Of a stretch of 64,000 nt of DNA, positions 1 through 64,000 are shown piece by piece (position 1 is the stretch's first letter; each line of letters opens with the position of its first letter). Origin of the DNA: an uncultured bacterium (lineage in GTDB: Bacteria > Patescibacteriota > Minisyncoccia > Phycocordibacterales > Phycocordibacteraceae); the NCBI GenBank assembly GCA_963759775.1, contig CAVXAH010000001.1, forward strand, positions 528,682-592,681, written 5' to 3'. The notes beneath the pieces were generated by a model. It saw nothing but the letters and a program-made list of their open reading frames with translations, did not search any database and was not told the DNA's origin. The translations under genes were made by a program, and so were the position numbers.

Positions 1-257
1 TTGAGCTTCGCCGAAGCATGTGGGAATACCTACAAGGGCTCACTAAAAAAGGCGTCACCATTCTTCTCACGACCCACTATCTTGAGGAGGCGGAGCGCCT
101 CGCGAACCGCGTCGCGATTATTAATAAGGGCGAGATCATTGTGAACGGCACGATGGCAGAAGTACTCGCCATGCACAACGAGTCGGAACAGAAAGACGGA
201 TATCGCGGAGGACGCCTTGAAGAAGTGTTCATCCAGCTCACCACAGAAAAACCATGA
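1..257 (+). CDS. ABC transporter ATP-binding protein, C-terminal fragment (5' end outside window)
   Basis: The frame is open from the window edge. ...VTILLTTHYLEEAERLANRVAIINKGEIIVNG is the D-loop/H-loop end of an ABC ATPase. Its stop overlaps the next start (ATGA at 254-257). Confidence 0.8.
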   Translation, partial: ELRRSMWEYLQGLTKKGVTILLTTHYLEEAERLANRVAIINKGEIIVNGTMAEVLAMHNESEQKDGYRGGRLEEVFIQLTTEKP

Positions 258-1030
258 CCCCGTACCAAAAATGGATTTCTTTTTACACCATCGTCCGCAA
301 GGACGTGGTGCGCATTATGCGCATTTGGCCCCAAACCTTTTTGCCGTCAATCATAACGTCGGCACTCTACTTCCTTATTTTCGGCGCATTTCTCGGCTCA
401 CGTATCGGTGAAGTTCAGGGCGTGTCCTACATTCTATTTGTCGTTCCGGGTCTCGTCATGCTTTCGGTAGTTACGAATTCATACATGAACACCTCGTTTA
501 CGATGTTCATGTCAAAGTTTTTCGCACGCACTATTGATGAGATCCTCGTATCTCCGACGCCGCCGTGGCTTCTCGTCGCTGGCTATATTGCAGGCGGTGT
601 CGTGCGCGGTGTGGTGATAGGCGCTCTTGTTCTCCTCGTTTCACTCTTTTTCACACATCTGGTCGTACATAGCTTTTGGATTATTCTCCTGTTCCTTATC
701 CTGACAAGTGTTGTCTTTTCGCTCGCAGGACTCGTGAACGGTGTGTATGCAAAATCAATTGACGGGATTAACCTCGTGCCTACATTTGTGCTCACCCCAC
801 TTGTGTACTTGGGCGGCGTTTTCTACTCGACAGAATCTCTCCCGAGCTTTTGGGGAACCGTCACGAAGTTTGATCCGATTTTCTATATCATCAATGGTTT
901 CCGATACGGCTTCCTGGGAACCTCCGACGTACCAATTCTGCTCTCAGTGGGCATTCTCGTTGCACTCGCAGTCGTCTTCCTTGCATTCAATATCTATCTT
1001 ATTCGCACCGGTCTTGGCCTCAAGCAGTGA
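254..1030 (+). CDS. ABC-2 type transporter permease
   Basis: 258 aa with about 6 hydrophobic segments. It is translationally coupled to the upstream ATPase, and the layout is typical of ABC-2 (NatB/YadH-like) permeases. Confidence 0.8.
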   Translation: MTPYQKWISFYTIVRKDVVRIMRIWPQTFLPSIITSALYFLIFGAFLGSRIGEVQGVSYILFVVPGLVMLSVVTNSYMNTSFTMFMSKFFARTIDEILVSPTPPWLLVAGYIAGGVVRGVVIGALVLLVSLFFTHLVVHSFWIILLFLILTSVVFSLAGLVNGVYAKSIDGINLVPTFVLTPLVYLGGVFYSTESLPSFWGTVTKFDPIFYIINGFRYGFLGTSDVPILLSVGILVALAVVFLAFNIYLIRTGLGLKQ

Positions 1031-1093
1031 TTTGACTTAGCATTCGGAAAAGGGTACTGTACGAAGAACGGCCAGAAGGCCATTTTTATTTTC

Positions 1094-2884
1094 ATGGAAA
1101 TCAGAAATATCGCCATCATCGCGCACGTGGACCACGGGAAGACGACCCTGACCGACGCCATTCTCCGCCAAACGGGCGCGGCGGTTGAGGGTGTCTCCAT
1201 GGACTCAAACACGCTTGAGCGTGAGCGCGGTATCACTATTTACGCAAAGAACGCGGCAGTTGAGTACAAAGGAACGAAAATCAACATAGTGGATACTCCC
1301 GGCCACGCCGACTTCGGCTCTGAAGTAGAGCGCGTGCTCCGCTCCATTGACTGCGTGCTCCTTATTGTGGACGCACAGGAAGGTCCGATGCCACAAACAC
1401 GTTTCGTTCTGAAGAAGTCTCTTGAGCTCGGGCTGAGGCCGATTGTGGTTATTAATAAAATAGATAAGCCCGCAGCAGACCCTGCTCGGTGCGAAGAGCA
1501 GGTACTTGAGCTTTTCCTCGAGCTTGGAGCAACTGACGAACAGTCCAATTTCCCTGTGGTGTATGCCATTGGCCGACAGGGAATTGCGAAGAAGAAACTC
1601 GCGGATGACTCAAAAGACCTCACGCCGCTTCTTGATACGGTACTTGCGCACGTACCCGCGGCGTCAGAAGGGCATTCTGCCGAAGCAACGCTTATGCTTC
1701 AGCCCTTTAACCTCGCGTATGACAACTTCATGGGACGCCTTGCCGTAGGACGTATCTACGAAGGAACAATTCGTCCCAACCAGAACGTTTTTATCAAGAA
1801 ACCTACCGGTGAGGTACGCCAAGGCCGTACGACCAAGGTGTTTACCTTTAAGGGTCTTGAGCGCGTGGAGGCCGAGAGTGCATCCGCGGGCGACATCGCG
1901 CTTATTGCCGGACTCCCCGACATTTATATAGGAGAAACCATAACCACAGACGAGGGAGCCGCGCCACTTTCTGCAATCGCTGTTGATGAGCCAACCATCG
2001 TACTTAACTTCCTCGTCAATAATTCGCCTTTCGCAGGGAAAGAAGGGAAGTATGTGACGAGCCGACAAATTCGCGAGCGCCTCTTGAAGGAGCTTGAAGT
2101 GAACGTGGGACTCAAAATTGATTTTGCAGGTTCAGATGCATTTCGCGTGTCGGGTCGCGGCGAGCTTCACGTCGCCGTCTTGCTTGAAAATATGCGACGC
2201 GAAGGATACGAGTTACAAGTTTCTCAACCGCAAGTAATCATGCACGAAGAGAACGGCGTGAAGACCGAGCCGTTTGAAGAAGTCATTATTGACAGCCCGT
2301 CTGAATTCCAAGGTCCGATTATTGAAAAGCTTGGTCAGCGAGCATTCGTACTTCAAGATTTGAAAGTGGAGGGAAGTGGCGTACGTCTCACTCTTCTTGG
2401 TCCAACGCGCGGACTTCTTGGATATAAAAATCAATTTGTTATTGATACGAAAGGAGAAGGAATTCTTTCTTCACGCTTCGTCGCTTTCAAACCATATGCG
2501 GGCGAAATAAAAAAGCGACAAGTCGGCTCAATGATCTCAATGGCAACCGGTAAGTCGCTCGGCTACTCACTCTGGAGTCTTCAAGAACGCGGCGTGCTCT
2601 ATATCACTCCTGCAACCGAAGTGTACGAAGGCATGATTATTGGAAACACTTCTAAGGGAGAAGAGATGATGGCGAATCCTACGAAAGCAAAGGCGCAATC
2701 AAACGTGCGTTCTTCCGGTACCGACGAAGCGATTGTTCTGTTTCCTTCTTTTGAAATTACTATTGAGCGCGGTCTCGAAGTCATGACCGAAGACGAATAT
2801 CTGGAAATTACTCCAAAAAGCGTACGCCTTCGCAAACAACAGCTCACCGAAAACGATCGTTCCCGAGCGCGCCGTACCGCGTAA
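1094..2884 (+). CDS. typA: translational GTPase TypA/BipA
   Basis: 596 aa. The N-terminus IRNIAIIAHVDHGKTTLTD, DTPGHADF and NKID G-motifs plus the overall length match BipA. Confidence 0.9.
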   Translation: MEIRNIAIIAHVDHGKTTLTDAILRQTGAAVEGVSMDSNTLERERGITIYAKNAAVEYKGTKINIVDTPGHADFGSEVERVLRSIDCVLLIVDAQEGPMPQTRFVLKKSLELGLRPIVVINKIDKPAADPARCEEQVLELFLELGATDEQSNFPVVYAIGRQGIAKKKLADDSKDLTPLLDTVLAHVPAASEGHSAEATLMLQPFNLAYDNFMGRLAVGRIYEGTIRPNQNVFIKKPTGEVRQGRTTKVFTFKGLERVEAESASAGDIALIAGLPDIYIGETITTDEGAAPLSAIAVDEPTIVLNFLVNNSPFAGKEGKYVTSRQIRERLLKELEVNVGLKIDFAGSDAFRVSGRGELHVAVLLENMRREGYELQVSQPQVIMHEENGVKTEPFEEVIIDSPSEFQGPIIEKLGQRAFVLQDLKVEGSGVRLTLLGPTRGLLGYKNQFVIDTKGEGILSSRFVAFKPYAGEIKKRQVGSMISMATGKSLGYSLWSLQERGVLYITPATEVYEGMIIGNTSKGEEMMANPTKAKAQSNVRSSGTDEAIVLFPSFEITIERGLEVMTEDEYLEITPKSVRLRKQQLTENDRSRARRTA

Positions 2885-2890
2885 ACACCT

Positions 2891-2990
2891 CCTGTGGATA
2901 GGTGCTATCCACAGGTCGGCTGACCCCAATATTCTCAAAGGTGTACTCCCATCGAGTCCTGGAAGGGGTCAGCCGGCCTTCCTTTTTTGT
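2891..2990 (+). terminator. compound terminator after typA
   Basis: Hairpin cctgtggata/tatccacagg at 2891-2915. An 11-bp long-range stem cggctgacccc/ggggtcagccg spans 2917-2975 and is followed by ccttccTTTTTTg. Confidence 0.55.
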
Positions 2991-3222
2991 GTAGGTTTTT
3001 AAGCAAAACTGCTTCGTTTAGATAAAAACCAATTATGGGAACATGCATACCCTGAAAGATTTCAGGTTGTATTGCTTAGCTTTATCGTCTCGGCAAGACG
3101 AGTTTCACACAAAGTTTCCCATATGAGGGGATAGAGAGCTTCTTTGAAGGTCATTTGCACCCTTCAAATCCGGCAGGTTCTTCATCAATTCTTATCCTCC
3201 TTTTTTGTCGCAGAATCCTTGA

Positions 3223-3253
3223 GAAAACCCTTGTCTTTCAAGGGTTTTCTTTG
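3223..3253 (+). promoter_or_regulatory. terminator-like hairpin inside the 5' leader of the giant gene
   Basis: gaaaaccctt (3223-3232) pairs with aagggttttc (3240-3249) and is followed by tttg, 34 nt before GTG 3287. A second hairpin ttgaagg...ccttcaa lies about 60 nt further upstream. Confidence 0.35.
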
Positions 3254-3286
3254 AAACGGCGTAGTAGAATAACCTGTATACAAACT

Positions 3287-6200
3287 GTGAATAAGAACGT
3301 ACTAACTTCAGCTGCACTTTCGGTACGTACAGGAGTTCTCCTGACGCGGTTTTTTGCCCTCGCTCTAGCGGTCTTTTCTGTGCTATTTCCATACGGCGCC
3401 GTGCACGCAGCGGTTGGTGTTCCGGAAATTATAAACACACAAGGTCGCCTGCTTGATTCAAACGGAAATTTGCTCGGCGGCACGGGTACTAACTTCTGTT
3501 TCCGTTTCGCGCTCTATGACGATGCGACCGTCGGTGCACCAGACTCAAAAGTGTGGCCCGCAGGAACCCCCTCCACAATGTCGGTCTCCGTAAAGAACGG
3601 CGTGTTCAACGCAGGGGTCGGCGATACCGCGGCGGGAGGCGACACGCTTGACTACAATTTTCAAGACAACGATGCCGTGTATCTTTCCATTGAAGTTGCC
3701 GCGCAAATTTCTGGATCATGTACGGGCGTTACGTTTGAAACTCTTTCACCACGCCAACGAGTTGTCTCATCTGGTTTTGCGATCAACGCATCAACCGTTG
3801 GAGGATTCACACCGTCGCAAACCCCGTCGGGCTCAAACATTCCAGTTCTTTCAAGTGGACATCTCACGCTCTCCGGAACGAATCCGCAATTTAATGCGAG
3901 CGGTTCCAACACACTCACTTTGCAAGGTGGTGGCGGAACGGGTGCCGTGCAATTTTTCTCGTCATCAAACAGTTTGACTTCCGCGGGTGCTCTCACAATC
4001 GCGGGCGCGCTCACTGCAAATGGATCTGCCACGTCAACATTTGCAGGAGGCATTTCGCTCTCCTCCGGAAATATAAATCTTGCTTCCACCTTCGCATATC
4101 TGATCAACAATCTCCGCATCCTCGATGCAACAACACTCGGCTCCTCGGTCGTGAACTCCTCTCTCACCTCCGTTGGCGCGTTAAATGCGGGTTCCATCAC
4201 GAGCGGTTTCGGCGCAATTGACACGGGGGCGGACAACATCACGACAACAGGACTTGGTACCTTTGGGAATCTTCTTGCTACCGGAAGTAGCACGTTTCAA
4301 AACTTTACGGCGGTTAATGCAACCACGAGCCAAGCAACGACAACAAATCTCGCCATTTCAAGCATCGTTTCTTCTCTCCTCAAGACCAACGCATCAGGCG
4401 CAGTTGTGCCAGCTATTGCGGGCACTGACTACGCGACCTCTGCGGTAACCGCCATCGGCCCATTAGGCCAAACTGCCGACGGTCCTACCGTGACCCTTGC
4501 CTCTTCAACAAGCGTGACAAATGGACTCACTTCCGCGATCGCCGTGACTGGTTCAGGTGACACTCTTACGTTCACGCCAAGCCTCTCTGGAACACTGACG
4601 GTTCCTGGCGGAGGTACCGGCTCTACCACGCTCTCAGGAATCTTGCGAGGCAACGGCACGAGCGCGGTGCAAACACTTCTCATCGGTACTGGTCTTACCT
4701 TTGACGGCACCACCCTTTCTTCAACGGGAGGTGGTGGGGGCTCCGGAAATGTTTCTACCTCCAGTGTTCCAACGGTGGGGAATCTCGCATACTGGACCGG
4801 AAACGGAACTCCTTCAACACTCGGCGATGTTGCAACGACAACGCTCTCAGGAACCGGTGCCGTGAACGTTTCAAATTCTCCTATCATCATTGGCACTTCT
4901 CCTGCCGTCATCTCGCTCGGCACGGTCCCGGTTTCAAACGGCGGAACAGGGAATGCAATACTCACCGCAAACACCGTACTGCTTGGTAATGGCACGGGCG
5001 CCATTGCCACAACGTCAGCAGGGACGAACGGACAAACACTCGCACTCGTGAATGGTGTGCCGACGTGGACAGCAACCACAACTGCCGGCACAGGTCTTTC
5101 ATATTCGGGAGGTTCTTTCAACGTAAACACATCCCAAAACATCGCGACACTTTCAAACCTTACGACAAACGGTTTTGTTAAAACGGTCGGAGGAAACGGA
5201 ACACTCACGGTTGATACCAGCACATACCTCACGGGGAACGAAACGATTACGCTCTCGGGTGATGTCTCGGGAAGTGGAACAACCGCAATTTCAACGACTC
5301 TTGCCACCGTGAATGCAAACACGGGATCCTTCGGTTCTTCAACTCTCATACCTTCTTTTACCGTGAATGCAAAAGGTCTCATCACCGCCGCCTCAACCAA
5401 TGCGGTCATCGCACCTGCCGGAACACTGACCGGCACATCACTCGCTTCAAACGTGGTCTCATCGTCTCTCACCAGCGTCGGTACGATTTCTTCAGGAACG
5501 TGGAATGCAAGCACGGTCAGTGTTCCGTACGGCGGTACCGGCAACACCACCTTCACCACCAACGGTCTTTTGTATGGAAACGGAACAAGTGCGATTTCAG
5601 CAACGGCGGCAGGAGATCCTGGTGAACTCATTGTGGCGAATGCTTCAAGTGTTCCGGTCTTCCGCACGCTTTCAGGCGACGCCACTCTTTCTTCTGCGGG
5701 CGCACTTACGCTCGCAAACTCAGGCGTCACCGCATCCACCTACGGAAGCGCCTCTCAAGTTCCCGTTATCACGGTTGATGCAAAGGGAAGAGCCACCGGA
5801 ATCACGAACACGGCGATTGCAATCAATGCAAACCAAATCACTTCAGGCACACTTCCCGTTGCAAATGGCGGAACGGGGAATACAACACTCACTTCAAACG
5901 CCGTACTTCTTGGCAACGGCACAAGTGCCATCACCACCACCTCACCAGGAACAAATGGGCAAGTGCTCGCACTCGTGAACGGCACTCCAACATGGACTGC
6001 AACTTCCTCAATCAACAATGGGGTTACCTCGCTCACGCAAAATGGTGGAGGGTCTCCACAAACAGGAGCGCTGACGATTGCAACATCATCAGATACGAAT
6101 CTTCTTTTGAACGTAACCAATTCAGGAAGCACTTTTACTTTTACACCCGCATGGAGCGGTATTCTTGCGGTTAGTCGTGGAGGTACTGGAGCAGCGACCT

Positions 6201-9200
6201 TCACTACGAACGGTGTTTTGTATGGCAATGGCGGCTCAACCCTCTCGGTAACCTCCGTGGGCTCAGGAGGACAAGTGCTTATTGCCAACGGTTCAGGTAT
6301 TCCAACATTCACCTCTTTCTCGGGAGACGCAACCGTTGGAAGTGGGGGGTCACTTTCAATTTCAGCGGATGCCGTTGCGCTTGGTACCGATACGACTGGC
6401 AACTACATCGCCTCAATTACCGCAGGAGCGGGTCTCACGGGTGATACGGCAAGCGAAGCCGCTGTCGCGGCGCTTGCGGTGGGAGCAGGAGACGGAATTA
6501 TTGTTGGAGCAGATTCAATTACGATTGACTCAATCACGTCTGGCGTGACGGTGATATCGTCTGCAAACTCCGGTCTTGAAGTTACTTCAGGAGGTCTGCG
6601 ACTTCTTGGTGGTTGTGACGATAATGATATTTTGAAATGGAATTCGTCGTCGCAGGTATGGGCTTGTGACACTGATGAAGAGGGGAGTAGTTCTGGAAAT
6701 GTCTCCACCTCAACAACACCAAACATTGGTGATCTCGCGTACTGGACCGGAAACGGAACCCCTTCAACACTCGGTACAGTAGCAACGTCTTCACTCACGG
6801 CCGGTTCCGAATTTTCATACTCAGGGACGCTCGGCGCATTTGTTGGTGGGTCTTCAGGCACGCTCTCTCTTGCGACAAACGGCATCTCACTCACGAAGCT
6901 CGCACAAATTGCAGCGAACTCCATCCTTGGAAACACAACAGGTGTCACCGGCAATGTCACCGCTATTTCTACTTCAACTCTTGGCATTGCGCTCTCTGAC
7001 ACGACCGGCACATTAAGCGCATCTCGTGGTGGTACTGGATCCACAACCCTTTCGGGTATTTTGAGAGGCAACGGCACAAGCGCTATTCAAACACTCGTCG
7101 TTGGTTCAGGGCTCTTGTTTGATGGAACAACACTCTCAACGACTGGCGGAGGAGGATCAGGAAATGTTTCAACCTCTAGTGTTCCGACCGTGGGCAATCT
7201 TGCGTACTGGACCGGCAACGGAACGCCTTCAACACTCGGCGACGTTGCAACGACAACGCTTTCTACTTCAGGCGCTCTCTCGCTTTCTGCAAATCCAATT
7301 GTGATTGGTTCATCGCCAATCACGCTCTCCCTTGGAACGGTACCGGTAGCAAATGGTGGCACGGGCTCTACCACGCTCACGGGACTTTTGAAAGGAAATG
7401 GCACGGGAGCCGTTCAGTCTGCGGTTTCTGGTACCGACTACCAAGCACCCGGCGCATACATCACCGCACTCACCGGAGATGTCACCGCATCGGGTCCTGG
7501 ATCTGCGGCGGCGACACTTGCTTCAACCGGAGTCACCGCAACTTCGTACGGAAGCTCAACTGCAATTCCGTCATTCACCGTTGATGCTAAAGGAAGACTC
7601 ACCACCGCCTCAACCAACGCGGTCATCGCACCTGCCGGAACACTGACTGGCACATCACTCGCTTCAAACGTGGTGACGTCCTCATTGACCGCGGTTGGCA
7701 CACTCACCAGTGGTACGTGGAATGCGGGAACGATTGGAGTGGCGTATGGCGGTACCGGAAATAGCTCACTCACGACGAACGGCATTTTGTACGGGAACGG
7801 CACCTCGGCGGTTGGTGCGACAGCACCCGGAGATCCTGGCGAACTTATTGTCGCGAACGCTTCAAGTGTCCCTGTCTTCCGCACACTCTCTGGAGATGCA
7901 ACGCTCGCGTCTTCCGGTTCACTCACACTCGCAAATTCAGGAGCAACACCTGGCATTTACGGATCGGCATCGCTCGTACCCGTACTTACCGTGGACTCAA
8001 AAGGACGAATCACTTCAATCACAACCGCGACTGTATCAGGCGGTGGAGGGGGAGGGGGAACTGGAAACGTTGCAACATCTACGACAGAGACGGCAGGATT
8101 TCTTGCGTACTGGACATCAACCGGCGCTTCGCCAGCAACCCTTGGAAAAGTTGCGACCACAACCCTTACGGGAACGGGCGCCGTGAGCGTCTCAAACGCA
8201 CCGCTCATCATTGGCTCTACTCCTGCCGTTATTTCACTCGGCACGGTTCCGGTTTCAAACGGCGGAACGGGCTCCACCACGCTCGCATCCTCACAGCTTT
8301 TGTATGGATCAGGAACGAATGCGGTTCAAAGTGTTGCCACCACCACCATCACCGCCTCAAGTCCACTTTCTTTTGGAAGCGACCCAGTAGTCATTGGAAC
8401 GTCACCGTACACTCTTTCGCTCGGCACCGTAGGCATCGCGAATGGCGGAACCGGACTCACCGCAGTACCGACGAACGGTCAACTTCTTATTGGAAATGGT
8501 ACGGACTATACGCTCGCAACACTTACTGCAGGAAATGGTACTGCCGTTACGAACGGCTCAGGAACCATAGGTCTCGCGGTTCAACTTCTTGATGCCGCGG
8601 ACGGCATTGGAAACACCAGTTCGCGTTCCGGTCTTGAGTTTGGTGATATCGGCAACAATGAACTCACCCTTATCCAAGGCTGTGGTGACGGAGAAGTTCT
8701 TAAATTCTTTACTTCAAGTAAGGCGTGGGAGTGTTCGACGGACACAGGAGCCTCGCAAAACACATTCCTCAATGTAATCGCAGATGACGCGACAACTGCG
8801 GTCGCGGACGCGACGACCGACACCTTGCAACTCTTTGGTGGAAATGGTGTTTCTACGGTCGGTGACGCATCAAATGATCGCATCACTTTTAATCTTGGAA
8901 ATCTCACAAGCAATTGGGACCAGTCAGGTGCATTCAGTCTGCGGCTTTTGAACGCAGGTTCAAACTTGGTCATTCAAGAAAATGGAGGCGGTTCCGACAC
9001 GGCAACCATAGATGTTGCCGCCCTTTCAGGGAATCGTACCTACACCTTTGAAGGAAACTCAGGAAATATTTTGACTGATCAAAATGCATCGGGCTTTCTG
9101 GACAGTACCTATGTAAACTTTGCCGAAGCACCCTCGGCAGGAGACATCACGGGCTCTTTCTCAGGAGGACTTTTTGTTGGCGCAAATACCGTCGCACTTA

Positions 9201-12200
9201 GCACTGATACCACGGGGGATTACGTTACTTCAATCACAGCAGGAAACGGGCTCGGGGGAACAGGGCTTACGGGAGAAGGGTCAACACCAACTCTTTCCGT
9301 AAATGTAGGAGACGGACTCCAGCTTTCTTCAGATGCCGTCAATTTTGCGCTTCACACGACTGGTCCAGGACTTCAGGCAGATGGCAATGGCCTCTCTCTT
9401 ATTCGTACCTGTGGGGACGGAGAGCTTTTGAAATACACCGCAGCTTCCGGTTGGACTTGTGGATCAGACGCGGGAGCAGGGTCTTCGCCATTTGCCACGG
9501 CAGGGGGGCTCATTACCAAATCAACAGCAAGCGATCGACTTGAATTGCAATACGGCACCCCAGGCGATATTCAGTTTAAAATTACAAATGTTACGGCAAG
9601 TAATGACAGTGCACCGACGGCCGACGCAATGCAGATACTCCTCACGGGAGATGCAGAGGCAGATGCTATTACCACGGGTGGTGTTGATGGACTTTACATT
9701 AACGCGCTCTTTGGTGCAGTGACAGGAGACAACGTCGCCTTACTCCATCTTGACCTTGATACCGCAACCACCTCCTCACCAAGCGGAACGTTTGATGCAA
9801 TACGTATTGATGCTATTCCGGGTTCGGGAGCACAGGAAACGGCAATTGAAATCGGTTCAGGATGGGACAACATTTTGGACACAGGAAGCGTGGACATCAC
9901 CGGAACAGGAAATATTTCCGGTGTAAATGACCTCACGGTGGTGGGTACCGTAAAACTTACGGGGGCAGCATATGCAAACTGTAAAGGCACTGCCGCAAAC
10001 CAAGGAGCGCTTACCGTTGCCGCAGATGGCACGGTGGAGTGTACGGCAGACGACGGTGGTACCGGTACTTCATGGTCGTCACTCACGAACCCAAGCGGAA
10101 ACCTTGCTCTTGTTCACAACGAAAACAAAACGACGTTTACCTGGGACACGGTAGACACAACCGTTTCACCTTTTGATGGCATCACGTTTGCCATCAATAA
10201 CGATGCATCTGTTGATGCTCAAACGCAACGCATCGTCGTCATTAAAAACAATCTCGTTTCCGCCGGAGGTACCATCGAACGTCTTTTGGTACTTGATAAC
10301 GCCGACGGCGGTACGGTACCAACGGCTCTTGAGATTGGCGGATTCGGCGCTATCACGACCGCGATTGATGTCTCCTCTTCAACTATCGGCACCGCAATCG
10401 CTTTTGGTGCAAACGATATTATAGGTACCAATTTCTCAGTCACGGGTGGAACAGGAAATGTTATTACCTCCGGAGATATTGCCGTAAACGGTGGAGATAT
10501 TACTTCAACCAGCGACCTTACTCTTGATGCTCAAGATGGAACACCAACGATTTTCATTGCTAGTGGCGACAATCTACAACTTCAGTCAACCGGAAACATC
10601 CTCCTTGGCACCGGTCGCTTAGACGTTGCGTCGGCAGGGAACTTGAATATTGGTATCACGACCGCAACGGCCGTTGTGATTGGAAACGGCTCAGGAGACT
10701 CTTCCGTACAACTGCCAAGTCAATCAGTAGGCTCAACAGAGATTGTGGACAATGCTATTGGTCAAGCCGACATAACGGACGACTCACTTGATTTTGCAGA
10801 CTTCCAGGACGCTCTTGATCTTGATGCAAACACAACACTACTCTCAACGCTCACCGGTATCGGTCTTGATTATGCACTTTCACCAACGGGCGCTGGTACC
10901 ACCACGGCGTGGGAGATTACCCCAACTATTGCGAGTGGTGTTTCTCAAGAACTTCGTGGCATTCACATAGATCCGGTAACGACAAACGGAAACGCAGGAG
11001 ACTTTATTCAGGGTATTTTGATAGACAATATTACGGGCACCGCTTCCGTTGATACCGGAATCCACATAGGTACGGGATGGGATACGGGCATCCTTGTTGA
11101 TGGCGGGGGAGTCACTATCTCCGCCGGCGCTCTCGCGGTGAACTCTGACTCCATTACCTCCGACGGCACACTACTTATAGACTCAAGCGGTATCGTACGA
11201 CTTGGTTCAAACGACAATCTTGAGCTCCAAGGGTCAGGAAATTTACTTATCGCAGGCGCGAGCGGACGACTTGATGTGAATTCTCTCGCAACGCTCAATA
11301 TTGGTACCACCAATGCGACGGCGGTTGTGATAGGAAATGGAGCAAATACGACGAGCGTTACTATCACCACCACAGCAGCAGGAAATACGGCGCTCGTGGT
11401 GCCAGACCAATCCATTGGAAACGCAGAAATTGCTCTTGATACACTTGACTACGCACAGTTTGACGACTCCCTTGATCTTGATGCAAACACGACGCTTGCC
11501 TTTGCGGGGTTCAACCTCACACATAACTTAAACTCCACGGGAGATTTTCTCATACAGGATGCGGGTACCATCTTCGCACAATTCCTCGATGACGGCACCA
11601 TCACTTTTGGAAAAGCTTCCGGAGCAGGAACGATTAATGTTGGCGTCGGAACCGCAATTGACACTATTAATATTGGTACCGACGCGACCGCAAGTGATGT
11701 GGTGCGGATTGGTTCGTCAAATGCTGACCTCGCACTCACGGACGCACAGTGGTCTATCACCACCTCGGGACTCATCACCACCGCAGATGATATTGCGGTA
11801 AATGGGGGAGACATCACCACAACCGCAAGCACAGGAAATATTTTCAACGCAAACGCGGCAACGGTAAATATTGCAGGGGCCGCGACACTTTTCAATCTTG
11901 CGGACTCAACGACGGTGAAAACAATAGACATTGGCGGTGTCACGGCAGACGGTACGGACACTATCAATATTGCAACCAACGGGACATCAAACAGCGACAC
12001 TGTCACTATCGGAAATTCAAATGGGGGAACCTCAGTCGCGATCACGGGAGGTGATGCGTGGGGCATCTCAGCTACAGGTGTACTCACTCTTTCTACCGAC
12101 GCGTCACCGACGACTGCCATTCTCGCCGTTGATAGCGGATATACCAACTTTGCTGATATTGCCGACAATCATATTATCGGTACAACGCCAAACCTAGACT

Positions 12201-15200
12201 TTACCAACTTTGATGTGGTCGGTTCAACCGGTTCGGTCATCATTGATAACGCAGGGAACACAGGTTCTTTAACAATAGAAGGAACAAACCTAGATATCAA
12301 CTCTCTTGATTTTGTCGGTGCTGGAGCATTCACGACCGGATCAAATGGAAATCTTACGCTGACGCCACATGGTTCAGGTGACGTCATTATCAGCGTTGAC
12401 GCAAACACAAACGTTCAGCTCACTGGCGGCGCAGATGGTGCAAATGCACTCACGGTTGCGGCGGGTGACGTGGTGTTTTCTGACGGCGACTTTACACTTC
12501 TCAGTGGCGACTTTGATGTAACGCTTGATAATGGTGACGGTGCTGGAATAACTTCCGGCTCTGCCGCAACAGCGGACCTTCTCACTCTCGCCGTGACTGG
12601 TGTTGGCTCTGACGGACTCCAAATTAATGCAACACAGCTAGATGATGCGGACGCGACCGATACAACGCGTGCACTGCAGATTTCTGTCACCTCAAATTCA
12701 GGAGACGCAGACACGGTGTATGGAATCACCATAGACAATCTCACGGGGGGCACCGCGAATGAAACTGCACTTTCTATTGGTACGGGTTGGGATACCGGCA
12801 TTATCGTTGGTTCTGGCGGGGTAACTATTTCCTCAGGCGCACTTGCGGTCAATTCAGGCTCTATCACTTCCTCTAGTGGTTCAGGTCTTACCATCAACCC
12901 GATTGATTTCCTGTATCTTGCCTCAGGAGACTCACTCCAGCTTCAGGGTTCGGGCAATTTCTTACTCGGCACGGGTCGTCTAGACACCTCAGCGGGAGCA
13001 ACCCTTAACATTGGTACGACAAACGCTACGGCGATTACGTTTGGCAACGCATCAACTGAGAATTTAATAGTTACGACAAATGGCACCGGTGACTCGGAAG
13101 TACAGCTTCCAACAGGCTCAATAGGTTCAGGAGAAATTGCAAACGGTTCCATTACGCAACTAGACATCGCCGACGACTCTCTTGATTGGGAAGACTTTAA
13201 AGATGCCATGACACTTGATGCGGCAAGCACCATCACCTCTTCCTCAATAAACGGAACATCGCTTTCGCTGAATGTGTCTCCGGACGGTTCCGCTGGTGCT
13301 CCCATTGCATTTCAGGTTACGCCTACCTGGGGTGTAGACACCACCGACCAAACATTTGTTGGTATCAATATTAATCCAAGTACCAATTCAAATACCGACA
13401 GTGGCGATACTCTTATTGGTCTTCAAATCGCGGGTGTGACCGGTACGGTTGGCACAGAAACGGCGCTTCTTATTGGAAGCGGTTGGGACACTTCTATAAG
13501 TGCGGCAGGGAAGGTGGATGTGGGAGGAATTATTGAAGCAGGTTCAAGCAATATTACACTCACTAACAGCACCGGTCAGATTGTTGCGGGCGCATACGCG
13601 AGCCAATCTATTGATGGCGACGACATTGCGGCGTCTATTGCCGGAAGCGGTCTCATTTTGAACACGGCAACGACGCCGGATCAAATTGACATTGATCTTA
13701 TCAACATCGCAGACGCAACGGGTGTCTCAAGTTCAAACTCAGGACTTGAGTTTGGTGGTACTGCAAATGAACAATTAGGACTCCTGCGTGGCTGTGGCGA
13801 CGGACAGCTCCTCAAATGGGTATCGGCCACCTCCGAATGGCAGTGTTCGACCGACGTTTCTGCGGGTACACCGGCATTGAACCAGATTTCTGCCGCACTC
13901 ACCGAAGGTACACCACAAGACTCAAACGAAAACACCGTTCGATGGAACTGGGACTTTACCGGAGGTGGCGCAGCGGATGACTCCGGACTTGTTATTTCAG
14001 AATCCACGGCCTCAACGGCGGGTGAGCAGGATAAGAAATCTTTGTTGGAGATTATTACGCTCGCGGGGTCGCTCGCTTCGCCACTTCAGGTGACCGCAGG
14101 CGGAACAGACGTGGGCGACATATGGTTTGACCTTCAAGGAACCGCTGATTTTGAAATCCGAGAAAACGGTCGCGCACTCGCACGCTTCAACGATGATGCA
14201 AGTATTTATCTTGGAGAAGCAACCACAACATCCTTGATTGATATTGGTGGATCAGCCTCAGACACTATATATATAGCAACCAGTACCGCCGCAGGGGATA
14301 CCGTGGTTATTGGCAACAACCACAGCGCTACCACACTCGTGCTTGATGCGGGTACCGGTGCAAGTGCGATTCAGCTTGGGAACAGTGCCACAGCACACGG
14401 TATTAAGATTGGCACGGGAGCAGCGGCACAAACGGTCACTCTTGGATCCCAAAACTCCACTTCCTCCACAACTATTCAGTCTGGGACCGGCGATCTGTTT
14501 GTGGTTTCAACAGATCAGCTCACGGTGGATGCTGTCGGCATCCTTGAGCTCAATTCCTCTGGTGGCGTAATCTCCATCGGAAACGACGCTGTTGCTCAAA
14601 ACATCAACATTGGAACTGGCGCTGCGGCAAGAACTATCACGGTCGGTAATGGTACTGGCGCCACTGGGTTACGACTTAACACGGGTACGGGTGGTCTCAT
14701 TGCAAACACCCTCACAGGAGGATTTATCTTTACTACCTCATCTACCACCGCACAGGCGATTAATATAGATGTAACAGGTACCGGTGGGGGAATAGATATT
14801 GATACGACCGACGGCGCCTTCTCCCTAACTACGGGCGGAGCAACGAACGGCGACATCAACTTCTTGGCAGGAGACGTGTTTGACATTGACTCTGTTGATT
14901 CACTTTCCCTTAACGCTTCAGCGGGAGTGATAAACATTGGTGATGACGTTGTTTCGCAGGCAATAAATATCGGTACCGGTGGCAGTCGCAGCATTCTCAT
15001 TGGTAATACGACGCCAAATACAGCAATCACTCTTAACTCAGGTGGAGCGGGGGACATTGCCGCAAACTCAGCAGCAACACTCACTTTGGATTCAGTAGGA
15101 GTTCTTGAACTCAATTCCTCGGGAGGAATAATTTCAATAGGAAATGATAACGTCAATCAAAATATCCGTATTGGCACCGCCGGCAACCGCACCATCACTC

Positions 15201-17350
15201 TTGGCGTCACTGGCGGCTCAACCGCACTAAGCCTTATTTCCGGCACGGGTGATATCACTCTCTCTTCCGATGACGATGTCACCATTAACGGAGCGGGAGC
15301 AACGGCAGTTATTGGCATTGGTACGGCATCGGTTGCCCAAACCATTAATATTGGAAATGTAACAGGAGCTACTCTGGTCAACATTGATGCGGGAACGGGC
15401 GGCATCACGCTGGATTCAACCGGTGTTGGCGATATTTTGCTCAATTCTTCGGACACGATTCTCATGGACTCCGCAAACGCGCTCTCCATCAACTCCTCTG
15501 GTGGAGTGATCTCCATCGGCAACAACGCCGTCAACCAAAACATCAACCTCGGCACCGCCGGCAACCGCACCATCACTCTTGGCGTCACTGGCGGCTCAAC
15601 CGGTCTCGCTCTTAACGCAGGTACGGGCAATATCGCACTCACTACCTCCTCAACCGGAGACATCACCCTCAACTCCACGGACACAGTGTTGATCGACTCT
15701 GCTGGTGTCTTGCAGCTCAACTCCTCTGGTGGAGTGATCTCCATCGGCAACAACGCCGTCAACCAAAACATCCAAATCGGCACCGCCGGCAACCGCACCA
15801 TCACTCTTGGCGTCACTGGCGGCTCAACCGGTCTCGCTCTTAACGCAGGTACGTCCGACATCACTCTTTCCTCAGACGACGACATCTCTATTAACGGGGG
15901 TGGAGCAAGTGCCGCCATTGACATTGGAACCATTGGAACCGCTCACACCATCACCCTCGGCAACTCCACGGGCGCCACCTCGCTCGCGCTTAACACCGGC
16001 ACCGGTCTTCTCACTGTCGGCGCAAACGCCATCGCCCACACCATCGTGATCGGCAACAAAACGGGCGACTCCTCAGTCCTCATTGATTCAGGGACCGGCA
16101 ACATTGATATTGGTACCTCAACGGCGAAGACTATTCGCGTGGGAAATGCGACAGGTGCAACAGCTCTGATACTTGCCGCAGGTACCGGCGATCTCGCCCT
16201 CACCTCAACCGACCTCCTCACTCTTGATTCCGCAAACGCGCTCTCTATCAACTCCTCCGCTGGCGTGATCTCCATCGGCAACAACGCCGTCAACCAAAAC
16301 ATCCAAATCGGCACCGCCGGCAACCGCACCATCACTCTTGGCGTCACTGGCGGCTCAACCGGTCTCGCTCTTAACGCAGGTACGTCCGACATCACTCTTT
16401 CCTCAGACGACGACATCTCTATTAACGGGGGTGGAGCAAGTGCCGCCATTGACATTGGAACCATTGGAACCGCTCACACCATCACCCTCGGCAACTCCAC
16501 GGGCGCCACCTCGCTCGCGCTTAACACCGGCACCGGTCTTCTCACTGTCGGCGCAAACGCCATCGCCCACACCATCGTGATCGGCAACAAAACGGGCGCC
16601 TCCTCAGTCCTCATTGATTCAGGGACCGGCAACATTGATATTGGTACCTCAACGGCGAAGACTATTCGCGTGGGAAATGCGACAGGTGCAACAGCTCTGA
16701 TACTTGCCGCAGGTACCGGCGATCTCGCCCTCACCTCAACCGACCTCCTCACTCTTGATTCCGCAAACGCGCTCTCTATCAACTCCTCCGCTGGCGTGAT
16801 CTCCATCGGCAACAACGCCGTCAACCAAAACATCCAAATCGGCACCGCCGGCAACCGCACCATCACTCTTGGCGTCACTGGCGGCTCAACCGGTCTCGCG
16901 TTGAATGCAGGATCAGGCAATGCTGTTGTTACGAGCGCAACCATAAACCTTGCCGCCAGCGCAAATCTCCAGATAAATGGAGCAAACGGTGCAACCGCGA
17001 GTTGTTCCGGAACACTCTCTTCAACCATTACTACCACAAAAGGAATGGTCACCACCCACGCATGTACTTCAGACCAGCGGCTGAAGTCGAATTTTGGTGA
17101 GTTTAGCAATGTCCTAAATCGAATACAAGATATTCGAGGTGGTACATTTTATTACAACGACCTGTATCGTCAGTTGAGCGGGGACACGGAGAATTTTGAC
17201 ATACACTCAGGCTTTTTAGCGCAAGAGGTTCAGAGAACTTTTCCTGAGCTTACAAAAAGTTCAAGTATCACGGAATTATTGCGTTCGCGGAAGATGGGGT
17301 TACGCCGCACACAATTGGATTATCCAAAATTGCTCGTGGCCATTGCCTAG
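3287..17350 (+). CDS. giant secreted Gly/Thr/Ser-rich repeat protein (~4,687 aa) with C-terminal tail-fibre/peptidase S74-like intramolecular chaperone domain
   Basis: The frame is uninterrupted for 14.06 kb. GTG 3287 gives [41 protein letters not shown]|AVG, a signal or anchor. It contains many internal repeat modules. The C-terminus reads SDQRLKSNF...[14 protein letters not shown]...[10 protein letters not shown]. The track start TTG 3155 was rejected (see notes). Confidence 0.85.
15488..16889 (+). repeat. in-frame tandem repeats inside the giant gene (228-nt older unit, then 531-nt unit x2.2 at near-identity)
   Basis: The unit starts atcaactcc at 15488, 16247 and 16778 (equivalent position 15716 in the first 531-nt copy, which begins ctcaactcc). 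Positions 15738-16246 and 16269-16777 differ at one base (a16068 vs c16599). 16778-16889 repeats the first 112 nt. Confidence 0.9.
17069..17347 (+). other. peptidase S74-like / intramolecular chaperone auto-processing domain (domain of the giant CDS)
   Basis: S-D-x-R-L-K-x-N, then GFLAQEV..FPEL, then DY.KL. These are the hallmark motifs of the endosialidase and tail-fibre C-terminal chaperone domain. Confidence 0.6.
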
Positions 17351-17692
17351 GCATCCAAGGAGACTCGAATGCAAAAAGTAAATACGCCACCCAAGTCCTC
17401 GACTCACCGCCTTGGTGTCGCATTGAATCTCGTCACATGCGCTTGGCTCTGTTCAGTCCCATATCTCCGCATTGAGTCAAAGGTAAATGCTCGAGCAACA
17501 GTTCACGACGAAAGGACTTACCGTGAACGGCGCGACGACACTCAATGGCACGGTCTCTTTTAAGGGGCAGTCTCTTTTGCAAAACAAGTAGAATTCCTCG
17601 TCGCACCGACCTTTAACAAAGACACGGGCGGATTTGCGGTTGTTCAAGAAGGAGACCAGGAAGTACGCATTTCATTCTCCGAGCCGTATGCC
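17351..17692 (+). pseudogene. frame-broken linker between the giant ORF and the 17564-18199 ORF
   Basis: There is no long ORF here, but protein-like pieces appear in several forward frames. One is LTVNGATTLNGTVSFKGQSLLQNK (17517-17588). It continues in another frame as VEFLVAPTFNKDTGGFAVVQEGDQEVRISF (from 17588). Confidence 0.4.
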
Positions 17693-18199
17693 GTGCAGCC
17701 AGTCGTAACAGCTTCTATGACCTTTGAGGAGGGCGACTTGGTGGCGAGCGCAGACGCCGATGTCCTTTTCGCCTCCGATATTCGCTACTTAGTGATGAAG
17801 AAAGATTCAACCGGCTTCACTATCCGCCTCAACAAAGCTGCTCCAAGAGACATTCGATTCTCCTGGGTTGCACTTGCTATTAAAGACGCAAACGTCTCGT
17901 GGAGCCTTCACGAAGGACTTTCTCCCGTCATACCTCCAGCAAACCCAACATCGCCACCAGCTCCAGAGCTGACCCCAGAACCCACACCAATAGATGAGCC
18001 AACACCTCCTCCCGCAGAAGAACCCGTCGCGACAAGTACGCCACCAATGAGCGAGCCCGAACCGGAACCCGCTCCAGAGCCTGCACCCGAACCAACTCCT
18101 GAACCTGAACCAACTCCTGAACCTGCGCCCGAGCCAGCACCGGAACAAACTCCAGAACCAACTCCAGAACCTGAGCCAGCTCCAGAGCCAGCGCCGTAA
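17693..18199 (+). CDS. C-terminal beta-domain plus Pro/Glu/Ala/Thr-rich tail; probably the displaced C-terminus of the giant protein
   Basis: The frame is open from 17564 and is the same phase as the giant ORF. ...GFTIRLNKAAPRDIRFSWVALAIKD is followed by about 80 aa of PEP/PAP/PTP repeats. There is no credible start or RBS of its own (GTG 17693 only). Confidence 0.5.
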   Translation: MQPVVTASMTFEEGDLVASADADVLFASDIRYLVMKKDSTGFTIRLNKAAPRDIRFSWVALAIKDANVSWSLHEGLSPVIPPANPTSPPAPELTPEPTPIDEPTPPPAEEPVATSTPPMSEPEPEPAPEPAPEPTPEPEPTPEPAPEPAPEQTPEPTPEPEPAPEPAP

Positions 18200-18205
18200 T
18201 CGCGT

Positions 18206-18547
18206 ATGAAATTAACTTCATTGCACGTCGCTTACACCGCAGGACTTATCGCGGCACTCGTCATCGTTGGTCTCGGATGGTTTTGGTTTTCTACTTCCCA
18301 TGAAGACGAGACCGCGCGCGTTGCGCGCGCGGTCGCAGAGCTCGCAATCGTCCCCGATGAGATTCCCATCATTACGACCGTTACTGACCCCACAAAACTC
18401 GCCGACACCCCACTCGCAGGCGAAGCAAAGGTGGGGGACAAGGTACTTTTCTACCAAAACGCCAAACGTCTGATCCTCTACCGTCCTTCCGAGAATCGCA
18501 TTGTTGATATTGTGCCTTTTAAAATTGGCGTAACGCCCTCGCCATGA
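18206..18547 (+). CDS. hypothetical N-terminally membrane-anchored protein
   Basis: 113 aa with a single TM (AYTAGLIAALVIVGLGWFWF). It starts 6 nt after the previous stop. I recognise no domain. Confidence 0.55.
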   Translation: MKLTSLHVAYTAGLIAALVIVGLGWFWFSTSHEDETARVARAVAELAIVPDEIPIITTVTDPTKLADTPLAGEAKVGDKVLFYQNAKRLILYRPSENRIVDIVPFKIGVTPSP

Positions 18548-18566
18548 CGTATCAGCATCTTTCCCC

Positions 18567-18593
18567 AATTAACGAGGTCCGACCTCGTTAATT
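18567..18593. repeat. REP-like palindrome, copy A (3' flank of RAYT gene)
   Basis: aattaacgaggtc-c-gacctcgttaatt has perfect 13-nt arms. The central base is inverted relative to copies B and C. Confidence 0.8.
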
Positions 18594-18597
18594 TACG

Positions 18598-19230
18598 CTA
18601 GTCTTCAATTTCTTTTTGGAGCCACTCAAAGCCTTCAAAATCTTTTCTATATTCTCTTGGTCCACCAAAAAAATCAAGAAAGAAACTTTTATTTACGAAA
18701 GGATACATATTAGTTCCGAGTACGTAATCACGGTAACTACTCCACGGATAATCCTCCAGTTTTTCTCCGCGCGCGAGTGCATCAATCGGGTTTTTATGGA
18801 TGTAGTGGGGGATATACATAAACTGCGCATCCCGCTCAATCAATACCGCTTTAAACTTTCCTTGGAAAAGAGGTCCCACGCGTTCGTTCTTCTTGTTGAA
18901 ATACATGGTGTACCCGGTACATACTTTTTGCATAAATTTAGAAATCCCACCCTCTTCTATTTGACGTAACAGTAAATGGAAATGATTCGACATTAGAGCG
19001 AAGGCCAAAATTTCTACAAGCTCTTTTTCATAACGAGGTCGGACCTCGTTAATTTCCTTATTGAGCAGATAAGTAGTGTTGTTCGCCGCGTTGGACGTAT
19101 TAAATGTCTCAAGCGAATTGACGAAACGAGCATACTCTTTCGGTGTTTGGAATATAAAACGTTTTTCAACTCCACGATTGAAAACATGATAGATTTCTCC
19201 CGCAACGAGCGAAGGTTTCTGCATATACAC
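18598..19230 (-). CDS. REP-associated tyrosine transposase (RAYT, IS200/Y1-like)
   Basis: 210 aa. The motifs are YHVFNRG, LMSNHFHLLL (HUH) and YIHKNP (catalytic Tyr helix). Confidence 0.75.
   Translation of the reverse strand: MYMQKPSLVAGEIYHVFNRGVEKRFIFQTPKEYARFVNSLETFNTSNAANNTTYLLNKEINEVRPRYEKELVEILAFALMSNHFHLLLRQIEEGGISKFMQKVCTGYTMYFNKKNERVGPLFQGKFKAVLIERDAQFMYIPHYIHKNPIDALARGEKLEDYPWSSYRDYVLGTNMYPFVNKSFFLDFFGGPREYRKDFEGFEWLQKEIED
19030..19053. repeat. REP-like palindrome, copy B (inside the RAYT coding sequence)
   Basis: ataacgaggtc-g-gacctcgttaat. On the coding strand it encodes ..INEVRPRYE.. in frame. Confidence 0.75.
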
Positions 19231-19235
19231 ATTCT

Positions 19236-19258
19236 ATAACGAGGTCGGACCTCGATAA
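19236..19258. repeat. REP-like palindrome, copy C (5' flank of RAYT gene)
   Basis: ataacgaggtc-g-gacctcgataa, located 6 nt upstream of the RAYT start codon. Confidence 0.75.
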
Positions 19259-19297
19259 AGGTTAGGGAAAGTGATGGTATGGTATTGAGAGCGGCGT

Positions 19298-20596
19298 ATG
19301 AGGCATTTCATTCTTATTTCAAGAGCATCGTTGCTCCTTTTCGGCATTCTTTTCTTTGGCGTACTGGCGCATGCGCAACAAGAAATGACCGGAACGAATT
19401 TTACGGTTTCAACGCCAGTTATCACGCAAGGCGGGGTTCGCTCCACCTCGGCAAGCTTTGAGCTCTATACCTCTCACGGCCAGCTCTCAAGTTCGGAGTC
19501 AACGAGCGCGAGTTTTATTGGTCGTGGCGGATTCCTCCATTTTCCCGTTGCCACAACACCCACTCTGTCAGCGACCGCGGGCGACCAACAAGTGATGCTT
19601 TCGTGGACCGCCTCGGTTGGTACGCTCGCGCGTATCAATGATTATCAAGTCGGTGTAGGAACGGTCTCTGGCGGACCTTATACCTTTCAGTCGGTAGGAG
19701 AAGTTCTCCTCTTCACTAAGAACGGCCTCACCAATGGAACGACGTATTATTTCGTGGTGCGCGGAATGGCGGGAACACTCGCTCTTTCAGAATCAAATCA
19801 GGTAAGCGCAACACCTTCTGGTGTAGCACCTCCTGGTGGTGGAGGCGGTGGTGGCGGAGGAGGAGGCGGTGGAGGTGGATCTGGCAGTATGAAAATTTCA
19901 GGTCTCGCGTCGCCCGGCGCATCCGTAACGCTTCTTAAAGATGGTTCAGTGGCCGCAACGACACCTGCCGACCCGAGCGCAAGTTGGTCAATTACGCTTA
20001 ATAATCTGAACGCGGGTATTTATTCTTTCAGCGCGTACGCCTCGGATACGACAGGACTCCAATCTTCTACGGTCAACTTTACGCAGTCCGTTACCTCTGA
20101 TGCTGAGACAGAGGTTACTAACATCTTTCTCTCTCCTACCATCGGCAAAAGCCACAAGCAGATTAAACAGGGTGAGACGATTACCTTCTTTGGTCTCACA
20201 GCGCCGCAGTCGGACGTCGCGCTCTTCGTTCACTCAGACCAGGAGTTTGTTGAGAAAATTAAAGCAGGAGTCAATGGTGCGTGGGTAAAAGCTTTTAACT
20301 CAGCATTCCTTGAGCTTGGCGACCACGCGGCACGGTCTCAAAGTTCGAAAACCAATCAGCTTTCAACCTACAGCCCCTCGGTTGCCTTCGTTGTGGGGAA
20401 CACTTCACTTCCAGAAGATGGTCTGTGCCGCCGCTCGGACCTTAACTGTGATGGAAAAGTAAACCTCACAGACTTCTCTATACTTCTTTTCTTTTGGGAC
20501 CAGACGAGCCCGGCGAACGCGCGCGCGGACATCAACATTTCCGGACGCGTTGATATTACTGACTTCTCTATACTCCTCTATGACTGGACCGGCTAA
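19298..20596 (+). CDS. secreted FN3 + Ig-like protein with C-terminal dockerin repeats
   Basis: Signal peptide MRHFILISRASLLLFGILFFGVLAHA|QQ. An FN3-like segment (LSATAGDQQVMLSW...TTYYFVV) is followed by a 14-Gly linker and two Ig-like segments. The C-terminus carries two dockerin repeats, DLNCDGKVNLTDFSILL and DINISGRVDITDFSILL. Confidence 0.7.
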   Translation: MRHFILISRASLLLFGILFFGVLAHAQQEMTGTNFTVSTPVITQGGVRSTSASFELYTSHGQLSSSESTSASFIGRGGFLHFPVATTPTLSATAGDQQVMLSWTASVGTLARINDYQVGVGTVSGGPYTFQSVGEVLLFTKNGLTNGTTYYFVVRGMAGTLALSESNQVSATPSGVAPPGGGGGGGGGGGGGGGSGSMKISGLASPGASVTLLKDGSVAATTPADPSASWSITLNNLNAGIYSFSAYASDTTGLQSSTVNFTQSVTSDAETEVTNIFLSPTIGKSHKQIKQGETITFFGLTAPQSDVALFVHSDQEFVEKIKAGVNGAWVKAFNSAFLELGDHAARSQSSKTNQLSTYSPSVAFVVGNTSLPEDGLCRRSDLNCDGKVNLTDFSILLFFWDQTSPANARADINISGRVDITDFSILLYDWTG

Positions 20597-21698
20597 AAAT
20601 CTGCTCAAAAAATCCATCGGCATTTTCCTTGCCGTATTCTTTGCGCCGCATATGGTATCTGCGGCGACGCTGATTGGCGTTTCTTCTGTGTCGGCTATTG
20701 AAAAGGGAGAAACCGTTCCTATAGAGTGGTATCTGGACACAGAAGGAGACACTATTAATGCAGTTGAGCTCGGGCTTGTATTTTCTGCAGAGACTCTTGA
20801 CTTGACCGCGGAGCCAGGTCGCTCGCTGATTTCACTTTGGGTGAAAAGCCCCTCAGCAAACAACGAACTCGGACTCGTGACTTTGGTCGGAGGCGCACCG
20901 GGTGGACTCACGGGCGTGGTGCCGCTTTTCCGGACAAACGCAACGGGAGTTGTGGAGGGTCCCGCCGTGTTTGCGCTCACGCCCGACTCTCGAGTGTATT
21001 TGCACGACGGGAGCGGCACCGAAAAAGAGGTTGTGCTTCCACAGTTCCAACTATCGGTTGTTCCCGCACAAAAGCCCACCATTATTTCAAAGACGCACCC
21101 AGACCAAAACGCTTGGTATCAAAAGACGAACGTAGAACTTGCGTTCCCGTATGATCCGACGAAGAAGTACGGCTACACCTTTACAAATGATTTCAATAGT
21201 TTCCCCGGAGATGTGCCGCAGGAAACTATGGGCACGGTCTCGTATAAAAATATTTTTGATGGTGTCTACTATTTCCGACTCTCCGAAAGAGCCGCAGAGG
21301 GAACCGTACAAGATAAGGGAGTGTATCGCGTCCAAATTGACCGCACGCCACCCGAATCCTTCACACCACTTATTGCAACCAGCACCGACCTCTACGACGG
21401 AGAGTCCTTTCTTTCGTGGAGTACGGTTGATAAGACTTCCGGCATCGCATATTACCGCGTGCGGACCGGGTTCTTTGGCTTTTGGCGAGATGCCACCTCG
21501 CCACAAAAGCTTTCACGACCTCTCGTAGGGGACACGGTTCGCGTCCGAGCGTATGACACGGCGGGAAATTATTTTGATGCGTTCGCTCCTTTCCCTGGAT
21601 ATGTGAGTGTCCCGATCTTCTATACACTTATTGGTCTTCTTGGAGCACTCCTTGCCCTGTGTGGGGTGTATAGTCGTAGGAAAGACGTTCATTCATGA
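20580..21698 (+). CDS. membrane-anchored cohesin-like domain protein (paralog 1)
   Basis: ATG 20580 gives the signal MTGPAKNLLKKSIGIFLAVFFAPHMVSA|A and overlaps the upstream stop by 17 nt. The N-terminus is a cohesin-like beta-domain. A shared THPDQNAWY...YRVQIDRTPPE module follows. There is a C-terminal TM. Confidence 0.55.
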   Translation: MTGPAKNLLKKSIGIFLAVFFAPHMVSAATLIGVSSVSAIEKGETVPIEWYLDTEGDTINAVELGLVFSAETLDLTAEPGRSLISLWVKSPSANNELGLVTLVGGAPGGLTGVVPLFRTNATGVVEGPAVFALTPDSRVYLHDGSGTEKEVVLPQFQLSVVPAQKPTIISKTHPDQNAWYQKTNVELAFPYDPTKKYGYTFTNDFNSFPGDVPQETMGTVSYKNIFDGVYYFRLSERAAEGTVQDKGVYRVQIDRTPPESFTPLIATSTDLYDGESFLSWSTVDKTSGIAYYRVRTGFFGFWRDATSPQKLSRPLVGDTVRVRAYDTAGNYFDAFAPFPGYVSVPIFYTLIGLLGALLALCGVYSRRKDVHS

Positions 21699-23092
21699 AT
21701 ACATACCGTTTTTCGGTCTCTACCTTTTCTGCTTCGCTTTTTGCGCTAGGCCTCCTCTCGTTCCCTGGTCTCACCTTCGCTGCTGATATATATGTATCTC
21801 CCGCGACCGGTACGTACGCCGTCGGGTCTACTTTTACCGTAACGCTCCGGATGAATACGGCAGGGCAGGCGGTCAACACCGGAGAAATAACGGCTTCGTA
21901 TTCCACCGGCACACTTGAGCTTGTAGGATCCGCACAAGGATCTACTTTTTCGCTTGCTGCGCCAGGGTCACCGCGCCGAGGATCGGGCAGCGTATATTTT
22001 GGAGGCGGCATTCCGAGTCCGGGCTACACGGGTAGTTCGGGTTCGCTCGGCACACTTACGTTTAGAGTGAAGTCAGCAGGAACAGGAACCGTCTCACTTT
22101 CAAGTGGTAAGGCACTTCTGAATGATGGGTTTGGGACCGACGCATTTAAACAAGCATCAGGGGGTACGTTCACCCTGGTCTCTTCTGCCGCCCCAACACC
22201 ATTTAGTGCGCCGCAAGTCTCTTCTCCAACGCACCCAAACCAAAATAGCTGGTACGCCACTTCCTCCCCCGTCTTTACCTGGACACTCCCTGCGGGTGCG
22301 GACATGGTGAGCTTTGAGTTTGATCAGAAGAACAACACCGTTCCCGATACGAGTCCGGACCAATCGGGAGGGAACGCAACACTTTACACAGAGATTGAAG
22401 ATGGTGTCTGGTATTTCCACATCAGAGCGCGCGTAGGAGGGGTGTATGGCGCAACGACCCACTATCGCGCTCAAATAGACACCACGCCACCTGAAAAGTT
22501 CGCTCTCGGTGTCTCAACTGACCTCGCAGGCATCCCTACCATAAGCTTCGCCACGACGGACGCCCTTTCGGGTATACACCACTATGAGCTTGCGGTAGAC
22601 AATCTCACTATTGATAAAAGTGCGACCTCCTCAATTACTATTTCCAAAATAACCCGCGGGCGTCACACGCTCTCCGTGATAGCATACGACCATGCAGGAA
22701 ACGCCGAAGAAGCACAGGCGGTAGTTTCTGTAACAAAGACCTTTATGATATCCCTCAACATCATCATCTGGCTCATCATCTTCAACATCATCATAACGAT
22801 CCTCCTCCTCATCATCCTCTGGCTTGAAATACAAGAGCGCAGACGAGAGGGGCCGATAAGTGAACGCGTGAAGCGCGCAAAGAGAGATATTGACGAGAGC
22901 CTCAGCAGGCTTCGCATCCAAGCGCAGACTCGCTTGAGCACCATGTCTGATGTTCCGGCAAAAGACATTGTCTCAAAAGAAAAGATACTTGAAGATGAGA
23001 TGGCAGGAATTCTGCTTGAAGCAAAATCCCATATTGATAAAACCATCAATGACTTGGGAGAAATTCCTGAAAGGGGAGACGAAAGTAAGTAA
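21695..23092 (+). CDS. membrane-anchored cohesin-like domain protein (paralog 2)
   Basis: ATGA overlap with paralog 1. It has a signal peptide and the cohesin-like segment GSTFTVTLRMNTAGQAVNTGEITASY...LTFRVKSAGTGTV. It then carries THPNQNSWY...YRAQIDTTPPE, a TM and a charged coiled tail. Confidence 0.55.
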   Translation: MNTYRFSVSTFSASLFALGLLSFPGLTFAADIYVSPATGTYAVGSTFTVTLRMNTAGQAVNTGEITASYSTGTLELVGSAQGSTFSLAAPGSPRRGSGSVYFGGGIPSPGYTGSSGSLGTLTFRVKSAGTGTVSLSSGKALLNDGFGTDAFKQASGGTFTLVSSAAPTPFSAPQVSSPTHPNQNSWYATSSPVFTWTLPAGADMVSFEFDQKNNTVPDTSPDQSGGNATLYTEIEDGVWYFHIRARVGGVYGATTHYRAQIDTTPPEKFALGVSTDLAGIPTISFATTDALSGIHHYELAVDNLTIDKSATSSITISKITRGRHTLSVIAYDHAGNAEEAQAVVSVTKTFMISLNIIIWLIIFNIIITILLLIILWLEIQERRREGPISERVKRAKRDIDESLSRLRIQAQTRLSTMSDVPAKDIVSKEKILEDEMAGILLEAKSHIDKTINDLGEIPERGDESK

Positions 23093-23106
23093 CCGAAGGT
23101 TTTCTG

Positions 23107-23346
23107 TCAAAAGAGACGCTTCCGTGCAAAGGCAAATCCTGAACCGCGCTTTAGATATTTTTCGAAAGCGAGTGCTTTCGCCCTGCTTCTGAAGGCGGCA
23201 TAAAATTCAAGTTGCGGTGCCTGATATTTCTCCGTGGTTTTCACGTTTTTCGCTTGGTGAGCACCAAGTCTTGCTCGAAGATTCTCGCTGAACCCAACAT
23301 AGGTTCGATTGGTCGAATGATCTCGGAGAATATATACGTAATACAT
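23107..23346 (-). CDS. GIY-YIG nuclease family protein (small, stand-alone)
   Basis: MYYVYILRDHSTNRTYVGFSENLRARLGAH (GIY...YVG...R..H). I chose the internal ATG 23346 over the track start 23421. Confidence 0.7.
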   Translation of the reverse strand: MYYVYILRDHSTNRTYVGFSENLRARLGAHQAKNVKTTEKYQAPQLEFYAAFRSRAKALAFEKYLKRGSGFAFARKRLF

Positions 23347-23488
23347 TTCAAAAATATAAGCCCTACTACGCTTCTTAAGAAAGAAGCTTCGAAGGGCACT
23401 ACTTCGTATAGCAAAAACCACCCGATGTGATAATCAAGTGGTTTGTGCCGTGCACTTCGAAGCACTGAGTCTTCGAGGTGCGAAGTAG

Positions 23489-23926
23489 TGGAGGCGGGGA
23501 GAGTCGAACTCCCGTCCGAATCTGACGATGAAAGCGCTTCTACGACGCGTAGTTTTGATTAAGGTTTAGGAAAGGGTGTGAGAACCAAAACGAAACCACT
23601 CCTTTCCGATCCCGAAGCCCGTCACACTTATGCAGTGTGGCGGGCGAATTTAAGTAAGTCGGATGGGCGTCCGGCTACCGTACTCACAGATAATTCCGCC
23701 TCTCTCTGCGCTGTGAGCGCCGTGAAGAAAAAGACGTCGCTTAGGCGAAGAAGCCGTGAGGCTTACGCGTAAGCGAACGCAAAATCCTTCATACCGAAGT
23801 ATGGGGACTTTACGCTTGCAAGAGTGTTCTTTGCAAGTATGTTGCTCAATCGGATTTAGGTGGCAGATGAGCGTGCACCGCGTCGCGCGTTTTTCAAAGT
23901 ACAGACCGTCAAAGCCGGTCACCCCC
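23489..23926 (-). ncRNA. ssrA: tmRNA (SsrA), one-piece
   Basis: 5' GGGGGTGACCGGCTTTGACGG. 3' GGGAGTTCGACTCTCCCCGCCTCCA gives a T-arm plus an acceptor with G3.U70. The internal frame ends ...KDFAFAYA-TAA inside a hairpin. It is adjacent to smpB. CCA is not encoded. Confidence 0.85.
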
Positions 23927-23974
23927 TGAAAGCAGACGAATGTGTCTGCATCTGATTTCAGGGACCGATCGAAT

Positions 23975-24418
23975 TTAATGGTTCTTCAAGGCGCGCTCCG
24001 CTTCGCGCGTCGCGTCTTTTTTCTTCAAGTCTTCGCGGCGGTCAGTTTTGTTCTTCCCGCGCGCGATCATGAGTTTTACCTTGAGAAGTCCACGTATATT
24101 ATACACCTCAATTGGCACTATTGTCAATCCCTTTTTGGACTCCGCATCAGCCAAAACAGCGATTTCTTTCTTGGTGAGAAGGAGGCGGCGCGTGCGCTCA
24201 TGGTCGTAGTCTTTTTGGGTATTTGCACTCTGGTAGGGAGGAATCGTCATACCCACTACAAACGCCTCACCGCCGCGCACAATAACGCGCGCGCCATCTA
24301 ACTTTCCGTTTCCAGCGCGAAGTGACTTCACTTCGCTCCCCACAAGCTCCATACCGGCGGTAAAGGTTTCAAGCGGTGCGAAGCGAAGAAATGCTTTTTT
24401 ATTCTCTATAAGCGACAT
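23975..24418 (-). CDS. smpB: SsrA-binding protein SmpB
   Basis: 147 aa. The sequence ...GSEVKSLR...ARGK..DKR... is typical SmpB. It lies next to the tmRNA gene. Confidence 0.9.
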   Translation of the reverse strand: MSLIENKKAFLRFAPLETFTAGMELVGSEVKSLRAGNGKLDGARVIVRGGEAFVVGMTIPPYQSANTQKDYDHERTRRLLLTKKEIAVLADAESKKGLTIVPIEVYNIRGLLKVKLMIARGKNKTDRREDLKKKDATREAERALKNH

Positions 24419-24474
24419 GACGAGAGTATACCTTGCGATACACCATACCTTATATATGGTATATTTCCTCGGCT

Positions 24475-26424
24475 ATGGCACCTCCGCCGATTTCTAAAAA
24501 ACCGAAACAGAAAAAGGGACTCCCGGGAAGCGGGCGTGGTCCGAAGTTACCGGGCTTTGGTGGCTCGTCATTCATTGGAAATCTCATCACCACCGTCATT
24601 ATTTTCCTCCTTTTGATGAGTGCATACTCGCTCGTCACTGACCTCACGAAGAATGTAGAAGAAATAGCGCTTTCACAGGTGGCAAGCGATGTTGCGGCGG
24701 AAAAGGTTGTAAGCATCACCGTAAGCGGGGAAACGTTGAAGCTCACGTATGCTGATGAGTCGGAACGCGTGTCGCGCAAAGACCCATCTGCGGGCCTTCC
24801 AGAAACCCTTGCGACCTACGGCGTTACTCCCGAACAGCTCGCAAAAGTTTCTTTCACCATTGAAGGCCAGTCGGGCTTCACGTTCTGGTTTCTCCAGCTC
24901 GCACCGATTCTTCTCCCGCTCTTTTTCATAGGGTTCCTCTTCTGGTTCCTTACGCGCCAGGTGAAGGGGGCAGGGATGCAGGCTTTCACTTTTGGCCAAT
25001 CAAAGGCGCGCATGATTGACCCGGCAGATACGAGTCAGCGTGTGACGTTTGCGGATGTTGCAGGCGCACGCGAAGCAAAAGAGGAGTTGGTTGAGATTGT
25101 AGACTTTCTCAAAAACCCAAAGAAGTTTCTAGACATAGGTGCGCGTATTCCGAAAGGAATTATTCTTATGGGGGCGCCAGGAACCGGAAAGACTTTGCTT
25201 GCGCGAGCGGTTGCCGGAGAAGCAGGCGTACCATTTTTCTCCATCTCTGGCTCCGAATTTGTGGAGATGTTTGTCGGTGTAGGCGCATCGCGTGTTCGGG
25301 ATCTTTTCCAGCTCGCCAAAAAAAGTGCACCAGCGATTATTTTCGTAGATGAAATTGATGCCGTGGGACGCGTGAGAGGATCGGGAGTTGGGGGTGGGAA
25401 CGACGAGCGCGAACAAACCCTGAACCAAATCCTTGTTGAGATGGACGGTTTTGAACCCACCGAGAAAGTGATCGTTATGGCGGCAACAAACCGTCCTGAC
25501 GTGCTTGACCCAGCACTTCTTCGCCCGGGTCGCTTTGACCGCCGGGTAACTATTGATCTTCCAGACCGCAAAGACCGCAATGAGATTTTGGGAATTCATG
25601 CGCGCAAGAAACCGCTCGGTCCCGACGTGAAGCTTGAGGTTATTGCCGAGCGTACGCCAGGCTTCTCCGGTGCCGAGCTCTACTCTCTTATGAACGAAGC
25701 GGCCATTCTTGCCGCCCGCGAAGACAGAAAAGAGGTTACGCAATACGACCTTGTTCGCTCAATTGAGAAAGTGATGCTTGGCCCGGAGCGCAAAAGCCAC
25801 TTGCTCTCCAAAAAAGAGAAAGAGCTCACTGCGTATCATGAGGCGGGTCACGCGCTTGTCTCGTCGGTACTTCCAAATGCCGATCCCGTGCACAAAATTT
25901 CAATCATTAGTCGTGGGCGGGCGGCGGGCTACACGCTCAAACTCCCGTTTGAAGATAAAAAGATGCAGTCCCGCAAGCAATTTTTGGACGACATCGCAGC
26001 AACACTTGGCGGCTATGTGGCTGAAGAGATGATTTTTGGAGACGTAACGACCGGGCCTTCAAACGACCTTGCGGTTATCACAGCGCTTGCGCGCGATATG
26101 GTCTCTAGGTACGGCATGTCTGAAAAGTTGGGGCCAATTGCCTTTGGCGAGAGGGAGCTTGGGCGTGAGCCGTATTCTGATGCCGTTGCGGCGAAGATAG
26201 ATGCCGAGGTAGCGCGCATCATTGATGAAGCCAAAAAGCGCGCCCACGACGTGCTTGTTGAGCACCGCAAAACGCTTGATGCTATTGCGAAAGAGCTTGT
26301 TGAAAAGGAGACTGTAGAACGCACCGATTTTGAAAAGATATTGATTGCAAACGGCATTGTGCCAAAAAAGAGGGAGGAAGAGGGAATTGTCATTGCTCCA
26401 GGGAGCGCGGGTGGGAAGATTTAG
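24475..26424 (+). CDS. ftsH: ATP-dependent zinc metalloprotease FtsH
   Basis: Walker A GPPGTGKT-like ([11 protein letters not shown]), the SRH region, the HEAGHA zinc motif, and two N-terminal TMs. I chose ATG 24475 over the track TTG 24433. Confidence 0.9.
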
Positions 26425-26449
26425 GGCGCTTAAGCGGATAAAATAAAAT

Positions 26450-26475
26450 CCGCCGCGCAAGAATCTGCGCGGCGG
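26450..26475. terminator. bidirectional hairpin between ftsH and the minus-strand small ORF
   Basis: ccgccgcgca/tgcgcggcgg is a 10-bp stem. The minus-strand side is followed by ATTTTATTTTAT. Confidence 0.6.
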
Positions 26476-26495
26476 GGTTGTGTGGATGAATGGTT

Positions 26496-26591
26496 TCAGT
26501 TGTCGGTCGGGTCGATCATGGTGCTTGAGCCCCAGTCGACACCGTCTTTTGTTTTGCCGGGTGGGCGATTTTGCAGGAGTTTCTTTTTCAT
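26496..26591 (-). CDS. candidate 31-codon small ORF (MKKKLLQNRPPGKTKDGVDWGSSTMIDPTDN)
   Basis: It has its own TTGACT-18-TACTTA promoter-like pair (26672-26643, minus strand). GGAGAG sits 4 nt before the ATG. The terminator at 26450-26475 lies directly downstream. I see no homology. Confidence 0.3.
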   Translation of the reverse strand: MKKKLLQNRPPGKTKDGVDWGSSTMIDPTDN

Positions 26592-26696
26592 GCATCTCTC
26601 CGGTGTGGAGCTCACTTCCGAGCGTGGAAGAGCTTCCACCTATAAGTATGGCTCAGACACAAAAAGAGTCAATCGTGCTTGGTGGAGAAAATAAAG

Positions 26697-26719
26697 GCGG
26701 CGCACTTTTGGTGCGCCGC
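26697..26719 (-). terminator. intrinsic terminator of the 26734-27135 gene
   Basis: gcggcgcac/gtgcgccgc stem. On the minus strand it is followed by CTTTATTTTCTCC. Confidence 0.6.
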
Positions 26720-26733
26720 AGCCTCGAGATTTT

Positions 26734-27135
26734 TTAGGGTCGGTTGTACACCAACGACCGTACGTGGTGCGGAGGACACTCCTTCACCCATTGTTGTATG
26801 CACGTGTCGAGTATCCCCAACTTCTCAAACTCCAGAACCTTGGTGAGAGGTAGATATCCGATTTCATGCCACATGCGTGGCACGCTACTTGACCATCCAA
26901 ATGCCATCACGGCCTCATAGGCATCGTCACTCCGAGAGCTAAGAGGCTGAAGTCGCATGATGGCACTTACAGAATCCATCTGTGTCCCTTGTGGAAAATG
27001 TGCATACTTCGTGAGAATAGCAGTAACTTTCTTATTGAAGAATTCATTGAAGCGGACTGGTCCAACTTGATCTCCGATGCCAAGATCCACCTTGATTGCA
27101 TATCCATTTGGACAGCTCACTACGCGCATGAACAT
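26734..27135 (-). CDS. hypothetical protein
   Basis: 133-aa ORF with its own terminator. I recognise no domain. Confidence 0.5.
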   Translation of the reverse strand: MFMRVVSCPNGYAIKVDLGIGDQVGPVRFNEFFNKKVTAILTKYAHFPQGTQMDSVSAIMRLQPLSSRSDDAYEAVMAFGWSSSVPRMWHEIGYLPLTKVLEFEKLGILDTCIQQWVKECPPHHVRSLVYNRP

Positions 27136-27234
27136 ATGTTGTCCCCCCGGTAGTTTATGTGGCTACTTAGTCTCTCAAGAAGCTCCGAAAGTGAGGCTAG
27201 CACGAAGATAAGAAGAGTGTAAAGTAGTTTGAAT

Positions 27235-27307
27235 GCGCCTATAGCTCAATGGTTAGAGCACCAAGCTTATACCTTGGCGGTTCCACGTTCGAGTCGTGGT
27301 AGGCGCA
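27235..27307 (+). tRNA. tRNA-Ile (anticodon TAT)
   Basis: Perfect cloverleaf with acceptor GCGCCTA/TAGGCGC, anticodon stem CCAAG/CTTGG, loop C-T-TAT-A-C and T-arm CCACG-TTCGAGT-CGTGG. Confidence 0.85.
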
Positions 27308-27392
27308 CTTGCGGAGCAAGTGCGAGCCGTAGCGCGACGGCGCGAGGCGGGGTCGCAAGCGTTTTCAGCAGAAAACGACTGGTGACCACAGG
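27305..27392 (+). repeat. structured ~75-nt repeat, copy 1 (directly 3' of tRNA-Ile)
   Basis: H1 is GCACTTGC-gga-GCAAGTGC. The core is AGCGCGACGGCGCGAGGCGG (27331-27350). H3 is CGTTTTC-agca-GAAAACG (27360-27377). Confidence 0.7.
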
Positions 27393-29582
27393 CTATTCCA
27401 AATGCATCTCCTGATTCGCCGCAAGGACGCGGCGAAGAAGTGCCGGGTGGCTGGTGAGTCCCGGGTCATTTTTCACAAGCTCCGCCGCTTCATTTCTTGC
27501 GGCTTCAACAAGCTTAATGTTTTTCAATGCTTCCATGGCGACGTCGGACACGCCCCACTGTTTGCCGCCCGCAAGTTCGCCTGATCCACGAAGCGAGAGA
27601 TCATATTCCGCGAGCTCAAAACCGTTTTTGGCGTTGAGGAATGCTTTCATACGATCCTTGGTGGACTGTCCTGAAGATTCAGGAAGAGCAAAGCAATACG
27701 GCTGGTGGGTAGAACGAATAACACGTCCACGAAGCTGGTGCAGCTGAGCAAGCCCGAACCGTTCAGCACCTTCAATCAAAATGACCGTCGCATTTTGCAC
27801 ATTCACTCCCACTTCCACTACGGAGGTAGCAACCAAAATTTTGGTCTCATTTTTAAGATATGAATTCATGGAGTCCTCTTTTTCTTTCGGTGTCATCTTG
27901 CTGTGGAGTATCCCGATACGCACATCAGGAAACACATACTTTGCGAGCCGTGCCGCCTCGGCCTTTACTGACTTTGCCTGGAGAGCAAGCTCTTTCGCTG
28001 GGTCGGGTTCTTCAATGCGCGGGCAAATCACATACGCTTGGTGCCCCGCGGCGAGCTCGGCGCGTACCCGCATATATGCTTCCTCGCGCTTCTCCTTTGA
28101 GAGCACATACGTGAGAACTGCTTTTCTCCCGGCAGGCATTTCTTCAAGGAGCGTGAGGTCGAGGTCGCCGTAAATCGTGAGTGCAAGCGTGCGCGGAATA
28201 GGTGTTGCAGTCATAGAGAGGAGATGAGGCATCGTCTCGTCTTTCGTGACGAGTTTTTTCCGGTGGGAGACCCCGAACCGGTGCTGCTCGTCGATGATGA
28301 CGTACGCAAGATGTTTGAACGCGAGCGATTTCTCTATGAGCGCATGGGTCCCTATCACAATCGGTATCTCGCCACCAGCGACCATTTTCCTAAACGCCGC
28401 TTTTGAGAGATGAGTTGATTCCTCTCGCTTAATTTTTGAAGGAAATTTCCGGCATTCGCTTCCCGTGATAAGCCCAATGGGAATTGGGTGGTCTTTGAAG
28501 TACGAAACAAAGGTAGAAAAGTGCTGTTTCGCGAGGATTTCAGTAGGGCAGAGGTATGCGACCTGGAGCGTACCTGCGATTCTCCCCGGAGGTTTTGATG
28601 TTGCGACGAGGTAGCTTGTCGCCGCCGCAACTGCTGTTTTCCCGCTCCCCACATCACCCTCAAGGAGGCGCATCATCGGATGGGACTTCTCAAAGTCGCT
28701 CACAATGTGTTCAATAGCCCGGTGTTGCGAAGCGGTCGGTGGAAAGGGAAATGAGGCGACAAAATCCGCAAGCGTTTCGCGGTCTACTGCAATCGGTAGG
28801 GCTTTCTCATGTGTCGCTTCAAGCCTCCGCTTCTGCATCGCAAGCTGGAGCGCAAACACTTCTTCAAACGCAAAACGTTTGCGGGCAGCATCTGCGTCCG
28901 TTTGTTTCTTCGGATGATGCATCCACACGAGAGCGGTAGAGAGTTTCGGCAAATGGTAGCGGTCAAGAATGGAAGGCGGAATCGGATCCTCGGCCAATTC
29001 GTGTGCCCCCGTCTCAAACACCTTTTTGAGCGCATGAAAAAACCAAAGCGAAGAAACCCCCATACTTTCCGGATAGATAGGATGGAGCGGTTGATCTTCT
29101 TTTGTACCGGATGCAACAAATAAATTTTCATGTACTTCTTCGGGCGCGAGCGGCGTTTTGTCTATCTCAGGATTTGCAACATAGGGCTTTTGAGCTGTGC
29201 CGCCGACGCGTCCGCGAATTTTTACCACCATTCCGTCATGAAGTGACTTGGCGATATAGGGTTGAGAGAACCACATGAGTTTTATCTTTCCGGACGCGTC
29301 CTCAAGATAGGCCTCGGCAATAGGCCGGCGCGACTTCCACGTCTTTCTAATATCGGGTTTCCGTATTGTGCCGTAGAGGGTCACCTCGCTACCCGGCGCC
29401 ACACCGGAAATAGTTCCTGTTGGTCCCGCGGTTTCATAACGCGCAGGGAAGTGGTAGAGAAGATCGTGCATGGTGCGTATGCGGAGCTTCGCGAGCGCGC
29501 GCTTCTGCTCGGGCTTAAGCCGAGTAAAGTGGCTTTCAATCGGGTCATTTGGATTCACAGAGGCAGTATAGTACGCTTCCAA
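27393..29582 (-). CDS. recG: ATP-dependent DNA helicase RecG
   Basis: 729 aa with a wedge-domain N-terminus, GDVGSGKT, DEQHRFG and the helicase C motifs. Confidence 0.9.
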   Translation of the reverse strand: MEAYYTASVNPNDPIESHFTRLKPEQKRALAKLRIRTMHDLLYHFPARYETAGPTGTISGVAPGSEVTLYGTIRKPDIRKTWKSRRPIAEAYLEDASGKIKLMWFSQPYIAKSLHDGMVVKIRGRVGGTAQKPYVANPEIDKTPLAPEEVHENLFVASGTKEDQPLHPIYPESMGVSSLWFFHALKKVFETGAHELAEDPIPPSILDRYHLPKLSTALVWMHHPKKQTDADAARKRFAFEEVFALQLAMQKRRLEATHEKALPIAVDRETLADFVASFPFPPTASQHRAIEHIVSDFEKSHPMMRLLEGDVGSGKTAVAAATSYLVATSKPPGRIAGTLQVAYLCPTEILAKQHFSTFVSYFKDHPIPIGLITGSECRKFPSKIKREESTHLSKAAFRKMVAGGEIPIVIGTHALIEKSLAFKHLAYVIIDEQHRFGVSHRKKLVTKDETMPHLLSMTATPIPRTLALTIYGDLDLTLLEEMPAGRKAVLTYVLSKEKREEAYMRVRAELAAGHQAYVICPRIEEPDPAKELALQAKSVKAEAARLAKYVFPDVRIGILHSKMTPKEKEDSMNSYLKNETKILVATSVVEVGVNVQNATVILIEGAERFGLAQLHQLRGRVIRSTHQPYCFALPESSGQSTKDRMKAFLNAKNGFELAEYDLSLRGSGELAGGKQWGVSDVAMEALKNIKLVEAARNEAAELVKNDPGLTSHPALLRRVLAANQEMHLE

Positions 29583-29590
29583 GACTAGTC

Positions 29591-30730
29591 ATGGACAAAG
29601 AAACGAAGAAAATACTGAGAGCCTACAAGAAGCTCGGCGCTCGGATTGAGACCTCGGCGCGCACGCGCCTCAAAGATAAGAAAGATTTTTCACTGTGGTA
29701 TACGCCTGGGGTCGGAGCTGCTGCTACCCATCTTGCAAAGCACCCAGAAGAGGCGCGGCACATGAGCGTGAAGAAGAATTCTATTGCGGTAATTTCAGAC
29801 GGTTCAGCGGTGCTTGGACTTGGGAACATCGGACCCTACGGCGCGCTTCCGGTTATGGAAGGGAAGGCGCTTATTTTTCGCGAAATGGCGGGAATTGATG
29901 CGTGGCCTCTGGTACTTGATACGCAAGACCCCGATGAAATAGTGAAAATTGTAAAAGCGATTGCACCCGCCTTTGGCGGAGTGAACCTGGAAGACATTTC
30001 TGCTCCTCGTTGTTTTGATATTGAGAAGCGACTTATTGAGGCGCTCGACATTCCCGTAATGCATGACGACCAACACGGCACGGCAATCGTCGTACTTGCT
30101 GGTCTCATGAATGCGGCGAAGGTAGTGCGAAAAGAATTTGTGAAACTTAAAGTCGTGATTTCGGGTGCAGGCGCCGCGGGCACTGCCGTCGCGAAATTAC
30201 TGCGCGCGGCGGGTGTTGAAGACATTATGTTGCTTGATCGCGGAGGAATTATCGGCCCCACGCGCACCGATCTTGCGGGCCACAAGCAAGAGCTTGCCGC
30301 GCTCACCAATCCTCGAAAAGTGAACGGCGGCCTTACGGAGGCGATGCGAGATGCTGATGTTTTTGTGGGAGTCTCTGGAAAGGGGCTTCTTTCCAAAGAT
30401 CATGTGATGCTGATGGCGCCTTCGGGAATCGTGTTTGCTCTTGCAAATCCTGTTCCAGAAATAATGCCTGAGGAAGCACGCGAAGCGGGAGCAGTGGTCA
30501 TTGCTACGGGCCGTTCGGATTTCCCAAACCAAATCAACAACGCCCTTGTCTACCCAGGACTTTTCCGTGGCGCGCTTGATAAAGGTGTTCAAAAGATTTC
30601 GGAAGACACAAAGCTCCGCGCGGCATACGCGCTTGCCGCTCTCGTTCCTCGCCCAACAGCGCTCCGCATCATTCCCGATTTGCTTGACCCGCGCGTCGTA
30701 AAGGCAATTGCGCGTGGAGTGCAGCCTTAA
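29591..30730 (+). CDS. NAD(P)-dependent malic enzyme (short form)
   Basis: LWYTPGVG, AVISDGSAVLGLGNIGP..ALPVMEGKA and GAGAAG are typical of the small malic enzyme. I chose ATG 29591 rather than the track start, which overlaps recG. Confidence 0.8.
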   Translation: MDKETKKILRAYKKLGARIETSARTRLKDKKDFSLWYTPGVGAAATHLAKHPEEARHMSVKKNSIAVISDGSAVLGLGNIGPYGALPVMEGKALIFREMAGIDAWPLVLDTQDPDEIVKIVKAIAPAFGGVNLEDISAPRCFDIEKRLIEALDIPVMHDDQHGTAIVVLAGLMNAAKVVRKEFVKLKVVISGAGAAGTAVAKLLRAAGVEDIMLLDRGGIIGPTRTDLAGHKQELAALTNPRKVNGGLTEAMRDADVFVGVSGKGLLSKDHVMLMAPSGIVFALANPVPEIMPEEAREAGAVVIATGRSDFPNQINNALVYPGLFRGALDKGVQKISEDTKLRAAYALAALVPRPTALRIIPDLLDPRVVKAIARGVQP

Positions 30731-30754
30731 AACCTATCTAAAAATCTAGAAACA

Positions 30755-31660
30755 CTACGCTTGGTAGTGTGGATTCTCGATCTGCTTGCTCCGTGCTTGC
30801 ACGCGATGGAGAAGTACGTTTCCATCCGTGTCGATGCTCGCCAAGCCGGATTCGTACATATCAAAACCTCCTACGTTCACATACGTAATGCCGTCCGCAT
30901 GAAATTCACATGGATCGTGCGTGTGGCCAGCAAAGACATAGTGTGCGCCTTGCTGCTTGGCGAGTTCCACTGCTCCATGCGCGACCTGGTCTGACACTTT
31001 CGTCACAAGCTTCACGCGACGTTTCGTAAAGCTTGCGATCTGGTGTTTTTCTTGGTCGATTCGTTTAAGAATGTCCCAAAAGAATGAGCCGGTGTACGCA
31101 AGCAATTTCCCCATGCGTTTCCCACGCACAATGTGGTCCCATTGGTCGCCGTGGATATGAATGAACTTCATGCCGCCGTGTTCATGCACGAACCACTTGT
31201 GTATCTCCCAGTTTTGAATGAGTGAGAGCGTCTCGAGGATATCGCGCTCGTCGGTTGTGTATGCACGAAGCGCATCCCCTGTGAGTCCCGCTATTTGTGC
31301 GAGCAGTGCCGGCACCCCTTCGTCATGATTTCCCAGTGTGTAGACGATCCGCATTCCTGCGCGCCGCTTACCCTCTATGAGTCTAATAAGGTCGCGATCA
31401 CGTTGAGTTAAGTGTCGTAACAAGTGTCTGAGTGAACTGGTTTCTAAAAAGTCACCGTTAAGAACGAGGATGCGACACTCCACGCGGGAGAGTATTTCAA
31501 AAAGTGCGCCACTGCGATTGTTCGCCGCAAGGTGCACATCGCCCGGGCTAAGTAAATATATCTCCGAGGGAAGTGTAGGGGTCACTTTCTCGACGTGTGT
31601 TTTCGGATCTATCGCAGACGATGGTCGTTCTGCCGAGAGCGCTGTCATGGAATTGCTCAT
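30755..31660 (-). CDS. metallophosphoesterase (calcineurin-like)
   Basis: GDVH, GDF, GNHD, HGD and GHTH motifs occur in order. I chose the internal ATG 31660 to avoid overlap with the NUDIX gene. Confidence 0.7.
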   Translation of the reverse strand: MSNSMTALSAERPSSAIDPKTHVEKVTPTLPSEIYLLSPGDVHLAANNRSGALFEILSRVECRILVLNGDFLETSSLRHLLRHLTQRDRDLIRLIEGKRRAGMRIVYTLGNHDEGVPALLAQIAGLTGDALRAYTTDERDILETLSLIQNWEIHKWFVHEHGGMKFIHIHGDQWDHIVRGKRMGKLLAYTGSFFWDILKRIDQEKHQIASFTKRRVKLVTKVSDQVAHGAVELAKQQGAHYVFAGHTHDPCEFHADGITYVNVGGFDMYESGLASIDTDGNVLLHRVQARSKQIENPHYQA

Positions 31661-31700
31661 AGTGTAGCAACCTCGCGCGCGGTATACAACACATTCCCGC

Positions 31701-32171
31701 TTAATCCCGTTGTATAGCTTCGCGGACGCGTTCAGCAACTCCGGCAAACCACACACGGTCTGTTTTGTTTCCGATGGTTGCCGCTACCCTTTGGAAGGGA
31801 ACCCAGAGGACCTCCGCAATTTCAAAATCCTCATTTACGGAAGGCATCGCGCCTCTTTGAGCTCCAAAAAGAAACATGTGTATTTCTTTCATTTCATAGG
31901 GATCTTCGCCACCTTCTTTAGTGATTCTAGGCCGAGTATAAGATCCAAGGTCATCAAGGTACTCAAGCCCTTCCAGACCTGTCTCTTCTTTTATTTCGCG
32001 CCGCGCCGCTTTCTCATCATCTTCTCCAGGTTCAATATGGCCTTTTGGGAAGAGCCACGAACCGTCGCCGTCTCGCCTTCGCACCATAGCAACCATCCCT
32101 CCGTCACCAATCACGATACCGCCGGCGCTTCGTGTATGGAGAGTTTTCATCCCGCCCACGATACCATGCAA
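31701..32171 (-). CDS. NUDIX hydrolase
   Basis: Nudix box GHIEPGEDDEKAARREIKEETG. The start could instead be 32150. Confidence 0.8.
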   Translation of the reverse strand: MHGIVGGMKTLHTRSAGGIVIGDGGMVAMVRRRDGDGSWLFPKGHIEPGEDDEKAARREIKEETGLEGLEYLDDLGSYTRPRITKEGGEDPYEMKEIHMFLFGAQRGAMPSVNEDFEIAEVLWVPFQRVAATIGNKTDRVWFAGVAERVREAIQRD

Positions 32172-32201
32172 ACTAAGCCAGTTTTGCTATACTGTGCGCC
32201 T

Positions 32202-32756
32202 ATGTCTACAACCACAATCATTCTGATAGTTCTTGCGGTCGTCGCGCTCTGGCTCATCTTCGTTTACAACAGCTTCGTATCAAAGGTGAATCGTGCCAAA
32301 GAGGCGCTTTCTGATATAGATGTACAAACCAAACGTCGCTACGACCTTATTCCAAACCTGGTTTCCACGGTTAAGGGCTACGCAACACATGAGTCGTCTG
32401 CTTTTGAGAATGTGACGAAGGCACGTGCTACCGCGATGGGAGCAACAGGGATGCAGGCCAAGGCGGGAGCAGAGAACATGCTCACGGGTGCCCTGAAGTC
32501 TCTCTTCGCAGTTGCGGAAGCGTATCCAGACCTTAAGGCAAACCAAAACTTCCTTGAGCTCCAGCGCGAGCTTTCAGACACGGAAAATAAAATTCAGGCC
32601 GCTCGTCGCTTCTACAACAGCACGGTCAACGATCTCAACACATCCGTGGAATCATTTCCGGGGAACGTCGTCGCATCAAGCTTCAAGTTCTCCAAGATGG
32701 AGCTCTTTCAGCTGGGAGATGCTTCGGAAGGTGCACCAGTGAAAGTTAGTTTCTAA
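32202..32756 (+). CDS. lemA: LemA family protein
   Basis: N-terminal TM, then ...RYDLIPNLV..VKGYA.HE...F..V..AR. This is typical LemA, and it is paired with htpX as usual. Confidence 0.85.
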   Translation: MSTTTIILIVLAVVALWLIFVYNSFVSKVNRAKEALSDIDVQTKRRYDLIPNLVSTVKGYATHESSAFENVTKARATAMGATGMQAKAGAENMLTGALKSLFAVAEAYPDLKANQNFLELQRELSDTENKIQAARRFYNSTVNDLNTSVESFPGNVVASSFKFSKMELFQLGDASEGAPVKVSF

Positions 32757-32760
32757 ATGA

Positions 32761-32879
32761 ATCCCGTTAGAGATAGCGGGTACGGTATACGGGGTCGACT
32801 GTGTGCCGTTGTTATAAACTGTAATCACGATAGGAGTTCGGCGCAGATACTTGCGCTCGCACCCTATCTCTAACGGGAT
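32761..32879. repeat. 119-bp element bounded by perfect 16-bp inverted repeats
   Basis: atcccgttagagatag (32761-32776) pairs with ctatctctaacgggat (32864-32879). The right arm contains the A and T of the htpX ATG (32878). Confidence 0.8.
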
Positions 32880-33771
32880 GAACGTCTACCAACAGCGCGC
32901 ATCAAACGTCCGTCGCACCTGGGCCCTTATCGTGGGGTTCTTGGTCGTGGTTATTGCACTTGGATATGGGATTTCGTGGTATTTCGGTAACCCAATTATT
33001 CTCTATGTCGCCGTATTCATCTCGGTAGCTACAAACTTCTACGCGTACTGGGCATCCGACAAGCTCGTGCTCTCCATGAGCCATGCACGCAAAGCAACGC
33101 GAGAAGAATTCTTTGACCTCTATACGGTGACAGAAAACCTCGCCATGACCGCAGGGCTCCCCATGCCGAAGCTCTACATCATTGACGACGCCGCACCGAA
33201 CGCTTTTGCGACCGGCCGAGACGAGAAGCATGCGGTCGTTTGCGCAACCACAGGACTTCTCGGACTTCTTTCTCGCGCAGAACTTGAGGGTGTGATAGCT
33301 CATGAGCTCTCGCACATTCAAAACCGCGACATTCTCGTGATGACGGTCGCCGTCGTTCTTGCGGGGTTCGTGGCTATTGTCGCGGATATTTTTCTTCGGA
33401 TGGCGTTTTACGGCGGTGGTCGCGACAGTCGAGGCGGGGGGAATGTCATCGTGCTTGTTCTTGGAATTATTGGCATCATTCTTGCTCCGCTTGCGGCACA
33501 GCTTATTCAGCTCGCCATTTCTCGTCGTCGCGAATATCTCGCGGACGCTTCCGGAGTACTGCTGACCCGCTACCCGGAAGGTCTTGCGACCGCACTTCAA
33601 AAAATTAGCTCGCACAACATACCGATGCGTCACAAAAGCCACGCAACCGCGCACCTCTTTATTGACGAGCCATTTGGAAAACCAGAAGGGAAGAAGGCGG
33701 GCTGGATCCAAAATTTATTTTCCACGCATCCACCAACAGAAGAGCGCGTTCAAAAACTTTTGGGAAAGTAA
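32878..33771 (+). CDS. htpX: zinc metalloprotease HtpX (M48)
   Basis: HELSHIQNRD zinc motif and 4 TMs. The start may instead be TTG 32851. Confidence 0.85.
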   Translation: MNVYQQRASNVRRTWALIVGFLVVVIALGYGISWYFGNPIILYVAVFISVATNFYAYWASDKLVLSMSHARKATREEFFDLYTVTENLAMTAGLPMPKLYIIDDAAPNAFATGRDEKHAVVCATTGLLGLLSRAELEGVIAHELSHIQNRDILVMTVAVVLAGFVAIVADIFLRMAFYGGGRDSRGGGNVIVLVLGIIGIILAPLAAQLIQLAISRRREYLADASGVLLTRYPEGLATALQKISSHNIPMRHKSHATAHLFIDEPFGKPEGKKAGWIQNLFSTHPPTEERVQKLLGK

Positions 33772-33799
33772 TTTCGGCGTGATATAACACGTCGCATAC

Positions 33800-33886
33800 G
33801 GAGGCGTCGCATAGTGGTCTAGTGCACCGCCTTGGAAAGGCGGCAGGCCCGAAAGGGCCTCGTGAGTTCAAATCTCACCGCCTCCG
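33800..33886 (+). tRNA. tRNA-Ser (anticodon GGA)
   Basis: Class II tRNA with acceptor GGAGGCG/CGCCTCC, anticodon stem CCGCC/GGCGG, loop TT-GGA-AA and a long variable arm GGCCCgaaaGGGCC. Confidence 0.9.
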
Positions 33887-33909
33887 CAACATCTGGTAGA
33901 GTTATATAA

Positions 33910-34383
33910 ATGAAGCAGTATTTTATTCCGATTGTATGCGCTCTCGCGTTCTTCGGTCTTGCGGGTTTATTTTTCTATAGGACATATATACCTCCTTCGC
34001 ACGCTGGCCTTATAGACGGCACCTTCGGCAAGGTGTCCTTGAAGATTGAGGTCGCGGACACGCCAAAGGCTCGCGAGAGAGGACTTTCAAAGCGTCTGCT
34101 TCTGCCTCCTGAGCAGGCCATGCTCTTCGTTTTCCCCGATGACGGGTACTACGGGTTCTGGATGAAAGACATGATGATACCAATTGATATCTTCTGGCTT
34201 GATTCCGAGGGGCGCGTAGTGTCCGTTGAAAAGGACGTCCTTCCAAGTTCATATCCCACCTCGTTCTATCCGACATCCCCTGCCCGCTATGTCCTTGAGA
34301 CCAATACCGGCTTCGCCGCCCTCTACTCTATTGGCACTGGCACACCACTCCTCTTGAAAAGCTTCCCAATCGTTTCAGAGTAA
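33910..34383 (+). CDS. DUF192 domain protein
   Basis: N-terminal TM, then ...RERGLS.R..L....AMLFVF......FWMKDM.IPIDIFWLD is the DUF192 pattern. Confidence 0.7.
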   Translation: MKQYFIPIVCALAFFGLAGLFFYRTYIPPSHAGLIDGTFGKVSLKIEVADTPKARERGLSKRLLLPPEQAMLFVFPDDGYYGFWMKDMMIPIDIFWLDSEGRVVSVEKDVLPSSYPTSFYPTSPARYVLETNTGFAALYSIGTGTPLLLKSFPIVSE

Positions 34384-34485
34384 AACTATCCACAGTGTGT
34401 TTTGGTGGGGGAGGAGTAAAATAACCACTACGCACTTCTGCCTAGTTTAGGAAAGCGCGCGATTATTATCCCTAGTCGCCTTATC

Positions 34486-36855
34486 ATGCCAAAAGCCGTT
34501 AAAACATCCATGAGCCCAGTCGTCATCGCGCCAAAAAGCGAAGAACCAATTTCAAAAGAGACATTGCGCTACCGTGCAATGGTTCCGCAAATTGAAAAAC
34601 GAGACGGAAGGGTCGTGGCATTTGATTTCGGACGAGTTGCAAAGGCAATTCAAAAAGCAATGGCGGCGGCAGAGGAGGGCAATGAAGATGACGCGTCGCT
34701 GGTGGCACACCAGGTCGCAGGAGAGCTCGCGCGTTTTGCAAAAAAGTACAAAAATTTCCTCCCCACCGTTGAAGGTATTCAGGACTCAGTTGAAAAGTAC
34801 CTCATTCTCAATGATTATGTAAAAACGGCGAAGTCGTACATTCTCTATCGCGACAAGCGCGCTCAGATGCGTGCGGCACAAATAGAGATTCCCGCACATG
34901 TAAAGAAACTTGCGGAAGAGAGTAAAGAATATTTTAAAGATAATCCACTCGGCGAGTTCGTATACCTACGCACGTACGCAAAATGGATCCCAACCGAAGG
35001 CAGGCGTGAGACGTGGATTGAAACAGTTGACCGATATGTCGGATTCATGAAAGAAAATTTGGGCGACAAGCTTACTGAAAAAGAATATGCCGAAGTGCGC
35101 ACGGCAATTTTGAAGCAGGAAGTCATGCCGTCAATGCGCCTCATGCAATTTGCCGGAGACGCAGCACGCCGCGATAATATTTGTGCATACAACTGCTCTT
35201 ATATCGCACCGTCGAAACTCGAAGACTTCGCAGAAATTATGTACGTCTCGATGCGCGGTACCGGTGTGGGCTACTCAGTTGAAAGCCAGAACGTACAAGC
35301 GCTCCCACAGATCAAATATCAGAGCGGTCAAAAGCTCCCCACGCACCTCGTTGCTGATTCCGCAGAAGGATGGGCAACGGCGCTCACGACTGGACTCAAA
35401 GCCTGGTACGACGGAAAGGATATTGACTTTGATTACTCCCTCGTTCGCCCAGCAGGTACACGCCTCAAGGTGATGGGAGGTAAGGCATCAGGCCCGGCAC
35501 CCCTTCAGTCTCTTCTTGCATTCTCCCGAGACCGCATTTTGAAGCGCCAAGGGCGCCGCCTTCGCAATATTGATGCTCACGACATCATCTGCAAGATTGG
35601 TGATTGTGTGGTTGCTGGCGGCGTACGCCGCTCAGCGATGATTTCGCTCTCAGATCTTGATGATGTCGAGCTTCGCGATGCAAAAAAGGGACAATTCTTC
35701 ATGACCGACCCGCACCGCTCGGTTTCAAACAACTCAGCAGTCTATTTGCAAAAGCCGGCCAACGAAGAATTCATGGACGAATGGGTTGCGCTCATGAAAA
35801 GCCGCACCGGCGAGCGTGGCATCTTCAACCGCAGCGGGCTTATTACACAGCTCCCGAAACGCCGCATTACGAATTGGGAAAAGACAGGGTACGTCGTAAG
35901 TAATCGTGTGATGGGTCCTGCCGGAACAAATCCTTGCGGCGAAATTATTTTGAAGTCTAAGCAGTTCTGCAACCTTTCCGAAGTGGTCGCACGTCCGAGC
36001 GATACGAGAGAGTCTCTTTTGCGCAAGGCACGTCTCGCAACAATTCTTGGCACCTACCAGTCAACGCTTACCAAAATGAATTTCCTCTCAAAGGAATGGA
36101 TAGAGAACTGTGAAGACGAACGACTTCTCGGCGTCTCAATCACGGGACAGTGGGACTCGACCGCTGTTCGCGATGCGGAGGTACTTGAAGCGATGCGCAC
36201 CGAAACGATCAAAGTGAACAAGAAGTACGCGAAGCGCTTTGGGGTTAATGAGTCAACGGCAATTACCTGCGTGAAGCCTTCGGGCACTGTTTCTCAGACG
36301 ATTGGCGTTGCTTCCGGTATGCACGCACGTCATGCGCCGTATTACATTCGTCGCGTGCGTATTAGCGCAACGGACTCGCTCTTCAAGATGCTTAAGGACC
36401 AGGGCATGCCGTTTCATCCGGAAGTGGGACAGTCAGCTGAAGAAGCGAGCACCTTTGTGCTTGAATTCCCGGTCAAATCTCCCGATGGTGCGATTTGCAA
36501 AAACGACCTATCGGCGATAGATCAGCTTACACATTGGAAACTCGTCAAGGAGAACTTTACTGAACACAATCCGTCCGTGACCGTCTCGGTGGGAGACAAC
36601 GAATGGATTGAGGTGGGTAACTGGGTGTATGCAAACTGGGAAATCGTCGGCGGCCTCTCATTCCTTCCACGCGAAAACCATGCGTACCGCCTTGCACCAT
36701 ACGAAGCGATCACGAAGGAGCAGTATGAGGCACTCGTCGCCAAGCTTCCGAAAATCGACTACAGCAAACTCTATACCTATGAAAAGCAGGATGAAACAGA
36801 GCTCAAGAAGGAGCTTGCGTGCGTAAGTGGCGTTTGCGAAATCGTGTTAGGGTAG
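34486..36855 (+). CDS. nrdJ: class II (adenosylcobalamin-dependent) ribonucleotide reductase with N-terminal ATP-cone
   Basis: 789 aa. It has an ATP-cone (IEKRDGRVVAFDFGRVAKAI), NPCGEIIL..KQFCNLSEV and a C-terminal Cys pair. Confidence 0.8.
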   Translation: MPKAVKTSMSPVVIAPKSEEPISKETLRYRAMVPQIEKRDGRVVAFDFGRVAKAIQKAMAAAEEGNEDDASLVAHQVAGELARFAKKYKNFLPTVEGIQDSVEKYLILNDYVKTAKSYILYRDKRAQMRAAQIEIPAHVKKLAEESKEYFKDNPLGEFVYLRTYAKWIPTEGRRETWIETVDRYVGFMKENLGDKLTEKEYAEVRTAILKQEVMPSMRLMQFAGDAARRDNICAYNCSYIAPSKLEDFAEIMYVSMRGTGVGYSVESQNVQALPQIKYQSGQKLPTHLVADSAEGWATALTTGLKAWYDGKDIDFDYSLVRPAGTRLKVMGGKASGPAPLQSLLAFSRDRILKRQGRRLRNIDAHDIICKIGDCVVAGGVRRSAMISLSDLDDVELRDAKKGQFFMTDPHRSVSNNSAVYLQKPANEEFMDEWVALMKSRTGERGIFNRSGLITQLPKRRITNWEKTGYVVSNRVMGPAGTNPCGEIILKSKQFCNLSEVVARPSDTRESLLRKARLATILGTYQSTLTKMNFLSKEWIENCEDERLLGVSITGQWDSTAVRDAEVLEAMRTETIKVNKKYAKRFGVNESTAITCVKPSGTVSQTIGVASGMHARHAPYYIRRVRISATDSLFKMLKDQGMPFHPEVGQSAEEASTFVLEFPVKSPDGAICKNDLSAIDQLTHWKLVKENFTEHNPSVTVSVGDNEWIEVGNWVYANWEIVGGLSFLPRENHAYRLAPYEAITKEQYEALVAKLPKIDYSKLYTYEKQDETELKKELACVSGVCEIVLG

Positions 36856-36991
36856 AGACTCAGCGGTTGCGGAATGGTACTCCAACAGATTTTCCTCACC
36901 GTCTCAAGTACGGCTCAAAAAATCGACTGTCCGCGCCTTGCATCTGAGCCTTCCCGTCGCTCACAAGATGTTTTAATGTGGTATAATGCGG

Positions 36992-37362
36992 TCGGACCAA
37001 GCTAGACGATCGCTTCGTGCGCCTATGGCGCATGGGGAGGAAAGTCCGAGCACGGGCGGCGCGAAAGCGCCGCAGAAGGGTAGCGGGTAACGCCCGTCGT
37101 CCGCGAGGACAGAGGTGCCTACAGAGACGCTCCACGCGAAAGCAAGGAGATTCCTTTCGGGGAAGGGTAGTCCCATTGCAAGATGGGGGTGCAACGAACA
37201 AATCCTTACCTCCGTGCAAGGCCGTATCGCTAACAACAGTTGGCGGGGAGCCGCTTGAGGCGATGAGTAATCATCGTCCCAGATACATGATCGTTGTCAC
37301 CCCGTCACACTGCATAAGTGTGGCGGGCACTGAACAGAACTCGGCTTATCGGCTCGGTCCAC
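36992..37362 (+). ncRNA. rnpB: RNase P RNA, bacterial type A
   Basis: GGAGGAAAGTCCGAGC and ACAGAACTCGGCTTATCGG universal motifs. P1 pairs GGACCAAGC with GGCTCGGTCC. A TATAAT box sits at 36983-36988. The ends are approximate. Confidence 0.85.
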
Positions 37363-37401
37363 ACAAAACGCCGCGTCCCTTTTTGGGCGCGGCGTTTTGT
37401 G
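37362..37401 (+). terminator. hairpin after rnpB
   Basis: cacaaaacgccgcg/cgcggcgttttgtg is a 14-bp stem. Confidence 0.5.
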
Positions 37402-37481
37402 TGGAATACGGAGTCTTGCCCATTCGCGGATGGAGTATACTTAGGGGTATTAGCACTTACGAGCAATAGACAATTTTATTT

Positions 37482-39209
37482 ATGCCTCCGCAGACTACTT
37501 CAGCAGCACCTGGTTCGCATTTTTCGTTTGAACGGGGAAGTGCATGGGCGCTCCTCGTCACCCTTATTTTGGGAATGGTGGTTATTATTCCTTCGAGTTC
37601 CGTTCCGTTTCTTTCGACGAAAGTTTTCGTGCTTGCTGGTGGCGCGATTATAACGCTCGCGTTTTACATCCTCGCACGGCTCACGAGGGGCAATTTGATT
37701 GTGCCACCACTTGCGCTCTTCGGAGCACTCTGGCTTCCGGCGCTCGCATACGCTCTCTCAACGCTTTTTTCCGGTGTGAATCCGTCGTCAGCGACATTTG
37801 GTGCCGCACTTGAACCAGACACACTTGGGTTCATGTTGGTTGCGACATTTCTCGGGTCGCTCGCCGCTCTTGTTCTTCGGATGCCGTCTCAGTACAAACT
37901 CTTCTTCAAGACCCTCGCGTACGCTTTCGGCGTCGTCCTCGCAGTACAAATCGTTATCTTGGTGGTAGGGCAATTTGCGCCAAACACCGTCTCACCGGCA
38001 CTCTCCATCGTGGGATCAATGGGAGACCTTGGTATTTTGCTCGGACTCGGAGTGGTGAGCATCATGCTCATGTTTCGGCTCACGGCACTTGCGTCTCGGG
38101 TTCGCACCATCCTTATGGTTTTCGGCGCGCTCTCCCTACTCCTCCTCGCCGTAATCAACTCAACGCTTGTATGGACATTGGTCGCACTCGTCGCACTTGC
38201 TCTATTTGTTGAAGCGGTCATGCGCCGTGCGCCTCATTCTTCTGAAAATGACTTAGAGGGAACCGTTACCCTTGATAGTCATGACACCGAGGATCATGAG
38301 GGCAATCGTCCGCTTGGGGTTCCGCTTGCGGTCCTTGCCGTATCGCTCTTCTTCCTTATTGGAGGAACGTTTGGAAATGCTCTTGCGGCAAAGCTCGGGA
38401 TAAATGTGCTTACCGTTCGTCCGTCTTGGCAGGCAACCCTCGCGGTAGGAAGCGAAGTGTACGGCGAATCTCCAGTCTTTGGCTCGGGTCCAAGCACGTT
38501 TGGAACCAAATGGCTTCAGTTCCGGGATACCTCACTAAACCAGACTATTTTCTGGAATGTCGGCTTTACCTCGGGAGTCGGGTTTGTACCGACGTCCTTT
38601 GTAACGACAGGAATTCTGGGTGCGCTCGCGTGGATTATCTTCTTTGGCGCATTCCTCTACTTCGGTATTCGGACGCTCATTTTCCGAGCAGCCACTGACC
38701 CCGAGACACGCACGGTCGCCATATTCTCGTTCGTTGGCGCATGCTACCTCTTCACCACCGCACTGTTTGATTTGCCGAGCGCAACTCTTCTTGCTCTCGC
38801 ATTCGTACTTGCGGGTGTGTTCACGTCAACCATGCGCTTTGCACAGGGAGGCGGACAATGGGGTATCTCGTTTGCGCGCAATCCTCGTGTTGGGTTCGTG
38901 ATTGTCTTCTCACTCACACTTCTTCTGCTCGCCTCTATAGGAGCGGCGTACGCACTTGTGGGACGCTACATTGCACAGGTTGACCTCGCCCGCGCAGGAG
39001 CTGCAGCTTCGGTGGGAGATCTGACGGGAGCTGAAGCGGCACTCGCACACTCAATCTCTTTTGCCCCTTCAGCCTCTGCATATGGAGCTCAAGCGCAAAT
39101 AGCAGAAGCGCGTCTACGTCAGATTGCCGCCTCAACGACGATTTCTTCAGCTGACGCATCAAGAACGTTCCAGGCGGCGCTCTCGACCGGCATCAATGCC
39201 GCGCTCTGA
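37482..39209 (+). CDS. polytopic membrane protein (O-antigen-ligase-like), N-terminal part of a frame-split gene
   Basis: More than 10 TM segments. It ends at TGA 39207, but the protein clearly continues in the -1 frame. Confidence 0.6.
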   Translation: MPPQTTSAAPGSHFSFERGSAWALLVTLILGMVVIIPSSSVPFLSTKVFVLAGGAIITLAFYILARLTRGNLIVPPLALFGALWLPALAYALSTLFSGVNPSSATFGAALEPDTLGFMLVATFLGSLAALVLRMPSQYKLFFKTLAYAFGVVLAVQIVILVVGQFAPNTVSPALSIVGSMGDLGILLGLGVVSIMLMFRLTALASRVRTILMVFGALSLLLLAVINSTLVWTLVALVALALFVEAVMRRAPHSSENDLEGTVTLDSHDTEDHEGNRPLGVPLAVLAVSLFFLIGGTFGNALAAKLGINVLTVRPSWQATLAVGSEVYGESPVFGSGPSTFGTKWLQFRDTSLNQTIFWNVGFTSGVGFVPTSFVTTGILGALAWIIFFGAFLYFGIRTLIFRAATDPETRTVAIFSFVGACYLFTTALFDLPSATLLALAFVLAGVFTSTMRFAQGGGQWGISFARNPRVGFVIVFSLTLLLLASIGAAYALVGRYIAQVDLARAGAAASVGDLTGAEAALAHSISFAPSASAYGAQAQIAEARLRQIAASTTISSADASRTFQAALSTGINAAL

Positions 39210-39859
39210 CCTCAACTCGTCTCGCTCCCTCTGACTACCAGCATTGGCTCACACTCGGAAATCTCTACGCGGCAGTGGTTCCCTTGAACGTTGAGCAGTC
39301 CTACGAAAATGCAAAAGCGGCATACGAAAAAGCGGCAACACTCAATCCGACAAGCCCGCTCATTCCGTATACGCTTGCACAGCTTGAAATTGCGCACAAA
39401 GACAGTGCGGCGGCGAAGAATTATCTGAAGAGTGCAATCGCGCTTAAGCAGAACTACACGGCAGCTATCTTCCTCCTTTCACAGCTTGAGGTCCGTGACG
39501 GAAACCTTCCGGACGCGCTTGTGGCGGCGGAAGCGGCAGCGTACTTCACTCCAGGCGACCAAAACGTGCTCTTCCAGCTTGGTCTCCTTCGTGCGGCAAG
39601 CAACAATACGGACGGCGCAATAGAGGCACTCTCACGCGCCGTCTCGGTAAATCCACAGTTCGCAAATGCTCGGTATTTCCTCGCCGCAGCATATGCGAAG
39701 AAAGGAAATTATCAGGACGCGCTCATAGAGCTTAATGCCATCGCCGCCTTGTCGACTGAAAACGCCGATGCGGTTGCAAGTGCTATTGCCTCGCTTGAGG
39801 CAGGGAAGAATCCATTCCCGGCAAACCTTCTCTCGGTTTCCTCAACACCAATTCCTTAG
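39155..39859 (+). CDS. TPR-repeat C-terminal part of the same gene (frame-shifted continuation)
   Basis: The frame is open from 39155. ..APSDYQHWLTLGNLYAAV..YENAKAAYEKAATLNP.. and three more TPR-like units follow. The combined length 37482-39859 plus 1 nt is divisible by 3. Confidence 0.6.
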   Translation, partial: RIKNVPGGALDRHQCRALTSTRLAPSDYQHWLTLGNLYAAVVPLNVEQSYENAKAAYEKAATLNPTSPLIPYTLAQLEIAHKDSAAAKNYLKSAIALKQNYTAAIFLLSQLEVRDGNLPDALVAAEAAAYFTPGDQNVLFQLGLLRAASNNTDGAIEALSRAVSVNPQFANARYFLAAAYAKKGNYQDALIELNAIAALSTENADAVASAIASLEAGKNPFPANLLSVSSTPIP

Positions 39860-39870
39860 TGACGTAATTT

Positions 39871-39911
39871 AAAAAGCCGACGCGTCGTGAAAACGACGCG
39901 TCGGCTTTTTT
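39871..39911. terminator. bidirectional intrinsic terminator
   Basis: aaaaagccgacgcgtcg-tgaaaa-cgacgcgtcggcttttt is a 17-bp stem with A and T runs. Confidence 0.8.
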
Positions 39912-39937
39912 CATGCAATCGGGTATCATGGTCCGCA

Positions 39938-41611
39938 ATGGTACACGCCTTTTTTGAACGCATTTCGGCACCAATACGTGGTCTTCACCAGGCCGCGTAC
40001 GTGCTTGCGCTTCTTACGCTCGCATCTTCGGCGCTTGCGCTATTGCGGGACCGCGTGTTCGCACATTCGTTTGGAGCAGGTCATACGCCTGGATCTCTAC
40101 TACGCCGCGTTTCGCATACCAGATCTCGTGTTTGTCCTCATCGCGTCCTCTGGTGAGCGCGTATGTTCTTATTCCACGGATTGCCACTCTAGACAAAGAA
40201 AGCACTCGGAAACTTCTTTCCGAGTCAGCGTCTTTTTTGGTCATCACGGGCGGTGTACTGTGTCTCGCGCTGTACCTCTTTATGCCGTATCTGCTTTCAC
40301 TTTTGTACCCTGCCTTCGCGGGCTTGCCCGAGTACCACTCATTTGTGAGCTTCGGAAGATTACTTCTCCTCCAGCCAATTCTCTTGGGACTCTCGGGTAT
40401 TGCAACCGCGGTTACGCAGGTAGAACGCAAGTTCGTTCTTTTCGCTCTTTCACCGGTGCTCTATAACCTCGGTATAATTCTAGGAACCGTTCTGCTGTAC
40501 CCCGTATTCGGACTAAAGGGAATTGGCATAGGAGTTGTGTGCGGAGCGCTTGTGCATCTTGCCATTCATATTCCGGTTTTGATGAAAGCTTCGGTAATGC
40601 CGTACCTTACATTTCCTACACTCCGAAGCATCGTGCCGGTAATTCGCGACTCCGTACCACGCTCACTTGCGCTTGGCATGAGCGCCATCACCGGACTCGT
40701 TTTAACGGTACTTGCGGCGAAAATAGGGACGGGAAGCATCTCCGTGTTCACGCTTGCAGGAAATCTTGAAGCGGTCCCACTTGCGCTCATTGGTGCCTCG
40801 TACGCAGTTGCCGCATTTCCGGCGCTTTCTGCGGCTTCAAGTGGAGAGAATAAAGTTGAATTCATGCGTATCCTATCGGCTTCCGCACGCCACCTGCTCG
40901 TATGGTCTCTGGTTTCCTTTGGACTTATTGTGGTTTTGCGTGCACATTTGGTACGCGCCATTCTTGGCACCGGCGCGTTTGATTGGGACGCAACCAGGCT
41001 CACTGCCGCCCTGCTCGCTATTTTTGCGGCGGGTCTTGCCGCGCAAGGCCTCGTACTTCTTTTCTCGCGTGCCCTCTACGCCGCACGGGAGTCTTGGCGA
41101 CCATTCCTGTATCAACTACTTGGAGGTGTGGCAACGGTGATACTTACGCTCTTCTTCCTCGCCCTGCCGTCTTCAGGGTTTCCAACCGCGCTCGCAGAAC
41201 TCTTCCGAGTGGGGGATGTGCAGGGTTCCGCAATTCTGCTCATTGCACTTGCAGGAACCATAGGACAATTCTTACTCGCAATCCTTTCGGTTGTCGCCCT
41301 GAGAAATGTTGCCCCAGGCCTTGCCACCGCACTTCTGCGCCCCATGTTTCAAGGTGTAGCAGCCGCCACTATCGGTGGAGTCAGCGCCTACGGCGTGCTC
41401 GCTCTCGGCGCCGATATTGCTCCCCTGACAAACTTCTTTGCCGTTTTCACCGAAGGATTAGCAGCTGGTCTCGTGGGACTTTTCGCGGGAGCGACTCACG
41501 CTTCGCATACTCGGAAGCGAGGAATTAAAAGATATTGTTCGAGCACTAGAGCGTCTTCCTGGTATACGCGCTACACTTTCGCCTTCAGCTGAAGAGCCTG
41601 CCAAACCATGA
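39938..41611 (+). CDS. murJ: lipid II flippase MurJ, reading frame interrupted by three +1 shifts
   Basis: The MurJ N-terminus FGAGH/LDLYYAAFRIPDLVF/..SAYVLIP is spread over three frames. The C-terminus ...LRILGSEELKDIVRALERL...AKP ends in an ATGA overlap with lepA. The 1674-nt length minus 3 is divisible by 3. Confidence 0.75.
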
Positions 41612-43412
41612 ACATCCGAAACTTTTCTATTATTGCGCACATTGACCACGGCAAGAGCACGCTCGCTGACCGTTTGCTTGAGAAAACGGGCACCATTCCG
41701 GATCGCAAGATGCGCGACCAGGTGCTTGACCGTATGGACCTTGAGCGAGAACGCGGGATCACGATTAAAATGCAGCCCGTGCGAATGAATTACCGCGCGG
41801 CGGATGGAGTTTTGTATGTTCTTAATCTGATCGATACGCCCGGACACATTGATTTTTCCTACGAAGTTTCTCGAGCACTCAAAGCAGTGGAAGGAGTGTT
41901 GCTTCTTGTCGACTCCACACAGGGAGTACAGGCGCAGACACTTACGACGCTTGAGGCAGCGAAGGCACAAGGGTGCGTCATCATTCCTATAGTTTCAAAA
42001 ATAGATTCTCCGTACGCGCGGGTTGATGAGGTGAAAGCAGAGCTCGCGAAACTGCTTGCTATATCTCGCGAAGAAGTACTTTCAGTCTCGGGGAAAACGG
42101 GCGAAGGTGTGGAGAAGCTCCTTGCCGAGGTGGTGAAGCGTGTCCCGCCGCCCCAAAACACACTCCCCGAAGCCGTTCTTGGAGAACCACGCGGACTTAT
42201 CTTTGACTTCTCGTACTCAACACATCGAGGTATTGCCGTATACCTGCGCGTATTTGATGGAACCTTTAAAAAAGGTCAGCCGCTTCGCTTTCGTGCGGCG
42301 GGGAAAGAATTCATCGCCCTTGAAACAGGTATATTTATGCCGGACGAAACTCCAGCAGACTCGCTTTCTGCAGGTGAAATTGGCTACATTGTTACGGGCG
42401 TGAAGGAAGCAGGTGTTGTGGCGGTCGGAGACACGGTTGGGACAGGGAAAGGGAGGTTGGAGCGCTCCCCGGTTTTGCGCGCCCTCGTCCTGTGGTGTGG
42501 GCTTCGGTCTATCCCGAGAGCCAAGACGACCTGCCGCTTTTGCGGCAAGCACTCGGGCGTTTGCAGCTTTCCGACTCCTCGCTCTCATTTGAAGAGGAGT
42601 CCTCGGGCGTGCTTGGGCGCGGGTTTCGGTGCGGATTTTTGGGGCTCCTCCATCTTGAGATCATTACTGAGCGTTTGCGAAGAGAATTCAGTCTCACGCT
42701 CATTGTTACTATTCCAACCATTTCGTATACCGTCACGACCAACAACGGCACAAGCGAAGTATTTTATACACCAGCGCGATTTCCCGAGCATGGCGATATT
42801 GCAGAAATCCGGGAGCCGTGGGTAAAAGTGATTATCATCACGCCACCTACCGTGGTGAGCGGACTTATTCAAATCTTGTATGACCACGAAGCTGAGACGA
42901 AAACGACCGAAACGTTTGACGATGGTCGTATTGAAATGACGGTGGAGATGCCGCTCCGTGAACTTATGCGCGGATTTTTTGACAAGCTCAAGAATGTTTC
43001 TTCAGGGTATGCGAGTCTCTCTTACGAATTTCTTGATGAGCGGCCTGCAGACGTTGTGCGGCTTGATGTGCTTGTGGCGGAGGAACCCATCCCTGCTTTT
43101 GCACGGGTTATTGCGCGTCGCAGAATGCAGGAGGAAGCAGAACATATGGTGGAGAAACTGCACGGCATATTACCAAAGCAGTTATTCGTCACGAAAATTC
43201 AGGCACGCGCAGGAGGACGCATCATAGCCTCGCGCTCGCTCTCGGCAATGCGTAAAGATGTGACCGGATATCTTTACGGTGGCGATGTGTCGCGAAAAAT
43301 GAAGCTCCTCCAAAAGCAGAAGCGCGGCAAGAAGAAACTCCTTGAGCATGGCACCGGGAAAGTGCACATTCCGGAGGAGGTATTTATGAAAATGGTCCAG
43401 GACAATAGCTAG
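41608..43412 (+). CDS. lepA: elongation factor 4 (LepA), one frame break near 42445-42465
   Basis: IRNFSIIAHIDHGKSTL...; ...GDTVGTGKG | ALPGFARPRPVVWASVYPE...GFRCGFLGLLHLEII. The two ORFs (41608.. and ..43412) abut in different frames. Confidence 0.85.
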
Positions 43413-43439
43413 AGCTACCACGGGCTATACTGGGAGCAT

Positions 43440-43778
43440 ATGCGCAGACATGAGTGGCGGCAGGGCCTTTGGATCGGGCTTTTACTCGTAGTAGCCGGGT
43501 GGCTCGTGTACCTTATTTGGGGTCTTTCGGGGAAAGTGGCGATTGCGTTAGAGCAAGAGCGGGAAGTGCGAGCGCAATACGCCGCTCTTGAGGAGCGCCG
43601 AAAGGCATTAGAGGTTGACCTGATGGTCCTTGCGACTGAAAGGGGACAGGATGCGGCCATTCGTGAGTCGTTTGGCGTTGCAAAGTCTGGTGAAGAGGTT
43701 ATCGTACTCGTGCCGCCTACAACAGCGACAGCGACGCCGTCCCTGCCGTGGTGGAAACGACTCTTCAGTTGGTTCTAA
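43440..43778 (+). CDS. septum formation initiator (FtsB/DivIC-like)
   Basis: 112 aa with one TM, a coiled coil and ...AIRESFGVAKSGEEVIVL. Confidence 0.65.
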   Translation: MRRHEWRQGLWIGLLLVVAGWLVYLIWGLSGKVAIALEQEREVRAQYAALEERRKALEVDLMVLATERGQDAAIRESFGVAKSGEEVIVLVPPTTATATPSLPWWKRLFSWF

Positions 43779-43783
43779 AAATT

Positions 43784-43854
43784 GCGGGATTGGTTTAGTG
43801 GTAGGACGCGACCTTCCCAAGGTTGAGGCACGAGTTCGATTCTCGTATCCCGCA
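43784..43854 (+). tRNA. tRNA-Gly (anticodon CCC)
   Basis: Acceptor GCGGGAT/ATCCCGC, loop TT-CCC-AA and T-arm CACGA-GTTCGAT-TCTCG region. Confidence 0.85.
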
Positions 43855-43864
43855 CACTCAAGAT

Positions 43865-44458
43865 ATGAACACTCAAACAATTACTACCTATAATAAGATG
43901 GCGCGAGAATATGATCTGGAGACCATGGGTTTCTGGGAAAAGTTCCCAAGAACCTTTCTTGATAGGTTTATTGAGATTTCGGGCAAGAGGATTCTTGATA
44001 TAGGTAGCGGTCCTGGACGAGACGGACTTATCCTCCAAGAAGCTGGTAAGGACATGATCTGTTTAGATGCATCAGCAGAAATGGTTAAATTATCGATCGA
44101 GCGCGGTCTCGAATCGATTGTTGGCGATTTTGATAATCTTCCTTTTCCCAAAGAGTCGTTCGATGCCGTATGGTCATATACAGCCCTTTTGCATACTCCT
44201 AAAGCGTCTATCCAAGCGGCATTGGCTGAAATCAAAAGGGTACTGAAACCCGGCGGAATCTTCGGCCTCGGCCTCATTGAAGGGGATACGGAACAGTATC
44301 GAGAAAGCTTAGGTGTAAATATGCCGCGGTGGTTTAGTTATTACACAAAGGAGGAGATTGAGCGTCTTGCGCTCATACACACCTTTAACCTTGTGTACTT
44401 TGACTCTTTTAAGCCAGGCTCCAAGAACTATCTGAATTTTATCTTCAAGAAGAACTAA
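43865..44458 (+). CDS. class I SAM-dependent methyltransferase
   Basis: ILDIGSGPGRDG motif I and ...LKPGGIF. I chose ATG 43865 because the track start overlaps the tRNA. Confidence 0.75.
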   Translation: MNTQTITTYNKMAREYDLETMGFWEKFPRTFLDRFIEISGKRILDIGSGPGRDGLILQEAGKDMICLDASAEMVKLSIERGLESIVGDFDNLPFPKESFDAVWSYTALLHTPKASIQAALAEIKRVLKPGGIFGLGLIEGDTEQYRESLGVNMPRWFSYYTKEEIERLALIHTFNLVYFDSFKPGSKNYLNFIFKKN

Positions 44459-44523
44459 TGCTCCTGAGGCGGGGAGTTGTGGATAACTCCACGTGATATA
44501 ATTACCGGATATAAAGAAACAAT

Positions 44524-44766
44524 ATGGATAAAAAGATCACCATTTACAGCACGCCGACCTGCCATTTCTGCCACCTGACCAAGGACTTCTTGAAAGAGAA
44601 GGGAATTGGCTTTACGGACTACGACGTGGCGCATGACCTCACGAAGCGTCAGGAAATGATACAGAAGTCGGGTCAGATGGGAGTTCCCGTCATTTTTGTC
44701 GGTGACGAAATGATTATCGGGTTCGACAAGGAAAGGCTCGTTTCCACCCTCGGCATCACGGCGTAG
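44524..44766 (+). CDS. glutaredoxin/NrdH-like redoxin
   Basis: 80 aa with the CHFC active site and GVPVIFVGDEMIIGF. Confidence 0.8.
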   Translation: MDKKITIYSTPTCHFCHLTKDFLKEKGIGFTDYDVAHDLTKRQEMIQKSGQMGVPVIFVGDEMIIGFDKERLVSTLGITA

Positions 44767-44778
44767 GCTTGCAAAAGC

Positions 44779-44810
44779 AAAACCCGCGCCGGGAAGCCGG
44801 CGCGGGTTTT
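44779..44810 (+). terminator. intrinsic terminator
   Basis: aaaacccgcgccgg-gaag-ccggcgcgggtttt. Confidence 0.8.
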
Positions 44811-44829
44811 GTGTTAGTGTCAGGTCATT

Positions 44830-44901
44830 GCCGCTGTAGTTCAATGGATAGAACGGCTCACTCCTAACGAGCAAATGCAGGTTCGATTCCCGCCGGTGGC
44901 A
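44830..44901 (+). tRNA. tRNA-Arg (anticodon CCT), with imperfect stems
   Basis: Acceptor GCCGCTG/CGGTGGC (two G.U) and loop CT-CCT-AA. There is one A-C mismatch in the anticodon stem and one in the T-stem. Confidence 0.65.
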
Positions 44902-44943
44902 CAAAAATCAGATATAAGGCAAGCCCGCAGTCCCGTCCGTGGG

Positions 44944-45058
44944 GCACACTGCGAAGCAGTGTGCGGCCGGAGCGCGACGGCGCGAGGCGGAATCGCGCAC
45001 ATTTTCAACAGAAAATGATGCGTGACAGATGGTGGTTCAATTCCGCCCAGAGGTACCA
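44944..45058 (+). repeat. structured repeat, copy 2, ending in a tRNA-like T-arm/acceptor/CCA
   Basis: H1 is GCACACTGC-gaa-GCAGTGTGC. The core spans 44971-44990. H3 is CATTTTC-aaca-GAAAATG. GGTGG-TTCAATT-CCGCC-CAGAGGT-A-CCA follows at 45031-45058. Confidence 0.65.
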
Positions 45059-45101
45059 AACCAAAGCGATTCATTTCTTGATATACTGAACGTTATAAAT
45101 C

Positions 45102-45383
45102 ATGGACCCGGAACTAAAGCGCCTCCTTGAACAGAATCTCGCATTGGGGAAAGAAAATAACTCTATGCTACGGTCCATGCGCCGAAATGCGCGGTTCGGT
45201 TTCGCTTTTAAGATTATTCTATGGGCAGTACTTCTTCTTGCTCCTCTCTACTTCTACCAAGAGTACCTCGCACCTATTATTGGGCAATTTCAACCCGGCG
45301 GGCAGAGGGGGTCCACGAGCAATTTTGCTTTCCCCTCATACGCAGACTTCCAAAAGTTGCTTGAGGAATACAAATCCCAATAG
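45102..45383 (+). CDS. hypothetical small membrane protein
   Basis: 93 aa with one central TM (FAFKIILWAVLLLAPLYFY). Confidence 0.5.
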   Translation: MDPELKRLLEQNLALGKENNSMLRSMRRNARFGFAFKIILWAVLLLAPLYFYQEYLAPIIGQFQPGGQRGSTSNFAFPSYADFQKLLEEYKSQ

Positions 45384-45445
45384 CGTTTTGTGAGTAGTCT
45401 TGAGGGGGTGAAAGAAAAACCGTTGCGTGATAAAGTGCGAACACT

Positions 45446-45518
45446 GCTTGGATAGCTCAGTTGGTAGAGCATCGCCCTGAAGAGGCGGGGGTCGCCGGTT
45501 CGAGCCCGGCTCCAAGCA
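45446..45518 (+). tRNA. tRNA-Phe (anticodon GAA)
   Basis: GCTTGGATAGCTCAGTTGGTAGAGC..CT-GAA-GA..GCCGGTTCGAGCCCGGCTCCAAGCA. Confidence 0.9.
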
Positions 45519-45524
45519 CCCAGT

Positions 45525-46625
45525 ATGTTTCAGGGCCTCTTTGCATGGATAGGGAAATACGAACGCCATTTATCTGCCGCGGCGATGGTAGGCGGATTCA
45601 TCGTTGATAACATCTTCTTCTCACGCATTGACGCACTCTCTACGCACGTTGTCTTTCTTACATATACACTCGTTTGTTTCATTTCCATCTCGTGGATGCA
45701 TTTTATAGAGGCACGTGCGGAAGAGGGGCGTCCGCCTTCGCGACTACGATCCCTTCTGCCAATCGCGACGCAATTTGCGCTTGGCGGTTTTTGGAGTGGT
45801 CTTCTTATTTTTTACAGCCGAGGTGCGGTGGTTCTTGCGGCGTGGCCATTTCTTCTCCTTCTTGTCGCGGCGTTCGTGGGGAACGAGTTTTTTAGAAAAT
45901 ACCACGGCCGTCTCGTTTTCACGAGCATATTTCTTTTCTTTGCATTGTATTCATACGCAATTTTTGCCGTGCCAGTGATTACCCACTCAATAGGTCTCAC
46001 CACGTTCCTTCTAAGCGGCGCACTTGCCCTTGGCGTTTTCATACTTTTTACGCGTTTCCTGCGGTTTGTTGCCCGCGAGCGGTTCCAGGCTGAGGTATGG
46101 CGCATTCGCTTTGGAGCGGTCCTCGTATTAGTGCTTATTAATGTGTCTTACTTCACCAACCTCTTACCACCTCTGCCGCTTATCCTCCAGTCAGGGGGTA
46201 TGTACCACGGCATGGTGCGAAATGGGGAACTATATACCGCAACCGTTGAACCTCAGTCATGGAGTGTTTCTCTTGGTTTTCCAGCAACTATTCACGTCAT
46301 GCCTGGAGGGACTCTCTATGCCTATAGCGCAGTGTTTGCACCCGTAAAGCTTTCCACGTCCATTGTTCACCGATGGGAACGTCAAGACGAAGATACTAAA
46401 GAATGGACAACGTACTCAGTCGTTTCATTTCCCATACAGGGCGGACGTGAGCGCGGGTATAGAGGATATTCAATAAAAACCAATCTCACGGAGGGAAATT
46501 GGCGGGTTAATGTAGAGACGCCGAGCGGCCAGCTCATCGGACGTCTGCGCTTTCATGTAGAGTTTGTGAGTGTACCACCCGCACTTCATCAGGAAGTGCT
46601 TGATCTCAATCTCCGGGAGTTCTAA
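45525..46625 (+). CDS. DUF2914-type membrane protein
   Basis: Multi-TM N-terminal half. The C-terminal beta-domain reads ...GGRERGYRGYSIKTNLTEGNWRVNVETPSGQLIGRLRF. Confidence 0.65.
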   Translation: MFQGLFAWIGKYERHLSAAAMVGGFIVDNIFFSRIDALSTHVVFLTYTLVCFISISWMHFIEARAEEGRPPSRLRSLLPIATQFALGGFWSGLLIFYSRGAVVLAAWPFLLLLVAAFVGNEFFRKYHGRLVFTSIFLFFALYSYAIFAVPVITHSIGLTTFLLSGALALGVFILFTRFLRFVARERFQAEVWRIRFGAVLVLVLINVSYFTNLLPPLPLILQSGGMYHGMVRNGELYTATVEPQSWSVSLGFPATIHVMPGGTLYAYSAVFAPVKLSTSIVHRWERQDEDTKEWTTYSVVSFPIQGGRERGYRGYSIKTNLTEGNWRVNVETPSGQLIGRLRFHVEFVSVPPALHQEVLDLNLREF

Positions 46626-47134
46626 CCCGCACGCACTTTAAGTTTTGTTTGGCGAGCCTTGTCGAGCTTCGGAAGCACAATAACCAAAAGACCGTCTTTC
46701 GCAGAGGCGGAGGAATTTTCCACATCTACTTCTTCAGGGAGCTGAATAATGCGGGAAAAAGAGCCCCAGAACAGTTCTCGTGAAAAATAATCTACCTCGG
46801 GGATTTGCTCGCGCTCCAAACGCGCGCCGCCAATCTCAACCATGTCGCGACTGATAGAAATAGTAAGCTCATCGGGGCGTACTCCCGCAACAAATGCGCG
46901 AATGACGAACTCGTTTCCGGTTTGATGCAAGTCAATCGGGAGCTGTCCGGTGCCACTTGTGTCTTCGGAGCGAGAAGAGGGCATTGCAGACGACGAGGCA
47001 CCATTTGTTTTTATCTGCTTGAGGGGAGTTGTGGTTGCCACAACCTCGTCTTCAAAATCGTCCACAGAACGATCTACTCGCATGGTTCCAGAAAGTCTCT
47101 CGAAAAAGGAAGGTTTTTTATTCATCATATTCAT
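46622..47134 (-). CDS. Hsp20/alpha-crystallin small heat-shock protein
   Basis: ACD pattern ...PIDLHQTGNEFVIRAFVAGVRPDELTISI...FSRIIQLPEEVD...AKDGLLVIVLPK. Confidence 0.8.
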   Translation of the reverse strand: MNMMNKKPSFFERLSGTMRVDRSVDDFEDEVVATTTPLKQIKTNGASSSAMPSSRSEDTSGTGQLPIDLHQTGNEFVIRAFVAGVRPDELTISISRDMVEIGGARLEREQIPEVDYFSRELFWGSFSRIIQLPEEVDVENSSASAKDGLLVIVLPKLDKARQTKLKVRAG

Positions 47135-47157
47135 ATAAGGATAGTGTAGCGCACTTT

Positions 47158-47862
47158 TTAGCAGACATTTCTGGGTGCGCTGCGGTAGGTGAAGTACTTC
47201 AGTATCTCAAAAGCAGCGAAGAAGACGAGCGCGACCGTCCACACAAGGAAGAATGCAGAGAGTGCCTGTGAACCGCCATCTTTCATGATAAGCAGGTTGA
47301 ATGCCGTATGCAATACGACAGCAAGGATAAGTCCTCCTGCGGCGTATAGGATGCGATAGGTCGGGCGAAGGTGGTATGACCATGCGAAAGCAAAGCCGAT
47401 TGCTGATGAGGCAAGAACATGGAGAAGGGTAGAACCAAGGAACCGGAGGTGGTTGGTCACCAAGGTCTCGGCAAGTTGTCCGTTTTGGATCGTATGAACG
47501 AGGAAGAGCGCATTTTCTGCGGCGGCAAAGCCAAGAGCGACGGTGAGCATGTAAACCACATAGTCAGGAGATTCATCAACGGCTCGCCGCCAAAGGATGA
47601 AAGCGGCTGCAAAAAAATACTTCAATACTTCTTCAATTGTTGCCCAGGCGAAGATGAGAGGAACGCCTGAGGCAACGGCCTCGCGCGCGTACTGCTCGGG
47701 GGCTATAGCAAGAGGGACGGCTATCATACCGGCAAGAAAGGCGAGGGTAATCATTCCGCGCGGTTCCGGGCACCTCGCGTCCTCCTTCAAAAGGAAATAC
47801 AGCCAAATGAGGGCAGGTATAAGTCCCCCGACGAGCGCATATCCAATGACTTGAAACTCCAC
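47158..47862 (-). CDS. PrsW-family intramembrane metalloprotease
   Basis: EEVLKY and GFAAAEN motifs with 7-8 TMs. The start is GTG. Confidence 0.7.
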   Translation of the reverse strand: MEFQVIGYALVGGLIPALIWLYFLLKEDARCPEPRGMITLAFLAGMIAVPLAIAPEQYAREAVASGVPLIFAWATIEEVLKYFFAAAFILWRRAVDESPDYVVYMLTVALGFAAAENALFLVHTIQNGQLAETLVTNHLRFLGSTLLHVLASSAIGFAFAWSYHLRPTYRILYAAGGLILAVVLHTAFNLLIMKDGGSQALSAFFLVWTVALVFFAAFEILKYFTYRSAPRNVC

Positions 47863-47930
47863 TCTCTTATTCTAACGCACTTAGAGTATGTTCAAAAAAC
47901 CCTCTGGCGAAAGCATGCCTCCTCGGGTAC

Positions 47931-48012
47931 GGCATTTTTCCTGCTGAAAAAATGCCTGAAATGCTCGCGCCGTCGCGCTCGCAACCCCCTCCGATGCACG
48001 CCCCCGCCTTCG
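47931..48012 (-). repeat. structured repeat, copy 3 (diverged, directly 3' of valS)
   Basis: On the minus strand it reads ...GCGAGCGCGACGGCGCGAG...GGCATTTTTTC-agca-GGAAAAATGCC. Confidence 0.55.
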
Positions 48013-48016
48013 GGAT

Positions 48017-50185
48017 TTAGTTTACGGGCCACTTCGCGACCATGAGGAAGTCTGAGTTTTTTGTTGGCATGGATTGGTAGATTTCCTCCGTGACAAATGG
48101 CATGAAAGGGTGGAGCAGGCGGAGCGAGCCATCAAGCAGGTCCAGGAGGAGCGCTTGGCGCGACACTTTTGCGTTTAGGTCAGTGCCTACAAGAAGAGGC
48201 TTTGACTCTTCAATAATTTTGTCTGCGAGTTCATGCCACACGTAGTGATAAATCTTTTCGGCCGCAAGATAAATCCGGTACTCTTCAATGTCGGCGGTGA
48301 CATCAGCAGAGAGTGTATGAAATGCGGTTTTGAGTAGAACATCCGCTTCGGATAATGCCGCACCCGCGTCAGCGTCCTTGGCGTTATCGAGTACAAAGCG
48401 CGCAATATTCCAGATCTTATTTCGCGAAGTGCTTGTAGCCTTTTATTTTGTCTTCACTAATGCGCATGTCGGTTCCGGGTGCGTTTCCGACGACGAGCGC
48501 CATCCGTGCCGCGTCCGCACCAAATTTTACGGCCACATCAAGCGGGTCCATGTTGTTTCCGAGCGACTTAGACATTTTTCGGCCTTGAGCGTCTCGTACG
48601 AGGCCGTGAAGGTATACGGTTTTGAAAGGAATGTCCTTAAGCGCAAATTCCGTCATAAGAATCATACGAGCAATCCAGAAGAAGAGGATGTCATAACCGG
48701 TTTCAAGAAGGTCGGTCGGATGATAGGTCTCAATGTCTTTTGTTTTGTCGGGCCACCCGAGCGTTGAGAAAGTCCAAAGACCGGAAGAGAACCACGTATC
48801 AAGCGTGTCTTCGTCTTGTGTCCAACCTTCGCCCTTCGGAGCTTCGCCTACATTGATGTCGGTGCCGCGATACCACACAGGAATACGGTGGCCATACCAA
48901 ATTTGACGGCTGATGCACCAGTCGCGCAGGTTTTCTATCCAGTGGAAATACGTTTTCTCAAAGTGTTCTGGAACAATCTTGATTTTTCTTTCGCGCACGG
49001 GCTCAAGCATGAGCTCCTTAAGAGTTTTGCCTCGTCCCGGCACGGCTTGTTTACGGCGACAAACCACTGGAGTTTTGGAAGTGGCTCCACGATGCCTCCC
49101 GTGCGCTCTGCTGTCGCAACGTTTTGTTTGAGATCTTCTTCCTTCTCCAAAAGCCCCTCCGCACGAAGCCATTCAACTACAACCTCTTTCGCCGCAGTCG
49201 TTTTAATTCCCGCGAGGCGGCCAGGAACCGTCATTTTTGCGAACTCATTAATAACAATCACTTCTTTTGGAAGGTCGTGTCGCTCGGCAATTTCCCAGTC
49301 GGTCCGGCTGTGGGCAGGGGTAACGCCGACCGCACCGGTACCAAACGCAGGATCAACCTCCTTATCCGCAACCACCTTTATATGAATCGGTACGTCACAA
49401 AACACCGCGTCGTATTCTTTGCCGACAAACTTCTTATAGCGCGCATCGTCGGGGTGCACTGCGACCGCGACATCGCCCACCTTGGTTTCAGGGCGGGTGG
49501 TGGCGACAGGAATGGGGAAGTCTTTCGAATACTTAAAAGTGTAGAGCTTCGCCGGGCGTTCTTCGTAAACGATTTCATCGTCCGAAATAGTGGTTTGGCC
49601 CTTTGGGTCCCAGTTCACAATCCGATTGCCGCGGTAAATAAGTCCCGCATCGTACATTTGTTTGAAAATGGTACGAACAGCACCACTTCGCGTTTCATCA
49701 AGCGTAAATGCCTCTCGCGACCAGTCAAGCGAGGCGCCCATAGTTTTGAGCTGGGTCAGAATAGTGTCGTGGCTTTCTGAAGCGAATTTTTCAATGCGCT
49801 TCAAAAGCTCATCACGTCCCAAGTCATGCCGGCTCTTGTCCTCCTCTTTCTTTATTTGTTTTTCAACGACGGATTGCGTCGCGATGGCGGCGTGGTCAGT
49901 ACCAGGGATCCACAGTGTGCGGAAGCCACGCATGCGCTTGAAACGCACGAACACATCTTGGACCGCAAGCATAAGCGCATGTCCCATGTGAAGCCGCCCC
50001 GTGACGTTTGGGGGAGGCAAGACGATGGAGTATGTGGGAGCGTCTTTCTTAGCGATGCCCTCCGCAATACAGGTGTCGGGGTTGAAAAAACCACTCCTTT
50101 CCCATTCATGGTAGATGCGCGCTTCCGTCTCTTGTGGTTGATAAGGTTTTAGAAACTTCTCGGGCATTTGCAAGAAATATAGCAA
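48017..50185 (-). CDS. valS: valine--tRNA ligase, two frame breaks (near 49046 and 48417-48422)
   Basis: [14 protein letters not shown] (HIGH), [15 protein letters not shown] and KMSKSLGN motifs. The anticodon-binding part [11 protein letters not shown]... resumes in another frame after gcgAAAtaa. The total length is divisible by 3. Confidence 0.85.
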
Positions 50186-50208
50186 ACAACAGGGGCTTTA
50201 TTAGTTAG

Positions 50209-50236
50209 TTGACTTTAGGATAAATCATGGTATAGT
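50209..50236 (+). promoter_or_regulatory. strong sigma70-type promoter (TTGACT-16-TGgTATAGT)
   Basis: -35 TTGACT at 50209-50214. Extended -10 TG-g-TATAGT at 50228-50236. Confidence 0.6.
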
Positions 50237-50242
50237 ATTCTG

Positions 50243-50615
50243 TATCGGTAAACAACTGCCTAGGAGAGATGCAACATTGTTATTACCGTTACGCGCACGT
50301 ACATAGCGATGCTGATATTCTCGCCGACGAGGGCTTCTACAGCTAGCCGCATGGTGGAAGGCATCTGGGGGATGAATCCTCGATGCGTCGTTGCCAACAC
50401 GGGGATCTTGCTAATCTTGATGCATGATCTTCGTGTACTTTTCCTACAGCGTCGTTTACTTCCGGACTTCACGGGGCAAGCAATGGTTCTGTGTTCACGC
50501 AGCCTATTCTGACTTGCGTTGAGACAAAGAGCCTGGAAGTAAATAACGTTGCGACGAAGTGTCATAGCCAGGCTTTGCACAAATATCCCGCACTTCACCG
50601 TGCGGGATTTTTTAT
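50243..50615 (+). ncRNA. candidate orphan ~370-nt non-coding RNA (unclassified)
   Basis: It runs from the promoter above to the intrinsic terminator atcccgcac-ttcacc-gtgcgggat+TTTTTTAT (50585-50615). No frame looks protein-like. There are several local hairpins. Confidence 0.4.
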
Positions 50616-51840
50616 GCGAGCGACAGATTTCCGTTTGCTTTGAGAGAATCGGATGCGGCGAATTCTTTGCGAGAGGCGCGGTAGAAGCCCGCAAGTGCAA
50701 TCATGACCGCATTGTCGGTGGTGAGCGACGCATGGGGAATACGAAGCGAGACATTGGGATATTCCGTTTTCATCATTTCCGCAAACGTGCGGCGGATATG
50801 AGTGTTTGCGGAGACTCCGCCGCCAATGACTAGCGTCCCGGCATTCGTATCTTCAAGGGCGCGAGCGGTTTTCTTCCAAAGAACTTCAGTAACCGCATTT
50901 TCAAATTCGTGCGCAATATGCTTCTTCTCTTTTTCAGTTACATTTGGATCTCCATCCGGCGGTCGTTGAGGAGATACAGCACGGCGGTCTTGAGTCCCGC
51001 GAAAGAGAAATCACACGTTCCGGAATCAATCATGGGACGTGGAAGCGCATACGGATTTTTCTCGCTTACGGCTCGCGCTTCTTCGGCAAGTTTTGAAATC
51101 TGCGGGCCACCCGGGTACGGAAGGTTGAGCATGCGAGCCACCTTATCAAACGCCTCGCCGACGGCGTCGTCACGAGTTTGCCCGATAAGTTCGTAGGAGA
51201 GCCATTCTCTCATCAGCACCAGTTCAGTGTGACCACCAGAAATAAGGAGGGCAAGAACCGGCAGAGCAATATCTTTTATGTAAAGGGATTCTCCGCTCTT
51301 TTCATTTTTAAACTTTTCACTTTCGGTCCTCGTCCTTTCCGCTAATGCGGAAAGGATATGTCCCTCCATGTGGTTCACTGCCACTAAGGGTTTCTGCCAC
51401 AAAAGGGAGAGTGCGCGTGCGAAATTAATACCAACCCAAAGTGCCGGCTCAAGACCAGGTCCGGCCGTTACTGCGATTGCGTCTACTTCGGGAGTTTCGC
51501 ACTCTGATACGAATTCAAAAAATTGCTCCGTAAGACCGGGCTCGCGCGCCAAAATCTCCGCGATTTTGGCGCGCATTTCTGGCGAGATTGTCTGCAAACT
51601 CTCGTGGAGCAATTCTGCCTCTTCAAGTGCCGCCTCAAGAATAGGAACCAGATTTTTCGCATGTTCACGCTTTGCAAGAGCAGGGAAGACTCCACCGTAT
51701 TGCTGGTGTATTTCTATCTGAGACAAGAGCGCGTTTCCCAGTACGCGAAATCGTGCTTCCTTTTCATTTCCTTGTGCCTCAACCACAGCGATAGCAGTTT
51801 CGTCACAGGACGTCTCGATTGCCAAAATTTTCATAAGCAA
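50612..51840 (-). CDS. tsaD: tRNA N6-adenosine threonylcarbamoyltransferase TsaD, one frame break near 50956
   Basis: ILAIETSCDETA...GGHT...FSFAGLKTAV, then in the -1 frame ...IAHEFENAVTEVL...VIGGGVSAN...TDNAVMIA. Confidence 0.8.
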
Positions 51841-51891
51841 GAGGTTCCAGCCCCGTAGCCAACCGAGTGAAGCGAGGTTGTGGTACCGGGG

Positions 51892-52752
51892 TCAATGGCG
51901 AGGATTATCATGATGATGGATGGCCTCAAAGGGGAGTTTGGTACCGAGAGGAATAGGGAATGCTGCGGCATTTGGGTGTCCATTGCCGCCGTACTTTCTG
52001 GCAAGCGCGGCAACATCTACGGAGCCGTCGCCACGCAGTGAGACTCGAACACCATCACGTTTGGTGCGGATGATCATGCCAAAAGGAGGTTTCTTTTTTG
52101 CGAGCGCATGGCCGATATGAGAAGCGAAGGCGCTTGGTGCATCAACGGCAAGCACCTCGTAACCCTCAAAAGAAACGAGCCACGCTTTCTTTGCAATTTC
52201 TCCCATAAGTAGATTGCCGTATTCCACATAGGCCTCACCGCGCTCTTTCATCCGCGCCCGCTCTTCGGGGTCCTCCATACGGGCTGAAAGGGTCTCCCAG
52301 TCGCTAAAGGTAAATGGCTTTGTGTAACAGTAGGCGAGCAAGGCTCGAGCATCTTCAAGCTCAAAGCGATAGAGATCACCGTCCTCCACATAGCGAAGCA
52401 AAATCGGTCGAGGGGTGCCCGGGTGAAAATAATCCCACGCAATAGTTGCTCCTGAGCGATTCGCGTCGTAGACATGGTTTGGCATTGCTTCCACAGCGGC
52501 ACGAGCGCCCTCATGGTGGTCGAGCACCGTGAATGACTTTGTTGGTGCGGCAAGCTTCTCCATTATTGGCAGAGGGTACGAGAAATCAATGACGTACACC
52601 TCTCTACCTGCCAAGTGTTCGGGCGGGGGTTGATGATGCTCAACGGGAATATACTCGGCGCCTTCGCCAAACTTTTTCCACGCAGCATACGCGCCTCCGA
52701 AACCATCGGGGCAATCAGCGTGATATAGAATAGCGACTTTCGGGTGAGACAT
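51892..52752 (-). CDS. DHH/DHHA1 family phosphoesterase
   Basis: LYHADCPDGFG (DHH-like N-terminus), LDHH and GGNGHPNAA (DHHA1 GGGH). I chose the internal ATG 52752. Confidence 0.7.
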   Translation of the reverse strand: MSHPKVAILYHADCPDGFGGAYAAWKKFGEGAEYIPVEHHQPPPEHLAGREVYVIDFSYPLPIMEKLAAPTKSFTVLDHHEGARAAVEAMPNHVYDANRSGATIAWDYFHPGTPRPILLRYVEDGDLYRFELEDARALLAYCYTKPFTFSDWETLSARMEDPEERARMKERGEAYVEYGNLLMGEIAKKAWLVSFEGYEVLAVDAPSAFASHIGHALAKKKPPFGMIIRTKRDGVRVSLRGDGSVDVAALARKYGGNGHPNAAAFPIPLGTKLPFEAIHHHDNPRH

Positions 52753-52768
52753 ATTTCCAGTGTACCTT

Positions 52769-53641
52769 TTAGCGCGTAAACCGCACGTAAATACCGGCAG
52801 GAATGATCCGCTCGGAAGACGACTCTTTAATATGAAGTTCGCCACACTCGCCGTTTATGGGACCGAAGACGCTTTCTATCGCCTGTGCAAACGAGCGTGG
52901 TGCGTAGCCAGCGGCGTAGCCGTTCAGGATGAAGAATGAACCGGGCTTGTCCGAAAGGAGCTCTTTGAGGGCCCCCAAGAGCTCTGGCAGAGCTTCTTCA
53001 ATGTGCCATACTTCGCCTTTTGCGCCTCGACCGAAGGCAGGCGGATCAAGGATAATTCCCTCATATTTTGCGCCGCGTCGTACTTCGCGTTTTACATAAG
53101 AGAGCGCATCGTCGAGTACCCATCGGATGCTTTTCTCATCCGCCCTGGAGAGCATCGCATTTGTCTTTGCCCACTCAAGAGACTGCTTAGAAGCGTCCAC
53201 GTGCGTTACAAACGCTCCAGCCTGTGCGGCGACAACGCTCGCGACACCCGTATAGCCGAAGAGGTTCAGCACATTTGGCTTCTCCAACTTTTTAATTTGC
53301 TCACGGGACCACTCCCAGTTTGGCGCTTGCTCGGGAAAGATACCGGTATGTTTGAAGGCAGTAAGTTTTGCACTCGCGCGCGCAGTATCCCAACTAACTA
53401 CCCAATCTTTGGGAAGCGATTTTTTTATATCCCATGAGCCTTTCTTCTCGGCGAAGGCAAATACGGCATGAGCTGTATTCCAAAGTTCCGGGCGTGCCTT
53501 TGCCCAAAGCGCTTGCGTTTCAGGGCGAGCAACGACCACGTCTCCAAGGCGTTCAAGCTTCATGTTCTCGCCCGAGTCGAGGAGTTCATAATCGGCCCAC
53601 GGAAGGGTAGTAAGATGTGCGTCGTATTTCATACCCGTCAC
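52769..53641 (-). CDS. class I SAM-dependent methyltransferase (RlmI/YwbD-like)
   Basis: LNLFGYTGVASVVAA..GA.VTHVDAS...ILDPPAF. GTGA overlap with the upstream gene. Confidence 0.7.
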   Translation of the reverse strand: MTGMKYDAHLTTLPWADYELLDSGENMKLERLGDVVVARPETQALWAKARPELWNTAHAVFAFAEKKGSWDIKKSLPKDWVVSWDTARASAKLTAFKHTGIFPEQAPNWEWSREQIKKLEKPNVLNLFGYTGVASVVAAQAGAFVTHVDASKQSLEWAKTNAMLSRADEKSIRWVLDDALSYVKREVRRGAKYEGIILDPPAFGRGAKGEVWHIEEALPELLGALKELLSDKPGSFFILNGYAAGYAPRSFAQAIESVFGPINGECGELHIKESSSERIIPAGIYVRFTR

Positions 53642-53907
53642 ACTAAACGGCCTCGTCGCAGGCCATCTGATAATCGTCGCTTCAGAGCCGCTCGAGCACC
53701 TTGCGAGTTTTTAAGACGGAATTCTCTGCTCTTTGCATCAGCCTGCGACATATATGCTTCGTAATATATCAGTTCGAGTGGTAACCGGGATTTTGTAGAA
53801 CGAGACGATTTTGAGGAGTGTTCGGCAAGACGACGACGTAAATCGCTACTGTATCCTGTATACAGCTTTCCGTCTTTTTTACTACGCAAGAGATATACGT
53901 AGTACAT
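53638..53907 (-). CDS. GIY-YIG nuclease family protein (second stand-alone copy)
   Basis: MYYVYLLRSKKDGKLYTGYSSDLRRRLAEH. Confidence 0.75.
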   Translation of the reverse strand: MYYVYLLRSKKDGKLYTGYSSDLRRRLAEHSSKSSRSTKSRLPLELIYYEAYMSQADAKSREFRLKNSQGARAALKRRLSDGLRRGRLV

Positions 53908-53940
53908 TGTCGTCTTGCAAGGCCGTTTTAGTGTGTCGGG

Positions 53941-54702
53941 TCATACAAGGGATTCAGGGTGTTTTTTGCTCCATTCGTAGAAAACCACTGCGGCGGAGAC
54001 GGCGGCGTTCAAAGACTCGGTGCGTGGATGCATGGGGATTGAAAGGGTAACATCGCAGGTTTCTAGCGTCTTCTCACGTATACCAGCACCCTCATTTCCA
54101 ATCACAAAAGCCGTTGCCGCATCAAACTTTTCTTCACCAAGCTCGGAAGAACCTTGCATAGCAAGTCCATAGGTCCAAAAGCCCTTATCTTTAAGAACAC
54201 GGAGTGTGTGGTTCACATTCCCAATTGAAACGAGTGGAATGCGAAACGCCATACCTGCAGAAGTTTTCACAACTGTTCCGGTGACGGGCGCTTGGTTGTG
54301 CTCGGGTATAAGAACGCCCGCAAGTCCAAACGCGGCAGCGGAGCGGATAATCGCGCCCACGTTGTGTGGGTCTTGCACCTCACCAAGGACGACGACCGCC
54401 GGTCGCTTGCTCATATCAAGCGTCTTTAAGAATTCTTCAAGCGAGACCATAAGGCGACCGGGCTCCATAGTTGCAATGACACCTTGGTGCGACTCGCTTC
54501 CCGTCATGTCGCGTCCCTTGCCCCGAGCAAGCTCGGCGACAGGAATCTTATGATCTACGAGCAACTTATGGAGTTCGGCATCCTTAATTTCTGCCGAAAG
54601 GAAAACTTTACGTATGGTGTGGGGTGCGCTCAAAAGCGCTTCCATAAGAGCGTGCTTGCCGTAGATGTAGATTTTCTCTGTTCTTTTGTTGTCTGTTTTC
54701 AT
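53941..54702 (-). CDS. rlmB: 23S rRNA 2'-O-ribose methyltransferase RlmB (SpoU/TrmH family)
   Basis: N-terminal L30e-like domain plus the SpoU motifs ...LGEVQDPHNVGAIIRSA... and GNEGAGI....SLNAAVSAAV. Confidence 0.8.
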   Translation of the reverse strand: MKTDNKRTEKIYIYGKHALMEALLSAPHTIRKVFLSAEIKDAELHKLLVDHKIPVAELARGKGRDMTGSESHQGVIATMEPGRLMVSLEEFLKTLDMSKRPAVVVLGEVQDPHNVGAIIRSAAAFGLAGVLIPEHNQAPVTGTVVKTSAGMAFRIPLVSIGNVNHTLRVLKDKGFWTYGLAMQGSSELGEEKFDAATAFVIGNEGAGIREKTLETCDVTLSIPMHPRTESLNAAVSAAVVFYEWSKKHPESLV

Positions 54703-55136
54703 TTTGCCATCACCTCATTCATAAACTTACCTGAGAGCCATGCGTCAATCACCCCTTTACTTGGTGCAAAGAGGGGAGAAGGAAGTTTTCTCGGGTCGTA
54801 CCACTTCCAATTTCTCGATTTTTCCGGTTCCGGATTCCCAGGCTCGCCACTTTTCCACGAAGCGAGAAAAGAAATGTTCACATAGTGTTTTCCGTATACA
54901 AGCTCGTTGTTCACGCAAACTATCTTTTCAAGAACAATATCCGTGAGGCCAGTTTCTTCTGCGACTTCAGTTCTAGCCATTTCTTCAAACGTCTTTCCAA
55001 ACTCGAAATGGCCGCCCGGAATTTGATACGTATTCGCGCCGTGGCTTGCGATGCGCTCGCCAAGAAGAACCTTGTCATCTTTGACGACAATCACTGCTAC
55101 AGAAACTAGGGGGCGCGGTTTTGCCTCGATGCTCAT
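54699..55136 (-). CDS. NUDIX hydrolase (MutT-like)
   Basis: GGHFEFGKTFEEMARTEVAEETG Nudix box. I chose the internal ATG 55136. Confidence 0.75.
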   Translation of the reverse strand: MSIEAKPRPLVSVAVIVVKDDKVLLGERIASHGANTYQIPGGHFEFGKTFEEMARTEVAEETGLTDIVLEKIVCVNNELVYGKHYVNISFLASWKSGEPGNPEPEKSRNWKWYDPRKLPSPLFAPSKGVIDAWLSGKFMNEVMAK

Positions 55137-55347
55137 AAGCCAGTTATACAACAAATCCAGAACTTGGCCAAACGCGGTGAGGGCTTGGCCAAGAACATTT
55201 CCAGCTCGCCGTCGCTCGTGGAAATTTCTCGGCCCTGCTCGCGCGACCTGTCGTGTTCGACAGGTGCACATGCTCGCTTTCAAGTCCCTCATCGCTGCTA
55301 TAAAATAATAGTCGCCGCACGCTTTCGCGTACGGCTTCTTTATTTTG

Positions 55348-55420
55348 TGCGCGGTGAGGGACTTGAACCCCCGACCCCATCCACGTCAAGGAAGTGCTCT
55401 ACCAACTGAGCTAACCGCGC
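55348..55420 (-). tRNA. tRNA-Val (anticodon GAC)
   Basis: GCGCGGTTAGCTCAGTTGGTAGAGC...TT-GAC-GT...GGGGGTTCAAGTCCCTCACCGCGCA. A TTGAAT-17-TATTCT promoter lies upstream on the minus strand. Confidence 0.85.
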
Positions 55421-55556
55421 AATGCGAGCTAGAATAGCGGATTTCAAGCCCAGATTCAAATCTAATGGCAATTTTATAAATATATGATATAGTAGAGAAG
55501 TCAGGGAAGTCCCTGACATTTTTCTTTCCACAATAAAGAATTCGGAGGACACATAA

Positions 55557-56051
55557 GTGCAAAAACAGAGAAAAAATCCACATATTCCGCTCATCATTGA
55601 TCTTGTGCGGGATATACGTGGAGTCAAGGTTCGTCAGGTGTTATCGGAATATGTCGTCGTTGCCGCCTACCAGCGACAAGGCTCAAGACTGAAGTTTGAC
55701 GACCTATTTCAGGGACTTTGTCACCACCTCAAAGATCAGGGGGTTGTGCTTGAAAAACCTTCGGTTTCGGTTGTTCGCGAAAGCAAACGACTCGCACCGG
55801 CGGTACGAACGATACGGGCAGTGTCAGGAAAAGAAACTCCGCCAACGCTCAGTATCGGATTTCGGCTCGCCAATGTCGGGGATATCCGCTATCGCGAACA
55901 AAGAACGGAAGCAGTCATTCGTCAGCGCCTCTTTGGAGACACTGACGACGAACATTCGGTGCCACATCCACTTGAAAAGTTTGCCGGCCAAATTCTTATC
56001 CCGTCGCTCAGCCGACTCAAATTTGTTCAAGAACGTATGCTTCATTGGTAG
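55557..56051 (+). CDS. hypothetical protein
   Basis: 164 aa with a GTG start 8 nt after GGAGG and its own terminator. I recognise no domain. Confidence 0.5.
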   Translation: MQKQRKNPHIPLIIDLVRDIRGVKVRQVLSEYVVVAAYQRQGSRLKFDDLFQGLCHHLKDQGVVLEKPSVSVVRESKRLAPAVRTIRAVSGKETPPTLSIGFRLANVGDIRYREQRTEAVIRQRLFGDTDDEHSVPHPLEKFAGQILIPSLSRLKFVQERMLHW

Positions 56052-56074
56052 TTCTTTCACCGCTCTTTCACCAA

Positions 56075-56101
56075 AAAGCCGCTTCGGAAGAAGCGGCTTT
56101 T
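56075..56101. terminator. bidirectional intrinsic terminator
   Basis: aaagccgcttc-ggaa-gaagcggcttt. Confidence 0.75.
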
Positions 56102-56123
56102 CTATTTCAGTGAATATAAAACT

Positions 56124-56213
56124 TGGCGGAGAGGGTGGGATTTGAACCCACGAGAGGCTTTCGCCCCTGCTGGTTTTCGAAACCAGTGCATTCGACCACT
56201 CTGCCACCTCTCC
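56124..56213 (-). tRNA. tRNA-Ser (anticodon CGA), CCA encoded
   Basis: GGAGAGGTGGCAGAGTGGTCGAATGC..TT-CGA-AA..long variable arm..GTGGGTTCAAATCCCACCCTCTCCGCCA. Confidence 0.9.
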
Positions 56214-56270
56214 AGTTGGGCTACCTTAGCATTTTTGAAATTCTGGCGAAAGATGGTAAATTCGAGCCAC

Positions 56271-56342
56271 GGCCCTATCGTCTAATGGTTAGGACGCGGC
56301 CTTTTCAAGGCTGTAATCGGGGTTCGACTCCCCGTAGGGTCA
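56271..56342 (+). tRNA. tRNA-Glu (anticodon TTC)
   Basis: GGCCCTATCGTCTAATGGTTAGGAC..TT-TTC-AA..CGGGGTTCGACTCCCCGTAGGGTCA. Confidence 0.9.
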
Positions 56343-56536
56343 TGACGCTTTCCACGAGCCGCCGAAAGGCGGCTTTGTGCGTCATGAGCCTAAGCAAATC
56401 CTGGGAGGCTTTGCGCCGGGGAGTCGAAAACCTTGCGAGCATTTTATTGAGCGTTCTGACGCGATGAGAAAATCCGCAAGGTGTACTGAAGCTGTAAGCT
56501 TCGACAAGCGTAATCGCGGTCCCCGTAGGGTCACCA
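56343..56536 (+). other. structured 190-nt spacer ending in a rearranged copy of the tRNA-Glu 3' end plus CCA
   Basis: Nested hairpins tcatgacgc...gcgtcatga around gccgcc-gaaa-ggcggc, and ccttgcg...cgcaagg. The last 46 nt, GCTGTAAGCTTCGACAAGCGTAATCGCGGTCCCCGTAGGGTCACCA, reuse blocks of tRNA-Glu. Confidence 0.6.
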
Positions 56537-56569
56537 CATCTTCATAAGAACTCTGCTATACATAAGTGT

Positions 56570-56962
56570 ATGAAAAACCGCGTTGTACATTTCGAGATTC
56601 AGGCAGAGAAGCCCGAACGAGCTATCAAGTTTTACCAGGACGTTTTTGGTTGGGAATTCCCGAAGTGGATGGACAACTACTGGGGCGTGATGACGGCGCC
56701 CAAGGAGAGCTCTGAGCCGGGCATCAACGGTGGCCTTTTACAACGCCCATGCCCTGCACCAAAACTGGAGCAGGGGACAAATGCATTCGTATGCACGGTG
56801 CAAGTAGAAGACTTTGATGCGATAGCGAAAAAGATAGAAACGGCTGGTGGAATAGTTGCGATGCCGAAATTCGCGATGCCGGGCATGGCGTGGCAGGGAT
56901 ACTTTATTGACACCGAGGGCAATACGTTTGGTCTCCACCAAGCAGACACAAACGCAAAATAG
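56570..56962 (+). CDS. VOC (glyoxalase/bleomycin-resistance) family protein
   Basis: 130 aa. VVHFEIQAEKPERAIKFYQDVFGWEF...GYFIDTEGNTFGLHQ. Confidence 0.75.
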   Translation: MKNRVVHFEIQAEKPERAIKFYQDVFGWEFPKWMDNYWGVMTAPKESSEPGINGGLLQRPCPAPKLEQGTNAFVCTVQVEDFDAIAKKIETAGGIVAMPKFAMPGMAWQGYFIDTEGNTFGLHQADTNAK

Positions 56963-57063
56963 TAATAACCGCACCATACACCGAGTTCCACAACCCTTCG
57001 AAAACGTGGTATAATATCTTCACGAACACAAACTCACTGTAGTTTGTCTCTTATTCTCCCACC

Positions 57064-59280
57064 GTGGTATTTAATCCTCACAACAGAAAGTGGATTGTAT
57101 ACATCTCAACATTTCCTCCTCGGGAGTGTGGTATCGCAACTTTTACGGAGGACTTGATGAATGCGTTTGACGAGATGTACAACCCGCGTGAAGAGGCAAA
57201 AGTGATTGCGATGAATTTAGACGAAGTTTCCCAGTATACATACGACAAAAAGAGAGTGCTTTTTGAAATACCGCAACCGATACAGGAGAAATATCTTGAA
57301 GCGGCGAAGTTTCTAAACAATCATCGCCAGGTTGCTCTCGTGCACATACAACACGAGTTCGGTATCTTTGGCGGTTCCTACGGAAGCCACCTTATTCCAC
57401 TGCTTCGGGAACTCAAAAAACCAGCGGTCATCACCTTCCACACCGTCCTTCCGGGACCGAATCAGGAGCTCCGTGAGGTTGTACGTGCGATCAATAATCA
57501 TGTACAGAGCATCATTGCAATGACGGAGAGCTCAAAACAAATCTTGGTGCGCGACTACGCACTCGATGAATCCAAAATTAAAGTGATTCCCCACGGTATA
57601 CACCCGGCCCACTTCACTGATGGAAAGGAAGCGAAGCGCGACCTCGGACTCTCAAAGAAGCTCGTCATTTCAACCTTTGGGTTGCTGAGTAAGGGGAAAG
57701 GTATTCAATACGGCATTGAGGCAATGGCTCGAGTCGTAAAGAAGTTTCCACACGCGACGTATCTCATCATTGGCGCTACGCATCCGGTTGTTCTGAAAAA
57801 CGAAGGTGAGGCGTATCGAAATACTCTCATTAAAAAAGTCCACGATCTGCATCTTGAACACAACGTATTTTTCTATAACAAGTATTTGAAACTCGAGGAG
57901 CTTCTGCATTTTTTGGAAGCCTCGGATATATACCTGGCTCTTTCCCAAGAACCGAACCAAGCAGTTTCGGGCACACTCTCCTATGCGCTCGGAAGCGGCA
58001 AGCCGGTTGTTTCAACCTCCTTCGCACAAGCAAAAGAAGACGTAACGCCAGAGACGGGCATTTTGGTGGATTTCACCAACGTAGACCAGATCGCACAGGC
58101 GCTTGAAGATCTTCTCCAGAACCAAGAAGGTCGACTCATGATGGGCAAGAGCGCGTACTTTAGAATGCGAAGTCGCACCTGGGCAAACGTACTTCTTGCA
58201 CACATGGCGGAGTATATTCGGCTCGAGCCGGTTCTTGGTAGTGTGGAGAAGAATATTCCAAGAATTTCCCTCGCACACATCTCCACACTCACTGATGGTT
58301 TTGGGATGATTCAGTTTGCAAAGATGACCAAACCCGACCCTGCGTCTGGGTACACCACTGACGATAATGCGCGCGCCCTCATCGCGCTCATAAAGTATTA
58401 CGAGAAAACGGGCAGGAAAAAAGCACTTCCGCTTATTCAGACGTACTTGAACTTTCTCCAGTATGTAGAGCGAAAGGAGGGAGCGTTCCACAACTACGTT
58501 GATATCAACAAACACATTCCGCTCGATCAGCACCAAAGAGAGAACTTGGAAAGTGCAACTGCGCGGTGTATGTTTGCGCTCGCAAAAACTGCTACGTGCC
58601 GGTCTCTTCCAGAAGCTATGCGTGAGCAAGCGGCAACTATTTTCACGAGGCAGATACCAAACATAGAAAACGCAACCTCGCCACGATCCATGGCCTATTG
58701 CATCAAAGCGTTGTATGCCTGGAGTAAACGCGACACCACAGGGAGGTCTATACAGTCCGCGGAGCGTTTCGCCGACAAACTCGTCGAACTCTTTGAGAAA
58801 AATCGTGAACCAAACTGGAGGTGGTTTGAAGACATACTTGCGTACTCAAACGGTGTCATGCCAGACGCACTTACCGACGCCTATATGCTGACTAAAAAAG
58901 AAAAGTACTTGAGTATTGCACGCGAGGCATTTGATTTCCTATTAAGCTACAGTTTTGAAGGCGATATGTGTGTTCCCATCGGTCAAAGTGGGTGGTTTAA
59001 AAGAGGGGGTCGCAAACACGCTCACGACCAGCAACCGGAAGAAGTTGCTGTTCTGGTGTTTACGGCGAAGTCTATGTATCGAATCACAGGAGAAGAACAG
59101 TACAGGAAAAGAATGGTAGATGCGTTTAGTTGGTTTTTGGGAAACAACACGCTTCATCAAGTCGTGTATAACCAGGCGACGGGCGGTTGCTATGACGGTG
59201 TCGGTGAAAAAGGTATCAACCTGAATCAGGGTGCCGAATCAACGATTATGTATCTCCTTGCTCGATTGTCGTTCGAATAG
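57064..59280 (+). CDS. GT4-family glycosyltransferase fused to a ~350-aa C-terminal helical domain
   Basis: The N-terminus STFPPRECGIATFTEDL... plus the E..G.P.V.T-type GT-B C-lobe (SYALGSGKPVVST) span about 1-390. The remainder is alpha-rich (..TTDDNARALIALIKYYE..). A TGgTATAAT promoter lies about 50 nt upstream. Confidence 0.65.
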   Translation: MVFNPHNRKWIVYISTFPPRECGIATFTEDLMNAFDEMYNPREEAKVIAMNLDEVSQYTYDKKRVLFEIPQPIQEKYLEAAKFLNNHRQVALVHIQHEFGIFGGSYGSHLIPLLRELKKPAVITFHTVLPGPNQELREVVRAINNHVQSIIAMTESSKQILVRDYALDESKIKVIPHGIHPAHFTDGKEAKRDLGLSKKLVISTFGLLSKGKGIQYGIEAMARVVKKFPHATYLIIGATHPVVLKNEGEAYRNTLIKKVHDLHLEHNVFFYNKYLKLEELLHFLEASDIYLALSQEPNQAVSGTLSYALGSGKPVVSTSFAQAKEDVTPETGILVDFTNVDQIAQALEDLLQNQEGRLMMGKSAYFRMRSRTWANVLLAHMAEYIRLEPVLGSVEKNIPRISLAHISTLTDGFGMIQFAKMTKPDPASGYTTDDNARALIALIKYYEKTGRKKALPLIQTYLNFLQYVERKEGAFHNYVDINKHIPLDQHQRENLESATARCMFALAKTATCRSLPEAMREQAATIFTRQIPNIENATSPRSMAYCIKALYAWSKRDTTGRSIQSAERFADKLVELFEKNREPNWRWFEDILAYSNGVMPDALTDAYMLTKKEKYLSIAREAFDFLLSYSFEGDMCVPIGQSGWFKRGGRKHAHDQQPEEVAVLVFTAKSMYRITGEEQYRKRMVDAFSWFLGNNTLHQVVYNQATGGCYDGVGEKGINLNQGAESTIMYLLARLSFE

Positions 59281-59286
59281 ACAAAT

Positions 59287-60210
59287 TTAGTGCATCTTGA
59301 GCCAGAGGTAGATGTCTTCAAGTGCTTTGACGGCGTCGCCAGCGGCAATGTTGTTTTGGTGGTAGAGCTCATCGGTTGCGTCTCCGGCAGCCCAAACTCC
59401 TTCTACAGAAGTGCGCTGATTTTTTGGGTCGGCGATGACGCGGTTGAACGGATCAAGGGGAAGTAGTCCTTTCGCAAAGTCAGTATTTGGAAGAACGCCG
59501 ATTTCAACAAACACGCCTCCGACCGAAAGTTCTCCTGTTTCGTTCGTCGTACGATTTTTATAGGTAAGGCCAGAGACAAATGCATCTCCTTTGACTTCAG
59601 TGGGTTCCACGTTCAAGATCGCTTTCATGTTGGGGTGCGCAAGCACTTTTTCAACCGTGACTGGGTCCGCCTTGAGTTCGGGATGGCGATGAAGCAGAGT
59701 GACAGATTTTGCATACGCAAGAAGCTGAGCAGCTGTTTCAAGACCAGCGTTTCCACCACCCACAACCGCAACATCCATACCTGCGAAAAGCGGACCATCG
59801 CAAGAGGCGCAATAAACGACACCCTTGTTTTCAAATTTTTCAGCACCGGGCACATTGAGCTTGCGTCGCCCTGCGCCCGAAGCAACCAGAATCGCTTTTG
59901 CTTCAAATTCTTTGCCGCTTTTGGTGCCAACCTTAAAGCGTTCTCCTGATTTTGAAAGGGAAGTGACGCTGTCCACGACGACAGCCACTTTGTCGCCCGC
60001 AAGTGCCTCCAGATGCGACTTGAGCGCTTTTGCGAGTTCCGCGCCAGAGAGCTTCGGGGTGCCTATCCAGTTTTCAATGCCTTCTGATACGTTGGACTGG
60101 CCACCAAATTCAGGAGTGATAAGTACGGTTCTGAGGCACTTACGAGCGGCATAGACGCCTCCCGCAACGCCTGCGGGGCCGCCACCAATGATTACCAAGT
60201 CATGAGTCAT
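59287..60210 (-). CDS. trxB: thioredoxin-disulfide reductase-like FAD/NAD(P) oxidoreductase
   Basis: GGGPAG, the CASCDG redox-active pair, GGGNAG and AAGD. Confidence 0.7.
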   Translation of the reverse strand: MTHDLVIIGGGPAGVAGGVYAARKCLRTVLITPEFGGQSNVSEGIENWIGTPKLSGAELAKALKSHLEALAGDKVAVVVDSVTSLSKSGERFKVGTKSGKEFEAKAILVASGAGRRKLNVPGAEKFENKGVVYCASCDGPLFAGMDVAVVGGGNAGLETAAQLLAYAKSVTLLHRHPELKADPVTVEKVLAHPNMKAILNVEPTEVKGDAFVSGLTYKNRTTNETGELSVGGVFVEIGVLPNTDFAKGLLPLDPFNRVIADPKNQRTSVEGVWAAGDATDELYHQNNIAAGDAVKALEDIYLWLKMH

Positions 60211-60299
60211 GAGTTTGTGGTCGTGATTATAACAAAAAAATTCGGCGCGTGCGCGCCGAATTTCTGGTGACTCTCAACTCTAGACTAATGACTTCAGTT

Positions 60300-61544
60300 T
60301 TACTTTTTGTGGCGGCGCAGGAACGCTGGAATAGCTCCCCAACTCTCATCCTCTTCCACTTCAGCAACGGGCGCCTTTGGAGCTTCCTCACGCTTTGCAG
60401 GCTTTGCAGTTACAACGGGCTCTTCTTTCTCTTTGGCGGTCTTTGTCGAATCCTCACTCTTCGCTCCGGTCTCGGCGTCTCGCTTCAGTACATCGTTATA
60501 AATGCGGCCGCGTTCAGCCTCGCGCTCTGCCGGGCGCATAGAGAAGAGAGAGTGCTCAAGCGCGGGACCAGTATGCCCGCTACTTCCTTCAGGGAAGCCG
60601 GTTGCAATGACGATGATGCGAATTTGGCCTTTTTTGACCTTGTTGTCCTGCATCATGCCGAAAATAACCTTCGCATTTTTATCCACTGATTCATTAATAA
60701 CCTTTGCTGCTTCCTGCACCTCCATAATGCCAAGATCGTCGGTACCAGCAACCACAAAGAGAATGCCTCTTGCGCCCGAGATAGAGATATCAAGGAGCGG
60801 AGAATTGACGGCTCTTTGTGCCGCCTCCTTCGCGCGACCCTCGCCGTCAGCAATACCAATACCCATGAGTGCAGGACCCGCACCCTCCATGATGGCGCGA
60901 ATGTCATTGAAGTCAGTGTTGATTTCACCCGGCGTGGTGATGATGTCGGAGACCCCCTCAACCGCCTGGCGCAGTATTTCGTCCGCAAGGGCAAATGCCG
61001 CTTTCGCGCTCATGTTTGCTTCCGCAATCGCAAGGAGCTTGTCGTTTGGAATAACGATAAATGCGTCAACTTCTTTTTTTAGTTCAGCAAGACCGCGCTC
61101 AGCTATTTCGCGTCGCTGTGCACCTTCGAAAGAGAAGGGCTTCGTAACAACTCCTATCGTAAGTGCGCCGCATTCTTTGGCGATTTTCGCGACAATGGCA
61201 CTTGCGCCCGTTCCCGTGCCTCCACCCATACCGCAGGTGATGAACACCATGTCAGAGCCCTGGAGTGCCTCCTGAATTTGCTGCCTTGTTTCTTCAGCGG
61301 CCCGTTTGCCGAGCTCTGGGTTCATACCAGCACCAAGACCTCTCGTGAGGTTCTTTCCAATATGGATTTTCTTTTTAGCGAGCGAACGGTGGAGGTCTTG
61401 CGCATCCGTATTGATAGCGATGAACTCAACGCCTCGCACTTTTGAGTTGATCATGTGATTCACGGCGTTTAGACCTGAACCACCTACTCCTACGACGCGA
61501 ATTCGTGCGAACGTCTCAACCTCAGGTGCGATGCGTTTAGACAT
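60300..61544 (-). CDS. ftsZ: cell division protein FtsZ
   Basis: GVGGSG..A.N, the GGGTGTGA tubulin signature and a long charged C-terminal tail. Confidence 0.9.
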
Positions 61545-61659
61545 AGGTTATAAAATATAAATAGTCTGCGCATCATAGCAGAACCAAAAACTCTGCAAAT
61601 CTTGACAGAGAAAATATGTATTTTATGAAACACTCTCCAAACGAGGGCTGAACTATGCG

Positions 61660-62829
61660 TTACGGCAGAAATTGTTTGAAAAAAGAGTGTAGAGAAGCGC
61701 CAATTCGTGATACAGCACCTCCCCCATGGGTCTCGGTTTCTCCGGTGAGACCCCAGAGTGCAAGTCCGTACGCGACTGCCCACGTAGCATCCCGCATTTT
61801 CCCGTCATTAAGAAGCCTGAGTTCGGCGATGCGCGAAGGAAGTCTCAAAGAACTCTTTGCGATATCTATAATAGACCCTTGTCCCGCTCCGCCTCCTGAA
61901 ATAATGATGCCTGCGGGAAGTGGTCCTCGACGGTTGAGAGACTTTAAGTGTTTCTCAATGAGGGTAAACATAAGCTCAACGCGACTTGCGACCATGTCGT
62001 CAACACGCTTCTTGGGATACATCGTGCCCGTGAGTTTCCCGATCTTCACGCGTTCCGCCTCCTCAAGCGAAATCCGAAATCCGAGTGCAATATCGTCCGT
62101 TATATGTGCGCTCCCCATAGGGAATACTTTCACGGATATAGGAATACCTTCATCGTAGACAACGATAGACACCGTTTCGGCTCCGATATTGGCGAGTACA
62201 CAGCCTTTCATCTGCTGTTCCTTTGAGAGAAGAACGTTTGCGCCCGCAAGTGGGGAAGCCATTTGGTCGAGTACCTCAATATCTGCATTTTCTACGGCGG
62301 CGACGAGTGCATCGGCGTGTTGAGAGAGACAGGTAACAAACAAGTAGTCGGATTCAAGTCGTACTCCTCGCATACCATTCGGGTTGCCAAGCACTTTCGT
62401 TCCATCAAGACGATGTTCAGTGGGTATTGCGTGCAGAACTCTACGGTTTAAGAATGCTGGAGCCGCCGCCTCTTTCGCGACAGATGCTGCCCTTGTTACG
62501 TCGAGCTCGGTCACCTCCTGGTCTGCACGGGAAATAACCGCCTCGCCCCCCGCACGGGCTTCATCAAGGGAGATGCCACCGATGGAAAGAAAACATGAGG
62601 TGAGTCGCACGTTTGCCGTGCTTTCCGCCTGGCGCTTTGCCTCGCGAACACTTTCTTCAACCTGCTCTTTGTTCACAATGTAGCCGTGGCGTAGCCCCTT
62701 TGATTCGGCAAGGCCGGTACCAAGCACGCGAAGTGTTCGCACGCCCTTTTTATCGGCGAGTTCTTCAACGACGACAACCTTGACCTGATAGGTCCCGATG
62801 TCGATTCCAGTTACGATGCGGCGTGCCAT
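61660..62829 (-). CDS. ftsA: cell division protein FtsA
   Basis: IVTGIDIGTYQVKVVV... actin-fold phosphate motifs and ..IIISGGGA... I chose ATG 62829, which gives a TAATG junction with ybeY. Confidence 0.8.
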   Translation of the reverse strand: MARRIVTGIDIGTYQVKVVVVEELADKKGVRTLRVLGTGLAESKGLRHGYIVNKEQVEESVREAKRQAESTANVRLTSCFLSIGGISLDEARAGGEAVISRADQEVTELDVTRAASVAKEAAAPAFLNRRVLHAIPTEHRLDGTKVLGNPNGMRGVRLESDYLFVTCLSQHADALVAAVENADIEVLDQMASPLAGANVLLSKEQQMKGCVLANIGAETVSIVVYDEGIPISVKVFPMGSAHITDDIALGFRISLEEAERVKIGKLTGTMYPKKRVDDMVASRVELMFTLIEKHLKSLNRRGPLPAGIIISGGGAGQGSIIDIAKSSLRLPSRIAELRLLNDGKMRDATWAVAYGLALWGLTGETETHGGGAVSRIGASLHSFFKQFLP

Positions 62830-63224
62830 TAAGTAGTACGGGAAAGGCTCTTGGTGAGTTTCGCCAAGAGTTCTTGCTCGCGTCTCTCCATTGTAGAGCC
62901 GTGAGGGTATCCTTTCAAATGGAGGCACCCGTGGATAAACAGGTAGAGCGTGTACATGGCAGGTGAGAGTTGATAGCCCGAAGCTTCTTTGTCTGCGACG
63001 CTTAGGCAGATAATAATCTCGCCACTTCGTTTTCCAGCCTCGTATGAAAGTACATTTGGCGTGTACGTTTTCTTCCGGAGTTTTTTATTAAGCGCGCGTG
63101 CTTTTTTAGGATCTACAAACGCGAGCGAGACATCCCACCCAGGAAGAATGGCTTTTGCAGCCCTCTCAAACGGCAGACGCGGCGCTTTGCGCCGCGTGAG
63201 GTTTACTATTGAAATCCCTGCCAT
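62829..63224 (-). CDS. ybeY: rRNA maturation RNase YbeY
   Basis: HGCLHLKGYPH zinc motif in a 131-aa protein. Confidence 0.85.
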   Translation of the reverse strand: MAGISIVNLTRRKAPRLPFERAAKAILPGWDVSLAFVDPKKARALNKKLRKKTYTPNVLSYEAGKRSGEIIICLSVADKEASGYQLSPAMYTLYLFIHGCLHLKGYPHGSTMERREQELLAKLTKSLSRTT

Positions 63225-63244
63225 CTGGAGACTACTTCTTTCCC

Positions 63245-63559
63245 TTACCTCCTTTCTTGTCGCGACGTGCCGCTGGATCGATTTTCCCGAGCTTTACCGA
63301 GTTCTTGGTACACCTCGCGGCGTTCCTTAGAAACGAGGGCGCGTTTGTGGCCGACATTCTTTGACTTCACGCGCTCAAAGTAGCGACGCTTGCGCATCTC
63401 ACGAACAAGACCCAAACCCTGTGCGCGGCGAGAGAAACGGCGAATGAGCGCGAGCGAACTCTCGTTCTTTCCGCGCAGTACCTCTACTCTCGATGTCGTT
63501 ATCATAGTAGGGGGGACTCTACCACGCCGCTTGGCGTATTGTCTAGGTTTGGGGCTCAT
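63245..63559 (-). CDS. rpsU: 30S ribosomal protein S21 (with N-terminal extension)
   Basis: ...VEVLRGKNESSLALIRRFSRR....REMRKRRYFERVKSK. GAGGA lies 7 nt upstream of ATG 63559. Confidence 0.75.
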   Translation of the reverse strand: MSPKPRQYAKRRGRVPPTMITTSRVEVLRGKNESSLALIRRFSRRAQGLGLVREMRKRRYFERVKSKNVGHKRALVSKERREVYQELGKARENRSSGTSRQERR

Positions 63560-63775
63560 TTCAAAATCCTCGCTCGGTATTTATAAAAATGGTACACGTC
63601 GCCGCCCCAGCCGGGCGACGCGCTCACGCTCGTACGCGCAACCGACTCGAAAACTCGTCGGACCGGTGCTTGCGTGTCATGCGGACACGACACGTTTCGG
63701 TTCAGAAACCGAAACGCTCCCTGCGCGAGCCCATTTTTTACAAACACCTTCGCTCGTTTTGGTTTTGAAATGAGC

Positions 63776-64000
63776 CTAGCCGACACTCTTCAAACGCTCT
63801 GCAAGGCCCAAAAGAGGAAGGAGAGTGTCCTCTTGCGTTTCGCGATTTCTAAGAACCGTATTACCTTCAAGCGCTTCTTTTCGGCCCATGATGAGAAGGT
63901 ATGGAGGATTTATTTTTTCCACATGATGCATTTGCTCGGCGAGCGACTCTACGCCGATAGCTTGGTGAAGTGGCACATGCGCTTTCTTAAATTCTTCCGC
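63776..64000 (-). CDS. class II aminoacyl-tRNA synthetase C-terminal anticodon-binding domain (HisS-like), 5' part outside window
   Basis: The frame is open to the window edge. ...LAEQMHHVEKINPPYLLIMGRKEALEGNTVLRNRETQE fits the HisRS-type C-terminal domain. Confidence 0.5.
   Translation of the reverse strand, partial: AEEFKKAHVPLHQAIGVESLAEQMHHVEKINPPYLLIMGRKEALEGNTVLRNRETQEDTLLPLLGLAERLKSVG

Follow-up and report, generated by a model that had tools for sequence, protein, structure and literature searches.

The Rickettsia palindromic elements RPE-1 to RPE-8 were reportedly described by Ogata et al. in 2000. On the best reading of our data, the repeat analysed here belongs to a family that appears analogous to these elements, but with an RNA-like conserved core. 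It is found in the Patescibacteria (CPR), a group with tiny genomes that accounts for much of bacterial diversity and is regarded as poor in mobile DNA. Both families consist of short, multi-copy, dispersed, hairpin-forming and non-autonomous insertions in a reduced-genome lineage, with presence/absence polymorphism. Their sites are intergenic, beside or inside RNA genes, and in-frame and stop-free in conserved protein genes, where the inserts are apparently translated, and no mobilising enzyme is known for either family. Whereas RPE copies are similar over their full length, copies of the CPR family are conserved only in an apical core of about 65 nt and carry arms that are unique to each locus. 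In this core the covariation is of the RNA type, the loops are invariant, a G.U pair is conserved and some architectures have their tips swapped; one CPR class is tightly linked to tRNA genes; and the host range is a superphylum, as opposed to one genus for the RPEs. Since the hosts are unrelated (CPR versus Rickettsiales), homology to the RPEs is not expected.

The RPEs are mentioned in a review of MITEs (PMC10969869). MITEs and REP/BIME sequences, including RAYT-REP systems, are likewise small dispersed hairpin repeats that are polymorphic for insertion and often lie at gene ends. However, neither terminal inverted repeats nor a parent IS were found for the CPR family, its target duplications are inconsistent, its conserved part is internal and apical rather than terminal, and the RAYT of the locus analysed here has a different REP. 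No published description of the family was found in the literature searched by topic and by 15-mer, and this family of small folded DNA/RNA elements in ultra-small Patescibacteria is apparently undescribed. We put the probability at roughly 55% that the repeat is a member of a Patescibacteria-wide family of small (roughly 100-215 nt), non-autonomous, mobile structured elements. If this is true, a phylum-wide element that has repeatedly entered tRNA loci and the coding sequence of essential genes (DnaE, TsaD, UvrD and PheT) would have a major influence, so far overlooked, on the genomes and proteins of these bacteria, and part of the odd insertions and of the gene-calling and annotation problems in CPR MAGs would be explained. 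The element also offers a lineage marker for CPR.

Copies in the window and their neighbouring genes

The window is the whole 64-kb stretch of DNA that was analysed. A preliminary description had reported three copies of a structured repeat, at 27305-27392, 44944-45030 and 47931-48012. All three were confirmed, each with the exact 16-mer AGCGCGACGGCGCGAG, which occurs three times in the window, once in each of copies 1 to 3; by our own arithmetic, a given 16-mer would be expected by chance about 3e-5 times in 64 kb, counting both strands. The hairpins proposed for each copy were recovered by folding, with z-scores against shuffled sequences of -5.3 for copy 1, -6.7 for copy 2 and -2.4 for copy 3. 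Beyond these, a fourth copy was identified in the window, and an exact-pattern scan of species genomes gave at least 118 loci. The window thus holds four family copies in 64 kb, all of them intergenic. GC skew in the window is too flat to relate copy orientation to replication. The features are as follows.

18598-19230, minus strand: RAYT-like HUH transposase, HFHLLL motif
27235-27308, plus strand: tRNA-Ile(TAT) (ARAGORN; Rfam tRNA, 70.8 bits)
27304-27324, plus strand: copy 1 (class A), hairpin H1, CGCACUUGC-GGA-GCAAGUGCG (sequence; MFE fold)
27326-27348, plus strand: copy 1, hairpin P2, the alpha motif (sequence, fold, covariation)
27351-27387, plus strand: copy 1, hairpin P3, the beta motif, GGUCGC..UUUUC-AGCA-GAAAA..A..GUGACC (sequence, fold, covariation)
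44830-44902, plus strand: tRNA-Arg(CCT), upstream of copy 2 (ARAGORN; Rfam)
44910-45077, plus strand: copy 2 (class A), whole inserted unit (sequence; absence at syntenic locus L122)
44944-44964, plus strand: copy 2, H1
44966-44988, plus strand: copy 2, P2
about 44993-45026, plus strand: copy 2, P3
45031-45058, plus strand: foreign tRNA-like 3' fragment GGTGGTTCAATTCCGCCCAGAGGTACCA inside the copy 2 insertion (sequence; missing in L122)
47881-48021, minus strand: copy 3 (class B), whole inserted unit (sequence; empty spacers in relatives)
about 47892-47901, minus strand: copy 3, T-run GGGTTTTTTG after the full hairpin
about 47895-48018, minus strand: copy 3, long imperfect outer stem P1
47931-47957, minus strand: copy 3, P3, GGCAUUUUUUC-AGCA-GGAAAAAUGCC
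about 47961-47983, minus strand: copy 3, P2
55173-55346, minus strand: fourth family member (class C, tips swapped), rearranged (sequence; absence in relatives)
55173-55186, minus strand: fourth copy, X'', direct copy of the tRNA 3' part
55187-55234, minus strand: fourth copy, long hairpin tipped by GA-GC-GACG-GC-GAG
55247-55264, minus strand: fourth copy, AACA-loop hairpin
55279-55295, minus strand: fourth copy, X', inverted copy of the tRNA-Val T-loop-to-3' end
55347-55420, minus strand: tRNA-Val(GAC), upstream of the fourth copy (ARAGORN; Rfam)

As first described, copy 1 begins inside the 3' end of tRNA-Ile(TAT), and the last nucleotides of this tRNA form the 5' strand of H1, a hairpin whose sequence is variable within the family. 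P2 of copy 1 has a 2-bp covarying lower helix, the internal loop CGUA/GAG (CGGA/GAG in the family consensus), a GCGC helix and a GACG loop; its P3 has a bulged A at 27378 and the conserved G.U pair. Copy 2 had been placed after tRNA-Arg and does start 42 nt past tRNA-Arg(CCT). The fragment at 45031-45058 in its insertion comprises a T-arm, an acceptor 3' strand and ACCA, and its source tRNA differs from the adjacent tRNA-Arg. Copy 3 lies at the valS stop, again as reported, between the stop codon (48017-48019) and the native valS-prsW spacer, which is kept at 47862-47880. Its original extent proved too short, the outer stem spanning about 47895-48018, and the original unit of about 75 nt is only the core of units of roughly 125-215 nt. 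The fourth copy additionally has a GNRA-capped spacer hairpin.

The statement that no copy is followed by a T-run held for copies 1 and 2, which have none after any hairpin and for which an intrinsic terminator was rejected; it failed for copy 3, where a T-run follows the full hairpin downstream of valS. Such a T-run, the RAYT-like HUH transposase in the window and the 14-20 nt direct repeats of tRNA ends at class A and C copies, which resemble attL/attR, would all fit an ordinary feature, namely a terminator variant, a REP/BIME served by the window RAYT or a degenerate att scar. This is very improbable, and we regard it as largely refuted. Ordinary terminators exist elsewhere in the window (e.g. 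44778-44811), and although TTTTTT follows the outer stem of copy 3, this copy has the 65-nt conserved apical junction and is absent in relatives. The RAYT has its own 9-bp palindrome, ACGAGGTCSGACCTCG, with three sites beside the gene (18.57-19.26 kb) and none in 124 loci. It is unrelated to the repeat and local only, which excludes REP/RAYT (REPtron) identity and bears out the earlier distinction between the repeat and the RAYT-associated REP. No integrase adjoins any copy, and terminators, REPs and att scars do not have a phylum-wide covarying 65-nt core and do not lie in-frame in ORFs.

Structure and covariation of the conserved core

The core consists of two hairpins. In the alpha hairpin (GGA-helix-GACG-helix-GAG), the lower helix covaries and is separated by a (C)GGA/GAG internal loop from a 4-bp helix that is capped by a GACG loop. 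In the beta hairpin, a bulged A lies between the lower helix and a U-rich/A-rich helix, which ends in an AGCA loop. A variable helix is attached to this core, and three architectures result. Class A is a four-way junction with hairpin H1, usually in a same-strand tRNA 3' trailer. Class B is a three-way junction that tops a near-perfect stem of 20-45 bp unique to each locus, and the outer helix P1 brings both ends of every class B unit together. In class C the two hairpin tips are exchanged; as the helices can trade tips, the two tips probably touch each other or a common partner. Paralogues with partly diverged arms occur within one MAG (L002/L004, L067a/b).

The compensatory changes noted earlier between copies 1 and 2 are real and generalise to the family: double-sided compensatory changes were found in 20 of the 23 base pairs in 48 members. 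Paired cells make up 95.9% in these 48 copies, against 78% in shuffled and 35-49% in slid controls, a level reached by none of 500 shuffles, and RNAalifold recovered the same structure independently. This covariation supports the original view of a structured repeat family rather than a plain terminator. In diverged copies both terminal loops (GACG and AGCA), the GGA/GAG internal loop and the bulged A are kept while both helices vary compensatorily, from GCGC to GCAC/GUGC, GGGC/GCCC or AGCU/AGCU in the alpha helix and from UUUUC to UUUUUU/AAAAAA or AUUGCU/AGCAAU in the beta helix. Since the core evolves like a functional RNA, it can be put to the test as a possible new recognition system based on structured RNA or ssDNA.

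By our own tally, G.U outnumbers A.C by 69 to 5 in the cells of the module. The ratio is 56 to 7 in the long P1 stems, which contain 1183 Watson-Crick pairs, 56 G.U pairs and 29 mismatches. This excess in both the core and P1 supports strand-specific folding, as RNA or as that ssDNA strand, and as judged from the aligned sequences the core folds in one strand only. The near-perfect Watson-Crick stems look more like the product of a DNA-level origin than of RNA-level selection, whereas the core looks RNA-like. Orthologous copies stay paired through compensatory changes (window copy 2 versus L102, with changes in H1 and P3; L077/L085/L013; L046/L076), and several lineages retain an intact module at orthologous sites within ORFs. 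Such upkeep of orthologues is unexpected for dead selfish copies and hints at in-situ selection or arm-to-arm gene conversion.

If the family is mobile, the folded core would be a cis-acting signal recognised by a hypothetical trans-acting CPR machinery that copies the unit, and selection for copying competence would hold the loops invariant while the helices covary. We tentatively consider as an alternative that the junction is a new Patescibacteria-specific compact functional nucleic acid, either (a) a self-copying ribozyme or RNP core or (b) a recruited signal for the processing of tRNA and mRNA 3' ends. Under (a) the unit would be copied into tRNA 3' ends and other transcripts with the target-complementary arm as a guide; the GACG/AGCA tip exchange of class C would, for such a nucleic acid, be explained by tertiary contact between the tips or by a protein that bridges them. 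It is rather unlikely that the repeat is a cis-acting RNA that serves the host, in which the three- or four-way junction binds a CPR-specific protein or ligand and flags tRNA trailers and the ends of mRNAs to be processed, stabilised or regulated, with mobility merely distributing the module. A role of this kind would agree with invariant loops and covarying helices across phylum-level lineages, with the conserved G.U pair, with tip swapping, which is typical of compactly folded RNAs, and with compensatory changes in orthologues such as copy 2 and L102; the sites described below bear on it in both directions.

A junction of short helices of about 65 nt with a handful of invariant unpaired nucleotides also recalls a new small catalytic RNA, which could be a self-cleaving ribozyme or a mini-intron joining its ends, juxtaposed by P1 in every class B unit, via the outer helix; it would spread at the RNA level and be excised or otherwise removed from host transcripts. 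Group I/II introns and hammerhead/twister repeats likewise have a folded core, covarying helices, invariant junction or loop nucleotides, permuted architectures and an association with tRNA genes, the target complementarity of X' is reminiscent of an internal guide sequence, and the permuted, tip-swapped, dispersed multi-copy pattern is as in hammerhead and twister ribozymes. In an intron survey, group I introns were unusually common in Patescibacteria and no group II introns were found there (PMC13011429). However, the CPR element is far smaller than group I/II introns and no Rfam intron or ribozyme matches it. A check of Rfam, already proposed in the preliminary description, gave no match for the four window copies with the 4227 covariance models of Rfam 15 at the gathering threshold or at E<=5, including the hammerhead, twister, twister-sister, pistol, hatchet, HDV-like and hairpin ribozymes, and none at E<=1 for copies in L004, L015, L022 and L114. 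A hammerhead was also rejected on comparison of the junctions by eye, which revealed no CUGANGA...GAA core, and a group I intron was rejected on the lack of an Intron_gpI match, a unit of only about 65-110 nt and the in-frame and antisense ORF copies.

Insertion sites at tRNA genes and within ORFs

Of 57 class A copies, 24 lie within 200 nt downstream of a tRNA gene, always on the same strand, whereas none of the 68 class B copies does. Direct repeats of the tRNA T-loop-to-3' end, 14-20 nt long, bracket several class A and C copies; they start in the T-loop and finish just beyond the discriminator base (20 nt at L015, L022, L037 and L059, 17 nt at L082 and 14 nt at the class C copy of the window). 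The bracketing repeat is absent at copy 1, and copy 2 has the foreign tRNA fragment instead. Class A and C copies resemble tRNA-targeting integrative elements in lying immediately 3' of a tRNA and in this bracketing repeat, but the CPR insert consists only of about 120-200 nt of non-coding sequence that includes an inverted copy of the same tRNA segment, and class B copies have no tRNA-derived repeats. No integrase with cargo was found between the tRNA repeats, and no integrase family recurs nearby.

The outer helix of class A and C copies often mimics the T-stem and acceptor 3' strand of a tRNA, which suggests tRNA 3' ends as a preferred target or processing context. On the mobile-family reading these copies would ride on tRNA transcripts, and the tRNA-end mimicry makes a link between tRNA processing and mobility directly testable. 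The invariable co-orientation of class A copies with the upstream tRNA, and a layout of X, X' and X'' that permits alternative pairings, would also suit a host-serving RNA, in which X' could choose as its pairing partner either the 3' end of the tRNA itself or X'' as a downstream decoy, and would so gate tRNA maturation.

A position 3' of a gene, first described as constant, holds for the copies in the window but not for the family, which also occupies 5' UTRs and in-frame ORF interiors, in both orientations. Class B copies lie in-frame in the sense direction in DnaE (two lineages), TsaD (four), UvrD, PGM, MiaA, MPG and, near its C-terminus, KsgA, and antisense copies were found in PheT (three) and Dus. 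All in-ORF copies are stop-free in the host frame; among those with at least 60 open codons on each side, 12 of 12 sense copies are in-frame and stop-free, as are about 4 antisense copies. Pfam domains span or flank the inserts, with HHH_6 profile positions 1-84 spread across residues 840-979 and MPG profile positions 1-178 spread across 213 residues. Being in-frame and stop-free within essential ORFs, the inserts are presumably translated, like Rickettsia palindromic elements. Predicted insert peptides include SATARARGIFQQK and FSAEKFLVLAPSR. When in-frame hosts were sought with SATARARGIFQQKNIR in tandem as the peptide query, the word index gave only nine candidates, too few to be informative.

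Long near-perfect inverted repeats that are in-frame, with both arms translated, are also known as coding palindromes in Nematomorpha mitochondria (PMC6649704). Those palindromes lack a conserved apical module and do not make up a family of dispersed sequences, whereas module-less hairpins of the CPR family (in TsaD of L119 and L120) share their site with module-bearing ones.

The in-ORF copies count against the two RNA-based alternatives. In-frame, stop-free copies in both orientations argue against splicing, for which an open frame would be needless, and the core of an antisense copy is unable to form in the mRNA. Cleavage in the DnaE, TsaD or UvrD mRNAs would be strongly deleterious, yet the core is perfect there, and we consider a catalytic RNA quite improbable. 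For a host-serving RNA, the copies antisense to PheT and Dus would place the folded RNA outside the mRNA, and a strong hairpin within an ORF can only hinder expression.

Insertion polymorphism, host range and hypothetical mobilising machinery

The syntenic relatives L119-L124 comprise five distinct sequences (L119 and L124 are identical), with TsaD 73-79% identical, and no family copy was found in their 5.6-21 kb. Empty sites were identified for three of the four window copies. At the site of copy 2, 24 nt separate the tRNA-Arg of L122 from the ATG with which the same small ORF begins; at the site of copy 3, valS-prsW spacers of 9-44 nt are empty in L120, L121, L122, L123 and L119/L124; and at the class C site in L122 and L123, tRNA-Val directly abuts the ATG of the next gene. 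These three copies are therefore lineage-specific insertions. What is inserted, whether behind a tRNA, behind a stop codon or in a UTR, is the complete unit with its arms. The preliminary description had taken the covariation as evidence of selection among paralogous copies. The fold is indeed maintained, but because the copies are insertions absent from syntenic relatives, the covariation reflects a phylum-wide mobile family and not solely selection within one genome. Five distinct close relatives without any copy in the same neighbourhood also indicate that the copies are dispensable, which counts against a host-serving RNA.

The unit of copy 2 is flanked by GATATA, a candidate target duplication of 6 nt, and TAA/CTAA is a candidate at copy 3; no target-site duplication of consistent length was found across the copies examined. 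The TsaD site is filled, decayed or empty depending on the lineage, with remnants of 0-26 aa in relatives, some of them perfect in-frame hairpins of 17-22 bp without the module. The module-less hairpins in L119 and L120 look like decay products or precursors; decay of modules at this site to bare hairpins or nothing is a further point against a host-serving RNA. The idea that one arm is native coding sequence was suggested by length arithmetic in TsaD and was rejected, as both arms are extra in DnaE (L046/L076 versus L072) and at the empty valS-prsW sites. A third occurrence of the class B arms, which would show that arms are copied from a nearby target, was sought in the surrounding sequence and gave no convincing match; the search returned each element's own arm, the orthologous pair L077/L085 and two matches at the 3-mismatch limit (L084 to L080 and L118 to L020), which we take to be chance.

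The 763 ORFs that lie no more than 2 kb from a copy include no recurrent transposase, reverse transcriptase or integrase; those that cluster are housekeeping families only (LepA, UvrD, TsaD, ValS), so that the mobilising machinery is entirely hypothetical. The copies share no conserved terminal inverted repeats, their arms being locus-unique, and with no recurrent transposase either, a MITE was rejected. An integron attC site was likewise rejected, since the organisation is the opposite (the base is variable and the apex conserved) and there are no cassette arrays.

Host range was determined by an exact-pattern scan of 185,579 species genomes (GTDB), which matched at least 118 loci. Among the matches listed, all are in Patescibacteria/CPR MAGs (Paceibacterota, Saccharimonadia, Levyibacteriota and others) except one labelled Gammaproteobacteria, which we take to be a mis-binned contig. 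As the seed pattern demanded an exact core, this sample is biased to intact modules. A scan of 2.9 million viral contigs gave no match, and a phage origin was rejected on this basis. In the 118 loci listed, 144 copies were found at E<1e-3. Extra copies occur about once per 32 kb in element-bearing loci, as opposed to none in the relatives, whose non-redundant sequence amounts to about 71 kb.

Repeats of the window and their folded core

The three structured repeats that the preliminary description had placed in the window were all found in the sequence at those positions, and a fourth member of the family, which it had missed, was recovered.

Features of the window
18570-19257: three copies of the RAYT-associated palindrome ACGAGGTC(S)GACCTCG, 9-bp arms
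18598-19230, minus strand: RAYT/IS200-like HUH transposase gene with HFHLLL motif
27305-27392, plus strand: copy 1
32761-32879: further long inverted repeat, 16 nt at 100%, enclosing 87 nt of unrelated sequence
44944-45030, plus strand: copy 2
45031-45058, plus strand: orphan tRNA 3' fragment (T-arm, acceptor 3' strand, ACCA) within the copy 2 insertion
47931-48012, minus strand: copy 3
53825-53918: further long inverted repeat, 16 nt at 88%, enclosing 62 nt of unrelated sequence
about 55173-55346, minus strand: fourth member (class C), directly after tRNA-Val(GAC)
55173-55186: X'' of the class C copy, direct copy of the tRNA-Val T-loop-to-3' end
55279-55295: X' of the class C copy, inverted copy of the same tRNA-Val end

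The window holds three exact occurrences of the 16-mer AGCGCGACGGCGCGAG, against about 3e-5 chance occurrences expected in 64 kb by our own arithmetic, and the fold z-scores of copies 1, 2 and 3 against shuffles were -5.3, -6.7 and -2.4. The boundaries also agreed with the earlier account: copy 1 starts within the 3' end of tRNA-Ile(TAT) (27235-27308, plus strand), the last nucleotides of which build its variable hairpin H1, copy 2 follows tRNA-Arg(CCT) at a distance of 42 nt, and copy 3 begins at the valS stop. The UAU anticodon of this tRNA-Ile is an uncommon bacterial means of reading AUA. The Rfam scan that had been proposed (Rfam 15, at the gathering threshold and at a permissive E<=5) placed no known family on the window copies.

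Among the matches listed from a scan of species genomes, together with the window, 125 instances with an exact core sort into two architectures. Class A (57 instances, including copies 1 and 2) has the order H1, purine linker (GAAAG, CAAG or CGAG), and the conserved hairpins P2 and P3. Class B (68 instances, including copy 3) carries P2 and P3 at the apex of a stem, P1, of 20-45 bp with almost perfect pairing, whose sequence differs from locus to locus; no convincing repeat of P1 arms was found elsewhere, the extra matches being only the orthologous pair L077/L085 and two at the 3-mismatch limit. P2 consists of a 2-3 bp covarying helix around C-G-G-A / G-A-G, a 4-bp helix and a GACG loop; P3 has a lower helix and, beyond a bulged A, a U-rich/A-rich helix closed by an AGCA loop. 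An nhmmer search confined to the element-bearing loci gave approximately 35 additional diverged copies, in which the P2 helix GCGC/GCGC is replaced by GCAC/GUGC, GGGC/GCCC, AGCU/AGCU, GUGU/ACAC or GGCA/UGCC and the P3 helix UUUUC/GAAAA by UUUUUU/AAAAAA, UUUCU/AGAAA or AUUGCU/AGCAAU, all compensatory, while the GACG, AGCA and GGA/GAG loops and the bulged A are unchanged. The same search revealed class C, where P2 is capped by the AGCA-loop hairpin and P3 by GA-helix-GACG-helix-GAG; the two hairpin tips are exchanged, making three architectures in all.

Some class A copies have an H1 that is not arbitrary: in two sub-types a conserved loop sits on a covarying stem, so that certain lineages may have a third hairpin that is recognised.

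Sub-types of H1
Loop GAAUACUUGGA: L016, L026, L030, L050, L088, L089, L091
Loop of YGGGAC type: L011, L023, L031, L063, L074, L087, L090, L096

Whole class A units are tandemly duplicated in L065 (5986-6146, a 116-nt unit with a tRNA-Leu 3' end, repeated head-to-tail) and in L050 (2424-2728), consistent with unequal recombination between flanking direct repeats.

That the structure is kept by compensatory change, as first claimed, was borne out by 48 class A cores tested over 23 proposed pairs: 95.9% of cells were paired, compared with 78.3% in shuffled cores and 35-49% when partners were slid, 20 of the 23 pairs had double-sided changes, and 0 of 500 shuffles reached any of the measures. RNAalifold independently returned the same structure. 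One conserved pair is G.U in 32 of the 48 sequences. Since G.U outnumbers A.C both in the core (69 cells to 5, by our own tally) and among single mismatches of class B stems (56 to 7), folding belongs to a single strand, either as RNA or as ssDNA of the same sense. The folding strand is co-directional with the upstream tRNA in all 24 close tRNA-linked class A copies among the matches listed.

Range of the family and residence in genes

The pattern AGCGCGACGGCGCGAG-N8-25-TTTTCARCAGRAAA was scanned over one genome per species (185,579 species). At least 118 stretches matched exactly, so copies beyond the window do exist. The family is phylum-wide: among the matches listed, all are Patescibacteria/CPR MAGs (Paceibacterota, including Nomura-, Kaiser-, Yonath-, Niyogi-, Adler-, Taylor- and Moraniibacteria, as well as Saccharibacteria, Levyibacteriota and Minisyncoccia) except CAZLRU010000004.1, labelled 'uncultured Gammaproteobacteria', which has an atypical core and is probably a mis-binned CPR sequence. 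The same exact pattern had no match in 2.9 million viral contigs, and literature searches by topic and by a literal 15-mer found no earlier description of the element.

Among the matches listed, 24 of the 57 class A instances follow a same-strand tRNA at a distance of at most 200 nt and none lies inside an ORF; tRNA linkage was seen for 0 of the 68 class B instances, which occupy intergenic regions, 5' UTRs (e.g. upstream of DnaE, a pilin and PilC) and genuine genes. The rule that copies always stand 3' of a gene therefore holds in the window but not across the family. Inside essential genes, class B copies reside in-frame, stop-free and in both orientations.

Class B copies inside genes
Sense, DnaE: two lineages, same site
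Sense, TsaD: four lineages, same site, unrelated arms
Sense, others: UvrD/PcrA, phosphoglucomutase, MiaA, MPG glycosylase, KsgA, a MutY/Nth-like gene
Antisense, PheT: three lineages, same site
Antisense, Dus

Pfam host domains were stretched over the insert or resumed in-frame on its two sides, as with positions 1-84 of the DnaE HHH_6 profile over residues 840-979 and positions 1-178 of the MPG profile over 213 residues. The insert peptide varies with reading frame (SATARARGIFQQKN, GARRRENEPIFQQKN, ERDGARVRRLFSRK; antisense FSAEKFLVLAPSRS), and so conservation is that of the nucleotide sequence, not of the peptide. In the antisense PheT copies the element's own strand folds better, the margin being approximately 10 kcal/mol for two of the lineages and 2.4 kcal/mol for the remaining one; in the Dus copy it does not (-72.6 vs -85.6 kcal/mol on the opposite strand). 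That the family is a new ribozyme or mini-intron is improbable: stops or frame breaks were identified in none of the copies within genes, six ambiguous cases ('open on both sides, not through') having been partly checked, and antisense copies exist.

Insertion polymorphism and probable mobility

Synteny of the neighbourhood TsaD-ValS-PrsW-HSP20-DUF2914-small ORF-tRNA-Arg-glutaredoxin extends to five distinct sequences from relatives (L119-L124, L119 and L124 being one and the same), with TsaD at 73-79% identity to that of the window. No family member was found in the 5.6-21 kb of these relatives, and three window copies are polymorphic for insertion. At the copy 3 site the valS-prsW spacer is 9-44 nt in relatives; in the window approximately 140 extra nucleotides precede the native spacer GTGCGTTAGAATAAGAGAG, which is retained. 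At the copy 2 site of L122, 24 nt separate tRNA-Arg from the ATG of that small ORF; in the window approximately 170-190 nucleotides are added, including the T-arm/acceptor/ACCA fragment of a different tRNA, with a possible GATATA duplication at the flanks. At the class C site tRNA-Val abuts the ATG of the next gene in L122 and L123, and the window has approximately 215 extra nucleotides. Additional copies number about 1 per 32 kb in element-bearing loci; the window has 1 copy per 16 kb and the relatives have 0, a distribution that marks lineage-specific proliferation.

We consider the family, at a probability of roughly 0.55, to be a non-autonomous mobile element, the folded core of which would be the cis-signal for copying by putative trans-acting CPR machinery, and which would be tolerated in ORFs solely when in-frame. 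By kind it is closest to the in-frame palindromic elements of Rickettsia, which would be functional analogues but differ from the present family, with its locus-unique arms and RNA-like conserved apex. A purely selfish reading is opposed by compensatory changes in orthologous copies, such as those in H1 and P3 of the copy 2 orthologue of L102, a Paceibacterota MAG, and by cores intact at old in-ORF sites, towards which the exact-core seed biases the sample. A rival reading, a processing or regulatory RNA that serves the host, we regard as unlikely. Because the junction is conserved, covarying and tip-swappable, there is also some chance, if a limited one, that the family belongs to a category of its own, as a mobile RNA bearing a guide or as a functional RNA or ribozyme of a new class.

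tRNA-like segments and bare hairpins

Many class A and C copies have the order X (a tRNA 3' end), spacer hairpin, X' (inverted X), module (P2 and P3) and X'', which repeats X in direct orientation over 14-20 nt from the T-loop on (e.g. L012, L015, L022, L037, L059, L082 and the window class C copy). Pairing of X' with X could extend H1 into the tRNA, and pairing with X'' could close the junction in a helix imitating stacked T and acceptor stems. The arrangement resembles the attL/attR duplication of tRNA-integrating elements and likewise a device for guide/target or alternative pairing. Near the copies, no recurring integrase, transposase or RT was found. That the repeats are simply att scars, ordinary terminators or REPs is very improbable. 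They are distinct from the RAYT-associated REP, as had been noted: the RAYT has its own unrelated palindrome, one copy of which lies within the RAYT coding sequence (19033-19049), and this was absent from all 124 fetched loci. Membership in any Rfam family, MITE, REP, attC, group I introns or known ribozyme families was rejected on defining features.

The orphan fragment within the copy 2 insertion does not match the neighbouring tRNA-Arg. As CCA is not encoded by any of the five tRNA genes of the window that were read into their 3' flanks (Ile, Arg, Val, Gly, Phe), the fragment may derive from either another tRNA gene or a matured tRNA.

The TsaD site holds hairpin and module in L036, L083, L094 and L098 and is empty in the window. 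Among the 120 closest homologues of window TsaD the segment there varies from 0 to 26 residues, and none retains the module peptide. At this exact site L119 and L120 (TsaD genes at 3001-4239 and 1395-2660) carry perfect in-frame hairpins of 22 bp and 17 bp with 3-4 nt loops and no module, and the L119 valS-prsW spacer has a bare hairpin where the window has copy 3. Either modules were lost from stems or they entered pre-existing hairpin loops.

In the window, valS (48017-50185, minus strand) is split over three or more overlapping reading frames (pieces of 416, 251 and 74 aa) and TsaD (50938-51840, minus strand) stops at 300 aa, compared with approximately 390 aa in homologues, through either assembly frameshift errors or pseudogenisation. 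The long inverted repeats at 32761-32879 and 53825-53918 may form hairpins that carry different modules at their tips.

Follow-up and report, generated by a model that had tools for sequence, protein, structure and literature searches.

The tRNA-like sequence at positions 45027-45058 (plus strand) of the analysed 64,000-nucleotide stretch of DNA (the window) is probably the orphaned 3′ third of the tRNA-Arg(CCU) that originally occupied this slot, stranded there by a segment carrying a structured repeat; the fragment itself probably has no function. It comprises the variable loop AGAT (45027-45030, just 5′ of the T stem), a T arm, the acceptor 3′ strand CAGAGGT, the discriminator A and CCA, with T arm, acceptor strand and discriminator in canonical tRNA spacing. 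Read directly, 45031-45058 is GGTGG-TTCAATT-CCGCC-CAGAGGT-A-CCA, letter for letter the T-stem/loop, acceptor 3′ strand, discriminator and CCA that had been described when the stretch was read from its sequence alone (the sequence-only reading).

The fragment is tRNA-derived and not a chance motif. When the 64-kb window was scanned for strict T arms (5-bp stem with at most one G.T pair, G53-C61, TTCRANN loop), nine sites were obtained, namely seven tRNAs, the tmRNA and 45031-45058, the first eight being real tRNA or tmRNA arms. Second-order Markov simulation produced on average 0.31 strict T arms per window, and a T arm with CCA at the right offset occurred in none of 300 simulated windows. Set against these results, a resemblance to a tRNA end by chance has nothing but the shortness of the motif in its favour and is extremely improbable.

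At 45027-45058 a tRNA was called neither by ARAGORN nor by Rfam at the gathering score, and a permissive Rfam search of 44700-45200 returned only the neighbouring tRNA-Arg(CCU) with 58.9 bits and a partial tmRNA T-arm match of 7.8 bits. An exact 5′ partner for CAGAGGT ([AG][CT][CT]T[CT]TG) was absent within 200 nt upstream. The sole one-mismatch partner that begins a tRNA was GCCGCTG at 44830, the 5′ acceptor strand of tRNA-Arg(CCU). No 5′ acceptor strand, D arm or anticodon arm completing a cloverleaf with the fragment was found, in agreement with the missing 5′ half noted in the sequence-only reading. Two further candidates were ruled out: a piece of a two-piece tmRNA, as an intact tmRNA is present elsewhere in the window and the fragment has no 5′ partner, and a split or intron-containing tRNA, as an upstream 5′ half is absent and the only partial partner is the strand of the neighbouring tRNA.

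The sequence-only reading had also suggested looking for a tRNA with the same 3′ half. Among the 105 tRNAs of the window and the collected loci the best match to the fragment was 18/25, and none was close. In a metagenome scan the 20-mer GGTTCAATTCCGCCCAGAGG matched only intact genes for unrelated tRNA-Gly(UCC) and tRNA-Thr(UGU), and no relative of the tRNA-Arg(CCU) locus was returned. As the 20-mer occurred only in unrelated tRNAs, the parent tRNA was identified by position and loop sequence and not by a matching intact gene.

The fragment is located on the plus strand between a terminator-like hairpin 3′ of the glutaredoxin gene (44779-44812), which forms the conserved left flank, and a 93-aa ORF (45102-45383), which forms the conserved right flank. 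The hairpin is followed by tRNA-Arg(CCU) at 44830-44902 (detected by ARAGORN and Rfam) with the trailer CACAAAAA and no encoded CCA, a trailer/spacer (44903-44943), a small hairpin GCACACTGC-GAA-GCAGTGTGC revealed by folding (44944-44964), the repeat core of copy 2 (44963-45029) and the fragment, which begins 5 nt past the repeat core. The junction from copy 2 to the fragment reads GCGTGAC-AGATGGTGG..., and the whole insert between tRNA-Arg(CCU) and the fragment (44903-45026) is non-coding. In Rfam alignments, the small hairpin at 44944-44964 resembles a hairpin inserted in the tmRNA and the RNase P RNA of the window.

The RNA genes found in the window by ARAGORN and Rfam were eight tRNAs, a tmRNA (23486-23926, minus strand) and an RNase P RNA. 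Two claims made earlier about these genes were correct: CCA is encoded in just one of the eight tRNA genes, that for tRNA-Ser(CGA), and tRNA-Arg(CCU) is weak, as two of its pairs are non-standard when aligned to Rfam and its acceptor stem contains two G.U pairs. The present tRNA-Arg(CCU) ends GGTGGC-A-CAAAAA. Trailers of the CACAAA type are found behind many tRNA genes across the collected loci, and in one tRNA-linked subclass of the repeat such a trailer starts the first hairpin of the element. The fragment and the 3′ third of the present tRNA-Arg(CCU) are identical at 23 of 33 positions (~70%). The T stem of the fragment cannot pair with the 5′ strand of the present T stem, and each T stem fits its own partner, so that any crossover must have lain 5′ of the T arm.

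Syntenic sister contigs were located through homologues of the 93-aa ORF. In the closest relative, locus L119, where this ORF is 83% identical, the order is methyltransferase, glutaredoxin, the same terminator hairpin in nearly identical form, a single tRNA-Arg(CCU) and the 93-aa ORF. The tRNA-Arg(CCU) of L119 ends TGAGGGC-A-CCA; TTGATATACT comes within 7 nt of this end and leads to the ATG start of the ORF. Alignment of the two loci revealed about 170 extra bases in the window; the trailer/spacer had no counterpart in L119, and the ACCA of the fragment just preceded the same TTGATATACT...ATG flank as in L119. The variable loop AGAT was likewise common to the fragment and the L119 tRNA-Arg, and GAT before the T stem was found in five of the eight tRNA-Arg(CCU) genes compared. 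In L120 (ORF 56% identical) the tRNA-Arg(CCU) just upstream of the ORF encodes CCA and has TTCAATT as its T loop, and L122 (ORF 46% identical) has a CCA-less tRNA-Arg with an ACAAAA trailer. In all three loci tRNA-Arg(CCU) is the sole tRNA adjoining the ORF or glutaredoxin, the next one being tRNA-Phe past the ORF, and the repeat was absent from all three when searched with the covariance model R1.

Because ACCA and the TTGATATACT...ATG flank align with L119, we regard the fragment as the old tRNA-Arg end; given the same slot and the retained CCA, it would be the 3′ end of the resident tRNA-Arg. Alternatively, the fragment might be the remnant of a second tRNA gene of other identity, which lost its 5′ two-thirds by insertion of the repeat or by deletion. 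This is quite improbable. The acceptor strand CAGAGGT indeed differs from the CGAGGGC usual in tRNA-Arg(CCU), and unrelated organisms have intact tRNA-Gly(UCC) and tRNA-Thr(UGU) genes with the identical 20 nt of T arm and acceptor, but L119, L120 and L122 have tRNA-Arg(CCU) only, with tRNA-Phe coming after the ORF, the L119 tRNA-Arg has the same AGAT loop and ACCA end, and 5 nt past the repeat core there is no room for a 5′ half. The earlier suggestion of a decayed tandem tRNA held only in so far as the fragment is a remnant of a tRNA gene; the relatives carry no second tRNA at this place.

For the origin of the old tRNA-Arg(CCU) end we propose that an incoming segment separated the tRNA body from the 3′ end that it formerly had. 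The segment would have brought in either a replacement tRNA end or a complete CCA-less tRNA-Arg, and with it a trailer of the CACAAA type and a single repeat copy; the tRNA gene would have stayed intact, with the old end stranded downstream. One course would be insertion of an element with a replacement 3′ third at the boundary of anticodon stem and variable loop, giving a hybrid tRNA, which would fit the two G.U pairs in the acceptor stem and the one-mismatch fit of the 5′ strand to the relic. In the other course, a whole CCA-less tRNA-Arg together with the repeat would have replaced the 5′ two-thirds of the old gene. The underlying event may have been recombination, directed by site or by homology, between a non-autonomous element and the 3′ ends of tRNA genes, with the enzyme supplied in trans; in many copies of the repeat an internal antisense arm pairs with a duplicated tRNA end.

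With L119 as the one close relative compared, we infer a gain in the window lineage, which is favoured by parsimony over L119, L120 and L122; had L119 instead lost the repeat by recombination of one end with the other, the result would look no different. The status of the fragment as the older of the two ends is likewise inferred. The present end in the window is more similar to the 3′ third of the L120 tRNA (~83%) than the fragment is (~71%), which would fit a decaying relic and is no proof of ancestry. Other points also speak against the relic reading: the junction lies 5′ of the T arm here, in contrast to the T-loop junctions at other loci, with 23/33 identity there is no clean att-like direct repeat at tRNA-Arg, and none of the listed repeat copies has a recombinase, transposase or reverse transcriptase linked to it.

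The structured repeat that the sequence-only reading had recognized was recovered by the covariance model, which found three solid copies in the window and a divergent fourth. The core of copy 1 (27323-27389, plus strand, R1 82.2 bits) is located directly 3′ of tRNA-Ile(UAU) (27235-27308), and that of copy 2 scored 77.9 bits (E=3e-20, plus strand). Copy 3 (47896-48018, minus strand, core 47924-47986) scored 34.2 bits and had a fold z-score of -4.5; its core tips an extended outer stem, immediately behind the stop codon that closes a minus-strand ORF, and leads into a U-tract. In a BLAST search against the window, copy 2 had a 25-nt block in common with 27326-27350, after tRNA-Ile(UAU), and a 17-nt block in common with 47980-47964 (minus strand). 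Copies 1, 2 and 3 fold alike into two hairpins, P2 and P3. In P2 a base of 3 bp leads through an internal loop GGA/GA (or GUA/GA) into the stem GCGC, which is capped by the loop GACG; the P2 of copy 2 reads GCC-GGA-GCGC-GACG-GCGC-GA-GGC (44966-44988). P3 has a long stem that is interrupted by a bulged A and ends in UUUUC-ANCA-GAAAA at its tip; in copy 2 (44993-45025) the bulged A is at 45018 and the loop is AACA. No strand in the fold of copy 2 pairs with the acceptor strand of the fragment, and this copy has no antisense arm.

The divergent fourth copy (55173-55290, minus strand, R1 17.2 bits) follows tRNA-Val(GAC) and folds into a three-way junction with a z-score of -6.3. The order here is tRNA-Val(GAC), spacer, antisense arm GAGGGACTTG, GAAAG, variant core and AAGCCCTCACCGCG (55186->55173). 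The ending AAGCCCTCACCGCG is a direct repeat, 14-15 nt long, of the tRNA-Val 3′ end AAGTCCCTCACCGCG (55364->55350), so that a pattern of tRNA, repeat and copy of the tRNA 3′ end exists at a second tRNA gene of the window.

The wider family was collected by searching species-representative genomes for GCGCGACGGCGCGAG-N(5-30)-TTTCANCAG, which gave at least 118 loci. Almost all of these belong to Patescibacteria MAGs, and two matches look like chance. The hosts include Paceibacterota, Nomura-, Kaiser-, Yonath-, Taylor-, Zambryski-, Niyogi- and Adlerbacteria as well as bins labelled Saccharibacteria. In this sample the core of ~60 nt was nearly invariant across a class-level clade, an impression that is biased by the use of exact words in the search. 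The covariance model R1 produced 163 matches in 123 loci, with up to six per 8-kb locus. Compensatory double changes were observed at 13 of 22 predicted pairs among 46 sequences, and one core pair was G.U in 34 of the 46, which indicates that the fold is specific to one strand.

Two broad forms of the repeat were distinguished, a long-stem and a tRNA-linked form. In the long-stem form, exemplified by copy 3 of the window, the core caps a near-perfect stem with a median of 19 Watson-Crick pairs and a maximum of 38 bp, and arm sequences vary from copy to copy. Where such a stem departed from Watson-Crick pairing at an isolated position, it had G.T in 19 cases and A.C in 2, indicating selection on the fold of one strand. 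No orientation bias of the long-stem form was detected relative to neighbouring genes, as called crudely by longest ORF, or to local GC skew.

In Rfam 15 no family was found for copy 2, copy 3 or the fragment at the gathering score over the whole window, and copies 2 and 3 also remained unmatched at E<=10 in 44700-45200 and 47800-48100. Full-text literature searches, including searches for the core sequence, returned no description of the repeat. A protein-database search with core-encoded peptides yielded only four small hypothetical proteins. When the 1,542 ORFs within 2.5 kb of 118 listed copies were clustered, no linked recombinase, transposase or reverse transcriptase was found; the neighbours were housekeeping genes only, with no consistent protein family. 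A small self-cleaving ribozyme was considered and rejected, as comparison with the hammerhead core by eye gave no match and Rfam was silent. The repeat family is large, apparently undescribed and Patescibacteria-wide.

In the tRNA-linked form the core comes after a small hairpin and often after a tRNA. Of the 129 listed copies, 22 are preceded on the same strand by a tRNA no more than 150 nt away, and tRNA-adjacent copies were co-oriented with the tRNA in a ratio of 37:6. At seven loci (L001, L018, L025, L046, L073, L079 and L100) the 3′ end of the upstream tRNA is repeated directly after the core over 16-19 nt. These repeats begin halfway through the T loop, extend two bases beyond the discriminator and directly abut P3, and an upstream arm complementary to the duplicated tRNA end closes a three-way junction. 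Tandem repeat units after a single tRNA occur in L079 (two units) and L055. The fixed end-points of this recurrent duplication and the tandem arrays at single tRNAs resemble, by analogy, site-specific integration at tRNA genes.

Of the three possibilities that the sequence-only reading offered without preference, the one that the fragment is a displaced tRNA 3′ end, an att-site relic of an integrative element, is essentially right, being supported by the single tRNA-Arg(CCU) and the missing repeat in the relatives and by the duplicated ends at other copies. As to the integrative element, however, neither an integrase nor a kilobase-scale island is present; what would take its place is a non-coding repeat of 125-190 nt, and the two ends are only ~70% alike. 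We also considered that the fragment travelled with the repeat from an earlier tRNA host, as its right-hand duplicated end. Other copies do bear a tRNA 3′ end at the right border, and the cores most similar to copy 2 come from another lineage (L061, Kaiserbacteria), which hints at exchange. Elsewhere, however, the carried end matches the adjacent tRNA, starts in the T loop and abuts P3, whereas here the whole T arm and the variable loop are present and the CCA end and its flank align with the sister locus, making such a transfer very unlikely.

In several copies the antisense arm and the duplicated end form a helix of 6-16 bp that is similar to an acceptor/T minihelix. This minihelix is followed by NCCA in L001, L092 and L051, and the adjacent tRNA genes of L001 and L051 have no CCA; the NCCA ends of these two loci could equally mean displaced ends from CCA-encoding ancestors. 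Such helices bear on the possibility that T arm, acceptor strand and CCA constitute a functional 3′ tRNA-mimic module of a ~150-nt RNA, serving as a processing signal for RNase P/RNase Z, as a substrate of the CCA-adding enzyme or as an aminoacylatable tag. The motif at copy 2 is intact, as the T stem has its 5 bp, the loop is canonical and CCA is present, and the 37:6 co-orientation makes co-transcription with the tRNA plausible. Copy 2, however, has neither a 5′ acceptor strand nor an antisense arm, the module is missing in L119, L120 and L122 and has no Rfam match, and an old tRNA-Arg end fully explains both its position and its sequence. Moreover, a complete orphan T arm after the repeat was found in copy 2 only, among the 129 exact-core copies listed, which means that such an arm does not belong to the general plan of the family. 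We therefore consider the mimic proposed in the sequence-only reading hardly probable, as it is unique to this copy, devoid of a 5′ strand and absent from the sister locus.

Long-stem copies were also found inside protein genes, where they are in-frame and Pfam domains continue on both sides. Such copies occur in tsaD (L044, L101, L113 and L117, all forward and at the same site; peptide ..GSATARARGIFQQKNIR..), in pheT (L064, L105 and L114, reverse; peptide ..GYFSAEKFLVLAPSRS..) and in dnaE (L056 and L093, forward), and single forward copies in uvrD/pcrA (L063), miaA (L096) and phosphoglucomutase (L043). The verified forward insertions maintain one reading frame throughout. The inserts add 28-40 residues to conserved proteins, and predicted insert-spanning peptides include SATARARGIFQQK in TsaD and GYFSAEKFLVLAPSR in PheT. 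At the insertion site the TsaD of the window has a short linker and no insert. The four tsaD hosts are 57-64% identical at the protein level, yet the ~60-nt core is essentially identical, and the arms vary in sequence yet stay paired. The near-identical core despite this protein divergence suggests that the nucleotide sequence of the tsaD copies is strongly constrained in place, an impression biased by the exact words with which the loci were collected.

A broader reading, which we hold to be unlikely, is that the repeat is more than selfish DNA and represents a novel class of element that folds strand-specifically (as RNA or ssDNA), with targeting by the antisense arm, target duplication and selective retention at orthologous sites. 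The internal antisense arm would base-pair with the target, such as the terminal 13-19 nt of a tRNA, the target would be duplicated on insertion, and the element would then be kept by strong selection even inside tsaD, pheT and dnaE. Arm and duplicated end would form the minihelix, by which RNase P, RNase Z and the CCA-adding enzyme would excise the element like a tRNA. The fragment with CCA that follows copy 2 would, in such a scheme, be a broken or altered form of the minihelix handle.

The tRNA-like end after copy 2 is an ordinary scar of a common kind, for which new biology is not required. Its value is that of a marker: compared with the repeat-free sister locus, it records that one repeat copy was gained (or lost). 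The family itself is unusual in combining a near-invariant core in a deep ultra-small clade, clear covariation with strand-specific folding, frequent location beside tRNA genes with tRNA-end duplication, and copies in essential genes. If mobile, the repeat would be a rare active small element in highly reduced genomes and may have shaped tRNA 3′ ends; as the replacement end at tRNA-Arg lacks CCA, one may speculate that this includes the loss of encoded CCA. If functional, it would be an abundant RNA/DNA signal in a major and little-understood section of the bacterial tree. For annotation, inserts of 28-40 residues and possible false tRNA-like or small-ORF calls are relevant.

Compared with tRNA-like 3′ modules such as those of tmRNA, viral and retroplasmid ends, mascRNA-type RNAs and RNase P external guides, the structured segment at copy 2 similarly ends in T arm, acceptor, discriminator and CCA, and some sister copies have a minihelix-like stem with the antisense arm. 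Unlike these modules, copy 2 has no acceptor partner; position 70 of the fragment is G and would pair with C, so there is no G3-U70. An intact tmRNA is present elsewhere in the window, and the module is conserved neither among the copies nor in the relatives.

REP/REPIN sequences (RAYT) and MITEs are, like the repeat, short, repeated, non-autonomous, palindromic and intergenic, with no orientation bias relative to genes. In contrast to REP/REPIN, most copies carry CGGA-GCGC and not the GTAG/CGTC tag, GTAG being present in few (window copy 1, L099 and L116). The conserved terminal inverted repeats and short fixed target duplications of REP/REPIN and MITEs were not seen, no gene for a RAYT (Y1 HUH transposase) is next to any listed copy, and the repeat is also found inside coding sequences, whereas REP/REPIN are confined to extragenic DNA.

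The tRNA-Arg locus shares with att relics of integrative elements that target tRNA or tmRNA genes the arrangement of an intact tRNA, inserted DNA and a partial copy of the tRNA 3′ end, together with an empty site in relatives (L119, L120 and L122 with a single tRNA-Arg(CCU)). Exact 16-19-nt repeats starting in the T loop at seven other loci, and tandem units as in serial integration, add to this likeness. It differs in that the insert is only 125-190 nt long and integrase-free, with no linked gene at the 118 listed loci, that the conserved part of the repeat is a covarying single-strand fold and not a set of recombinase arm sites, and that the window ends are only ~70% identical with the junction 5′ of the T arm.

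The nearest described analogue of the Patescibacteria repeat is presumably the Rickettsia palindromic element (RPE), to which it is likened by description and not by sequence comparison, the two occurring in different phyla. Unlike the RPE, the Patescibacteria repeat has a near-invariant apical core of ~60 nt with variable closing arms that often copy the end of a neighbouring tRNA, and the excess of G.T over A.C in its arms (19:2) indicates strand-specific folding. Both are multi-copy, non-coding, hairpin-forming repeats of ~100-150 bp in reduced genomes, and both are found intergenically, next to or inside RNA genes and in-frame within conserved protein genes.

Besides its positions at tRNA genes, the repeat core with its paired arms was found in-frame within conserved housekeeping genes. 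These are tsaD (L044, L101, L113 and L117; L numbers denote loci of other genomes, mostly Patescibacteria MAGs), dnaE (L056, L093), uvrD (L063), miaA (L096) and the phosphoglucomutase gene (L043), in all of which the repeat lies in forward orientation, and pheT (L064, L105, L114), where it is reversed. The forward insertions use a single reading frame throughout, encoding ..SATARARGIFQQK.., and the host genes have Pfam domains on either side of the insert.

In the tsaD gene of the window itself (50618-51840, - strand), the TsaD frame ends with a stop at 50938, and the last 103 residues, at the C-terminus, are encoded in a different frame (50926-50618); the gene has a frameshift here, or the assembly is in error.

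Many tRNA genes that do not encode CCA carry CA or CACAAA immediately after the discriminator, among those of the window as well as those of L007, L025, L055, L067, L074, L079, L116 and the repeat-free sister locus L122. In one subclass of the repeat, the first hairpin of the element has the CACAAA.. trailer as its 5' strand, and the trailer appears again after P3. The tRNA-like end located 3' of the repeat terminates in NCCA in L001, L092 and L051; the adjacent tRNA genes of L001 and L051 have CAA, not CCA, after the discriminator, and in L092 no adjacent tRNA was called.

The fourth repeat copy of the window, a divergent one, is located at 55173-55290 (- strand), downstream of tRNA-Val(GAC) (55347-55420). 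The 3' end of tRNA-Val recurs in this copy as a direct repeat, which pairs with an antisense arm to form the closing stem; the tip of P3 bears a GAGCGACGGCGAGC hairpin.

Locus L055 (6600-7250 and 1950-3050, both - strand) gave six hits of the covariance model within 8 kb. Serial units were observed there downstream of one tRNA; each unit terminates in a copy of the tRNA 3' end, direct or inverted, and long perfect hairpins extend from the acceptor 3' strand through a terminator-like stem with A/T tracts. In L061, from a Candidatus Kaiserbacteria MAG, a 260-nt tandem duplication (2250-2760, - strand) comprises the repeat, promoter-like sequence and the first part of tRNA-Glu. The first unit runs on into an incomplete copy of tRNA-Glu that has GC-rich hairpins at its D-loop and anticodon-loop positions, and the second repeat core lies approximately at the place expected for the T loop of this copy.

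A 28-nt GC-rich hairpin, CCCGYCACACTGCATAAGTGTGRCGGGC, is shared by tmRNA (23617-23644, - strand) and RNase P RNA (37301-37328, + strand) of the window with 93% identity, and both RNAs carry it as an insert absent from the Rfam consensus. This hairpin is similar to the GCACACTGCGAAGCAGTGTGC hairpin that precedes repeat copy 2.

At 4500-20000 the window contains direct repeats that have diverged and are arranged in very large blocks, with units of 90-300 nt and, near 18000, Pro/Glu-rich periodicities of 12-18 nt. Such patterns are characteristic of genes for giant repetitive surface proteins.
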